Assembly: GCA_049323135.1 (NCBI GenBank)
Contig: JBMOMH010000309.1
Span: forward strand, 1 to 45,157
Length of the DNA stretch: 45,157 nt
Direction: 5' to 3'
Source of the DNA: Actinomycetota bacterium
Lineage (GTDB): Bacteria > Actinomycetota > Actinomycetes > JBMOMH01
A program made the position numbers and the translations under genes. Position 1 is the stretch's first letter; every line of letters starts with the position of its first letter. Positions 1-45,157 of the stretch are shown piece after piece. Under the pieces are notes generated by a model. It did not search any database, had not been told where the DNA came from, and saw only the letters and a program-made list of their open reading frames with translations.

Positions 1-2
1 CT

Positions 3-497
3 TCACCCGACGGCCCCGGCCCGGGGCTGGCGCCGGTGGCGGTGGAGGTGCGGGTGGACCTGGCCACCCTGCTCGGGTTGGCCGAGGAGCCGGGGCAGCT
101 GGTCGGCTACGGCCCGATCCCGGCCGCGCTGGCCCGCCAGCTGGCCGCCGACGGGGCCTGGCGGCGGCTGGTCACCGACCCGCTGACCGGGCGGCTGCTG
201 GACCGGGGCCGGCGGGTGTACCGGCCCTCCCCGGCGCTGGCCGCGTTCATCCGGGCCCGGGACCGCTCCTGCGTGTTCCCCCACTGCAACCGCATCGCCG
301 CCGGCTGCGACCTCGACCACCGGGTGCCGTTCCCGCACGGGCCCACCACCCGGGCCAACCTGGCCCCGCTGTGCCGCCGACACCACCGGTTGAAGACCCA
401 CGGCGGCTGGCAGCTGCGGGTCGACCGGCACGGCTACCGGTGGACCAGCCCGCTCGGCCGGGTCCACCTCGAACCCCACCGCGACCAGCGGGAGTAG
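3..497 (+). CDS. HNH endonuclease domain protein (actinobacterial DUF222/13E12-repeat type), C-terminal part; 5' end outside window
   Basis: The reading frame is open to the window edge. Motifs RDRSCVFPHC, CDLDHRVPF and NLAPLCRRHHRLKTHGGW match the HNH nuclease signature of this family. Confidence 0.8.
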   Translation, partial: SPDGPGPGLAPVAVEVRVDLATLLGLAEEPGQLVGYGPIPAALARQLAADGAWRRLVTDPLTGRLLDRGRRVYRPSPALAAFIRARDRSCVFPHCNRIAAGCDLDHRVPFPHGPTTRANLAPLCRRHHRLKTHGGWQLRVDRHGYRWTSPLGRVHLEPHRDQRE

Positions 498-506
498 GAC
501 CCTGGT

Positions 507-518
507 TACCCATGGGTA
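507..518. promoter_or_regulatory. 12-bp perfect palindrome TACCCATGGGTA in the 54-nt spacer upstream of the gabD2-like gene
   Basis: Read directly from the sequence. It is flanked by partially complementary GGT/GCC. Its function is unknown; an operator is possible. Confidence 0.25.
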
Positions 519-551
519 GCCAAGGTCACCGGCCGGCCGTAGGCTGCCCCC

Positions 552-2162
552 GTGAGCACCGTGGCGCACGCCTCGCAGGCCGACCGGCCGCCCGGGACCG
601 GTGTCGCCTCGCTGCCTGCGGGGCTCGGCCCCGAGGTGTTCGCCGAGCTGGCCCAGGGGGTGGCCGCCGCACCGGACGCTGACCGGCTGCCCGTCACGGC
701 GCCGTTCACCGGTGGGTGGCTCGCCGACCTGCCCTGCTCGACGCCGGACGACGTGACCGCGGCGTACGCCGCCGCCCGGTCCGCCCAGGCGGCCTGGGCC
801 GCCCGTCCCGTGGCGGAGCGCGCCCGGGTGCTGCGCCGCTACCACGACCTGGTGCTCGACCGGCAGCACCAGATCCTCGACCTGGTCCAGGCCGAGACCG
901 GCAAGGCCCGCCGGCACGCCTTCGAGGAGGTGGCCGACGTCGCGGTCACCGCCGCGTACTACGGCCGGCGGGGCCCCGGCCTGCTGCGCCCACGCCGCCG
1001 GACCGGCGCCTACCCGCTGCTCACCCAGGTGGTGGAGCACCGCCAGCCCAAGGGGGTCGTCGGCGTCGTCTCCCCGTGGAACTACCCGTTCACCTTGGCC
1101 ATGGGTGACGGGCTTGCCGCCCTCCTCGCCGGCAACGCCGTCGTGCACAAGCCCGACCTGCAGAGCGCGTTCACCGCCCTGTACGGCGTGGCCCTGCTGC
1201 ACGAGGCGGGGCTGCCCGCCGACCTGTGGCAGGTGGTGGTCGGTGACGGCCCCGTCATCGGGGGAGCCGTCGTCGACGGGGCCGACTACGTCTGCTTCAC
1301 CGGGTCGACCGCGGTCGGCCGGGAGGTGGCCGCCCGCTGCGGGGCGCGGCTCGTCGGCTGTTCCCTGGAGCTGGGGGGCAAGAACGCCCTGCTGGTCCTC
1401 GACGACGCCGACCTCGACCGGGCCGCGGAGGGTGCGGTCCGCGCCTGCTTTGCCTCGGCCGGGCAGCTGTGCATCTCCGCCGAGCGCCTGTATGTCGCCG
1501 CCTCCGTCTACGAGCCGTTCCTGGCCCGCTTCCTTGACCGGGTGCGGCGGATGCGGCTCGCCGCCACCTACGACTACCGCGCCGACATGGGCTCGCTCGT
1601 CTCTGCCCGGCAGCTGACACGGGTGCAGCAGCACGTCGCCGACGCCGCCGCGCAGGGCGCCCGTGTGCTCGCTGGCGGGAAGCCCCGGCCGGACATCGGC
1701 CCGCTCTTCTTCGAGCCGACCGTGCTCGCGGACGTACGTCCCGGGATGCGGTGCCACGCCGAGGAGACCTTCGGCCCGGTCGTTTCGGTCCACGCCGTCG
1801 GCAGCGAGGACGAGGCAGTCGCCCGAGCCAACGACACGACGTACGGGCTGAACGCCAGCGTGTGGACCCGGAACGCCGCTCGCGGCCGGTCGGTTGCGGC
1901 TCGGCTGCGGGCGGGAACGGTGAACGTCAACGAGGGGTACGCCGCCGCGTGGGGCAGCGTCGACGCCCCCATGGGTGGGATGGGTGACTCCGGGCTGGGC
2001 CGGCGGCACGGGAACGAAGGGCTGCTGAGGTACACCGAGGCGCAGACGGTCGCCGTACAGCGGGGGCTGGGCTTCGGGACACCACCGGGCATGACCGCGG
2101 AGCAGTTCGCCCGGACGCTGACGGTGCTGCTGCGCACGATGAAGCGGCTCGGTCTGCGGTGA
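552..2162 (+). CDS. gabD2: NAD(P)-dependent aldehyde dehydrogenase, succinate-semialdehyde dehydrogenase GabD2-like
   Basis: The 536-aa ORF has a GTG start. ALDH motifs are VSPWNYP, ELGGKNA, catalytic-Cys region AGQLCISAERLYV and EETFGPV. I recall end-to-end similarity to mycobacterial GabD2, including the C-terminal GGMGxSGxGRRHG tail. Confidence 0.85.
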   Translation: MSTVAHASQADRPPGTGVASLPAGLGPEVFAELAQGVAAAPDADRLPVTAPFTGGWLADLPCSTPDDVTAAYAAARSAQAAWAARPVAERARVLRRYHDLVLDRQHQILDLVQAETGKARRHAFEEVADVAVTAAYYGRRGPGLLRPRRRTGAYPLLTQVVEHRQPKGVVGVVSPWNYPFTLAMGDGLAALLAGNAVVHKPDLQSAFTALYGVALLHEAGLPADLWQVVVGDGPVIGGAVVDGADYVCFTGSTAVGREVAARCGARLVGCSLELGGKNALLVLDDADLDRAAEGAVRACFASAGQLCISAERLYVAASVYEPFLARFLDRVRRMRLAATYDYRADMGSLVSARQLTRVQQHVADAAAQGARVLAGGKPRPDIGPLFFEPTVLADVRPGMRCHAEETFGPVVSVHAVGSEDEAVARANDTTYGLNASVWTRNAARGRSVAARLRAGTVNVNEGYAAAWGSVDAPMGGMGDSGLGRRHGNEGLLRYTEAQTVAVQRGLGFGTPPGMTAEQFARTLTVLLRTMKRLGLR

Positions 2163-3853
2163 CCGGCCGGGATGGCACGCTCGACTACGACGTCGTCGTC
2201 GTCGGGTCCGGGTTCGGCGGCAGCGTCGCCGCGCTGCGGCTGGTCGAGAAGGGCTACCGGGTTGGCGTCGTCGAAGCCGGACGCCGTTTCGATGAGTCCA
2301 CCTTCCCGAAGACGTCGTGGCAGGTACGACGCTTCCTGTGGGCACCCCGTCTCGGGTGCTACGGCATCCAGCGCATCTCCCTGCTGCGCAACGTCGTCGT
2401 CCTGTCCGGGGCGGGCGTCGGCGGTGGCTCCCTGGTCTACGCGAACACCCTCTACGAGCCCGCGCCGGAGTTCTTCGACGACCCGCAGTGGGCCCGCCTC
2501 GCCGACTGGCGCGACGAGCTCGCCCCCTACTACGCCCGCGCCCGGCGCATGCTGGGGGTGACCCCCAACCCGGTGCTGACCCCGGCGGACCTGGCCATGC
2601 GTCGGGTCGCCGAGGAACTGGGGGTGGCGGACACCTTCGGCCCCACCCCGGTCGGGGTGTTCTTCGGCGCGCCAGGCGTGGAGGTCCCCGACCCCTACTT
2701 CGGCGGCGCCGGGCCGGCCCGCCGCGGTTGCCTGCACTGCGGGTCCTGCATGACCGGCTGCCGGCACGGGGCCAAGAACATGCTGACCAAGAACTACCTG
2801 TTCCTCGCCGAGCAGGCCGGTGCCCAGGTGCTGCCCCTGACGACGGTGACCGCCCTGGCCCCGCGGCGCGGCGGCGGCTGGTCGCTGACCGTGCAGCGCA
2901 GCGACCGGTGGGTACGCCGGGAGCGGTGCGAGCTCACCGCAGAGCAGGTCGTCCTCGCCGCGGGCGCCCTGGGCACCCAGCGCCTGCTGCACCGGATGCG
3001 AGACGCCGGCCGCCTTCCGCACCTGTCGCCGCGGCTGGGCGAGCTCACCCGCACCAACTCCGAGGCCATCCTCGGAGCCCGCTCCCGGCGGCGGGACGTC
3101 GACTTCTCCCAAGGCGTCGCCATCACCTCCTCCTTCCACCCCGACGCCCACACCCACGTCGAGCCGGTCCGCTACGGGCGGGGCAGCAACCTCATGGGGC
3201 TGCTGCAGACCCTGCTCACCGACCCCGACCCGCGCCGGCCCCGCCCCCTGGTGTGGCTGCGGGAGGCGCGCCGCCACCCGCGCACCCTGCTGCGCACCCT
3301 GTGGCTGCGGCACTGGTCCGAGCAGACCGTCATCGCCCTGGTCATGCAGTCCCTGGACAACTCGCTGACCGCGTACGGTCGCCGGGGCCGCTTCGGCCGG
3401 TGGCGGCTGACCACCCGCCAGGGCCACGGGGCGCCCAACCCGGTGTCGATCCCCGTCGCGACCGACGTGGCGCGGCGGCTGGCCCAGGCCATCGACGGCG
3501 ACCCAGGAGGAAGCTGGGGCGAGGTCGCCGACATCCCGATGACCGCGCACATCATCGGCGGCTGCCCCATCGGTGCCGACCCGGCATCCGGGGTCGTCGA
3601 CCCCTGGCACCGGGTCTTCGGGTACCCCGGGCTGCACGTCGTCGACGGCTCGGCGGTACCCGCCAACCTCGGCGTCAACCCGTCGCTGACCATCACCGCG
3701 CTGGCCGAGCGGGCGCTGGCCTGCTGGCCCAACCGCGGGGAGCCCGACCCCCGGCCGCCGCTGGGGGCGCCGTACGCCCGGGTGCCCGCCGTGCCCCCAC
3801 AACACCCGGCGGTTCCCGCCCGGTCTCCGGCGGCCATGGAGGTTGCGTCATGA
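2159..3853 (+). CDS. choD: GMC-family FAD oxidoreductase, cholesterol-oxidase ChoD-like
   Basis: N-terminal dinucleotide fold DYDVVVVGSGFGGSVAALRLVEKGYRVGVVEAGRRF. Internal CLHCGSCMTGCRHGAKN and C-terminal VVDGSAVPANLGVNPSLTI resemble mycobacterial ChoD as I remember it. The GTG start overlaps the upstream stop (GTGA). Confidence 0.85.
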   Translation: MTGRDGTLDYDVVVVGSGFGGSVAALRLVEKGYRVGVVEAGRRFDESTFPKTSWQVRRFLWAPRLGCYGIQRISLLRNVVVLSGAGVGGGSLVYANTLYEPAPEFFDDPQWARLADWRDELAPYYARARRMLGVTPNPVLTPADLAMRRVAEELGVADTFGPTPVGVFFGAPGVEVPDPYFGGAGPARRGCLHCGSCMTGCRHGAKNMLTKNYLFLAEQAGAQVLPLTTVTALAPRRGGGWSLTVQRSDRWVRRERCELTAEQVVLAAGALGTQRLLHRMRDAGRLPHLSPRLGELTRTNSEAILGARSRRRDVDFSQGVAITSSFHPDAHTHVEPVRYGRGSNLMGLLQTLLTDPDPRRPRPLVWLREARRHPRTLLRTLWLRHWSEQTVIALVMQSLDNSLTAYGRRGRFGRWRLTTRQGHGAPNPVSIPVATDVARRLAQAIDGDPGGSWGEVADIPMTAHIIGGCPIGADPASGVVDPWHRVFGYPGLHVVDGSAVPANLGVNPSLTITALAERALACWPNRGEPDPRPPLGAPYARVPAVPPQHPAVPARSPAAMEVAS

Positions 3854-4500
3854 CGCGCAAGTCCATCCCGCTCACCGCCGAGCTGCACGACTACGTCGTG
3901 GCGCACGGCACACCGCCCGACCCGGTGCTGCGCGACCTGCTCGCCGAGACCGCGGCGCTCGGCGGTGCCGCGGAGATGCAGGTCCCGCCCGAGGAGGGGG
4001 CCCTGCTCACCCTGCTCGCCCGGCTGGTGGGGGCACGGGACGCGGTGGAGGTGGGCACGTTCACCGGGTACTCGTCGGTGTGCATCGCCCGGGGCCTGTC
4101 CCCCGACGGGCGGCTGGTGTGCTGTGACGTGTCCGCCGAGTGGACCGCGGTGGCGCGGCGGGCCTGGGCGCGGGCCGGGCTCGCCGACCGGGTCGAGCTT
4201 CGGCTGGGGCCGGCCCTGGACACCCTGCGGGCGATGCCGCCGGAGCCCCTGTTCGACCTGGCCTTCCTCGACGCCGACAAGCAGGGCTACCCGGCCTACT
4301 GGGCGGAGCTGGTGCCGCGGGTCCGCAGCGGTGGCGTGCTCGTGGTCGACAACGTGCTCCGGGACGGGCGCGTGCTGGCACCGACGGCCGAGGACGACGT
4401 CGCCGTGGCGAGGTTCAACGACGAGGTGTGCGCCGACGCACGTGTGGACGCGGTGCTGCTGCCCGTCGCCGACGGCGTCACCATCGCCCGGCGCCACTGA
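3850..4500 (+). CDS. class I SAM-dependent O-methyltransferase (caffeoyl-CoA OMT-like)
   Basis: The ATG overlaps the choD-like stop (ATGA). SAM-binding VEVGTFTGYS and the FLDADK and VVDNVL motifs are typical of the OMT family 3 fold. About 216 aa. Confidence 0.8.
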   Translation: MTRKSIPLTAELHDYVVAHGTPPDPVLRDLLAETAALGGAAEMQVPPEEGALLTLLARLVGARDAVEVGTFTGYSSVCIARGLSPDGRLVCCDVSAEWTAVARRAWARAGLADRVELRLGPALDTLRAMPPEPLFDLAFLDADKQGYPAYWAELVPRVRSGGVLVVDNVLRDGRVLAPTAEDDVAVARFNDEVCADARVDAVLLPVADGVTIARRH

Positions 4501-4531
4501 GGGCCCGCCCAGCTCGGCGGCCGCGCTCCGG

Positions 4532-5521
4532 TCAGCTGCGGCGCTTGCGGAGCTCGGCGTTGATCGCCGGGACGACCTCGTGCAGGTCGCCGATCACCGC
4601 GTAGTCAGCCTTGGTCACCATGGGGGCGTCCGGGTCTGTGTTGATGGCCAGGATCGTTCTCGCGCTCTGGCAGCCCGCCCAGTGCTGGATGGCGCCGCTG
4701 ATCCCGCAGGCGATGTAGATGTCGGGTGAGATCCGGCTGCCGGTCTGACCGACCTGCTCGTGGTGTGGTCGCCAACCGAGGCTGGTCACCACCCGGGACA
4801 CGCCGAGGGCCCCATCCAAGAGGCCGACCAGTTCCAGGATGTCCCCGAAGCGGTCCGGCCCACCGGTGCCCCGCCCCGCACCGACCACCACGCGCGCGTT
4901 GGCCAGCGCCGCTGCGGCGTCGGCCTGGGTCGGCTGCGAGCGCGTCACCCGGGCCTGCAGGTCGGCGTCGGTCAGGGACGGGCGGATCGGCAGGACCTGG
5001 ACGCTGACCGGTGCGGGGGCTGGCTCGGGCGCGGTGGCGTGGCCGGCGACCGAGAGCACCACCACCTCGCCGTCCAGGCGTGTCTCCTCCAGGGCCGCGC
5101 CGCCCATCACCTGCCGGCTGACGACCAACGGCTCGGTACTGTCGATGGCGGTGACGTTGGCTGCCATCATCGCGTCGAGCCGGGTGGCTACGTGCGCGAG
5201 CACCTCGTTGCCGCGGGGCGAGCCGGCGGCCACGATCACGCGGGCCGACGACGCGAAAGCGGCGTCGACCACGGCGGCCGCCCAGGCCGCCGCCGCGTAC
5301 CGGGCGAGCCGATCGTCTTGGGCGTGGTGCAACGTGGCCACCCCCTGCTCGCTCAGCTGAGCGAGCAACCGTTCGTGCCCGTCGGGCTCGAGCGGGGCTG
5401 TGACCACCGCGTGCACCTGCGTGTCGCCGAGGCGGGCTGCCATGTCGCGAGCGAACGTCAACGCCTCGAGCGAGACGAGAGTGGCGCCCTGTGCGCCACT
5501 CTCCACCAGTACGAGAATCAC
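4532..5521 (-). CDS. etfA: electron transfer flavoprotein alpha subunit
   Basis: I set the start at GTG 5521 (VILVLVESG...), which overlaps the etfB stop (GTGA). The C-terminal FAD-binding block is VVGAGRG...PDIYIACGISGAIQHWAGC. The 105-aa R/G-rich N-terminal extension of the raw ORF was rejected. Confidence 0.9.
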   Translation of the reverse strand: MILVLVESGAQGATLVSLEALTFARDMAARLGDTQVHAVVTAPLEPDGHERLLAQLSEQGVATLHHAQDDRLARYAAAAWAAAVVDAAFASSARVIVAAGSPRGNEVLAHVATRLDAMMAANVTAIDSTEPLVVSRQVMGGAALEETRLDGEVVVLSVAGHATAPEPAPAPVSVQVLPIRPSLTDADLQARVTRSQPTQADAAAALANARVVVGAGRGTGGPDRFGDILELVGLLDGALGVSRVVTSLGWRPHHEQVGQTGSRISPDIYIACGISGAIQHWAGCQSARTILAINTDPDAPMVTKADYAVIGDLHEVVPAINAELRKRRS

Positions 5522-6288
5522 GGCGCCACCCCGATTCTGACCAGCAGGTCCACAACCGCGGGTGCGGCGTGCGGGCCTTCGCCCAGGAGCTGCACCGAAC
5601 TTGGTGGCTGTGGCGGAAGCTTCAGCCGCACCCGCCCGGAACCAGCCGGCTCCACCTCGGGACTCACGACGTCCACCGGCGCCCGCCTGGCCTTCATCCG
5701 ACCGGGTACCGAGGGGTAACGCGGGGTCACGCCGCCCTCCTTGACGGCCAGGACCGCGGGCAGGGGCACCTCGTACACCTCCGTTCCGTCCGGACCGTCC
5801 GCGTGGGCCACCACGTCCTCCCCGACGACCTCGCACGTCGAGATCCCGCTGGCCACGGGCCTGCCCAACGCGTAGGCCAGGCGCACGCCCACCTGGTAGT
5901 CCCCGGTGTCGGCCGCGTCCGTGCCCACCAGCACCAGGTCGTAGGTCGTGCCCTGCGCCTGGTGCGCGTGGACCAGGGCGGCGATCGCGGCCGCCACGTC
6001 CCGTGGGCCGTACCGGTCCGCCTCACCCTCCAGCAGCACGCCGCGTGCGCAGCCGACGGCGATCGCATCGCGCACGTGTTGCACCGCCTCGGGCGGGCCG
6101 AGGGTCAGTACCGTCGCCTCCCCGCCGGTGGCCGCCGCGATCCGCACCGCCAGCTCGACCGCGCACTCCTCGTGGGGGCTGATCGTGTATCCGACGTGCC
6201 GAGCGTCGATGGACTGGCCGTCGGCGGACAGCAGGATCCGCTCAGAGGAGTCGGGCGCCCGTTTGACGCACACCAGCACGTTAGCCAT
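5518..6288 (-). CDS. etfB: electron transfer flavoprotein beta subunit
   Basis: MANVLVCVKRAPD..., YDLVLVGTDAADTGDYQVG and LPAVLAV are typical EtfB/FixA features. The start lies 3 nt after the stop of the upstream dehydrogenase. Confidence 0.9.
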   Translation of the reverse strand: MANVLVCVKRAPDSSERILLSADGQSIDARHVGYTISPHEECAVELAVRIAAATGGEATVLTLGPPEAVQHVRDAIAVGCARGVLLEGEADRYGPRDVAAAIAALVHAHQAQGTTYDLVLVGTDAADTGDYQVGVRLAYALGRPVASGISTCEVVGEDVVAHADGPDGTEVYEVPLPAVLAVKEGGVTPRYPSVPGRMKARRAPVDVVSPEVEPAGSGRVRLKLPPQPPSSVQLLGEGPHAAPAVVDLLVRIGVAP

Positions 6289-6291
6289 CGC

Positions 6292-8808
6292 TCACCTCCG
6301 GATCCGCTCGTTGGCGGGGTCGAACAGTGGCGTCGCGTCCGCGGCCGCGACGGTCACCGGGTAGCGCTCTGCCAGGTACTCGACGGCGAGCTCGGCGCCG
6401 ATCACAGCCTGACTCGGCGGCAGGTAGCTCATCAGCACGTGCTTGCCGAGTGAGGGCGCCGACCCGGCCGTGGTCACGTAGCTACGGCGGCCGTGTCCGT
6501 CCACGAGAGGCTCGCCGTCGCGCGTGAGCACCGGTTCGCCCCCCAGCATGTACCGCAGGGTCCCGTCGGCCGACGTGTGGTCATCGACGGTCAGCGAGCA
6601 CAGCACCGCCGCCGGTTCGGACCCGCGCTGCTTCAGGTACGCCTCTCGCCCGATGAAGTCGGCGTCCTTGACCTTGGGTCGGGACATGCCGGCCTCGACC
6701 AGGGTGCGCTCGGTGTCCAGCTCGGCCCCGTGGGCGCGGTAGCTCTTCTCGATCCGTCCGGTGGTGCCGTAGACGCCGATGCCTATCGGCACCAGCCCCT
6801 GTGGCCGGCCCGCATCCCACAGTAGGTTCCACAGCCGGGCGCCCTGCTCCATCGGTGCATACAGCTCCCAACCTAGCTCACCGACGTAGGAGATGCGCGA
6901 GGCAAGCACGGTCAGCGGACCGACGTCGACGGCGCGGCAGGTGGCGAACCGGAAGCCGTGGTGGCTGACGTCGGACTCGGTCAGCGACCCGAGGATGTCA
7001 CGGGCTCGTGGGCCCCACAGCCCGACGGTGGTGTAGGCGGAGGTCTGGTCGACGACCTGAACCGTGCCATTGCCCGGCAGATGGTCGGCGAACCACTTCC
7101 GGTCGACGTTGCCGGTGGCCCCGCCAGTGACGACGCGGTACCGATCCTCGGCCAGGCGCTGGATGGTCAGGTCTGCGCGGATGCCCCCGCGGTCGTCCAG
7201 CACCGGCGTGTAGATCACGTTTCCCGGCGCCACGTCCGCCTCGGCGACGACGAGGCGCTGCACGGCCTCCGCGGCACCCGGTCCGAGGACGTCGAAGATC
7301 GCGAAGGCGGACAGGTCGCAGATCCCGGCGCGCTCCCGCATCGCCAGATGCTCGGCGTTGATGATCGGGGACCACCAGCGAGCGTCCCACTCGGCTCCGC
7401 GCGGCATCACCGCCGCGCCGTAGTCGCCGAGCAGCCCCGCGTTGGACTCGTACCAGAAGGGGCGCTCCCAACCCGCCGTCTCGAAGAACACCGCGCCCAG
7501 CTCGCGCTCGCGGGCATGCATCGGCGACAGCCGCACCTCGCGGTTGCTCGCCCACTGCTCAGCCGGATGGACGATGCCGTAGGTCTTGTTGAACGCCTCG
7601 CTGGTGCGGGCCCTCACGTGAGCCTTGGTGCGCTGATGCGGGTAGAAGCGCGCGACGTCCGACTGGTGGGCGTCGTACTCCGGGTTGCCGTCGGTCATCC
7701 ACTCGGCGAGCAGCCGCCCCACCCCGGGCCCCTCCTTGATCCACACCGCGGCGGCCGACCACAGACCCTTGACCTCGGCGGTCTCACCCAAGATGGGGTA
7801 GCCATCCGGCGTCAGCGACAACAAGCCGTTGATCGCATAGCGGATCTCCACCCGGGGGTCGCCGAGCACCTCGGGCATCAGCTCGAGCGCCTGCTCCAGC
7901 TGCAGGTCGAAGTCCTCGGCAGTGAACGGCAGCTCCGTCGGCGACAGCTTGGCCTGCTCGATGGACGGAATCTGCTCCGCGTCGTACAGGATCGGGCGGT
8001 GTGCATACGAGCCGACCTCCAGGTCACCGCCGTGCTGCCGCTCGTAGCAGAACGTGTCCATGTCCCGGATGATCGGAAACGAGATCTCGCCCACCGTGTC
8101 CGCGAACTGCGGCACCGGCCCCACGCTGATCATCTGGTGTACCGCCGGCGTGAGCGGGATGGACGCCCCCGCCATCCGCGCCAGCTTCGGGCTCCACACG
8201 CCGCAGGCGATCACGACGGTCTCCGCCTCGATCACCCCGCCGCTGGTTCGAACGGCGCGGATCCGTCCCGCGGCGACATCCAGGCCCGTGACCTCGACCG
8301 AAGACACCACCTGCAAGGCGCCGGACTCCTGGGCGCGCTCGCGCATGATCGTGCCCGCCCGCAACGAGTCGACGACGCCGACCGAAGGCGTCCAGAAGCC
8401 GCCACGGATGACCGAGGGATCCAGGTAGGGGACCCGCTCGGTCACCTGGGCCGCAGACACCAGGTCGGCGTCGATCCCCCACGCCTTGGCCGACGCCACC
8501 CGCCGGCGCAGCTCCTGCATCCGCTCCTCGGTGCGCGCCACCTCGAACCCGCCGGACTCGACGAAGACGCCCAGCTCCCGGTACTGGCGCATGCTGTCAG
8601 CGGTCAGGTCGGTCATCTCCCGTGAGTGGTCCACGGGGAAGATGAAGTTCGACGCGTGACCGGTCGAGCCTCCCGGGTTGGGCAACGGCCCCTTGTCGAG
8701 CTGCACGATGTCGCGCCAGCCCAACCGGGCCAGGTGGTACCCCACACTGTTGCCGACGATTCCGGCCCCGATCACTACCACCCGCGCGCTACCGGGCACT
8801 GTGCTCAT
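6292..8808 (-). CDS. FAD-dependent oxidoreductase fused to GcvT-type aminomethyltransferase (THF-binding) domain; dimethylglycine/sarcosine dehydrogenase-like
   Basis: I chose ATG 8808 as the start (MSTVPGSARVVVIGAGIVGNS...). The N-terminal DAO fold carries GGSTGHAS, a candidate flavinylation His. The C-terminal GcvT folate domain shows SYVGELGWELY. The gene lies directly upstream of etfBA. Confidence 0.8.
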   Translation of the reverse strand: MSTVPGSARVVVIGAGIVGNSVGYHLARLGWRDIVQLDKGPLPNPGGSTGHASNFIFPVDHSREMTDLTADSMRQYRELGVFVESGGFEVARTEERMQELRRRVASAKAWGIDADLVSAAQVTERVPYLDPSVIRGGFWTPSVGVVDSLRAGTIMRERAQESGALQVVSSVEVTGLDVAAGRIRAVRTSGGVIEAETVVIACGVWSPKLARMAGASIPLTPAVHQMISVGPVPQFADTVGEISFPIIRDMDTFCYERQHGGDLEVGSYAHRPILYDAEQIPSIEQAKLSPTELPFTAEDFDLQLEQALELMPEVLGDPRVEIRYAINGLLSLTPDGYPILGETAEVKGLWSAAAVWIKEGPGVGRLLAEWMTDGNPEYDAHQSDVARFYPHQRTKAHVRARTSEAFNKTYGIVHPAEQWASNREVRLSPMHARERELGAVFFETAGWERPFWYESNAGLLGDYGAAVMPRGAEWDARWWSPIINAEHLAMRERAGICDLSAFAIFDVLGPGAAEAVQRLVVAEADVAPGNVIYTPVLDDRGGIRADLTIQRLAEDRYRVVTGGATGNVDRKWFADHLPGNGTVQVVDQTSAYTTVGLWGPRARDILGSLTESDVSHHGFRFATCRAVDVGPLTVLASRISYVGELGWELYAPMEQGARLWNLLWDAGRPQGLVPIGIGVYGTTGRIEKSYRAHGAELDTERTLVEAGMSRPKVKDADFIGREAYLKQRGSEPAAVLCSLTVDDHTSADGTLRYMLGGEPVLTRDGEPLVDGHGRRSYVTTAGSAPSLGKHVLMSYLPPSQAVIGAELAVEYLAERYPVTVAAADATPLFDPANERIRR

Positions 8809-8857
8809 CACGCCGCCTCTCGCACGGGGCTCAAGGGAACCTATGGTGTCTCTTATG

Positions 8858-8883
8858 ACGCAACTTGACGCAGTATACGCAAC
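8858..8883. promoter_or_regulatory. three direct repeats ACGCAAC-N3-ACGCAG-N3-ACGCAAC in the AT-richer spacer upstream of the dehydrogenase-etfBA operon
   Basis: Read directly from the sequence. Repeat phasing is about 10 and 9 nt. The repeats overlap the predicted -10 element. Confidence 0.35.
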
Positions 8884-8900
8884 GACCGGCTCCCGCACAA
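8872..8900 (-). promoter_or_regulatory. candidate housekeeping-sigma promoter TTGTGC-17 nt-TATACT for the dehydrogenase-etfBA operon
   Basis: On the minus strand TTGTGC (8900-8895) and TATACT (8877-8872) are separated by 17 nt, about 60 nt upstream of ATG 8808. A GAGAGG Shine-Dalgarno-like element precedes the start. Confidence 0.35.
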
Positions 8901-8923
8901 CGGGCTACCCCGCGTCGGCACTC

Positions 8924-9649
8924 CTAGCCGGCAGCACGGTCATCGGCCTCCGGAAGGGGCTGCGCGAGCAGCCGCGCCAGCTCCGCCTCGAGCCCGCCGT
9001 CGCCGACCACGAGGACGGCCAGGGGCAGCCCGAGGGTGGCGGCGGCCTGCTCGGCGCGCCGCCGCAGGTCCGGCGTCGGCCGTTGCGCCAGCCACAGCGC
9101 CCGGCGGTAGTGACCGAAGTAGTCGTCCCGCAGGTCCGGGTAGCGGTCCAGCCCCAGCTCGACGACGACGCTGCGGTGGAACGAGCGCACCAGGTAGTCG
9201 GTGAGCAGGTAGGTGCCCGGCTCGGCGGCCAGCTCCGTGGCCAGCGTCTCGGCGCCCGCGAACACCTCGTAGCAGTGCTGTCCGCGCAGCCGGCGCAGCC
9301 CCTTCCGATGGCACAGGTCGTCCAGCGCCCCGTACGTGCCGCAGTCCGCGTACGCGATGGCAACCCTGCGGTAGCGAGTGCCCAGCCGGTCTACCAGCCG
9401 TTCCACGGCCGGTACCACGCGGTCCGGATGGTTGTGCAGCAACGGGGGCAGCGGGTGTACGTCGACCGGCCAGCTGCGCCGGGCCACTACCTCGCTCACG
9501 TGGGCGGCCAGGGCGCCGCAGGCGATGACCGCGGTGCGTGCCGGCGTACCGGCCGCACTCGGCGGGCCCGAGGGCGCCCGGTCAGCCGGGGAACGCGAGA
9601 TGGGCGACGAAGCGGTCGTTGAAGTCAGGCCGGTCGGACAGCTCGACAT
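8924..9649 (-). CDS. DUF1638 domain-containing protein (start uncertain)
   Basis: The core VIACGALAAHV...HPLPPLLHNHPDRV...IAYADCGTYGALD...RLRGQHCYEVF...LLTDYL matches what I recall of DUF1638 proteins found next to MttB/corrinoid genes. The only canonical in-frame start upstream of the conserved N-terminus is ATG 9649. That start overlaps the activase gene by 68 nt. Confidence 0.6.
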   Translation of the reverse strand: MSSCPTGLTSTTASSPISRSPADRAPSGPPSAAGTPARTAVIACGALAAHVSEVVARRSWPVDVHPLPPLLHNHPDRVVPAVERLVDRLGTRYRRVAIAYADCGTYGALDDLCHRKGLRRLRGQHCYEVFAGAETLATELAAEPGTYLLTDYLVRSFHRSVVVELGLDRYPDLRDDYFGHYRRALWLAQRPTPDLRRRAEQAAATLGLPLAVLVVGDGGLEAELARLLAQPLPEADDRAAG

Positions 9650-11468
9650 AGCGCACCTCCTCCAGCAGGGCCAGGGCACCGGCGCGCTCCTGGACGCTGA
9701 GCAGCGCCATCTTCGCCCCCTCGCCGGCGACGTTGCCGGCACTGACGATGCGCAGCACGGGCAGCGCCGGCACGAGCCCGATCCGCACCGCGGAGGACGG
9801 CGACAGGTAGGACCCGAAGGAGCCCGCGAGCAGCACCTGCTGCACGTCCCGCGGCGCCAGCCCCAGCTCCTCCAGGAGCAGCTGCCAGCCCGTCGCGATG
9901 GCCGCCTTGGCGAACTGGAGCTCCCGGATGTCCCGCTGCGAGAGGTAGACCGCCTGGTCCAGGTCGCCCGGCGTCCCGCGCCAGTGCAGGACGAACACCC
10001 GCTCCGCCCCCACCCGGACCAGCCGCTCGGCCAGCGCGGGGAACTGCTCCCCGGCGACCTCGTCCGGGACGAAGCGGCCGGAGGCGTCCACCAGTCCGGT
10101 GCTCACCAGCTGCGCGACGGCGTCGACCAGCCCCGACCCGCAGATCCCCCGGGGCTCCACCCCGCCGATGGTCTCCAGGTGCACCGTGTCGTCGGCCAGC
10201 CGCACGACCTCGATGGCCCCGTCGGCGGCGCGCATGCCGCAGCGCACCGAGCCGGCTTCGAACGCCGGACCGGCCGGCGCGGCGGTGGCGAGGAGCCGCT
10301 CGCCGTCGCCGAGCACGATCTCGCAGTTGGTACCGACGTCGATGAACAGGCGTACCCGCCGGTCGCGGTCCATCCCGGCGGCCAGCGCCCCAGCGACGAT
10401 GTCGCCGCCGACGTACGCGCCCAGGTGCGGCATGAGGATGGCCCGGGCGCGCGGGTGTACCGACACCCCCAGCTCGCGGGCCAGCACCTCGGGGTACCGC
10501 CGGTCGGCGAGTACGAACGGGGCGACCCCGAGCGGCTCGGGGTCGATGCCGAGCACCAGCTGCGTCATCGTCGCGTTGCCGGCCAGGGCGATCTCGTAGA
10601 CACACTCCGGGTCCACGCCGGCCTCTGCGCACACCTCCGCAGCCAGCTCGGCGAGCGTCTGCTGGGCCAGGTCCCGCAGTCGCTCCAGGGCGGTGGGGTC
10701 CAGCATGGTGGCGCTGATCCGCGTGATGACGTCCGCGCCGAAGGGCTGCTGTTTGTTCAGCATCGACGCCACGGCCAGCGGGGTACCGGTCTCCAGGTCG
10801 AGCAGGGTGGCCACCACGGTCGTCGTACCGAGGTCGAAGGCCATCCCGTACCGCTGCGCCGTCGTGTCACCCGGCTCCAGGGCGATGAGCACGTCGTCGA
10901 CGACGACGGCGGTGACCCGCCAGCCCGCCGACCGCAGCACCCGTCCCGCACTGCGGACGACGTCGAGGTCCGGGCGGACCTCCAGGTCGTCCAGCGCGTC
11001 CACGATGCGGGCCACGTCGCTGCGCTGGTCCTGCAACGTGGGTTCGGTGAGCTCCAGGAAGCGCTTCTGCACGGCCGGGCGCAGGATCACCTGCCGCCCG
11101 ACCCCCACCGTCGCCGCCTTCGGTCGGGTCTGCAGTGGCGGCACGTCGACGCGCAGGTCCTCCCCGGCCCGGGCTAGGCAGGCCAGCCGCCAACCGTCCC
11201 GCAGCTCCTCCGGGCTGAAGGCCCGCACGTCCAGCCGTCCGACTGGGACCGACCCGTCGACGATGCGGACCTTGCACTTGCGGCAGGTGCCGTGGCCGCC
11301 ACACGTCGAGTCGATGGCCACGCCGTTCCAGCTGGCCGCCTCGAAGACGGAGACCCCCGGGGGGACCCGCACCTGCTTGCCACTGGGCGAGAAGTCGACC
11401 CGCACCCGAGCGGGGGCCGCCTCGGGCACGTCGACCTCCGGTGGGGTGGCCGGCAGGGGTTCGGTCAT
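9582..11468 (-). CDS. corrinoid reductive activase, RACo type (N-terminal plant-type 2Fe-2S ferredoxin plus ASKHA ATPase domain)
   Basis: ATG 11468 overlaps the upstream stop (ATGA). 2Fe-2S motif CGGHGTCRKCKV...LAC. ASKHA/DUF4445 blocks are GMAFDLGTTTV, LAGNATM, FIDVGTNCEIVLG, GICGSGLVD and LLAGSFGSYL. Confidence 0.85.
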   Translation of the reverse strand: MTEPLPATPPEVDVPEAAPARVRVDFSPSGKQVRVPPGVSVFEAASWNGVAIDSTCGGHGTCRKCKVRIVDGSVPVGRLDVRAFSPEELRDGWRLACLARAGEDLRVDVPPLQTRPKAATVGVGRQVILRPAVQKRFLELTEPTLQDQRSDVARIVDALDDLEVRPDLDVVRSAGRVLRSAGWRVTAVVVDDVLIALEPGDTTAQRYGMAFDLGTTTVVATLLDLETGTPLAVASMLNKQQPFGADVITRISATMLDPTALERLRDLAQQTLAELAAEVCAEAGVDPECVYEIALAGNATMTQLVLGIDPEPLGVAPFVLADRRYPEVLARELGVSVHPRARAILMPHLGAYVGGDIVAGALAAGMDRDRRVRLFIDVGTNCEIVLGDGERLLATAAPAGPAFEAGSVRCGMRAADGAIEVVRLADDTVHLETIGGVEPRGICGSGLVDAVAQLVSTGLVDASGRFVPDEVAGEQFPALAERLVRVGAERVFVLHWRGTPGDLDQAVYLSQRDIRELQFAKAAIATGWQLLLEELGLAPRDVQQVLLAGSFGSYLSPSSAVRIGLVPALPVLRIVSAGNVAGEGAKMALLSVQERAGALALLEEVRYVELSDRPDFNDRFVAHLAFPG

Positions 11469-12322
11469 GCCGGCTGCTGTTGGCGGCGGTAGCTCGCGAT
11501 CCAGCTCGCGCCCCAGGGGTCGTGGCCGAGCAGCAGGTCCGCGGCGCGCACCGACGTGACGATCGCCGGCGTGCGCGCGTCCATGATGGCGCTGGTCAGC
11601 CCGTGCGACATCGCCATGGGCAGGAACGCGGCGTTGAGGGTGTGCCGCGCCGGCAGCCCGAAGGACACGTTGGAGGCGCCCATCGTCATGTTCAGCCCGA
11701 ACTCGGCGCGGATCAGCGTGATGGTCTCCAGCGTGACGTTGACCGCCTCGGTGTCGGCACCGACCGTCATCGCCAAAGGGTCGATGACGATGTCCTCGAT
11801 CGGGATGCCGTAGCGCTCCGTGGCCACGTGCACGATCTTGCGGGTGATCCCCAGGCGCTGTGCCGGCGTCTCCGGTATGCCCGTCTCGTCGTTGGCCAGG
11901 GCGATGACGGCGGCGCCATGCCGCTTGACCAGCGGCAGGATCTGGTCCAGCCGGTCGTCCTCGGCGGTCACCGAGTTCACCAGCGCCTTGCCCTCGTACG
12001 CCGCCAGCCCGGCCTCGAGGGCCTCCACCACCGAGGAGTCGATGCACAGGGGCAGGTCGGTGCGGCTCTGCACGAGCTTCACCGCGCGTGCGAGCAGGTC
12101 CGCCTCGTCGGTCAGCGGCACACCCATGTTCACGTCGAGCACGTCGGCGCCGCCGTCCACCTGAGCCTGGACGTCGACCTCGATCTGGGACAGGTCACCG
12201 GCGCGCAGCTGCTCCTGAAACTTCCTCCGTCCGGTGGGGTTGATCCGCTCCCCGATGACGCAGAACGGCCGGTCGTGACCGATGACGACGTCCTTAGACG
12301 GCGATCGCAGGACCGTGTGCAT
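11465..12322 (-). CDS. pterin-binding methyltransferase (methylcorrinoid:tetrahydrofolate methyltransferase, MtgA/MtrH/AcsE-like)
   Basis: Start ATG 12322 (MHTVLRSP...). The pterin-binding TIM-barrel blocks are VIGERINPTG, GADVLDVNMG, LCIDSS, ALVNSV, DPLAMTVG and GASNVSFGLP. Confidence 0.8.
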   Translation of the reverse strand: MHTVLRSPSKDVVIGHDRPFCVIGERINPTGRRKFQEQLRAGDLSQIEVDVQAQVDGGADVLDVNMGVPLTDEADLLARAVKLVQSRTDLPLCIDSSVVEALEAGLAAYEGKALVNSVTAEDDRLDQILPLVKRHGAAVIALANDETGIPETPAQRLGITRKIVHVATERYGIPIEDIVIDPLAMTVGADTEAVNVTLETITLIRAEFGLNMTMGASNVSFGLPARHTLNAAFLPMAMSHGLTSAIMDARTPAIVTSVRAADLLLGHDPWGASWIASYRRQQQPA

Positions 12323-13238
12323 GATGCTGCTCCTCGGGTTGGCGGCGGGAGAGTCCCAGGTCGGACAGGAGGCGGGCCACGCTGTCGTCGTGGCGGAAGT
12401 CGGCGAGGTGCAGGCCACGCACCCCGGGCAGGGACAGGGCGTGCCGCGCCTGCTCCAGGGCCAGCTGGTAGGCGGCCTCCCGCTGGTCGGCGGCGCCCTC
12501 GACGCGGGCCACCACCTCGGGCGGGACGGTGATGCCTGGCACGTGGGCGTCGATGAAGCGCAAGGCCCGGGGCCCGCGGACCAGGCAGATGGTCGGCAGC
12601 AGCGCGACGCCCGGCGCCAGCCCGGTGGCCACCGCCTCGCGGGTGAAGTCGGCCAGCCGGCCGGGGGAGAAGCAGATCTGCAGCTGGAGGAACCGCGCCC
12701 CGGCCGCCGCCTTCTTCAGTCCGCGGCGCACCCGCAGCTCGTGGGGGGGAGCACCCGGGTTCTCCACGGCGCCGACGAACAGGTGTGGGGCGGGGTCGAT
12801 GGCCCGGCCGGACAGGTAGCGTCCGGCGGCGAGCGTGCTGGCCACCTGGACCAGCTGCGGCCCGTCCAGGTCGAAGACCCGGCGCGCCTGCGGCTCGTCG
12901 CCCGCCGTCACGTCGTCGCCCGTCAGGCAGCAGATGTTCTCGATGCCGTGCAGGGCCGCCCCGACGATGTCGGCCTGGATGGCCAGGCGGTTCTTGTCAC
13001 GACACACCACCTGCAGCACGGGCTCCACCCCGGTCTGTTGGATCGCGATGGCCACGGCCACGTTGGACGCGTGCGCGTGCGCCGCGGTGTTGTCGGTGGC
13101 GTTGACCGCGTCGACCCACGGCGCCAGCCCGGCCAGGTGCCGGCGTACGACGTCCAGCCCGCCACCGTCCACCACGGGCAGCTCGGCGGTGACGACGGGC
13201 CGCTCGCCGGTCTGCAGCAGCGTCTCCAGGAGGGACAC
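12294..13238 (-). CDS. metF: methylenetetrahydrofolate reductase, MetF type
   Basis: MTHFR-family blocks are VTAELPVVDG, DAVNATDN, VVCRDKNRLA, ENICCLTGDD and FVGAVENP. GTG start. The 3' end overlaps the downstream methyltransferase start by 29 nt. Confidence 0.8.
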   Translation of the reverse strand: MSLLETLLQTGERPVVTAELPVVDGGGLDVVRRHLAGLAPWVDAVNATDNTAAHAHASNVAVAIAIQQTGVEPVLQVVCRDKNRLAIQADIVGAALHGIENICCLTGDDVTAGDEPQARRVFDLDGPQLVQVASTLAAGRYLSGRAIDPAPHLFVGAVENPGAPPHELRVRRGLKKAAAGARFLQLQICFSPGRLADFTREAVATGLAPGVALLPTICLVRGPRALRFIDAHVPGITVPPEVVARVEGAADQREAAYQLALEQARHALSLPGVRGLHLADFRHDDSVARLLSDLGLSRRQPEEQHHAHGPAIAV

Positions 13239-13239
13239 C

Positions 13240-13617
13240 TCAATGCCCCCCGGCGTGCTCGGGGGACCACCCGGCGGGTACCTGCCGGTCCCGCCCGGTG
13301 ACCAGGTTCCACCAGGAGGACGTGCCCCGCAGCCGGTTGTCCACCGGCGGGCGCAGGTGGTGGAACTCCTCCCGCCAACCCTGGGGCAGCGGCAGGCGCT
13401 GCGAGCGTTCGTAGCCCCGCAGCCACACGCAGCGCATCTCCGGCTTCACCTCGCAGCCGCCGTCCTCGCGCACCCCGCCACACGGACCGTTGCGCAGGGT
13501 CTTGGGACAGTTCATGGGACAGGTCATACCGGTGGAGTGCAGCACGCACTGCCCGCACATCTGGCAGTCGAACACCGGACCCTTGACCGCGTGCTCGACG
13601 AGTGGCAGCAGCTTCAT
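13240..13617 (-). CDS. MetV-like Cys-rich protein (methylene-THF reductase C-terminal-domain family)
   Basis: The 125-aa ORF carries CQMCGQCVLHSTGMTCPMNCPKTLRNGPCGG, the signature I associate with MTHFR_C/MetV partners of acetogen-type MetF. It ends 1 nt before the metF start. Confidence 0.7.
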   Translation of the reverse strand: MKLLPLVEHAVKGPVFDCQMCGQCVLHSTGMTCPMNCPKTLRNGPCGGVREDGGCEVKPEMRCVWLRGYERSQRLPLPQGWREEFHHLRPPVDNRLRGTSSWWNLVTGRDRQVPAGWSPEHAGGH

Positions 13618-13626
13618 GGTGCCGCC

Positions 13627-14292
13627 TCAGGCCGGCTGCAGGGCGCGACGGCGCTGGAGCAGGTCCTTGGCACGCTTCACCGCGGCCGAGGCGTCCGCGG
13701 CGTAGCCATCGGCGCCGACCGCGTTGGCGTACTCCTGGGTCACCGGGGCACCGCCGACCATGACGATGACCTGGTCGCGCAGCCCCGCCTTCTCCAGTGC
13801 GTTGATGTTCGCCTTGAACATCGGCATCGTCGTGGTGAGGAACGCGGAGAAACCGACGATGTCCGGCCGGTGCTCCTGGATCGCCTCGACGAAGCGTTCC
13901 GGGGCGACCTGGACGCCGAGGTCGATGACGGTGAAGCCGGCGCCCTCCAGCATGATGTTCACCAGGTTCTTGCCGATGTCGTGGACGTCACCCTTGACGG
14001 TTCCCATGAGGAAGGTGCCCACCGACTCCGCACCCGTCTGGGCCAGCAGGGGTCGCAGCACGTCGAGCGCGCCGCTCATCGCCTTCCCGGCGATGAGCAT
14101 CTCCGGGACGAAGAAGTCGCCCCGCTCGAACCGCGCCCCGACCTCCTCCAGGGAGGGGATCAGGGCGTCGAAGAGCATGGTCTCCGCGCTGACGCCCGCG
14201 GCGAGGCCCGCCCGCGTCAGGTCGAGCACCGCGGGGCCGTTGCCCACCAGCGTCTGCTCGTAGAGACCGGTCAGGATCTGCTCGGGCGTCAT
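13627..14292 (-). CDS. corrinoid (cobalamin-binding) methyl-carrier protein, MtgC/MtbC/MttC-like
   Basis: An N-terminal B12-binding cap helix bundle is followed by a Rossmann domain with the base-off/His-on motif GDVHDIGKN, then GFSAFLTTT and MVGGAP. Confidence 0.9.
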   Translation of the reverse strand: MTPEQILTGLYEQTLVGNGPAVLDLTRAGLAAGVSAETMLFDALIPSLEEVGARFERGDFFVPEMLIAGKAMSGALDVLRPLLAQTGAESVGTFLMGTVKGDVHDIGKNLVNIMLEGAGFTVIDLGVQVAPERFVEAIQEHRPDIVGFSAFLTTTMPMFKANINALEKAGLRDQVIVMVGGAPVTQEYANAVGADGYAADASAAVKRAKDLLQRRRALQPA

Positions 14293-15062
14293 GCGGCGCC
14301 CTCCTTTCGTGGGTGGTGGCCGAGCCGGGCCGAGAGGCCGCGGCCTTCGGCGGCGAGCAAGGCCCCGATCGACTCGACGCGGTCAGGAGTGATCCGCGCT
14401 GTGGGTCCGGAGACCGACAGTGCCGCGACGACGGTGCCGGTGCCGGCCCGCACCGGGGCGGCGACGGCGACGAGGCCCGGCTCGAGCTCCTCCACCGCGA
14501 CCGCCCAGCCGCGCCGGGTGACCGCCTGCAGGTCGACGGCCAGGGCTTCGCGGGTGGTGATGGTGTGCGGCGTACGCCGCTCCAAGCGCCCGCCAGGCAG
14601 CACGGTGGCGCCGTACGCCAGAAAGACCTTGCCCAGCGCCGAGCAGTGCAGCGGGACGGGCAGCCCCACCCAGTTCGTGGCGCCCAGCAGGTAGCGGCTG
14701 TCCACCTGCGCGACCTGCAGCACCTTGTCACCTTGGGGGACGGCGAGGTTGACCGTCTCCCCGGTCAGCTCGCCCAGCCGTTCGAGGACCGGCTGCGCCA
14801 TGGCGACCAGGTCCTCCCCGGCGTCGTGCCGGGACGCGTAGAGCGCGAACACCGGCCCCGCGTGGAACGCGCCGGACCTGTCCCGCTGGACGAGGCCGTG
14901 CCGCTCCAGCGCCTGCAGGATCCGGGAGGTGGTGGACCGGGCCAGCCCCGAGGCCGCGGCGAGGTCGGTGAAGGTCACCCCGGCGGGGCGCTCGACGACG
15001 CGCACCAGCAGCTCGGCGGCCCGGTCGATCGCCTGGGTGCCGGTCTGCGCGGGAGGGGCCAC
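14289..15062 (-). CDS. IclR-family transcriptional regulator (first cistron of the corrinoid operon)
   Basis: The N-terminal wHTH is IDRAAELL...FTDLAAASGLARSTTSRILQALE, followed by a C-terminal IclR effector domain. GTG start. The stop overlaps the corrinoid-protein ATG (ATGA). Confidence 0.85.
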   Translation of the reverse strand: MAPPAQTGTQAIDRAAELLVRVVERPAGVTFTDLAAASGLARSTTSRILQALERHGLVQRDRSGAFHAGPVFALYASRHDAGEDLVAMAQPVLERLGELTGETVNLAVPQGDKVLQVAQVDSRYLLGATNWVGLPVPLHCSALGKVFLAYGATVLPGGRLERRTPHTITTREALAVDLQAVTRRGWAVAVEELEPGLVAVAAPVRAGTGTVVAALSVSGPTARITPDRVESIGALLAAEGRGLSARLGHHPRKEGAA

Positions 15063-15108
15063 CTGCTGCCCTCGATCCTCGGTGAGAGTTCCACATCATG
15101 GGAGCACT

Positions 15109-15120
15109 GTTCCAAGGAAC
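15109..15120. promoter_or_regulatory. perfect palindrome GTTCCAAGGAAC in the iclR / MttB-family divergent spacer; candidate operator
   Basis: Read directly. A further GTTCC copy lies 21 nt upstream (15088). A TAGGAT -10-like hexamer follows at about 15126-15131. A GGAGG Shine-Dalgarno element sits 5 nt before ATG 15180. Confidence 0.35.
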
Positions 15121-15179
15121 GAGCGTAGGATGCCGGGCGACCACCGTCAAGGGGCAGGGCAGAACGGGCTGGAGGTCCG

Positions 15180-16619
15180 ATGTTCGTCAACGCGATGCCG
15201 CGGTACGAGATCCTCACCGGCGAAGCCATGGCGGTCCTGGACAAGGGCTGGCGACGCATCGTCTCCGAGATCGGCGTGGAGTTCATGTCCGAGCGGGCCC
15301 TGGACCTGTTCCGGGCCGCCGGCCAGCGGGTCGAGGGCCACAACGTGCGGCTGGACCCCGACTTCGTCCTGGCGCAGGTGGCCCAGGCCCCCCGGGAGTT
15401 CGACGTACAGGCCCGCAACCCGGCCCACTCGGTGCACATCGGCGGCCAGCACATGGCATTCGGCGGTGTCTACGGCCCGCCCTTCGTCCGGCAGGGAGGT
15501 GTCCGGCGGGACGCCACCATGGAGGACTTCCGTCGGTTCACCCGGCTCGCGCAGAGCTTCCCCCAGCTGGACTCCGCGGGCGGCGTGATCTGCGAGCCCA
15601 ACGACGCCCCGCTGGACTCTCGGCATCTGGACATGGTGCTGGCGCTGCAGACCCTGACCGACAAGATCTACATGGGTAACGTGGTATCCGGGGCGAACGC
15701 GCGGGACACCCTGGCGATGACCGAGATCCTCTTCGGCGGCCGGGAGCACATCGAGGCCACCCCGGCCACCATCTCGCTCATCAACTGCAACTCCCCGCTG
15801 CGTTGGGACGACCGGATGCTGGACGCGCAGTTCGAGTACAGCGCGGCGAATCAGCCGGTGGTGCTCACCCCGTTCCTGCTCATGGGCGCCATGTCCCCGG
15901 TGTCCGTGCCCGCCACCCTGGTGCAGCAGATGGCCGAGGCGCTGTCCGGCATTGCGCTGTCCCAGCTCATCCGTCCCGGCTGCCCCGTCATCTTCGGCTC
16001 GTTCCTGTCGAACATCGACATGCAGTCCGGGTCGCCCTGCTTCGGCACGCCCGAGTCGGCGGTGGGGCTGCTGTGCACCGGGCAGATCGCCCGGCACTTC
16101 GGCCTGCCCTGGCGGTCCGGGGGCGGGCTCACCTCCAGCCAGACCGCCGACGCCCAGGCGGCCTACGAGGCCCTGATGACGATGCTGCCGACCTTCCTCG
16201 CCGGTGCGAACTGGGTGATGCACTCCGCGGGCTGGCTCGAGGGCGGGCTCGTGGCGTCGTACGAGAAGTTCATCATCGACGTGGAGATCCTGCGCATGCT
16301 GCAGGTCGAGTTCACCCCGCTGGACATCGACGAGGCGTCGCTGGCGTTCGACGCGCACCAGGAGGTCGGTCACGGCGGCCACTTCCTCGGCGCGGCCCAC
16401 ACCATGGAACGGTTCCGGACCTGCTTCTACCGGCCGCTGCTGTCCTCCTCGGAGAACCACGAGCGGTGGCTGCGCAACGGGGCCCGCGACGCGGCCGCCC
16501 GGGCGGGGGAGATCGCCGAGCGGACCCTGGCGGCGTACGAGCCGCCGCCGCTGGACGACGCGATCCGGGCCGAGCTGGAGGAGTATGTCGTCAAGCGCCG
16601 GGCCGAGCTCGGCGACTGA
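15180..16619 (+). CDS. MttB-superfamily methyltransferase, non-pyrrolysine type (quaternary amine, e.g. glycine betaine:corrinoid methyltransferase-like)
   Basis: The 479-aa ORF is uninterrupted and has no in-frame TAG. Blocks RYEILT...AMAVLDKGWRRI, LINCNSPLRWD, LTPFLLMGAMSPVS, VMHSAGWLEGGL and FIIDVEILRM are typical of the MttB TIM-barrel family. Confidence 0.9.
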   Translation: MFVNAMPRYEILTGEAMAVLDKGWRRIVSEIGVEFMSERALDLFRAAGQRVEGHNVRLDPDFVLAQVAQAPREFDVQARNPAHSVHIGGQHMAFGGVYGPPFVRQGGVRRDATMEDFRRFTRLAQSFPQLDSAGGVICEPNDAPLDSRHLDMVLALQTLTDKIYMGNVVSGANARDTLAMTEILFGGREHIEATPATISLINCNSPLRWDDRMLDAQFEYSAANQPVVLTPFLLMGAMSPVSVPATLVQQMAEALSGIALSQLIRPGCPVIFGSFLSNIDMQSGSPCFGTPESAVGLLCTGQIARHFGLPWRSGGGLTSSQTADAQAAYEALMTMLPTFLAGANWVMHSAGWLEGGLVASYEKFIIDVEILRMLQVEFTPLDIDEASLAFDAHQEVGHGGHFLGAAHTMERFRTCFYRPLLSSSENHERWLRNGARDAAARAGEIAERTLAAYEPPPLDDAIRAELEEYVVKRRAELGD

Positions 16620-17413
16620 CCAGCCGACTGACCAGCCGGCCGACCAGCCCGGCCGACCAGCACCGTGGCGTCGGTCGCGTCGCACCGGACCACCCGTCCC
16701 GCCAGGCCCGCGGCCGCGCAGAGCCTCAGCGTCGCGGAGGCCAAGGTCGCGCCGGTCTCCAGCAGCAGGTGGCCGCGGGGGGAGAGCCAGGCGGCCGCGG
16801 CGGCGACGACCCGCCGCTGCACCTGTAGCCCGTCCGCACCGCCGTCCAGGGCGAGCCGCGGCTCGTGGTCGCGCGCCTCCGGCGGCAGGAGGGGGATGGC
16901 GCTGGTGGGGACGTAGGGCGCGTTCACCACCAGGGTGTCCACCCGGCCGCGCAGCCACCGGGGCAGCGCGGCGTAGAGGTCGCCGGCGAACACGGTGCCG
17001 CCGAGCGGTTCGACGTTGCGCCGGGCACACCGGACGGCGGCCGGGTCGAGGTCCGCGGCGTACAGCGTGACCCCGGGGGCCCGTCCGGCGACCGCCGCAC
17101 CTACCGCGCCGGACCCGCAGCACAGGTCGAGCACCACGGCACCGGGCGGGCTCAGGGCCACCGCCTGGTCGACGAGGAGCTCGCTGCGCCGCCGGGGCAC
17201 GAACACCCCGGGGTCCACCTGCACCCGCCGGCCGCCGAGCTCGGCCCAGCCCAGGACGTGTTCCAGGGGCACGCCGCGGACCCGCTGCGCGACCCGGCGC
17301 GCCAGGTCGGCGGGGCCCTCCGCCTCGGCGAGCAGCAGCCGGGCCTCGTCCTCGGCGAAGACGCAACCGGCTGCGCGCAGGGTCGCCACGACGTCGCCCA
17401 CGGCCCCCCCCAC
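16427..17413 (-). CDS. PrmC-related class I SAM-dependent methyltransferase (putative protein N5-glutamine methyltransferase); 3' end probably over-extended
   Basis: SAM motif VLDLCCGSGAVG and substrate motif VVNAPYVP (an NPPY variant). The recognisable domain ends near residue 255. A further 73 or so codons run antisense into the MttB-family gene before the first stop. Confidence 0.65.
   Translation of the reverse strand: MGGAVGDVVATLRAAGCVFAEDEARLLLAEAEGPADLARRVAQRVRGVPLEHVLGWAELGGRRVQVDPGVFVPRRRSELLVDQAVALSPPGAVVLDLCCGSGAVGAAVAGRAPGVTLYAADLDPAAVRCARRNVEPLGGTVFAGDLYAALPRWLRGRVDTLVVNAPYVPTSAIPLLPPEARDHEPRLALDGGADGLQVQRRVVAAAAAWLSPRGHLLLETGATLASATLRLCAAAGLAGRVVRCDATDATVLVGRAGRPAGQSAGQSPSSARRLTTYSSSSARIASSSGGGSYAARVRSAISPARAAASRAPLRSHRSWFSEEDSSGR
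16613..16661. repeat. 12-nt tandem repeat x4 (CGACTGACCAGC, CGACTGACCAGC, CGGCCGACCAGC, CCGGCCGACCAGC)
   Basis: Read directly. Unit 1 contains the MttB-family TGA stop (16617-16619). Unit 2 supplies a second in-frame TGA (16629-16631). Confidence 0.8.
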
Positions 17414-17424
17414 CCCCTGTCACC

Positions 17425-17486
17425 GTAAACCGTAGCGATCATGCAGAAGTGAACGTCAGTTTGCGCATGATCGCTACGAGGTTTAC
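17425..17486 (-). terminator. long imperfect hairpin (20-bp arms, about 20-nt loop) downstream of purU; candidate intrinsic terminator or regulatory element
   Basis: GTAAACCGTAGCGATCATGC (17425-17444) pairs with GCATGATCGCTACGAGGTTTAC (17465-17486), with a 2-nt bulge. The spacer is markedly lower in GC. There is no U-tract. Confidence 0.45.
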
Positions 17487-17517
17487 GAGGTACGAGTTTG
17501 CGAGTACGAGGATGGGG

Positions 17518-18390
17518 TCAGCGGAAGACGATGGTCCGGTTGCCGCTGATCAGGACGCGGCGCTCGGCGTGCCAGGTCACGGCTCGGGCCAGGGCCTGGC
17601 ACTCCACGTCCCGGCCGACGGCGGCCAGCTGCTCGGGCTCGAGGCTGTGGTCCACCCGGGCCACCTCCTGCTCGATGATCGGCCCCTCGTCCAGGTCCGA
17701 GGTGATGTAGTGCGCCGTGGCACCGATGAGCTTCACGCCCCGGGCGTGCGCCTGGTGGTAGGGCCGGGCGCCCTTGAAGCTCGGCAGGAAGGAGTGGTGG
17801 ATGTTGATGGCTCGCCCCTCCAGTCGCTTGCACACGTCGTCGGACAGCACCTGCATGTAGCGGGCGAGGACCACCAGGTCGACCTGCAGGTCGTCGACCA
17901 GCCCGAGCAGCCGGGCCTCGGCCTGTGGCTTGGTCTCGGCGGTCACCGGGATGTGGTGGAACGGCACGCCGTACGACGCGGCGAGCTCCTCGAAGTCGGT
18001 GTGGTTGGACACGACGGCGACGACGTCGATGTTCAGCGCGCCGATCCGGTGCCGGAACAGCAGGTCGTTCAGGCAGTGGCCGAACCGGGAGGCCATGATG
18101 AGCACACGGGTGCGGGTCGTGGCGTCGACCAGGTCCCAGGACATGTGGAACGACTGGGCCACCCACGCGAAGTCCTCCCGCAGGCCGGCGAGGGTGACCG
18201 CGGGGTCGTAGACCTCGAAGTGGACCCGCATGAAGAACAGCCCGTTGTCCCGGTCGTCGAACTGCTGGCTGGCCAGGATGTTGCCGTGGTGCTGCACCAG
18301 GAAGCTGGACACCGAGTAGACGATTCCGGGTCGGTCCGGGCAGCTCAGCGTCAGGAGGAACTCCTGGCCGGGGGCGGGACGAGCGGCCAC
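17518..18390 (-). CDS. purU: formyltetrahydrofolate deformylase
   Basis: An N-terminal ACT domain (LTLSCPDRPGIVYSVSSFL) is followed by a formyltransferase domain (DLVVLARYMQVLS, INIHHSFLPSFKGA, GVKLIGATAHY). GTG start. Confidence 0.9.
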   Translation of the reverse strand: MAARPAPGQEFLLTLSCPDRPGIVYSVSSFLVQHHGNILASQQFDDRDNGLFFMRVHFEVYDPAVTLAGLREDFAWVAQSFHMSWDLVDATTRTRVLIMASRFGHCLNDLLFRHRIGALNIDVVAVVSNHTDFEELAASYGVPFHHIPVTAETKPQAEARLLGLVDDLQVDLVVLARYMQVLSDDVCKRLEGRAINIHHSFLPSFKGARPYHQAHARGVKLIGATAHYITSDLDEGPIIEQEVARVDHSLEPEQLAAVGRDVECQALARAVTWHAERRVLISGNRTIVFR

Positions 18391-18425
18391 CTGGTCTCCT
18401 CGGTGCTCGGTCAGGGGTTACGGTC

Positions 18426-18442
18426 GTTGCGCTTGCCACAAC
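18426..18442. promoter_or_regulatory. 17-bp imperfect palindrome GTTGCGCTTGCCACAAC in the purU / iclR divergent spacer; candidate operator
   Basis: Read directly. It is 15/17 identical to the site at 19406-19422. An extra ACGCAAC half-site lies at 18455-18461. Confidence 0.4.
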
Positions 18443-18530
18443 AGGACACACGATACGCAACAGGGTGCCTGGGACACGGGACCCCGTCAAGGTATCGCGC
18501 TGCGGCGTTCTCCGGCCGTAGTGTTCCGCC

Positions 18531-19361
18531 ATGAGCAACTCGGGCCCCTCAGGGGTGGGTGAGCCGGCGGTCACCGTGCAGTCGGTGGACCGGGCCGTGG
18601 CCGTGCTGGAGATCCTCGCGCGGGAGGGCGAGGCCGGGGTCACCGAGATCGCCGCCGAGCTCGGCGTACACAAGTCCACGGCGTTTCGCCTGGTCACCGC
18701 GCTGGAACGCCGGGACCTGGTGGAGCAGAACGGCGAGCGGGGCCGCTACCGGCTCGGCGTCGGCATCCTGCGGCTGGCCGGCGCCACCACCGCCCGGATG
18801 GACCTGGTGCAGCAGGCCCGCCCGGTCTGCGAGGCACTGGCCCTGGAGGTCAACGAGACGGTGAACCTCACCGTGCTGTCCGGCCACGACGCGCTCTACC
18901 TGGACCAGGTCTCCGGTACGTCGGTGATCCAGCTGCACAACTGGGTCGGCCAGCGGATCCCGTTGCACTGCACGTCCAACGGCAAGATCCTGCTCGCCCA
19001 CCTGGCTCCGGACCGGCTCGCCGAGGTGCTCCAGCCGCCGCTGCGCCGGTTCACCCCGCACACCGTGACCAGCCTGCGCCGGCTCCGGGAGGAGCTGGCC
19101 GTGGTGCGGGAGCAGGGCTACGCCACGGCGGTCGAGGAGCTCGAGGAGGGGCTGGTGGCGGTCGCGGCGCCGGTGTGCAACGCGGCGGGCACCGTGGTCG
19201 CCTCGGTGAGCGCCAGCGGCCCGGCGTTCCGGCTGTCGGTGGCTCGGATCCCCCAGGTCGCCCCGCTGGTGGTCCGCGCCGGGCAGGAGATCTCCCGCCG
19301 GCTGGGGTGGCCCGGGCCGCCTTCGCTGCGCCGGGGTGGAAATTTGCCCACGAAGCCTTGA
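18531..19361 (+). CDS. IclR-family transcriptional regulator
   Basis: wHTH region VDRAVAVLEILA...VTEIAAELGVHKSTAFRLVTALE plus an IclR effector domain. A TAGTGT -10-like hexamer lies about 7 nt upstream of the ATG, so the transcript may be leaderless. Confidence 0.85.
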   Translation: MSNSGPSGVGEPAVTVQSVDRAVAVLEILAREGEAGVTEIAAELGVHKSTAFRLVTALERRDLVEQNGERGRYRLGVGILRLAGATTARMDLVQQARPVCEALALEVNETVNLTVLSGHDALYLDQVSGTSVIQLHNWVGQRIPLHCTSNGKILLAHLAPDRLAEVLQPPLRRFTPHTVTSLRRLREELAVVREQGYATAVEELEEGLVAVAAPVCNAAGTVVASVSASGPAFRLSVARIPQVAPLVVRAGQEISRRLGWPGPPSLRRGGNLPTKP

Positions 19362-19405
19362 CGGCCCGCCGTAAGACGTGTTTCCTGTTGCACCTACCGA
19401 ACGAT

Positions 19406-19422
19406 GTTGCGCTTGGCGCAAC
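19406..19422. promoter_or_regulatory. 17-bp perfect palindrome GTTGCGC-TTG-GCGCAAC upstream of the betaine operon; candidate operator
   Basis: Read directly. It overlaps the first in-frame ATG (19404) of the raw ORF. This is one reason I prefer the GTG at 19443 as the start. Confidence 0.45.
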
Positions 19423-19442
19423 GTACGCGAAGGGTTGGTGGG

Positions 19443-20945
19443 GTGCCGGACCTCTGTATCGGCGGGGCGTGGCGGGCGGCCGGTGACGGCGGGACCCGGG
19501 AGGTGCGCTGCCCGGCGGACGGGAGCCTGGTGGCGACGGTCGACGAGGCCACGCCGGCCGACGTGGCCGAGGCGGTGGCCGCGGCCCGCCACGCCTTCGA
19601 CCACGGTCCCTGGCCGCGCACACCTGTGCGGGACCGCGCCGCGGTGCTCGCTGCCACCGCGGACCTGCTGGCCGGCCAGGGCGAGGAGATCGCTCGCGCC
19701 GAGTCGCTGGACACCGGCAAACGCCTGGTGGAGAGCCGCTACGACCTGGCGGACGTGGTCTCGGTGTTCCGCTACTACGCCGACCTGGTCGCCTCGGGCG
19801 ACCGGGGCCGGCTGGTGGACACCGGGCTGCCGCACGTGCACAGCCGGGTGCAGCACGAGCCGGTGGGCGTCTGCGCGCTGGTCACGCCGTGGAACTACCC
19901 GCTGCTGCAGGCGTCCTGGAAGGTCGCCCCCGCCCTGGCCGCCGGGAACACCTTCGTACTCAAGCCCAGCGAGCTCACCCCCTCGACGAGCATCCGGCTG
20001 CTCCGCCTGCTGGAGAAGGCCGGCCTCCCCGCCGGCGTGGGCAACCTGGTGCTCGGAGCCGGCCCGGTCGTCGGGGCGCCCCTGGCCACCAGTCCAGACG
20101 TCGACCTGGTGTCCTTCACCGGAGGTGTGGTCACCGGGCGCGCGGTGATGGCCGCGGCCGCGGGGACGGTGAAGAAGGTCGCCCTGGAGCTAGGCGGGAA
20201 GAACCCGAACATCCTCTTCGCCGACGCCCCGTTCGACGTGGCCGTGGACCACGCCCTGACCGCCGTGTTCCTGCACTCCGGGCAGGTGTGCTCGGCCGGT
20301 GCCCGGCTGCTGGTCGAGGAGCCGGTGCACGACGACGTGGTCGCCGAGCTGGTCCGCCGGGCCGAGCAGATCCGGCTCGGGGGACCGTTCGACCCGGACG
20401 CGGACAGCGGCCCGCTGATCTCCGCCGCACACCTGCGCCGGGTGGAGTCCTACCTGGCGACCGCGCTCGCCGAGGGCGCCGAGCTGGCCTGCGGGGGACG
20501 TCGTGACCCGGACCCGGCGCTGGCCGCCGGCTGGTACTTCCGCCCCACCGTGCTGACCGGCGTCCACAGCGGCATGGCCTGCGTCCGGGAGGAGTCCTTT
20601 GGGCCGGTCCTCACCGTCGAGCGGTTCCGCGACGAGGAGGAGGCGGTGGCCCTGGCCAACGACACCGTGTACGGCCTGGCGGGGGCGGTCTGGACGGCCG
20701 ACCGGGGGCGGGCGGCGCGGGTGGCCGGCCGGCTGCGCGCCGGCACCGTCTGGGTCAACGACTACCACCCGTACGTGCCCCAGGCCGAGTGGGGCGGCAT
20801 GAAGCAGTCCGGGGTGGGGCGGGAGCTGGGGCCGAGCGGGTTCGCCGAGTACTGCGAGACCAAGCACGTGTGGGAGAACACCGAGCCGAGACCGTCGGGC
20901 TGGTTCCCGGACCGTGGCCCCACGGCGGGAAGGGTGCACCCGTGA
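19443..20945 (+). CDS. betB: betaine-aldehyde dehydrogenase-like NAD-dependent aldehyde dehydrogenase
   Basis: Motifs are [33 protein letters not shown], catalytic [15 protein letters not shown] and the C-terminal WVNDYHP...[16 protein letters not shown], typical of BADH (BetB/GbsA). GTG 19443 is preceded by GAAGGG. An alternative start is ATG 19404. Confidence 0.75.
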
Positions 20946-22063
20946 ACCTGCCGACCTCCACCGCCGGGGCCGCTGTGGCGACCCCGCGTCCTCGCCGCGG
21001 TGACGTCACCGACAACCGCACCGGGACCCCGGTCCTGACCGTGCGGAACCTGTGGAAGGTCTTCGGCCCGCGCGCCGAGCGCGTGGTCGGCTCGCCTGAG
21101 GCGGCGCTGACTCGCGGGGAGCTGAAGGCGCGCACCGGCTGCGTGGCGGCGGTGAAGGACGTCTCCTTCGAGGTGTCGGCCGGCGAGGTCTTCGTGGTCA
21201 TGGGGCTGTCCGGCTCGGGCAAGTCCACCCTCGTCCGCTGCCTCACCCGCCTGGTCGAGCCCACCGCCGGCGAGGTGCTGCTGGACGGGGAGGACATCCG
21301 GGCCGCGTCGCCGCAGCGGCTGCGGGAGCTGCGCCGGCACCGCTTCGCGATGGTCTTCCAGCACTTCGGGCTGCTGCCGCACCGGCGGGTCAGCGACAAC
21401 GTGGCCTACGGCCTGGAGATCCGCGGGGTGGGCCGGGCAGCCCGCCAGGCGCGGGCCCGGGAGATGATCGCCCTGGTCGGCCTGGAGGGCTGTGAGGACG
21501 CCTACCCCGACCAGCTGTCCGGCGGCATGCAGCAGCGGGTGGGGCTGGCCCGCGCGCTGGCCGTGGACCCGGAGGTGATGTTCTTCGACGAGCCGTTCTC
21601 GGCCCTGGACCCGCTGATCCGCCGCGACATGCAGAACGAGGTCATCCGGCTGCACCGCGAGGTGGCCAAGACGATGGTCTTCATCACCCACGACCTCGCC
21701 GAGGCGCTCAAGCTAGGTGACCGCATCCTCATCATGCGCGACGGCGAGATCGTGCAGGTCGGCCGGCCGGACGAGGTCGTCGGCGCACCCGCGGACGACT
21801 ACGTGCGCGACTTCGTGCAGGACGTGCCGAAGTCGCACGTGCTCACCCTCCGCTGGGTGATGCGGCCGCCGCACGCCGACGAGCCGCTGGACGGGCCGGA
21901 GCTGGGCCCAGACGTCGTCGTCCGTGACGCCGTCCGTGAGGTGCTGCAGTCGGACCGGCCGGTCAAGGTGGTCGACCGCGGCCAGCTGCTCGGCGTGGTC
22001 AGCAGCGCCGAGATGCTCGCGGTCATCGCCGGCAGCGAACCCACACGGCAAGGCGCCCGGTGA
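20942..22063 (+). CDS. proV: glycine betaine/proline-type ABC transporter ATP-binding protein with C-terminal CBS domains
   Basis: The GTG overlaps the betB-like stop (GTGA). Walker [10 protein letters not shown], signature [15 protein letters not shown] and Walker [12 protein letters not shown] are present. The CBS-like tail is VMRPP...VVSSAEML. Confidence 0.9.
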
Positions 22064-24066
22064 GTGCCGTCACCGCGGTCGCCGCCGCGCTGCCCCGTCG
22101 GGTCCGTCGGGTCCATCGGGGGTACGCCGTCCTGGCGGTGCTCGCCGCCTGGGTGCTGCTCTGGACCCCGTTGCAGGGGCGGGACACCCTGGCACTGGAC
22201 CGGTCTCAGCTCACGCCGCTGCACGAGCGGCTCAACGCCCTGAGCGGAGCCATCGACGCGAGCCGCAACAGCAACCCGTTCTTCCTCTACGTCGTCAACG
22301 AGATCCGGCTGGTCATCAACCTTCTCGTCACCTTCGTCCAGGACCTCATCAGCCAGCCCTCCTTCGGCCGGCCGGTCCCCGTCATCGGCTGGGTCGGCGT
22401 GCTGGCGATCGCCGTGACGGTCACCTACGCCGTCGCCGGGGGACGGGCCGCGGTGCTCACCACCGTCGGGTTCCTCTCCTTCGGGGCGCTGGGCCTGTGG
22501 CAGGAGAGCATGGACACGCTCGCCCTGACGCTGTCGGCCGTGGTGCTGTCCCTGCTGGTCGGCATGCCGCTGGGGGTGTGGGCCGGGTTGAGCAGCCGGT
22601 TTGCCCGCCTGGTGACCCCGGTGCTGGACTTCATGCAGACCATGCCGACGTTCGTCTACCTGGCCCCGCTCACCCTGTTCTTCCTCATCGGGCCGGCGTC
22701 GGCGACGATCGCCACGATGATCTACGCGGTGCCGCCGGCTATCCGCATCACGGCGTACGGCGTCCGCTCGGTGTCGGCTACCACGGTGGAGGCCTCCACG
22801 TCGCTGGGGTCGACCCGCTGGCAGACGCTGCGCAAGGTGCAGCTGCCCATGGCCCGGCGCACCATCGTGCTGGGCGTCAACCAGACGATGATGGCGGCCC
22901 TGTCGATGGTCACCATCGCCGCGCTGATCGACGCGCCCGGGCTGGGCCGCAGCGTCCTCAAGGCGCTGGAGACCCTCGACGTGGGCACCGCCTTCGTCGC
23001 GGGGCTGGCGATCGTCGTCATGGCCATCGTGCTCGACCGGACGACGACGGCGGCCAGCCGGCGGGTCGAGCTGGCCTACCGCTCCGGGGCGGCGCGCCAG
23101 CCCCGGCGCCGGCAGGTGACGCTGGGCGTTCTCGGCGTGGCCACCGTCGTGCTGACCTACCTGTCCCACACCTACCTGTGGGCGGCCCAGTTCCCGACCG
23201 GGCTCGACCTCGGCGCGTCGCTGCGCACTGCCGTGGACCTGGCCAGCGGATGGGTGCAGACCAACCTCTACGCCTGGACCAACGCGGTGACCAACGCCAT
23301 CAGCGTGGGCCTGCTCAACCCGTTCCAGGCGCTGCTCACCCACTCGCCGTGGTGGCTGGTGGCCCTCGTCGCGGTGGCGCTGGCGGCCCTGCTGGGCGGG
23401 CGGGGCGCCGCCGTCGTCACCGCGGTGTGCCTGGTCCTGCTGGTCGCCTCCGGCCTGTGGCAAGACGCCATGGTCACCCTCGCCGCGACGTTGGTGGCGA
23501 CCGTCCTCGTCATGGCCCTCGGCGTCACGGTCGGCGTGTGGTCGGGCCGCAGCGACCGGGTCGACCGGGTGGTGCGTCCGTTCTTGGACGCCGGGCAGAC
23601 CATGCCGTCCTTCGTCTACCTCGTCCCGTTCCTCGGCCTGTTCGGCGCGACTCGGTTCACCGCCATCGTCGCCGCCGTGATGTACGCCGCCCCGGCTTCG
23701 ATCAAGCTGGTCAGCGACGGCATCCGGGGCGTGCCCGCCACGACGGTCGAGGCGGCCACCGCCGCCGGCTCCGGACGTTGGCAGCTCATCACGAAGGTCC
23801 AGCTCCCCATGGCCCGGGCCGCACTGGCCCTGGCCGCCAACCAGGGCCTCATCTACGTGCTCGCCATGGTCGTCGTCGGCGGCCTGGTCGGGGCCGGCGG
23901 CCTCGGCTACGACGTGGTCGCCGGCTTCGCGCAGCTCCAGCTGCAGGGCAAGGGTCTGGCTGCCGGCGTGGCCATCGTCCTGCTCGGCATCATGCTCGAC
24001 CGCATCACCCAGGCCGCCGCCCGGCGCAGCGGCCGACTGCACCCTGCCGGCGAGCCCGGCAGGTGA
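22060..24066 (+). CDS. fused tandem ABC permease (two OpuAB/ProW-type transmembrane domains in one 668-aa chain)
   Basis: Two homologous halves each carry the permease loop: [25 protein letters not shown] and [25 protein letters not shown]. The start overlaps the proV stop. Confidence 0.85.
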
Positions 24067-24136
24067 TCCCTCGCCATCTCGATGGCGACGGCCACCGATC
24101 CGGCCCGCTAGGGCCGGGGACTGTAGGAGGTCCCAC

Positions 24137-25123
24137 ATGCACCGCACCGCGTTCCGGCAGACCAGGGTGCTCGCCCTGGCTGCCGTCGCCGGCCTCGTCC
24201 TCGCCGCGTGTGGCGGGGCCAAGGTTGGCACCACGAGCACCCCCGCGGCGGGTGGTACCGCGGCCGGCGCGAAGTGCGGCACCGTCAACCTGGCCATCAA
24301 CCCGTGGGTGGGCTACGAGGCCAACGCCGCCGTCATCGCCTACCTGGCGGAGAAGAAGCTCGGCTGCACCGTGGTGAAGAAGAACCTCAAGGAGGAGGTG
24401 TCCTGGCAGGGCTTCGCCACCGGCGAGGTCGACGCCATCGTCGAGAACTGGGGTCACCCCGACCTGGTGAAGAAGTACATCGACGACCAGAAGGTGGCCG
24501 TCAACGACGGGCCCACCGGGAACAAGGGGGTCATCGGCTGGTACGTCCCACCGTGGATGGCCAAGCAGTATCCGGACATCACCGACTGGAAGAACCTGAA
24601 CAAGTACGCCGACCTGTTCAAGACGTCGGAGTCGGGTGGCAAGGGACAGCTGCTCGACGGTGACCCGTCCTACGTCACCAACGACGAGGCGCTGGTGAAG
24701 AACCTGAACCTGAACTTCAAGGTCGTGTACGCCGGCAGCGAGGCCGCGCTCATCCAGGCCTTCCGCCAGGCCGAGCAGCAGAAGAAGCCGCTGCTGGGCT
24801 ACTTCTACGAGCCGCAGTGGTTCCTGTCCGAGGTGAAGCTGGTCCACATCAACCTGCCGGCGTACACCGACGGCTGTGACGCGGACCCGCAGAAGGTTGC
24901 CTGCGACTACCCGCCCTACGTGCTGGACAAGATCGTCAGCAAGAAGTTCGCCGAGTCGGGCAGCCCCGCCGCCCAGCTCGTCAAGAACTTCAGCTGGACC
25001 AACGAGGACCAGAACCTCGTGGCCCGGTACATCGCCGAGAACAAGATGACCCCGGAGGCGGCCGCCCAGAAGTGGGTCGACGCCAACCCGTCGAAGTGGC
25101 AGGCCTGGCTGCCCAAGAGCTAG
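24137..25123 (+). CDS. glycine betaine ABC transporter substrate-binding lipoprotein (OpuAC family)
   Basis: A signal peptide with lipobox LVLAAC is present, and an AGGAGG Shine-Dalgarno precedes the gene. Aromatic-rich blocks NPWVGYEAN, ENWGHPD and GWYVPPWM are typical of quaternary-amine binding proteins. Confidence 0.85.
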   Translation: MHRTAFRQTRVLALAAVAGLVLAACGGAKVGTTSTPAAGGTAAGAKCGTVNLAINPWVGYEANAAVIAYLAEKKLGCTVVKKNLKEEVSWQGFATGEVDAIVENWGHPDLVKKYIDDQKVAVNDGPTGNKGVIGWYVPPWMAKQYPDITDWKNLNKYADLFKTSESGGKGQLLDGDPSYVTNDEALVKNLNLNFKVVYAGSEAALIQAFRQAEQQKKPLLGYFYEPQWFLSEVKLVHINLPAYTDGCDADPQKVACDYPPYVLDKIVSKKFAESGSPAAQLVKNFSWTNEDQNLVARYIAENKMTPEAAAQKWVDANPSKWQAWLPKS

Positions 25124-25166
25124 GCGCCCATACGCCCACCGCCTGCCCGAGCAAAGGAGTGCATCC

Positions 25167-27608
25167 ATGGCGACACCCCCCCGGGTCGTCGTGATCGGCG
25201 CGGGGATCGTCGGTGCTGCGCTGGCCGACGAGCTCACCGCGCGCGGGTGGACCGACGTCACCGTCGTCGACCAGGGCCCGCTGTTCGCCACCGGCGGCTC
25301 GAGCTCACACGCCCCTGGCCTGGTGTTCCAGACCAACGCGTCCAAGACGATGACCGAGTTCGCCAGCTACACGGTCGCCAAGCTGACCGGCCTGGACCTG
25401 GACGGTGAGCCCTGCTTCCGTCAGGTCGGCGGCCTGGAGGTGGCGACCACTCCGGAGCGGCTGGCCGAGCTCTCCCGGCGGCACGGGTGGGCCACCGCGT
25501 GGGGCGTGGCGGGGCGGCTGCTCGACCCGGACGAGTGCGTGGCGGTGCACTCCCTGCTGGACCGCGACCAGGTGCTGGGCGGCTTCCTGGTCCCCACCGA
25601 CGGGCTGGCCCGGGCGGTGCTGGCCGCCGAGGCCCAGGCCCGGCGGGCCCGCCAGCGCGGGGCGCGCTTCCTCGCCCACCACGAGGTCCTGGACGTGCGC
25701 GTCGCGGGCGACCGGGTCGCGGGCGTGGTCACCGACCGCGGGGAGCTGCCCGCCGACGTGGTCGTGTGCTGCGCCGGCATCTGGGGCCCGAAGGTGGGCC
25801 GCCTGGTGGACCTGGTCGTCCCGCTGGTCCCGCTGGCCCACCAGCTGGCCTGGACCGGCCAGGTCCCGGCGCTGGCCGGGCAGACCCAGGAGGCGACCCG
25901 GCCCATCCTGCGCCACCAGGACCGGGACCTCTACTACCGGGAGCGCTTCGACACCCTCGGCATCGGCTACTACGGCCACCGGCCGATGCCGGTCGCCGCC
26001 GACGACATCCTGCCCGTGGACCAGGCACCGGTGATGCCGTCGATGCTGCCGTTCACCGAGGAGGACTTCGCCGACGCATGGGCCCACACCCAGCAGCTGC
26101 TGCCGTCGACCCGGGACAGCAAGGTCGAGCAGGGGTTCAACGGCCTGTTCTCCTTCACCACCGACGGGTTCCCGCTCATCGGGGAGTCCCCGACGGTGGC
26201 CGGCTTCTGGGTGGCCGAGGCGGTGTGGGTGACGCACTCTGCGGGCGTCGCCCGGGCCACCGCCGAGCTGCTCGTCGACGGGGTGTCCACGTACGACCTG
26301 CACGAGTGCGACCTGGCCCGGTTCGAGCCGCACCAGACCGGTCCGGCGTACGTGCTGGCGCGGGGCTGCCAGAACTTCGTGGAGGTCTACGACATCCTGC
26401 ACCCGCTGCAGCCGATGGAACAGCCCCGACCGCTGCGCACCAGCCCCTTCTACCCGCGGCAGCAGGAGCTCGGTGCGGTGTTCCTGGAGGCCGCGGGCTG
26501 GGAGCGCCCCCAGTGGTACGAGGCCAACGCACCCCTGCTCGAGGAGTACCCGGTCCCCGCGCGCAACCCGTGGGCGGCCCGGTACTGGTCGCCGGTGGCG
26601 GGCGCCGAGGCGCAGGCCACCCGGGACCGGGTCGCCCTGTACGACATGACGTCGCTGAAGCGGGTCGAGGTCAGCGGACCAGGGGCGCTGCCGTTCCTGC
26701 AGTACCTCACCACCGGCGACCTGGACAAGCCGGTCGGCTCGGTCGTCTACTGCCTCCTGCTCGACGCGTCGGGTCGCATCCGCAGCGACATCACGGTGGC
26801 CCGGCTCGGCCGGCACGAGTTCCAGGTCGGAGCCAACGGGAACTCCGACCTCGACTGGCTGCAGCGGCACTGTCCCGCGGACGGCTCGGTCGCGGTGCGG
26901 GACATCACCGCGGGCACCTGCTGTGTCGGCGTGTGGGGGCCCCGGGCCCGGGACCTCGTGCAGCCGTTGACGACCACCGACTTCTCGGCGGCAGGCTTCC
27001 GCTACTTCCAGGCGCGGCGGGCCTTCCTCGGGCAGGTCCCGGTGACCGCCCTGCGCCTGTCCTACGTCGGGGAGCTCGGCTGGGAGCTCTACACGACCGC
27101 GGACCTGGGCCTCAAGCTGTGGGACACCCTCTGGGCGGCTGGTGAGGAGCACGGGGTCCTCGCCGGGGGCCGAGCCGCCTTCACCAGCCTGCGCCTGGAG
27201 AAGGGGTACCGGTCGTTCGGCACCGACATGACCCCCGAGCACGACCCGTTCGAGGCCGGGCTCGGTTTCGCCGTGCGGATGCAGAAGGCGGACTTCCTGG
27301 GGCGGGCCGCGCTCGCCGAGCGGGCCGCGCGTCCGCCGGTCCGGCGGCTGTGCTGCCTCACCGTGGCCGACCCGTACGCGGTGGTCATGGGCAAGGAGCC
27401 GGTGTACGCCGGGGACCGGTGCGTCGGCTACGTCACCAGCGCGGCGTACGGGCACACCGTCGGCTGCGGCATCGCCTACGCCTGGCTGCCCGCCGAGCTG
27501 GCCGAACCTGGCACCATCGTGCACATCGGGTACTTCGACGACCGGGTGCCCGCGACCGTCGCCGCCGAGCCCCTGTTCGACCCGGCGATGCAGCGGCTGC
27601 GGGGCTGA
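25167..27608 (+). CDS. dimethylglycine oxidase/dehydrogenase-like FAD oxidoreductase fused to GcvT folate-binding domain (paralog of 6292-8808)
   Basis: VVVIGAGIVGAALA, GGSSSHAPGLVFQ (candidate covalent-FAD His), the GcvT domain block SYVGELGWELY and the C-terminal FDP..QR. AAGGAG Shine-Dalgarno. Confidence 0.85.
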   Translation: MATPPRVVVIGAGIVGAALADELTARGWTDVTVVDQGPLFATGGSSSHAPGLVFQTNASKTMTEFASYTVAKLTGLDLDGEPCFRQVGGLEVATTPERLAELSRRHGWATAWGVAGRLLDPDECVAVHSLLDRDQVLGGFLVPTDGLARAVLAAEAQARRARQRGARFLAHHEVLDVRVAGDRVAGVVTDRGELPADVVVCCAGIWGPKVGRLVDLVVPLVPLAHQLAWTGQVPALAGQTQEATRPILRHQDRDLYYRERFDTLGIGYYGHRPMPVAADDILPVDQAPVMPSMLPFTEEDFADAWAHTQQLLPSTRDSKVEQGFNGLFSFTTDGFPLIGESPTVAGFWVAEAVWVTHSAGVARATAELLVDGVSTYDLHECDLARFEPHQTGPAYVLARGCQNFVEVYDILHPLQPMEQPRPLRTSPFYPRQQELGAVFLEAAGWERPQWYEANAPLLEEYPVPARNPWAARYWSPVAGAEAQATRDRVALYDMTSLKRVEVSGPGALPFLQYLTTGDLDKPVGSVVYCLLLDASGRIRSDITVARLGRHEFQVGANGNSDLDWLQRHCPADGSVAVRDITAGTCCVGVWGPRARDLVQPLTTTDFSAAGFRYFQARRAFLGQVPVTALRLSYVGELGWELYTTADLGLKLWDTLWAAGEEHGVLAGGRAAFTSLRLEKGYRSFGTDMTPEHDPFEAGLGFAVRMQKADFLGRAALAERAARPPVRRLCCLTVADPYAVVMGKEPVYAGDRCVGYVTSAAYGHTVGCGIAYAWLPAELAEPGTIVHIGYFDDRVPATVAAEPLFDPAMQRLRG

Positions 27609-27664
27609 CCGTGGGGGCTGACCGTGGGGGCTGACTGTGGGGGTTGACTGTGGGGGCTGACATG
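27600..27664. repeat. 13-nt tandem repeat x5 (consensus GGGGGCTGACYGT) exactly filling the spacer between two genes
   Basis: Read directly. Units start at 27600, 27613, 27626, 27639 and 27652. Unit 1 holds the upstream TGA stop (27606-27608). Unit 5 holds the downstream ATG (27662-27664). Confidence 0.85.
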
Positions 27665-28564
27665 GGCGCTGGCGTGGCAGCGAGCATCCTCGACGCGATC
27701 GGGAACACCCCGCTGGTCGAGGTCGACGGCATCTGGGTGAAGCTGGAGTTCCTCAACCCGTCTGGCTCGGTCAAGGCGCGCATCGCCAAGTACATGATCG
27801 AGCGGGCCGAGCGGGAAGGCCTGCTCCGTCCCGGGGACACCATCGTCGAGGCGTCCAGCGGCAACACCGGCAACGCGATGAGCATGGTCGCCGCGGTCAA
27901 GGGCTACCGCATGGTCGTGGTCATGCCGCGGGGCATGAGCCGGGAGCGCAGCGCGATCTCCCGCGCGTTCGGCGCCGAGGTCCGCACGGTCGGCGACTTC
28001 CACGTCAACGACGCGCTGGAGGAGTGCCGGCGGCTGGGCGCGCAGCCCGGGTACTTCGCGCCGCAGCAGTTCGACTCGGAGTGGAACGTGGAGGAGAACC
28101 GCACCTGGCTGGGGCCGGAGGTGCTGCGCCAGCTCCCGGACGCGGTGCTCCCCCAGGCCGTGGTGGGCGGGGTGGGCACCGGGGGGACCATCATCGGGGT
28201 CGGCATGGCCTTCCGCGAGGTCAACCCGGACTGCCGCATCGTGGCCATGGAGCCCAACGAGTCCTGCACCATCCTCTGCGGCGAGATCGGCAAGCATCTC
28301 ATCGAGGGCATCTCCGACGGGTTCGTCCCCGGGATCCTGCAGCGTCACCGGGGCCTCGTCGACGACGTGCTGGCGGTGCACAGCTCGGACGCGGTCGCCG
28401 AGATGCGCCGGCTGGCCCGGGACTACGGGCTGTTCGTCGGCCCCAGCTCGGGCGCCCACCTGATCGCCGCGCGTCAGGTGCGGGACACCTACGGGTTTGA
28501 CCACGTAGTCACCTTCTTCTGTGACGAGGGCGAGAAGTACATCAATGACTACTTCCTGGACTAG
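27662..28564 (+). CDS. PLP-dependent cysteine synthase/CBS-family (PALP fold) enzyme
   Basis: PLP-lysine block [10 protein letters not shown], the SSGNTG loop and the GVGTGGTI phosphate loop. Start ATG 27662 is preferred, with in-frame TTG 27644 or GTG 27650 as alternatives. Confidence 0.75.
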
Positions 28565-29783
28565 CCGCGAGGAGGCGCTGCCCGAGCACCCGGACTTCCT
28601 GTGGTCCGAGCCCGAGCTGCGCCGCTCCTACGACGTGGTCGTCGTCGGCGGTGGCGGGCACGGGCTGGCGACGGCGTACTACCTGGCGAAGAACCACGGG
28701 ATAACCGACGTGGCGGTGCTGGAGCGCGGCTGGCTGGCCGGCGGCAACATGGCCCGCAACACCACCATCATCCGGTCCAACTACCTGTGGGACGAGAGCG
28801 CCGCCATCTACGAGCACTCCCTGAAGCTGTGGGAGGGGCTGTCGGAGGAGCTGGACTACGACATCCTGTTCTCGCAGCGGGGCGTGCTCAACCTGGCCCA
28901 CAACCTGCCCGACGTGCGGGAGGCGCAGCGCCGGGTCGCGGCGAACCGGCTCAACGGGGTGGACGCCGAGTGGCTCACCACCGAGGAGGTCGGCAAGCTC
29001 TGCCCGGTGCTCAACACCGCGGGGGACGTCCGGTACCCCGTGCTGGGCGGCACGTTCCAGCCCCGGGCCGGTATCGCCAAGCACGACTGGGTCGCCTGGG
29101 CCTACGCCCGCGCCGCGCACCGGCTCGGCGTGCACCTGGTGCAGGGCTGCGAGGTCACCGGGTTCCAGGTGGACGGGGACCGCGTCGTAGGGGTGCTCAC
29201 CGACCGGGGACCGGTGGCCGCGGGACGGGTGGCGCTGGCCGCCGCCGGGCACACCTCGGTCCTGGCCGACCGGCTGGGGCTGCGGCTGCCCCTGCAGAGC
29301 CACCCCCTGCAGGCGCTGGTCAGCGAGCTGTTCGAGCAGGTGCTCGACACGGTCGTCATGAGCAACGCCGTGCACGTCTACGTCAGCCAGGCGCACAAGG
29401 GGGAACTGGTGATGGGCGCCGGCGTCGACGCCTACAACGGCTACGGGCAGCGCGGGTCGTTCCACGTCATCGAGAACCAGATGGCCGCCGCGCTGGAGCT
29501 GTTCCCCGTGTTCTCCCACGCCCACGTGCTGCGGACGTGGGCCGGCATCGTGGACGTCTCGCCGGACGCCTCACCCATCATCGGCCGCACGCCCTGGGAG
29601 GGACTGTTCCTCAACTGTGGCTGGGGGACCGGCGGGTTCAAGGCCACCCCGGGCGCCGGCTGGGTGTTCGCCGACACGGTCGCCCACGGCCGCCCGCATC
29701 CGCTGGCCGAGCCCTTCGCCCTGGACCGGTTCGTCACCGGGGCCCTGATCGACGAGCACGGCGCGGCCGCGGTCGCGCACTGA
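28545..29783 (+). CDS. soxB: heterotetrameric sarcosine oxidase beta subunit
   Basis: [69 protein letters not shown] closely resembles the corynebacterial SoxB N-terminus as I remember it. ATG 28545 was chosen. It overlaps the upstream gene by 20 nt. GTG 28521 is also possible. Confidence 0.9.
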
Positions 29784-29834
29784 CCCGAGCCACTTGGCAC
29801 CCCGAGCCATCTGACCGACGAGGAGACCCGGAAC

Positions 29835-30104
29835 GTGCTGTCCATCCCGTGCCCCTGGTGCGGCCCCCGCGACGAGACGGAGTTCCGCTACGGCGGCCAG
29901 GCCGGCGTCGCCTACCCCGCCCGCCCGGACGCCGTCGACGACGAGGCGTGGGCCGGGTACCTGTTCTTCCGGGACAACCCGAAGGGCTGGTTCACCGAAC
30001 GGTGGGTGCACACGGCCGGCTGCCGGCGCTGGTTCGACCTGCGCCGGCACACGGTGACCTCCCAGATCAGCGGACTGCCGGCCGACGCGGCGGGCACGCC
30101 GTGA
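29835..30104 (+). CDS. soxD: sarcosine oxidase delta subunit
   Basis: The 89-aa ORF has the zinc-binding start CPWCGPRDETEF and ...HTAGCRRWF. GAGGAG Shine-Dalgarno. GTG start. Confidence 0.85.
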   Translation: MLSIPCPWCGPRDETEFRYGGQAGVAYPARPDAVDDEAWAGYLFFRDNPKGWFTERWVHTAGCRRWFDLRRHTVTSQISGLPADAAGTP

Positions 30105-32956
30105 CCGGGGCCTGGCGCACCCCGGCGGGGGGCCGGGTGGACCGGGGGCGCACCGTCGAGGTCCACTTCGAGGGGCGGCCGCTGGCGGCGCACCCCGGGG
30201 ACACGCTCGCCTCGGTGCTGCTGGCGCACGGCGTACGGGTGGTCGCCCGCGGCATCTACAGTGGTCGCCCCCGGGGCGTCGTCGCCCTCGGCGCCGAGGA
30301 GCCCAACGCGTACGTGCGGGTCGACGGCGGACCGGCGATGGTGCGGGCCACCCAGGTGGAGGTGTACGACGGGCTGCGGGCCCACGGGGTGTCCGGGCGG
30401 GCCACCCTGCCGGCGGCGCCGGACCCCGCGCGCTACGACACAACGTGGCGGCACTGCGACGTGTGCGTTGTCGGGGGCGGCCCGGCCGGCCTGGCCGCCG
30501 CGCGGGCGGCCGCGGCCACCGGGGCCCGGGTGGTGCTCTGCGACGAGGGCCCGGACCTGGGCGGTGGGCTGCTCGGGACCCGGGTCGAGGTCGACGGTGT
30601 TCTCGGGGCGGCCTGGGCGGCTGACGTCGGTGCGGAGCTCGACGCGGCGCCGGAGGTGCTGGTGCTGCGCCGGACCACGGTCGTTGGCTACTACGACCAC
30701 AACCTGCTCGTCGCGGTGCAGCGGCGCACCGACCATCTCGGCAGCGCCGACCCGACGGTCGCCCGGCAGCGGCTGTGGCACCTGCGGGCCAGGCAGGTGG
30801 TGCTCGCCACGGGCGCTCACGAACGGGCGCTGGCCTTCCCCGACAACGACCGTCCCGGGGTGATGCTGGCCGGGGCGGCAGCGGCGTACGTCCATCGGTA
30901 CGGCGTCCTGCCCGGCCGGCGCGCCGTCGTCGTCGGGGGCCACGATGCAGCCCTGTCGGCTGCCGTTGACCTGCACGACGCGGGGGTGCTGGTCGCCCTC
31001 GTGGCGGACCTGCGGGACGCGGTCCCCGCCGCGCTGGCCGGGGCGCTGCAGGCCCGGGGCATCGAGCTGCGGCTGCGGCACGGCGTGGTCGGCACCGACG
31101 CCGACGGCAGCGGCGCGGTGAGTGCCGCCCTGGTCGTGCCGGTCGACGCCGGCGGCGCCCCCACCGGTGCTGCCGAACGGGTCCTGGTCGACCTCTGCGC
31201 GGTGTCCGCCGGGCGCAACCCGGCGGTGCACCTGTTCAGCCAGTCTGGGGGGCGGCTGCGCTGGGACGACGCGGCCGCCGCGTTCGTGCCGGCCGCCCCG
31301 CTGCCGGGAGGGCAGTGCGCCGGTGCGTCCCACGGCGTCTTCGGCCTCGACGAGGCCCTGGCGGAGGGCCACCGGGCCGGGGTGCAGGCCGCCGCCGAGG
31401 CCGGCTTCGGCGACCCGGGACTGGCGGCGCCGGTGGCTCCGTCACCAGCCGGAGCCGCCGCGCCGGCCACGGTGTGGGCGGTGCTGCCCGCCGACGGGGC
31501 GGGGGAGGACCGCACCTTCCTGGACCTGCAGCGGGATGCGACGCTGCGGGACCTGCGCCGCGCCGTGCAGGCCGGGCTGCGCAGCGGCGAGCACGTGAAG
31601 CGCCACACCACGATCGGCACCGGGGTCGACCAGGGGCGTACCTCCGGCGTGCTCACCTCGGGCCTGCTGGCCCAGGTGCTGGGCCGGCCGGTGGACGAGG
31701 TGGGGACCACCACCTACCGCCCGCCGTACGTGCCGGTGTCCTTCGCCCTGCTGGCCGGTCGGGACCGCGGCCGGCTGGCCGACCCGGAGCGGGTCACCGC
31801 GCTGCACGACTGGCATGTGCGCCACGGGGCGGTGTTCGAGGACGTCGGTCAGTGGAAGCGGCCCTGGTACTACCCCCTGGCCGGCGAGGACCTGGCTGCG
31901 GCCGTGCGGCGCGAGTGCCGGGCCGCCCGCGAGGGCGTGGCGGTGATGGACGCGAGCACGCTGGGCAAGGTCGACCTGCAAGGTCCGGACGTCGGCGCCT
32001 TCCTCGACCGGATCTACACCAACGTCTTCTCCACCCTGCGGGTCGGACACTGCCGGTACGGGGTGATGTGTCGTGCCGACGGGATGGTGCTCGACGACGG
32101 CGTCACCAGCCGCCTCGCCGAGGACCGGTACCTGATGACGACGACCACCGGTGGCGCGGCCCGGGTGCTCGACTGGCTGGAGGAGTGGCTGCAGACGGAG
32201 TGGCCGGACCTGCGGGTGCACTGCACGTCGGTGACCGAGCAGTGGGCCACCATCGCCGTCGTCGGTCCCCGCTCCCGGGAGGTGCTGGCCCGGGTCGCAC
32301 CGGACCTGCCCTTGGACCCCGCGGACTTCCCCTTCATGACCTTCCGGGAGGCCACCGTGGCGGGGGTGCCCGCCCGGGTGTTCCGCATCAGCTTCTCCGG
32401 CGAGCTCGCCTACGAGGTCAACGTGCCCGCCTGGTACGCGGTGGCCGTCTGGGAGGCGGTGCTCGAGGCCGGCCGGCCCGCGGGCATCACGCCGTACGGC
32501 ACCGAGACCATGCACGTGCTGCGGGCCGAGAAGGGGTTCCCGATCGTCGGGCAGGACACCGACGGCACCGTCACCCCACTGGACCTGGGCATGGACTGGG
32601 TGGTGTCGAAGAAGAAGGACTTCGTGGGCCGGCGCTCCTTCGCCCGACCGGACACCGCTCGGGCGGACCGCAAACAGCTCGTCGGGCTGCTGCCGGAGGA
32701 CCCCGACGTCGTGCTCGTCGAGGGCGCGCAGCTGGTCGCGTCGGCGCCGGGCGTCGTCCCGGCCGCGATGCACGGCCACGTCACCTCCAGCTACCGCAGC
32801 GCCGCGCTGGGCCGGTCCTTCGCCCTGGGGCTGCTGCGCGCCGGCCGGGCGCGGCAGGGGGAGCGGCTGCACGCGGTGTCCGGCGGGGACTGGGTGCCGG
32901 TCACCGTCACCGAGCCGGTGTTCTACGACCGGGAAGGGGCCCGCCGTGACGGCTGA
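30101..32956 (+). CDS. soxA: sarcosine oxidase alpha subunit
   Basis: The GTG overlaps the soxD stop (GTGA). NAD-binding fold DVCVVGGGPAGLAAA and a C-terminal GcvT-like folate domain (FSGELAYEVNVPA). About 951 aa. The upstream part of the raw 1451-aa ORF is a shadow frame over soxB/soxD. Confidence 0.9.
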   Translation: MTGAWRTPAGGRVDRGRTVEVHFEGRPLAAHPGDTLASVLLAHGVRVVARGIYSGRPRGVVALGAEEPNAYVRVDGGPAMVRATQVEVYDGLRAHGVSGRATLPAAPDPARYDTTWRHCDVCVVGGGPAGLAAARAAAATGARVVLCDEGPDLGGGLLGTRVEVDGVLGAAWAADVGAELDAAPEVLVLRRTTVVGYYDHNLLVAVQRRTDHLGSADPTVARQRLWHLRARQVVLATGAHERALAFPDNDRPGVMLAGAAAAYVHRYGVLPGRRAVVVGGHDAALSAAVDLHDAGVLVALVADLRDAVPAALAGALQARGIELRLRHGVVGTDADGSGAVSAALVVPVDAGGAPTGAAERVLVDLCAVSAGRNPAVHLFSQSGGRLRWDDAAAAFVPAAPLPGGQCAGASHGVFGLDEALAEGHRAGVQAAAEAGFGDPGLAAPVAPSPAGAAAPATVWAVLPADGAGEDRTFLDLQRDATLRDLRRAVQAGLRSGEHVKRHTTIGTGVDQGRTSGVLTSGLLAQVLGRPVDEVGTTTYRPPYVPVSFALLAGRDRGRLADPERVTALHDWHVRHGAVFEDVGQWKRPWYYPLAGEDLAAAVRRECRAAREGVAVMDASTLGKVDLQGPDVGAFLDRIYTNVFSTLRVGHCRYGVMCRADGMVLDDGVTSRLAEDRYLMTTTTGGAARVLDWLEEWLQTEWPDLRVHCTSVTEQWATIAVVGPRSREVLARVAPDLPLDPADFPFMTFREATVAGVPARVFRISFSGELAYEVNVPAWYAVAVWEAVLEAGRPAGITPYGTETMHVLRAEKGFPIVGQDTDGTVTPLDLGMDWVVSKKKDFVGRRSFARPDTARADRKQLVGLLPEDPDVVLVEGAQLVASAPGVVPAAMHGHVTSSYRSAALGRSFALGLLRAGRARQGERLHAVSGGDWVPVTVTEPVFYDREGARRDG

Positions 32957-33578
32957 CCCGCAGCTCGCCCTGGCCCGCAGCCCGCTGGGCCACCGCCCGG
33001 GCGACACCGGGCCTGGGGAGCCCGCGCCGCTGGCCGGGTCGGCGGCCACCGTCGTGCTCCAGGAGCTGCCGTTCCGCAGCATGCTGGACCTGCGGCTGGC
33101 GGCGGACGGGCTGGCCGCGCAGCGCGTCGAGCAGCAGCTGGGCCTGGGGCTGCCCCGGCAGGCCGGGGTGGCCATGGCGGCCGGTCCGCGGGCCGTCCTG
33201 TGGCTGGGCCCCGACTGGTGGCTGGTCGTCGACGCGCCGGGCCGGGCCGGCCCGCTGGCGGCGGCGCTGCGGTCCGCCGGGGCGGGGGAGCCGGTGAGCG
33301 TGGTGGACGTGTCGGCGCAGCGGACCACACTGCGGCTGGCCGGGCCGCACGCCCGCGACGTCCTCCAGCACGGGTGCAGCCTCGACCTGCACCCCCGGGC
33401 GTTCCGACCGGGCAGCTGCGCGCAGACCCTGCTGGCCCGGGCCGGGGTGGTCGTGCACCAGACTGGTCCGGAGCCGGAGTACCGCCTCTACGTGCGGGCG
33501 TCGTACGCCCGGTACCTGGCCGACTGGCTGCAGGACGCGATGACCGAGTACGTCGACGCGAAGGAGACGCCCGGGTGA
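32946..33578 (+). CDS. soxG: sarcosine oxidase gamma subunit
   Basis: Its position directly after soxA (11-nt overlap), its 210-aa size and the [11 protein letters not shown] / [12 protein letters not shown] blocks fit SoxG. Confidence 0.8.
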
Positions 33579-34471
33579 GCGCATCGATCCTCGACGGGAA
33601 GGCGACCGCGGCCCGGGTGCGGGCCGACCTGGCCGCCCGGGTACGCCGGCTGCGCGAACGGGGGGTGGTGCCGGGCCTGGGCACCGTGCTGGTCGGCGAC
33701 GACCCGGGCAGCCGCTCGTACGTCGCCGGCAAGCACCGGGACTGCGCCGAGGTGGGCATCGCCAGCATCCAGGTGGAGCTGCCCGCCGACGCCCGCCAGG
33801 AGGACGTGGAGAAGGCGGTCCTCGCCCTCAACGACGACCCGGCGTGCACCGGGTACATCGTCCAGCTCCCGCTGCCGGGCGGCCTGGACGCGCACCGGGT
33901 GCTGGAGCTGATGGACCCGGCCAAGGACGCCGACGGGCTGCACCCGGTGAACCTGGGCCGGCTGGTCCTCGGCGTGCCCGCCCCGCTGCCGTGCACCCCG
34001 CGGGGGGTGGTCGAGCTGCTCCGGGCCTACGACGTGCCCCTGTCCGGCGCGGAGGTGGTCGTCGTCGGGCGCGGCGTGACGGTGGGCCGGCCGCTGGGCC
34101 TGCTGCTGACCCGGCGCTCGGAGAACGCCACGGTCACCCTGTGCCACACCGGGACCCGCGACCTGGCCGGGCACCTGCGGCGGGCCGACATCGTGGTGGC
34201 GGCCGCGGGCTCCCCGGGCCTGGTCGGGCCGGACCTGGTCGCCCCGGGGGCGGCCGTGCTGGACGTGGGGATTACCCGCACCGCCGCGGGCCTGGTCGGC
34301 GACGTGGACCCCGCGGTCCGGGAGGTGGCCGGCTGGCTGGCCCCCATGCCCGGCGGGGTGGGCCCGATGACCCGGGCCATGCTGCTGGGCAACGTGGTCG
34401 AGGCCGCCGAGCGTGCCCTCGGGCAGGCCCTGGGGCAGGCCGTGGGGCACACCCCGGGGGAGGAGGGATGA
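33575..34471 (+). CDS. folD: bifunctional methylene-THF dehydrogenase / methenyl-THF cyclohydrolase
   Basis: [63 protein letters not shown] and [10 protein letters not shown]. The GTG overlaps the soxG stop. Confidence 0.9.
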
Positions 34472-34779
34472 TCCTCGAGCACGCGGTCATCGACGTGGTC
34501 CCCGGCCAGGAGGCCGCGTTCGAGGCGGCGGTCGCCCAGGCCGGTCCGTTGTTCGCCGCGCACGCCGGGTTCCTCGACGCCCGGCTGGAGCGCTGCGTCG
34601 AGCAGTCGGCCAGCTACCTGCTGCTGGTACGCTGGCGGTCCCTGGAGGACCACACGGTGGTCTTCCGCGGGTCCCCGGAGTTCCGGGCCTGGCGGGCGCT
34701 GGTCGGGCCGTACTTCGCCGCACCCCCGGTCGTGCTGCACTACGCGACGGCGGCCACCCTGAGCGGTGACCCGCGGTGA
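34468..34779 (+). CDS. antibiotic-biosynthesis-monooxygenase (ABM, ferredoxin-like fold) family protein
   Basis: The 103-aa ORF has an ATG overlapping the folD stop (ATGA). The pattern HAVIDV.PG....FE......A.....GF......R.......YLLLVRW.S...H..FR.S resembles the ABM/Dabb fold. Confidence 0.6.
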
Positions 34780-34849
34780 CGCTCCTGGGGCGCCGTACCG
34801 GCACCTAGACTCGGGCCCGTCGCCCGCCTCCCCGGAAAGGCCCCTGCCC

Positions 34850-36421
34850 GTGTCCCCGGACCAGCCCGACACCGTCCTCGTCGTCGACTACGGCGCGCAG
34901 TACGCGCAGCTGATCGCGCGGCGGGTGCGCGAGGCCAAGGTGTACAGCGAGATCGTGCCGCACACCACCCCGGTCGCCGAGCTGCTCGCCCGGCGGCCCC
35001 GGGCGCTGGTCCTGTCCGGCGGGCCGCAGAGCGTGTACGCCGAGGGCGCCCCCCAGGTGGACCCCGCACTGTTCACCGCCGGCGTGCCCGTCTTCGGCAT
35101 CTGCTACGGCTTCCAGGCCATGGCCCAGGCCCTCGGCGGCACGGTCGCCCGGACCGGCCGGGCCGAGTTCGGCGGCACCCCCCTGGAGGTCACCGGCCCG
35201 TCCCTGCTCTTCGCCGGGCTGCCGGACCACCAGCCGGTGTGGATGAGCCACGGCGACGCGGTGACCGCGGCGCCGGACGGCTTCCGGGTGGTCGCCCGCA
35301 CCACCGGTGCGCCGGTGGCCGCGTTCGAGGCGCCGCAGCGGCGGCTGGCCGGCGTCCAGTTCCACCCCGAGGTGCGGCACACCGAGCACGGCCAGCGGGT
35401 GCTGGAGCGCTTCCTGTTCGACGTCGCCGGCTGCCGGCCGACCTGGACGACGCTCGGCGTCGTCGACGAGACGGTGGCCGCGGTGCGGGCCCAGGTCGGC
35501 GGCAAACGCGTGCTCTGCGGGCTGTCTGGGGGGGTGGACTCCGCGGTGGCGGCGGCGCTGGTCCACCGGGCGGTGGGCGACCAGCTCACCTGCGTGTTCG
35601 TCGACCACGGCCTGCTGCGGGCGGGGGAGGCCGAGCAGGTCGAGCGGGACTTCGTCGCGGCGACCGACGTACGGCTGAAGGTGGTCGACGCCGCCGAGAC
35701 CTTCCTCGCGGCCCTGGCCGGCGTGACCGACCCGGAGGAGAAGCGCAAGGTCGTGGGCCGAGAGTTCATCCGCGCCTTCGAACGGGCCGCGCGGGAGGTC
35801 CTCGCCGAGGCGGGGGCGCACGGGGACAGCGTGGACTTCCTCGTGCAGGGCACGCTGTACCCGGACGTGGTGGAGTCCGGGGGGGGCGCGGGCACGGCGA
35901 GCATCAAGAGCCACCACAACGTGGGCGGGCTGCCCGACGACCTGCAGTTCGCGCTCATCGAGCCGCTGCGCCGGCTGTTCAAGGACGAGGTGCGCCGGGT
36001 CGGGGAGCAGCTCGGGTTGCCCCCGGACATCGTGTGGCGCCAGCCGTTCCCCGGGCCCGGGCTGGCCATCCGCATCGTCGGCGAGGTCACCGCGGCGCGC
36101 CTGGCGGTCCTGCGCGCGGCCGACGCCATCGTGCGCGAGGAGCTGTCCCGGGCCGGGCTGGACCGGCAGGTGTGGCAGTGTCCGGTGGTGCTGCTCGCCG
36201 ACGTGCGCAGCGTCGGCGTACAGGGGGACGGGCGCACGTACGGTCACCCGGTGGTGCTGCGGCCGGTGAGCAGCGAGGACGCCATGACCGCGGACTGGTC
36301 CCGGGTGCCGTACGACGTGCTCGCGAAGGTGTCGACCCGCATCACCAACGAGGTGCGCGAGGTCAACCGGGTGGTGCTGGATGTGACCAGCAAGCCCCCC
36401 GGCACCATCGAGTGGGAGTAG
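34850..36421 (+). CDS. guaA: glutamine-hydrolysing GMP synthase
   Basis: The start was set at GTG 34850 ([18 protein letters not shown]...). GATase block [11 protein letters not shown]-PPase P-loop GLSGGVDS and the C-terminal KPPGTIEWE. Confidence 0.95.
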
Positions 36422-36821
36422 CGGCTCGGAGGCCAGGATCTGCCCAGGGAGGGCGATGCGGGTGCGCAGTCGAACGCGGTGGCCGGACGGGAGGCTCCTG
36501 CGCGGTCCTGCCTGGTGGGTCGTGACGGCGGCCGCCCCGGTGCGCACTCCCCTGCCCCCTCGTACCCCCGGGATCGTGCTGATGCACCAGGGACCCTTCC
36601 CTGGAGGCGAGTTCGCGGTGCGGAACTTCTGGTCTGGTCCCGTCGCCGGCCGGTGGCTGCTGGTCTACGCCGGTGGGGGAGCTTCGTCTCCCGGCCACCC
36701 GGGACCTTCGGCCGCCAGACCGGGTCCGTGGACCCTGCCCGCGCCGTTCCCCGCCGACGACCCTGGGAGTGTCAGTTCGACACCGCGGGCCACCAGCCCG
36801 CACGACACGAGGGGGCGCGCG

Positions 36822-37370
36822 ATGAGCACGCTGAGCCACAGCCACGACCACCGGATGGCCGCGGCGGTGCCCCGGGTGGCGACCGAAGGCGCCGTGGCCC
36901 GCTACACCTGGGCGGTCACCCGGTTCGCCCTGGCCTTCGTCTTCCTGTGGGCTTTCGTCGACAAGCTCTTCGGCCTGGGCAAGGCCACCCCGGCCGCCCG
37001 GGCCTGGCTCAACGGCGGCTCGCCGACGACCGGGTACCTGAAGAACGTCAAGGGCCCGTTCGCCAGCGTCTTCAACGGCCTGGCCGGCCAGGCGTGGGCC
37101 GACTGGCTGTTCATGCTGGGCCTGCTCGGCATCGGCGCCGCCCTGCTGCTCGGCATCGGGATGCGGATCGCCGCGGCCAGCGGCGCCCTGCTCCTGCTGT
37201 TCATGTGGGCCGCGTCGCTGCCGCTGGCGAACAACCCGTTCGTCGACGACCACGTGGTGTACGCCGTGGTGCTGGTCGGCCTGGCCGCGGCGCAGGCCGG
37301 CGACACCCTGGGCCTGGGCCGGGCCTGGGCGGGCACCGGCCTGGTCAAGCGCTACCCGATCCTGCGGTAG
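36822..37370 (+). CDS. DoxX-like integral membrane protein
   Basis: Start ATG 36822 after GAGGGGG. Four predicted hydrophobic helices include FALAFVFLWAFVDKLFGLG and LFMLGLLGIGAALLLGIG. The upstream in-frame 122 codons have poorer GC3 and were excluded. Confidence 0.6.
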   Translation: MSTLSHSHDHRMAAAVPRVATEGAVARYTWAVTRFALAFVFLWAFVDKLFGLGKATPAARAWLNGGSPTTGYLKNVKGPFASVFNGLAGQAWADWLFMLGLLGIGAALLLGIGMRIAAASGALLLLFMWAASLPLANNPFVDDHVVYAVVLVGLAAAQAGDTLGLGRAWAGTGLVKRYPILR

Positions 37371-37389
37371 CGCCCCGCACCGGCACCGA

Positions 37390-37426
37390 CCCGGGGATCC
37401 CGGTCCGCAGGGCCGGGATCCCCGGG
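37390..37426 (+). terminator. perfect 14-bp inverted repeat CCCGGGGATCCCGG / CCGGGATCCCCGGG with 9-nt loop, downstream of the DoxX-like gene
   Basis: Read directly, 20 nt after the TAG stop. A GC-rich hairpin without a U-tract is common in actinobacteria. Confidence 0.55.
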
Positions 37427-37538
37427 CGTACGGCGTACGGCATGAGGCCTGCGGCGGATGGCGAGGCGGCCCATTGACGCCGCCCCGGTCCGGGCGGAGG
37501 CTGGGCGCAGAGGTTCCAGCCGTCGTGAGGAGCCGGCC

Positions 37539-38870
37539 ATGACCACCCTGTCCGAGCGCCCGTCCACCGCCAGCGACCACGTCGTCGTGCAGCGCTACAC
37601 CGACGTCGTCGGGCCCAGCAACGAGATGCTCGGGCCGGTCCGCGACGGGGGCCGCATCGAGTTCGTCACCGTCCCCGGCTGCTGGGGGCCGATGATCACC
37701 CCGGCGCTGCGCAGCGGCCACGAGGTCACCCTGCCGGTCCGGGTCGAGGGGGCCCGGGTGGGCGACGCGGTGGCCCTGCACGTGGAGCGCATCGAGCAGG
37801 TCTCCCGGGCCACCACCTCCGGCACACACACCGGCTGGGACGGCCGGTTCCTCTCCGACCCGTTCGTCGCCGGCATCTGCCCCACCTGCCGGGACGCCGG
37901 CCGGCACTTCCTGTACCCGGACACCTACCTGGACGGGTTCGGCGAGGACGCGGTGCGCTGCGTCGTCTGCCACTCACCGGTAAACCCGTTCCACATGATC
38001 CAGGGCTACACGATGGTCTTCGGCGACGGCCTGGGCGTCACCGTCACGCCGGAGCGGGCCGCCGAGATCGCCCGGGACGCCCGCGCATGGAACGGCCTGA
38101 ACGACGACGCCCGCCAGCACCCGATCTCCACCCTGGCCCGGGCCGACCTGGTCGGCGTCCTCGCCCGGTGCCGGCTCAGCGCCGGCAACCTCGGCTCGAT
38201 CCCCGCGGTGGACCTGCCCAGCTCGCACAACTGCGGCGACTTCGGGGCGTTCCTGGTCGGCGCCGAACACGAGTTCGCGGTCACCGAGGAGCAGCTGGAG
38301 GCGCGCACCGACGTGCACATGGACGTCGACTCGGTCCGCGAGGGCGCCGTCGTGGTCGTCCCGGTGAAGGTCGACGGCGCCGGCATCTACGCGGGCGACG
38401 TACACGCCATGATCGGTGACGGGGAGGTCGCGGTGCACACCACCGACATCGCCGCCCGCGTCGTGGTCCGGGTCGAGGTCGTCCACGGGCTCGCCCTGGA
38501 CGGGCCGGTGCTGCTTCCCCCGGTGGAGGACCTGCCGTTCCTGGCCCGTCCCTTCACCGCCGAGGAGGTCGCCCGGGGCCGCGCCCTGGCCGACGCGCAC
38601 GCCACCCGGCTGGAGGGGCCGGTGCTGCCGGTCCAGGTGCTCGGCTCCGGTCCCTTCCTCAACGCCGCCGTCGACAACGCGGTGGCCCGCACCGCGCGCC
38701 TGCTGGGGATGAGCCAGGACGAGGTGAAGAACCGCGCCACCGTCGCGGGGGCGGTGGAGATCGGCCGGCTGCCCGGCTTCGTCCAGCTCAACGTCCAGGC
38801 CCCCGTGGACCGGCTCGACCGGTGCGGCCTGCGTCCGCTGGTCGAGGCGGCGTACGGGCCCGGCGCCTGA
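37539..38870 (+). CDS. acetamidase/formamidase-family (FmdA_AmdA) hydrolase with inserted CxxC-x23-CxxC element
   Basis: Start ATG 37539 after GAGGAG. Family blocks include GARVGDAVALHVERIE and the metal/active-site block GDVHAMIGDGEV. The insert is ICPTCRD...RCVVCHS. Confidence 0.75.
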   Translation: MTTLSERPSTASDHVVVQRYTDVVGPSNEMLGPVRDGGRIEFVTVPGCWGPMITPALRSGHEVTLPVRVEGARVGDAVALHVERIEQVSRATTSGTHTGWDGRFLSDPFVAGICPTCRDAGRHFLYPDTYLDGFGEDAVRCVVCHSPVNPFHMIQGYTMVFGDGLGVTVTPERAAEIARDARAWNGLNDDARQHPISTLARADLVGVLARCRLSAGNLGSIPAVDLPSSHNCGDFGAFLVGAEHEFAVTEEQLEARTDVHMDVDSVREGAVVVVPVKVDGAGIYAGDVHAMIGDGEVAVHTTDIAARVVVRVEVVHGLALDGPVLLPPVEDLPFLARPFTAEEVARGRALADAHATRLEGPVLPVQVLGSGPFLNAAVDNAVARTARLLGMSQDEVKNRATVAGAVEIGRLPGFVQLNVQAPVDRLDRCGLRPLVEAAYGPGA

Positions 38871-38877
38871 AGGACCC

Positions 38878-39099
38878 GTGCGCGTCACGGTCACCGCCAA
38901 GGGGCACGTGGCCGACCGGCTGCCCGGACCGGTCGAGGTGGAACTGCCCGACGGCGCCGGGCCGGGCGAGGCGGCGCGGGCGGCCGGGCTACCGGCGCTG
39001 TCCTACGTGTACGTTGTCAACGGGACCGCGCTGGCGCGGGGCGCGCGGCTGCGCGACGGGGACCGGCTGTGGCTCTACCCGCCCAGCGCCGGAGGGTGA
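38878..39099 (+). CDS. ThiS/MoaD-family ubiquitin-like sulfur-carrier protein (C-terminal Gly-Gly)
   Basis: The 73-aa ORF starts 7 nt after the hydrolase stop. It ends VVNGTALARGARLRDGDRLWLYPPSAGG-stop, the classic beta-grasp tail ending in GG. Confidence 0.7.
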   Translation: MRVTVTAKGHVADRLPGPVEVELPDGAGPGEAARAAGLPALSYVYVVNGTALARGARLRDGDRLWLYPPSAGG

Positions 39100-39100
39100 C
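39064..39100 (+). repeat. left copy of 37-nt direct repeat (3' end of the ThiS/MoaD-like gene including its stop)
   Basis: CGGCTGTGGCTCTACCCGCCCAGCGCCGGAGGGTGAC is 34/37 identical to 42157-42193. Confidence 0.8.
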
Positions 39101-39615
39101 CGACGGGCTGGGGAGCGGGTCCAGGGGACGCTTGTGGTAGCGAACGGTGGTCCTGCCGGCGGCGTGCAGGACCACGAACACCAGCGAGCCGCGGCGTCGC
39201 AGCGACGCGTGCGCCTGCTCGAACGCGGCGGGGCTCACCGCCAGGCAGATCGCCGCGTCGGCGCCGCCGAGCGCCGTGATCGCCTCCCCGCAGGCCCAAC
39301 CGAGCCACGGGATCGCGACGCGGTCGCCCTCCCGGACCCGGTCACGCGATCCCCGGCGCGCACGACCCTGCCGATCCCCTCGTGGCCGGGGGCGAACGGT
39401 GGCGTCGGCTTTGCCGGCCAGTCGCCGGGTGCGGCGTGGATGTCGGTGTGGCACAGTCCCGACGCCTCGACCCTGACCAGAACCTGATCCGGACCCGGCT
39501 CCGGGACCGGGCGGTCCGCCAGGGGAACGTCCGCACCTGCCGGCCGAAGGTCCGACAGGCCCGCCCGGAGACGGGGAAGGGACAGAAGGCCTACCGGTGC
39601 CGGACCTTCGCCCAT
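39101..39615 (-). pseudogene. decayed Zn-dependent alcohol dehydrogenase (frameshifted, internally deleted, 3'-truncated)
   Basis: One minus frame gives [50 protein letters not shown] second frame continues [15 protein letters not shown] and jumps directly to the C-terminal-type [32 protein letters not shown]. It ends abruptly at the repeat. Confidence 0.6.
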
Positions 39616-39691
39616 ACCGGGCAGGGGTATTCGGGCCGAGCCTCGTGTCAGGGACTGACCGGCTCCACCACGCTCCGGGCAGGAGGGCATC

Positions 39692-39889
39692 ATGGCCATC
39701 GGGTGGCGACGTCGACCTCCGCCGGTCGGGCCTGCGGGCGTGCGGTCCGATGGGGCCGACAGCGCGGCGGAGCGCCGGGAGCGTGATCTCACCCGCCAGC
39801 TACTCGCCGGCGACGTCGACCGGGCGACCTACCGGCGGCGGATCAGCGAACTGGCCCGCGACCACGCCCGCCGCGGACACCCGCGATGA
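39692..39889 (+). CDS. small hypothetical protein (65 aa), translationally coupled to the ABC ATPase
   Basis: The stop overlaps the ATPase ATG (ATGA). GC3 is moderately high. I recognised no family. Confidence 0.35.
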
Positions 39890-40578
39890 GTGCCCACGCC
39901 ATCGCGGACGCGTCCGCGGTGGCGGGAACCGCCGATCGTGACGGGACGGCGGTGCTGCGCGCCGTCGGGATCGACAAGTCCTACCGGACCGGGGTGTGGC
40001 CGGTGCGCCGGACGCACGCGGTGCTGCGCGGGGCGGAACTCTACCTGGGCCCGGGCGAGGTGGTCGGTCTGGTCGGCGAGAACGGGGCGGGCAAGTCGAC
40101 CTTCCTGAAGATCCTCGTCGGTGCGCTCGCCGCCGACGCCGGGACGGTGAACATCCGCGGGCGGCTCGGCTACTGCCCGCAGGAGCCGGTGGTGTACGAG
40201 CGGCTGACCTGCGACGAGCATTTCGAGCTGTTCGGCCGCGCCTACCGGATGACGTCGCACGACGAGCGTGCGTCCCGGCGGCGACTCTACGCGGACCTGG
40301 GGTTCGAGCGGTACGCGCGCAGCCGCGCCGACCGGCTCTCCGGCGGCACACTGGCCAAGCTCAACCTCGGCTTGGCGCTGCTCGCCGACCCTGAGGTCCT
40401 CCTGCTCGATGAGCCGTACGCCGGGTTCGACTTCGACACCTATCTGAAGTTCTGGCAACTCGTGGCGCGACGCCGCGGGGCCGGACGGTCGGTGCTGATC
40501 GTCAGCCACTTCGTCACCGACGAAGAGCGTTTCGACCGGATCGTGGAACTCCGCGACGGCCGGGCCGTCTCCCGATGA
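39886..40578 (+). CDS. ABC transporter ATP-binding protein (ABC-2 exporter type)
   Basis: Walker A GENGAGKST, signature LSGGTLAKLNL, Walker B LLLDEPYAGFD and H-loop VSH. Confidence 0.85.
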   Translation: MSAHAIADASAVAGTADRDGTAVLRAVGIDKSYRTGVWPVRRTHAVLRGAELYLGPGEVVGLVGENGAGKSTFLKILVGALAADAGTVNIRGRLGYCPQEPVVYERLTCDEHFELFGRAYRMTSHDERASRRRLYADLGFERYARSRADRLSGGTLAKLNLGLALLADPEVLLLDEPYAGFDFDTYLKFWQLVARRRGAGRSVLIVSHFVTDEERFDRIVELRDGRAVSR

Positions 40579-42092
40579 ACACTACGCTGCTCACCCGGCG
40601 GTTCCTCGTCGCGTACGCGCGGAACCCGATCAACCTGGTCCTGCTGGTTGTGGTGCCCGTCGTGCTGGTGATCGTGTCCGCCGGGGCGTTGCGGGATTTC
40701 GCCCGGCTGCTCGGCGGAGCGGGCGCGCCGGCGGTGCAGGCCGCTACCGCGGGGTGGGCGGCGGGTTTCCTCGCCGCGCTCGCGATGTACTTCCAGGCCC
40801 GCGCGTCCCGCGACACCGACCGCCGGCTGGTGCTCGCCGGCCTGCCCGCGACCAGGCTGGTGGCCGCCCGGCTGGCGACCGGTCTGGGCCTGGCTGCGCT
40901 CGTCTCCGCCGGGGCACTGACCGCACTTGCTGTGCGCACGGGCATCCACGAACCGGCGAGGGTGGTCACCGGGACGCTGCTGACCGCGGTCATCTACCTG
41001 GCCATCGGCGCGGTGATCGGCGCGCTGGTCCGCGACCCGGTCAACGGCGCCGTGCTGATCCTGTTCGTCTGGTTCCTCGACGTGTTCTTCGGCCCGGGCT
41101 TCGGCTCACCGGGCCGGCTGGTCACCCGAGTCCTACCCACCCACTACCTCACGCTGTGGACCATCGACCTGCCGTCCGGTCACGCGGGGCGGCCCGGCGA
41201 CCTCGGCTGGGCGCTGGTGTGGGCCGGCGCTGCGCTGGTCACCGCCGCAGCCGTGGTCACGGTGGCCACCCGCGCGGGGCGGCACACCTACCGGACCACC
41301 CATCGGACGACTGCTGGCAGCACTGCCGGCAGCCAGCTGCTCGCGGGGCTACGGGCAGGTGCGCGCGACTACCGCCGCAACCCGCTGCTGTGGGTGCTGC
41401 TCCTCGTCGTGCCCGTGGTGTTCGTCCTGGCGGCAAAGGCGATCACGCCGAACACGCCCGTCGTCGTGGACCTGCCCACACCTATGACGTTCTGGCTGCC
41501 CCGGGTCCACGTCGCCGTCATGGCCCCGATCGCCGTCGCCGCGCTGGCCGCCCTCGCCGGGTTGTTCGTCGTCCTCAACGCCCGCGCCGGTGACCGGCGT
41601 CTCACCCTCGCCGGGTTCCGCACCGGACCACTGCTGGCCGCCCGACTCACGGTCATCGCCGTCGCCGTGCTGCTGGTAACCGGTGCGACCCTGGCGGTCA
41701 CCGCGACGGTCTTCGATGCCACCCAGTGGCTGGTCTTCGCCACCGGCAACCTACTGCTCGCGGCCACCTACGGCCTGGTCGGCGTCTGCCTCGGCCCGCT
41801 GCTCGGCCGCGTCGGCGGCGTGTTCACCGCCTTCCTCGTCCCGTTCCTCGACGTCGGCATCGCCCAAGACCCCATGCTCCGTGCCGCTCCCGCGGCCTGG
41901 GCGCACTGGCTGCCCGGCTACGGTGCCGTCCGCGTCCTGCTCGACGGCGGGCTCACCGCCGACTTCGACGAGACCCGGTCGCTACTGCTCGCCCTCGGCT
42001 GGCTGCTCGGCCTCGGCGTCGCCGCCACGTTCCTCTTCCACCACTACGCCGGCGCACCGCGGCGGGCGAGACAGCTGGGCGGCGCTGGGTGA
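40575..42092 (+). CDS. ABC-2-type transporter permease (about 12 hydrophobic segments)
   Basis: The ATG overlaps the ATPase stop (ATGA). The 505-aa protein is strongly hydrophobic. I recognised no specific family motif. Confidence 0.7.
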   Translation: MNTTLLTRRFLVAYARNPINLVLLVVVPVVLVIVSAGALRDFARLLGGAGAPAVQAATAGWAAGFLAALAMYFQARASRDTDRRLVLAGLPATRLVAARLATGLGLAALVSAGALTALAVRTGIHEPARVVTGTLLTAVIYLAIGAVIGALVRDPVNGAVLILFVWFLDVFFGPGFGSPGRLVTRVLPTHYLTLWTIDLPSGHAGRPGDLGWALVWAGAALVTAAAVVTVATRAGRHTYRTTHRTTAGSTAGSQLLAGLRAGARDYRRNPLLWVLLLVVPVVFVLAAKAITPNTPVVVDLPTPMTFWLPRVHVAVMAPIAVAALAALAGLFVVLNARAGDRRLTLAGFRTGPLLAARLTVIAVAVLLVTGATLAVTATVFDATQWLVFATGNLLLAATYGLVGVCLGPLLGRVGGVFTAFLVPFLDVGIAQDPMLRAAPAAWAHWLPGYGAVRVLLDGGLTADFDETRSLLLALGWLLGLGVAATFLFHHYAGAPRRARQLGGAG

Positions 42093-42156
42093 CCGTGGCG
42101 CCGGGCGGGTGGTGGTCGGAGTGGACGACCGCCGGGAGGCCGCGTCACGCCGCCGG

Positions 42157-42193
42157 CGGCTGAGGCTCTACCCGCCCAGCGCCGGCGGCTGAC
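42157..42193 (+). repeat. right copy of 37-nt direct repeat (orphan ThiS/MoaD-like 3' end, ...LYPPSAGG-stop)
   Basis: CGGCTGAGGCTCTACCCGCCCAGCGCCGGCGGCTGAC. Two of the three differences from the left copy are third positions of the two Gly codons. Confidence 0.8.
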
Positions 42194-42220
42194 GGGGCAG
42201 GACGGCGTAGCGTCGTCGGC

Positions 42221-43168
42221 ATGGGTCAGCCGCAGTTCGCCAGCGAGACCAGTCCGCGGGGCGAGTGGGTCCGGCAGGGCAACCGGTTCACCGGGCGGGT
42301 CACCGCCGACGGCGCCAGCGGCTGGCCGGTCGAGCCGGGCCGCTACCAGCTGGTGGTCTCCCACGCCTGCCCCTGGGCGTCGCGGGCGGTCATCGTCCGC
42401 CGGCTGCTCGGCTTGGACGGCGTCCTGGGTCTGTCCGTCGTCGACCCCATCCGCGACGAGCGGGGGTGGCGCTTCACCCTCGACCCGCACGGCCGTGACC
42501 CCGCCACCGGCTACGCCCTTCTCGCCGAGGCCTACCGCGCCACCGACCCGGCGTACCGGGGCCGGGTGACGGTGCCGTGCCTCATCGACCGGCGCACCGG
42601 CCTCGTCGTCAGCAACGACTACCACCAGCTGACCCTCGACCTGTCCACCGAATGGCGGGCCTTCCACCGGCCCGGCGCGCCGGACCTCTACCCGGTCCCG
42701 CTGCGCGCCCAGATCGACGAGGTCAACGCCGTCGTCTACGAGGACGTCAACAACGGGGTCTACCGCTGTGGCTTCGCCACCACCCAGGAGGCGTACGACG
42801 CGGCGTACGACCGGCTCTTCGCCCGGCTGGACTGGCTCGCCGAGCGGCTCTCAGCCCACGCCTACCTGGTCGGGGACCAGCTCACCGAGGCCGACATCCG
42901 CCTGTTCACCACGCTGGTCCGCTTCGACGCCGTCTACCACGGACACTTCAAGTGCAACCGCAACAAGCTCACCGAGATGCCCGCCCTGTGGGCCTACGCC
43001 CGGCGGCTGTTCCAGACTCCGGGCATCGGTGAGACGGTCAGCTTCGACCACATCAAACGGCACTACTACCTGACCCACGACCGCATCAACCCGACCCGGA
43101 TCGTGCCGCGCGGTCCGGACCTGTTGGGGTGGCACGCTGCAGTGCCTCCCACACCGCCCGGCGCGTGA
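42221..43168 (+). CDS. yqjG: Xi-class glutathione S-transferase / glutathionyl-hydroquinone reductase (YqjG/ECM4-like)
   Basis: GRYQLVVSHACPWASRAVI (the Cys-Pro-Trp-Ala active site), GRVTVPCLID, NGVYRCGFA, RLFTTLVRFDAVYHGHFKCN and HIKRHYY. Confidence 0.85.
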   Translation: MGQPQFASETSPRGEWVRQGNRFTGRVTADGASGWPVEPGRYQLVVSHACPWASRAVIVRRLLGLDGVLGLSVVDPIRDERGWRFTLDPHGRDPATGYALLAEAYRATDPAYRGRVTVPCLIDRRTGLVVSNDYHQLTLDLSTEWRAFHRPGAPDLYPVPLRAQIDEVNAVVYEDVNNGVYRCGFATTQEAYDAAYDRLFARLDWLAERLSAHAYLVGDQLTEADIRLFTTLVRFDAVYHGHFKCNRNKLTEMPALWAYARRLFQTPGIGETVSFDHIKRHYYLTHDRINPTRIVPRGPDLLGWHAAVPPTPPGA

Positions 43169-45157
43169 GCGGCATGTCCAGCCCGGTGCGGTCGCAGCCG
43201 CGCAGCGCGTCGTGGACGGCGTTCACCACCGCTGGCGGGGTCCCGATGCAGCCGGACTCCCCCGCGCCCTTGGTGCCCAGCGGCACGTTGGGGTTCGGCG
43301 TCACCAGGGTGATGTCGCGGATGTCGGGCATCTCGCTTGCCGTGGGCACTGTGTAGTCCAGCAGCGTCGTCGTCACCGGGTTGCCGTCTGGGTCGTACCC
43401 GATGCCCTCGTACAGCGCCTGGCCCAGGCCCTGGGCCACGGACCCCAGGATCTGCCCCCGCACCACCGCCGGGTTGACCACGACACCGCAGTCGTCCACG
43501 GTGACCAGCCGCAGCACCCGCACCGCACCGGTACGGGTGTCCACCTCCACGACCGCGGCGTAGCAGCCGAAAGGGAACGCCTGCGGCGGGGCGAAGACCT
43601 GCTCCGCGGCGAGGCCGGCTCGGCCGTCCCCGTCGGCACCCGCGTCGCGGGCCAGCTCGGCCAGGGTCAGCCGGCGGCCGTCGCCGGCGTGGACGGCCCC
43701 GTCGGCGTACGTCAGTTCGGCGGCGGGCACCCCGAGGCGGGTCGCGGCGGCCGCGCACGCCTGGGCGCGCAGCTCCCGGGCGGCCAGGTAGGCGGCGTTG
43801 CCGCCGACCTGCATCGACCGGCTGCCGAACGCGCCGGTGCCCTCGGCGACCTGCGCGGTGTCCCCGACCAGAACCCGCACGTCGCCCGGTGCCACCTCCA
43901 GCGCCTCGGCGACCACCTGCGCGAACGGGGCGAGATGCCCCTGGCCCTGCGACGCCGTACCGACCCGGGCCACCACCCGGCCGTCCGGCGCGACCTCGAC
44001 CCGGGCGTACTCGCTGCTGCCGCTCTGCCCGCCGGACCGCTCCACCCACGACGCCAGGCCCACGCCGACCTGCCAGCGTGCCCCGGCGTCCCGGCGGCGC
44101 TGCTGCTCGCGTCGCCAGCCGGCGTAGTCGACCGCGTCCAGCGCAGCGCGCAGCGCGTCGGCGTACCGGCCGCTGTCGTAGACGGCCCCGGTGGGTGAGC
44201 GGTAGGGGAACGCCTCGGGCGGGAGCAGGTTGCGTTCCCGCAGCTCCGCCGGGTCCAGGCCCAGCCGCTCCGCGGCCAGGTCCACGACCCGCTCCAGCGC
44301 GTACGCCGCCTCCGGGCGGCCGGCTCCCCGGTAGGACGCGGTCGGCGTCGTCGTGGTGACGACGCTGTGGCTGCGCACGTGCAGCCGGGGGATCCGGTAG
44401 GGCCCGGACATCACCCAGGCGGTCATCTCCGGGATGAAGCCGCCGGTGTGCGGGTAGGCGCCAACGTCGGCCCAGATCTCCGCGTCCAGGGCGCGGAAGG
44501 TGCCGTCGCGGTCCAGGCCGAGCCGCACCCGGGTGGTCTGGCCGCGACCGTGGCTGCCGGCGACGAAGGCCTCGTGGCGGTCCTCCACCCAGCGCACCGG
44601 CCGGCCCAGGCGCAGCGCCGCGGCGACCACGACCAGGTACTCCGCCCACACCTGGCTCTTGGCGCCGAACGCGCCGCCGACCGAGGGCACCGCGACCCGG
44701 ACCCGGGCCGGGTCCAGCCCGAAGCTGCGGGCCAGCGCGGCGCGCAGCCGGTGCGGCGCCTGGTGGGAGCACCACACGGTGAGCCGGCCGCCCTTCTCCG
44801 GTACGGCGAGGACGGCCCGGCCCTCCAGGGACAGGGGGGCCAGCCGCTGGTTGCGTACCCACGTCTCCACCACCACCGGGCTCGCGGCCAGCTCGGCTTC
44901 GCAGGGCTGCCCCACCTCGTGCCGGCTGGCCACGTTCGAGGCCTCGTCGAAGAGCCGGGGGGCGTCCGGGGCGGCGCCGGCGCGGGCCTCCAGGACGGCC
45001 GGCAGCGGCGTGAGGTCGACGGTGACCGTCTCGGCGCCGTCCTCGGCGGCGTACCGGTCGGTGCCGAGCACCACGGCCACCGGCTCGCCGACGAAGCGGA
45101 CCTTCTCCCGGGCCAGCGCGGGCCGGGCCATGGCCGGCGGGACGGCCCCGCGCGGGG
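43086..45157 (-). CDS. xanthine dehydrogenase/CO dehydrogenase-family molybdopterin-binding large subunit; N-terminus outside window
   Basis: The frame is open to the window edge. Blocks VRFVGEPVAVV, VGGAFGAKS, YRGAGRPEA, GTGAFGSRS, GQILGSVAQGLGQALYE and GAGESGCIGTPPAVVNAV are typical of the aldehyde-oxidase/XDH a/b-hammerhead and Mo-binding domains. Confidence 0.85.
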   Translation of the reverse strand, partial: PRGAVPPAMARPALAREKVRFVGEPVAVVLGTDRYAAEDGAETVTVDLTPLPAVLEARAGAAPDAPRLFDEASNVASRHEVGQPCEAELAASPVVVETWVRNQRLAPLSLEGRAVLAVPEKGGRLTVWCSHQAPHRLRAALARSFGLDPARVRVAVPSVGGAFGAKSQVWAEYLVVVAAALRLGRPVRWVEDRHEAFVAGSHGRGQTTRVRLGLDRDGTFRALDAEIWADVGAYPHTGGFIPEMTAWVMSGPYRIPRLHVRSHSVVTTTTPTASYRGAGRPEAAYALERVVDLAAERLGLDPAELRERNLLPPEAFPYRSPTGAVYDSGRYADALRAALDAVDYAGWRREQQRRRDAGARWQVGVGLASWVERSGGQSGSSEYARVEVAPDGRVVARVGTASQGQGHLAPFAQVVAEALEVAPGDVRVLVGDTAQVAEGTGAFGSRSMQVGGNAAYLAARELRAQACAAAATRLGVPAAELTYADGAVHAGDGRRLTLAELARDAGADGDGRAGLAAEQVFAPPQAFPFGCYAAVVEVDTRTGAVRVLRLVTVDDCGVVVNPAVVRGQILGSVAQGLGQALYEGIGYDPDGNPVTTTLLDYTVPTASEMPDIRDITLVTPNPNVPLGTKGAGESGCIGTPPAVVNAVHDALRGCDRTGLDMPLTRRAVWEALQRATPTGPDRAARSGSG

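Follow-up and report, generated by a model that had tools for sequence, protein, structure and literature searches.

The window, a 45,157-nucleotide stretch of DNA from a member of the Actinomycetota, encodes a compact, self-contained, IclR-regulated cobalamin-dependent methyl-transfer module of eight genes in an aerobic actinobacterium. Of the roles considered for this module, demethylation of glycine betaine to dimethylglycine has the best support and, mostly from its gene context, we consider that role likely.

Organization and conservation of the module

The module comprises an mttB-like gene on the forward strand and a divergent operon on the reverse strand, encoding in order an IclR-family regulator, a corrinoid protein, a MetV-like protein, MetF, a pterin-binding methyltransferase, an activase and a DUF1638 protein. 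Profile searches located the MttB, B12-binding, pterin-binding, RACo C-terminal, DUF1638, MTHFR and MTHFR_C-type domains that a sequence-only reading of this DNA had assigned, all at the coordinates given below and several above curated cut-offs. That reading had described the same divergent arrangement, and the genes it named are there, but it left out the regulator heading the operon. It had also put the coupling at overlaps of 4–29 nt and gaps of 1–9 nt. This holds for five junctions (IclR/corrinoid protein, 4-nt overlap; corrinoid protein/MetV, 9-nt gap; MetV/MetF, 1-nt gap; MetF/methyltransferase, 29-nt overlap; methyltransferase/activase, 4-nt overlap) but not for activase/DUF1638, where the overlap is 68 nt.

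The module is conserved throughout Actinomycetota, and more than 580 species genomes encode an MttB protein 78–87% identical to that of the window. Carriers include Nocardioides, Asanoa, Pseudonocardia and Pimelobacter, which are aerobic genera. We compared 80 related loci, 62 of which had enough upstream DNA to show the operon. The genes for IclR, corrinoid protein, pterin methyltransferase and activase occurred in unchanged order in 62/62, and DUF1638 was also kept in 60/62; because this order recurs in 60–62 of the 62 loci, the module is beyond chance. The MetV-like gene lies within the module at only 4 of the 80 actinobacterial loci. It is also present on a plasmid of the alphaproteobacterium Paracoccus aminovorans, which carries the same divergent module, MetV/MetF pair included, at 34–57% identity. 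The synteny across Actinomycetota and this alphaproteobacterial counterpart both support the glycine betaine reading. Neighbors in the 80 loci included BADH-like (41) and OpuA (41) genes, purU adjoining mttB (40), and dimethylglycine/sarcosine oxidase or DMGDH-ETF genes near the module (13).

The regulator gene (14289–15062, reverse strand; PF09339 and PF01614) was found in all 80 related loci. Within the 117-nt iclR-mttB intergenic region lie operator-like palindromes (15088–15120, no strand assigned), GTTCCA-N5-TGGGAG followed by GTTCCAAGGAAC, and beyond them a TAGGAT −10-like box and a conserved GTCAA. When 25 orthologous regions were aligned, GT.CCA-N5-TGGAAC, T.CCA, TA.GAT and GTCAA proved conserved, and we regard the palindromes as putative operators.

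The MttB homolog and its likely substrate

The mttB homolog (15180–16619, forward strand) has GGAGG 5 nt ahead of its ATG and encodes a 479-residue MttB/MtgB-like, non-pyrrolysine member of the MttB superfamily, which matches PF06253 at 622 bits over profile positions 25–500 of 500. The gene ends in TGA and its reading frame has no internal stop codons, and therefore no in-frame TAG, as had been claimed. Its nearest solved relatives are non-pyrrolysine proteins (PDB 4yyc, 1e-130; 2qne and 9yce, both MtgB, 1e-114 and 1e-113), including the biochemically proven MtgB of Desulfitobacterium hafniense (1e-114), whereas 7xcl, a pyrrolysine-type MttB (TMA methyltransferase), matched at only 3e-35.

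Mutagenesis and a ligand-bound crystal structure have defined four glycine-betaine-binding residues in D. hafniense MtgB (PMC13080624). Three of the four are kept in the window protein, namely Y97 (here Y98), R312 and H348, and these three are invariant in it and in 80/80 orthologs. The fourth, F356, is replaced by G356; in MtgB an F356L change raised Km ~800-fold (PMC13080624). W352 may offset the missing phenylalanine. An 'HxAGWLEGG' motif is not specific for MttB proteins of the window type, as it also occurs in paralogs from quite different contexts, such as those of pSymA and Leisingera, which have alanine at position 98. With G356 in place of F356, and with 40.5% identity to MtgB, the substrate assignment is not secured by sequence; MtcB and MtyB differ in substrate preference despite 53% identity (PMC8604678).

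The same machinery might thus serve another methylated amine (choline or phosphocholine, proline betaine, carnitine or gamma-butyrobetaine), with the glycine betaine enzyme lying outside the window. Besides the lost phenylalanine, which D. hafniense MtgB needs for glycine betaine binding, and the low identity to MtgB, this alternative draws on MttB paralogs at 37–48% identity that sit in clearly different catabolic contexts. A betaine-aldehyde-dehydrogenase-like gene (568 bits against TIGR01804, under the cut-off of 668) adjoins an OpuA-type transporter (together 19404–25123, forward strand, by domain profiles), and the only NCBIfam match of the transporter's binding protein was to a choline-binding subfamily, far under cut-off. 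Residue 98, however, which is alanine or threonine among paralogs, is tyrosine in all 80 orthologs as in MtgB, and the window lacks enzymes that would break down the carbon skeleton of either carnitine or proline betaine. The conserved neighbors, dimethylglycine oxidase/dehydrogenase, sarcosine oxidase and PurU, add up to a full pathway only with dimethylglycine as the product. We consider another substrate unlikely.

Uptake, dimethylglycine oxidation and C1 exit

Glycine betaine demethylation agrees with the flanking genes, which bear out the earlier claim that uptake of a quaternary amine, two dimethylglycine oxidase/dehydrogenase paralogs, sarcosine oxidase, FolD and PurU, and hence the downstream steps of the pathway, are encoded in the window. 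The transporter (20789–25123, forward strand) consists of an ATPase, a fused permease and an OpuAC binding protein (ABC_tran, BPD_transp_1 and OpuAC). It is followed by a full-length ortholog of Arthrobacter globiformis dimethylglycine oxidase (25167–27608, forward strand; PDB 1pj5, 1025 bits). This enzyme acts on the very compound that glycine betaine demethylation is predicted to yield. The second paralog (6292–8898, reverse strand; DAO, FAO_M and GCV_T) matched 1pj5 at 556 bits and clusters with genes for ETF beta, which adjoins it (5518–6288, reverse strand; ETF domain profile), and ETF alpha (4532–5521, reverse strand; ETF_alpha profile). Heterotetrameric sarcosine oxidase SoxBDAG (28521–33578, forward strand; DAO, SoxD, SoxA-type and SoxG domains) and FolD (33575–34471, forward strand; THF_DHG_CYH domains) follow, and the formyl-THF deformylase PurU, the C1 exit to formate, is encoded at 17518–18390 on the reverse strand (TIGR00655, 340 bits, above cut-off).

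As to other first-step enzymes, no Rieske CxH..CxxH motif was present in any of the six frames of the window, and no PF02574 (BHMT/MtgE-type) domain in its scanned ORFs; within the window, then, the reported lack of a GbcAB-type oxygenase and of betaine-homocysteine methyltransferase stands.

Methyl transfer and cobalamin reactivation

The corrinoid protein (13627–14292, reverse strand; PF02607 and PF02310) is MtgC-like and His-on, with DVHDIG at residues 102–107. Its best NCBIfam match was MtgC_2 (203 bits, under the cut-off of 370), and it matched PDB 1y80 at 6.5e-55. The MetV-like protein (13240–13617, reverse strand; PF12225, 88.8 bits) is a small Cys-rich subunit of the MTHFR C-terminal domain family with 8 Cys. 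For MetF, a methylene-THF reductase (12294–13238, reverse strand; PF02219, 70 bits), the PDB offered no more than a weak match with Thermus MTHFR (1e-9). The methylcorrinoid:THF methyltransferase (11465–12322, reverse strand; PF00809) is of the MtgD/AcsE/MetH-module type, scored 313 bits against NF005719 (cut-off 259) and matched PDB 1f6y (MeTr) at 7e-41; its PDB matches at E <= 1e-5 included no chain under the name MtgA.

The activase (9582–11468, reverse strand) is a RACo/RamA-like ATP-dependent reductive activase of corrinoid proteins, with Fer2, RACo_linker, Raco_middle and RACo_C_ter domains, a 2Fe-2S motif (C-x5-C-x2-C-x31-C) at residue 56 and a full-length match to PDB 3zyy (3e-101). 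For the DUF1638 protein (8924–9649, reverse strand; PF07796), the first canonical start codon met when reading upstream from the invariant 'ACGA' N-terminal strand is ATG 9649, and many orthologs share the resulting N-terminus 'MSSxPT..TSTT'. Residues C44, H72, D102, C103 and C126 are invariant across phyla. Its AlphaFold model is confident (pLDDT 88) and had no PDB neighbors of significance. DUF1638 has been tied genetically, in other organisms, to B12 reactivation, and may have that role here. How Co(I) is maintained in an aerobe, which had been raised as an open question, has a genetic answer: a RamA-like protein and DUF1638 are both needed when cells grow in air (PMC5764234, 2018).

In the pathway that we propose, the MttB protein would bind glycine betaine with the carboxylate held by R312 and H348 and the trimethylammonium group against Y98 and probably also W352. 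With the passage of one methyl group to Co(I) of the His-on corrinoid protein, dimethylglycine would be set free, and the pterin-binding methyltransferase would move the methyl group from methyl-Co(III) to tetrahydrofolate. The MetV/MetF pair, presumably working in the oxidative direction, would convert methyl-THF to methylene-THF, from which FolD and PurU would yield formate, while dimethylglycine would pass through the oxidase or its ETF-linked paralog and then SoxBDAG to glycine. Oxidation of Co(I) to inactive Co(II) is expected often in air; the activase, with its 2Fe-2S and ASKHA ATPase domains, would re-reduce it at the expense of ATP, with the translationally coupled DUF1638 protein as its likely partner.

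It is improbable that the module works only in micro-oxic or anoxic conditions ('anaerobic methylotrophy') and that the oxidase genes belong to a separate aerobic route with another first-step enzyme. Its named carriers, such as those listed above, belong to aerobic genera, and in the window and related loci it is interleaved with genes for the O2-dependent dimethylglycine oxidase and SoxBDAG. Co(I) is oxygen-sensitive, the expression of methylamine methyltransferase genes by actinobacterial MAGs in the peat of Stordalen Mire was interpreted as a sign of anaerobic methylotrophy (PMC10805028), and P. inhibens on glycine betaine induces low-oxygen functions (bioRxiv 10.64898/2025.12.19.695462), but the homologous proteobacterial system functions in aerobically grown cultures (PMC12478193; PMC5764234). 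Most improbable is a reading in which MttB is an accessory and four components (corrinoid protein, pterin methyltransferase, activase and DUF1638) serve mainly as a split methionine synthase of the cobalamin-dependent kind seen in Phaeobacter. P. inhibens and R. pomeroyi cannot make methionine without these four types of component (PMC5764234; PMC12478193), but the homocysteine S-methyltransferase domain (PF02574, MtgE) is missing from the scanned ORFs of the window. Moreover, mttB and the operon form a divergent pair under IclR in 62/62 informative loci, the operon lies among catabolic, not biosynthetic, genes, and its MetV/MetF pair in the window fits methyl-THF oxidation.

Comparison with known systems

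For Actinomycetota, the literature search found read assignments from metatranscriptomes and expression at the level of MAGs but no experimental work, in agreement with the sequence-only reading, which knew of no demonstration in this phylum. The statement that this architecture is the one characterized in strict anaerobes is out of date. Proteomics and genetics have demonstrated that glycine betaine is demethylated by cobalamin-dependent MtgBCD in two aerobes, Ruegeria pomeroyi (PMC12478193, 2025) and Phaeobacter inhibens (bioRxiv 10.64898/2025.12.19.695462), and in both MtgBCD is accompanied by a RamA-like activase, DUF1638 and MetF2, like the module of the window. Since a system of this type was already demonstrated in 2025 in these aerobic marine Proteobacteria, the module is not a new mechanism; it is a phylum-level newcomer to one already known.

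Module genes and their domains

Because the G+C content of the window is about 72%, genes were selected by third-position GC, and profile searches were then run. All of the module genes and domains claimed in the sequence-only reading were found. The mttB gene (15180–16619, + strand) matched the Pfam family MTTB (PF06253) with 622 bits, over profile positions 25–500 of 500. Its 479–480 codons contain no internal stop and end in TGA, which bears out the claim that it lacks an in-frame TAG; there is therefore no pyrrolysine UAG. Against the Pyl-type equivalog TIGR02369 the protein scored 280 bits, where the cut-off is 525. With a full-length PF06253 match and no in-frame UAG, the window MttB is a non-pyrrolysine member of the MttB superfamily.

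The divergent operon lies on the − strand and starts with a gene for an IclR-family regulator (14289–15062), 117 nt from mttB. This first gene was missing from the operon as described in the earlier reading. Next comes the corrinoid protein (13627–14292), composed of a B12 cap (PF02607) and a Rossmann domain (PF02310). Its DVHDIG motif, at residues 102–107, is of the DxHxxG type and, together with the N-terminal cap domain, makes this a His-on corrinoid protein; there is a GG at residue 180, and the exact SxL motif is absent, with FSAFL at that place. The following genes encode a MetV-like Cys-rich protein (13240–13617; PF12225), a MetF-type MTHFR (12294–13238; PF02219), a pterin-binding methyltransferase (11465–12322; PF00809, above the curated cut-off of NF005719) and a full-length RACo-type activase (9582–11468). 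Four Pfam domains were found in order in the activase, which matched PDB 3zyy at 3e-101; as in RACo and RamA, it has an N-terminal 2Fe-2S ferredoxin domain, with the Cys motif present, and a C-terminal ASKHA ATPase domain. The operon ends with the gene for a DUF1638 protein (8924–9649). All junctions had been claimed to be overlaps of 4–29 nt or gaps of 1–9 nt. This was so for five of them (in operon order an overlap of 4 nt, gaps of 9 and 1 nt, and overlaps of 29 and 4 nt), but the activase and DUF1638 genes overlap by 68 nt. At Rfam gathering thresholds, cobalamin, glycine and THF riboswitches and all other families were absent from the window.

The iclR-mttB intergenic region

The divergent iclR-mttB intergenic region (15063–15179) contains a palindrome, GTTCCA-N5-TGGGAG (15088–15104), followed by GTTCCAAGGAAC, a TAGGAT −10-like box and GTCAA. 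All four elements are kept in an alignment of 25 orthologous intergenic regions from other Actinomycetota, where the conserved form of the palindrome is GTTCCA-N5-TGGAAC and is accompanied by a second half-site. The palindrome, half-site, TAGGAT and GTCAA are most simply read as a predicted operator and promoter. Operator-like palindromes were visible only in the multi-locus alignment, and an inverted-repeat search of the iclR-mttB intergenic region found nothing. The 9-mer CCGTCAAGG is also present in the purU-iclR2 intergenic region (18484–18492). The motif CGTCAAGG occurs six times against 1.3 expected; as four of the six sites lie within coding sequence, we do not claim it as a regulon motif.

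Neighboring genes and the pathway

The module is flanked by genes for an OpuA-type ABC transporter, a betaine-aldehyde-dehydrogenase-like enzyme, SoxBDAG, FolD and PurU. Another flanking gene is a true ortholog of the Arthrobacter dimethylglycine (DMG) oxidase (PDB 1pj5, 1025 bits), and a second dimethylglycine oxidase paralog adjoins the ETF alpha and beta genes. The Rieske motif CxH-x(14-20)-CxxH, expected of the GbcAB/BmoAB-type glycine betaine monooxygenases that were considered for the first step instead, had no match in the six frames of the window, and no PF02574 (BHMT/MtgE) domain was present among the ORFs scanned in it. The earlier inventory, in which every step from DMG to glycine and from methyl-THF to formate is encoded here and neither a Rieske oxygenase nor a betaine-homocysteine methyltransferase is, therefore holds for this window.

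Two genes were considered for choline oxidation and rejected: the aldehyde dehydrogenase at 552–2162 (+) is a succinic semialdehyde dehydrogenase equivalog, and the GMC-type gene at 2159–3853 (+) encodes a cholesterol-oxidase-like GMC/FAD oxidoreductase. At the left edge (3–497, +) there is a C-terminal fragment of DUF222, and by profiles these left-edge genes (3–497 and 552–3853) have no relation to betaine catabolism. Some 680 nt between the GMC-type gene and ETF alpha (3854–4531) carry long ORFs on both strands with no Pfam match. Between the DMG oxidase gene and soxB, a PLP enzyme is encoded at 27644–28564 (+) that resembles CysK, CysM and cystathionine-beta-synthase (271 bits, below the cut-off); in a pathway producing glycine and serine one could have expected a serine dehydratase. 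A gene for a PrmC-related N5-glutamine methyltransferase (16427–17413, −; TIGR03704, 351 bits, above the curated cut-off) has an ORF that overlaps the 3′ end of mttB, on the other strand, by 193 nt. As its domain stops at residue 254 of 328, the rest of this ORF probably continues through an antisense frame with few stops. None of the 80 best related loci has the gene, which thus seems to be an insertion, specific to this lineage, between mttB and purU.

Conservation across Actinomycetota

Relatives of the window MttB number in the thousands, and every one of the closest that bear a name belongs to the Actinomycetota (Asanoa, Pseudonocardia, Nocardioides, Micromonosporaceae and Propionibacteriales). 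In a scan that took a single genome for each species, at least 582 stretches encoded an MttB relative. The best 80 of these (loci L001–L080) encode proteins 78–87% identical to that of the window, and come from taxa that include Micromonosporaceae, Nocardioidaceae, Pseudonocardia, Kineosporiaceae, Geodermatophilaceae, Streptosporangiaceae, Nanopelagicales and Acidimicrobiales.

Gene order was counted in the 62 related loci whose flank upstream of mttB is 6.5 kb or longer. Genes for IclR, the corrinoid protein, the pterin methyltransferase and the activase lie upstream of mttB on the opposite strand in every one (62/62), and DUF1638 is also present in 60 of the 62. On the other side of mttB, among the best 80 loci, a second IclR gene was found in 79, PurU in 40, a BADH-like gene in 41, OpuA in 41, and DMG oxidase-Sox or DMGDH-ETF genes in 13. 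Among these actinobacterial loci, the MetV/MetF pair belongs to the module only in the window and in four of the 80 (L003, L014, L027 and L075).

Between classes, for example Acidimicrobiales and Micromonosporaceae, MttB and the corrinoid protein remain about 80–87% identical (L001–L080 against the window), whereas the regulator and DUF1638 fall to about 50–60% identity in those same loci. This contrast suggests either that the methyl-transfer pair is very strongly constrained or that the module has spread laterally among Actinomycetota. A plasmid search found no actinobacterial copies, and yielded only proteobacterial paralogs of less than 60% identity, usable as comparators.

Substrate of the MttB homolog

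The glycine betaine site of D. hafniense MtgB has been defined by mutagenesis and a ligand-bound structure (Picking et al., 2026; PMC13080624). There Y97 and F356 touch the quaternary amine, R312 and H348 touch the carboxylate, and the substitution F356L raises the Km about 800-fold (PMC13080624). Both carboxylate-binding residues are present in the window MttB and in 80/80 orthologs, although they are general across the MttB superfamily (PMC13080624), as was also seen in the paralogs compared here. Y98, which corresponds to the aromatic Y97 of MtgB and its cation-pi contact, is likewise found in the window MttB and all 80 orthologs, with A or T at this position in some paralogs from other contexts. 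The aromatic F356 is not kept, the window MttB and 80/80 orthologs having G356 instead. Four residues upstream of G356, W352 is invariant in the same proteins, at a position occupied by isoleucine in MtgB. Because the motif HxAGWLEGG is common to the S. meliloti protein 4yyc and to proteobacterial paralogs in quite different contexts, some of which have Ala or Thr at the Y98 position, W352 seems to take the place of the second aromatic residue throughout the clade, and the position that discriminates better seems to be Y98. An AlphaFold model of MttB (21 close orthologs) was unusable for the question of compensation between W352 and F356, as its mean pLDDT was 54 and the segment 314–359 fell below 50.

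In the proteobacterial MttB paralogs at L082 and L084 (Sinorhizobium pSymA, Shinella plasmid), L083 and L086–L088, the Y97 position is occupied by Ala or Thr. The paralogs at L082–L084 and L086–L088 adjoin DMGDH-like FAD oxidoreductases, LysR/GlxA regulators, mandelate-racemase-family enzymes and ProU-like transporters, and a Cereibacter paralog adjoins sulfoacetaldehyde acetyltransferase. These features suggest that the paralogs have other methylated-amine substrates.

The window MttB is 40.5% identical to the proven MtgB and 45.5% to 4yyc. These values are too low for specificity to be transferred, since MtcB and MtyB share 53% identity and differ in substrate preference (PMC8604678), and the substrate call therefore draws mainly on context. 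The MttB homolog might act on another quaternary amine, a reading to which we give a small chance. Three features of the context favor glycine betaine: the adjacent oxidases consume dimethylglycine, the predicted product; a conserved betaine-type transporter is encoded next door; and no other first-step enzyme is encoded within the window. We thus regard glycine betaine as the likely substrate, though with less certainty than attaches to the architecture. The proposal in the sequence-only reading that this module carries out the first demethylation is probably right, largely by virtue of that context.

The DUF1638 protein

The 187-aa DUF1638 product of the gene caller (GTG 9487) was rejected, as it removes an invariant N-terminal strand. 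Going upstream from this strand, one first meets a canonical start at ATG 9649, and an N-terminus of the form MSSxPT..TSTT is common to many DUF1638 orthologs. The 68-nt overlap that couples the gene translationally to that of the activase is conserved. In an alignment of 35 actinobacterial orthologs, C44, C103, C113, C126, H72 and D102 were invariant; the Paracoccus DUF1638 keeps C44, H72, D102, C103 and C126 and is without C113. A Cys3-His(-Asp) constellation is thereby conserved across phyla.

The AlphaFold model of DUF1638 was confident (pLDDT 88) and showed alternating beta and alpha elements, with C44 and C103 placed after strands 1 and 3. A fold search against the PDB gave no match at E ≤ 0.001 (best E 0.01; best TM-score 0.36, normalised to the query), and a profile-sequence search of the PDB gave chance hits only. 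Likeness to two-lobed alpha/beta proteins (transcarbamylases, CobK, CbiX and nitrogenase) was weak and not significant, and was set aside. A reasonable hypothesis is that DUF1638 would bind a metal or cluster and act as a partner of the activase.

Status in Actinomycetota and implications

Aerobic growth of Ruegeria pomeroyi on glycine betaine needs the cobalamin-binding MtgC and the pterin-binding MtgD, and glycine betaine induces MttB-family MtgB proteins, a RamA-like activase, a DUF1638 protein and a MetF paralog in this bacterium (Mausz et al., 2025; PMC12478193). Elsewhere in the Proteobacteria, the same genes often lie together with those for DMG and sarcosine demethylation (PMC12478193). 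For Phaeobacter inhibens, a 2025 preprint reports deletion genetics of mtgB1, mtgC and gbcAB, and discusses what the oxidation of Co(I) in air costs in energy (bioRxiv 10.64898/2025.12.19.695462). A RamA-like protein and DUF1638 were already known to be needed for a B12-dependent split methionine synthase in aerobic growth, and to co-occur across Alphaproteobacteria (Price et al., 2018; PMC5764234). The earlier view of the three-component architecture as one of strict anaerobes has been overtaken by the Ruegeria and Phaeobacter work (PMC12478193; bioRxiv 10.64898/2025.12.19.695462), and the claim of novelty fails against the 2018 and 2025–2026 literature. The narrower statement of the earlier reading, that it knew of no demonstration in Actinomycetota, agrees with our literature search, which found no demonstration of an MtgBCD-type system in this phylum. 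About 5% of ocean mtgC reads have been assigned to Actinomycetota (PMC12478193), and the nearest actinobacterial data are of MAG-level expression in peat, read as anaerobic methylotrophy (PMC10805028).

The known mechanism is unchanged by our finding. Genetically, the system is packaged most cleanly in its actinobacterial form, which has the substrate methyltransferase, corrinoid protein, THF methyltransferase, activase, DUF1638, regulator and (in the window) MetVF in one divergon and is apparently uncoupled from methionine synthesis. For these reasons this form would be a good model for Co(I) under oxygen and for the role of DUF1638.

Actinomycetota dominate soils and are abundant in freshwater. 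An MttB homolog of this kind is encoded in the genomes of more than 580 species, from soil, peat and freshwater. We put forward, tentatively, that the one-locus module could be the principal or sole route by which Actinomycetota take the first methyl group off glycine betaine, with DUF1638 as a metal or cluster partner that would enable Co(I) regeneration in air. If the module is that route, osmolyte turnover in soil, peat and freshwater would depend on cobalt and B12. Confirmation would add a second, very large phylum to the marine Proteobacteria in which the recently discovered aerobic B12-dependent glycine betaine route is known, and would mean that the supply of B12 and cobalt controls osmolyte and C1 turnover in soils and freshwater.

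Comparison with known systems

The activase resembles RACo of Carboxydothermus hydrogenoformans (3zyy) and RamA of methanogens over its full length, with matching 2Fe-2S, linker, middle and ASKHA regions. Its partner is a methylamine-type corrinoid protein, whereas that of RACo is CoFeSP, and unlike RACo and RamA it is coupled to DUF1638 and occurs in an aerobe.

Among methyltransferases, D. hafniense MtgB (PDB 2qne/9yce; E 1e-114), of the MtgB/MtgC/MtgA system, has the same MttB-superfamily TIM barrel as the window MttB. Y97, R312 and H348 are kept and the three-component logic with a reductive activase is shared, but the window protein has G356 for F356 and W352 for I352, and its host is an aerobe with oxidase-based downstream steps. 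The best solved match is S. meliloti 4yyc, a “putative trimethylamine methyltransferase” (1e-130), which shares Y98, R312, H348 and W352 together with the GG355-356 signature and is proteobacterial where the window MttB is actinobacterial. No established substrate of 4yyc was found in the literature.

With the Ruegeria and Phaeobacter systems the window shares the whole component set: MtgB (PF06253), MtgC (B12-binding PF02310 with the PF02607 cap), MtgD (PF00809), a RamA-like activase (ferredoxin plus DUF4445/RACo_C_ter), DUF1638, and a MetF paralog (PF02219 with PF12225, inside the operon). Another likeness is that the module supplies, in the window by prediction, the DMG/sarcosine demethylation and THF-linked C1 oxidation of an aerobic host. 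The differences are that the host phylum is Actinomycetota, that the components lie in one IclR-controlled divergon where they are scattered in R. pomeroyi and P. inhibens, and that no MtgE partner is nearby, so that a link to methionine synthesis is not visible in the window.

A counterpart outside Actinomycetota lies on a Paracoccus aminovorans plasmid (L085), where genes for the activase, pterin methyltransferase, MetF, MetV, DUF1638 and corrinoid protein are divergent from that for MttB. This module has the divergent arrangement of the window, MetV/MetF included, with proteins 34–57% identical to those of the window; its MttB is 80% identical to 4yyc, whose ortholog thus sits in the same module architecture as the window MttB. 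The window THF methyltransferase is of the PF00809 AcsE/MetH type, like MtgD, and a comparison with the PDB gave no chain named MtgA at E ≤ 1e-5. Because its THF methyltransferase is MtgD-like and its module is shared with Paracoccus, the window system belongs to the aerobic MtgBCD kind.
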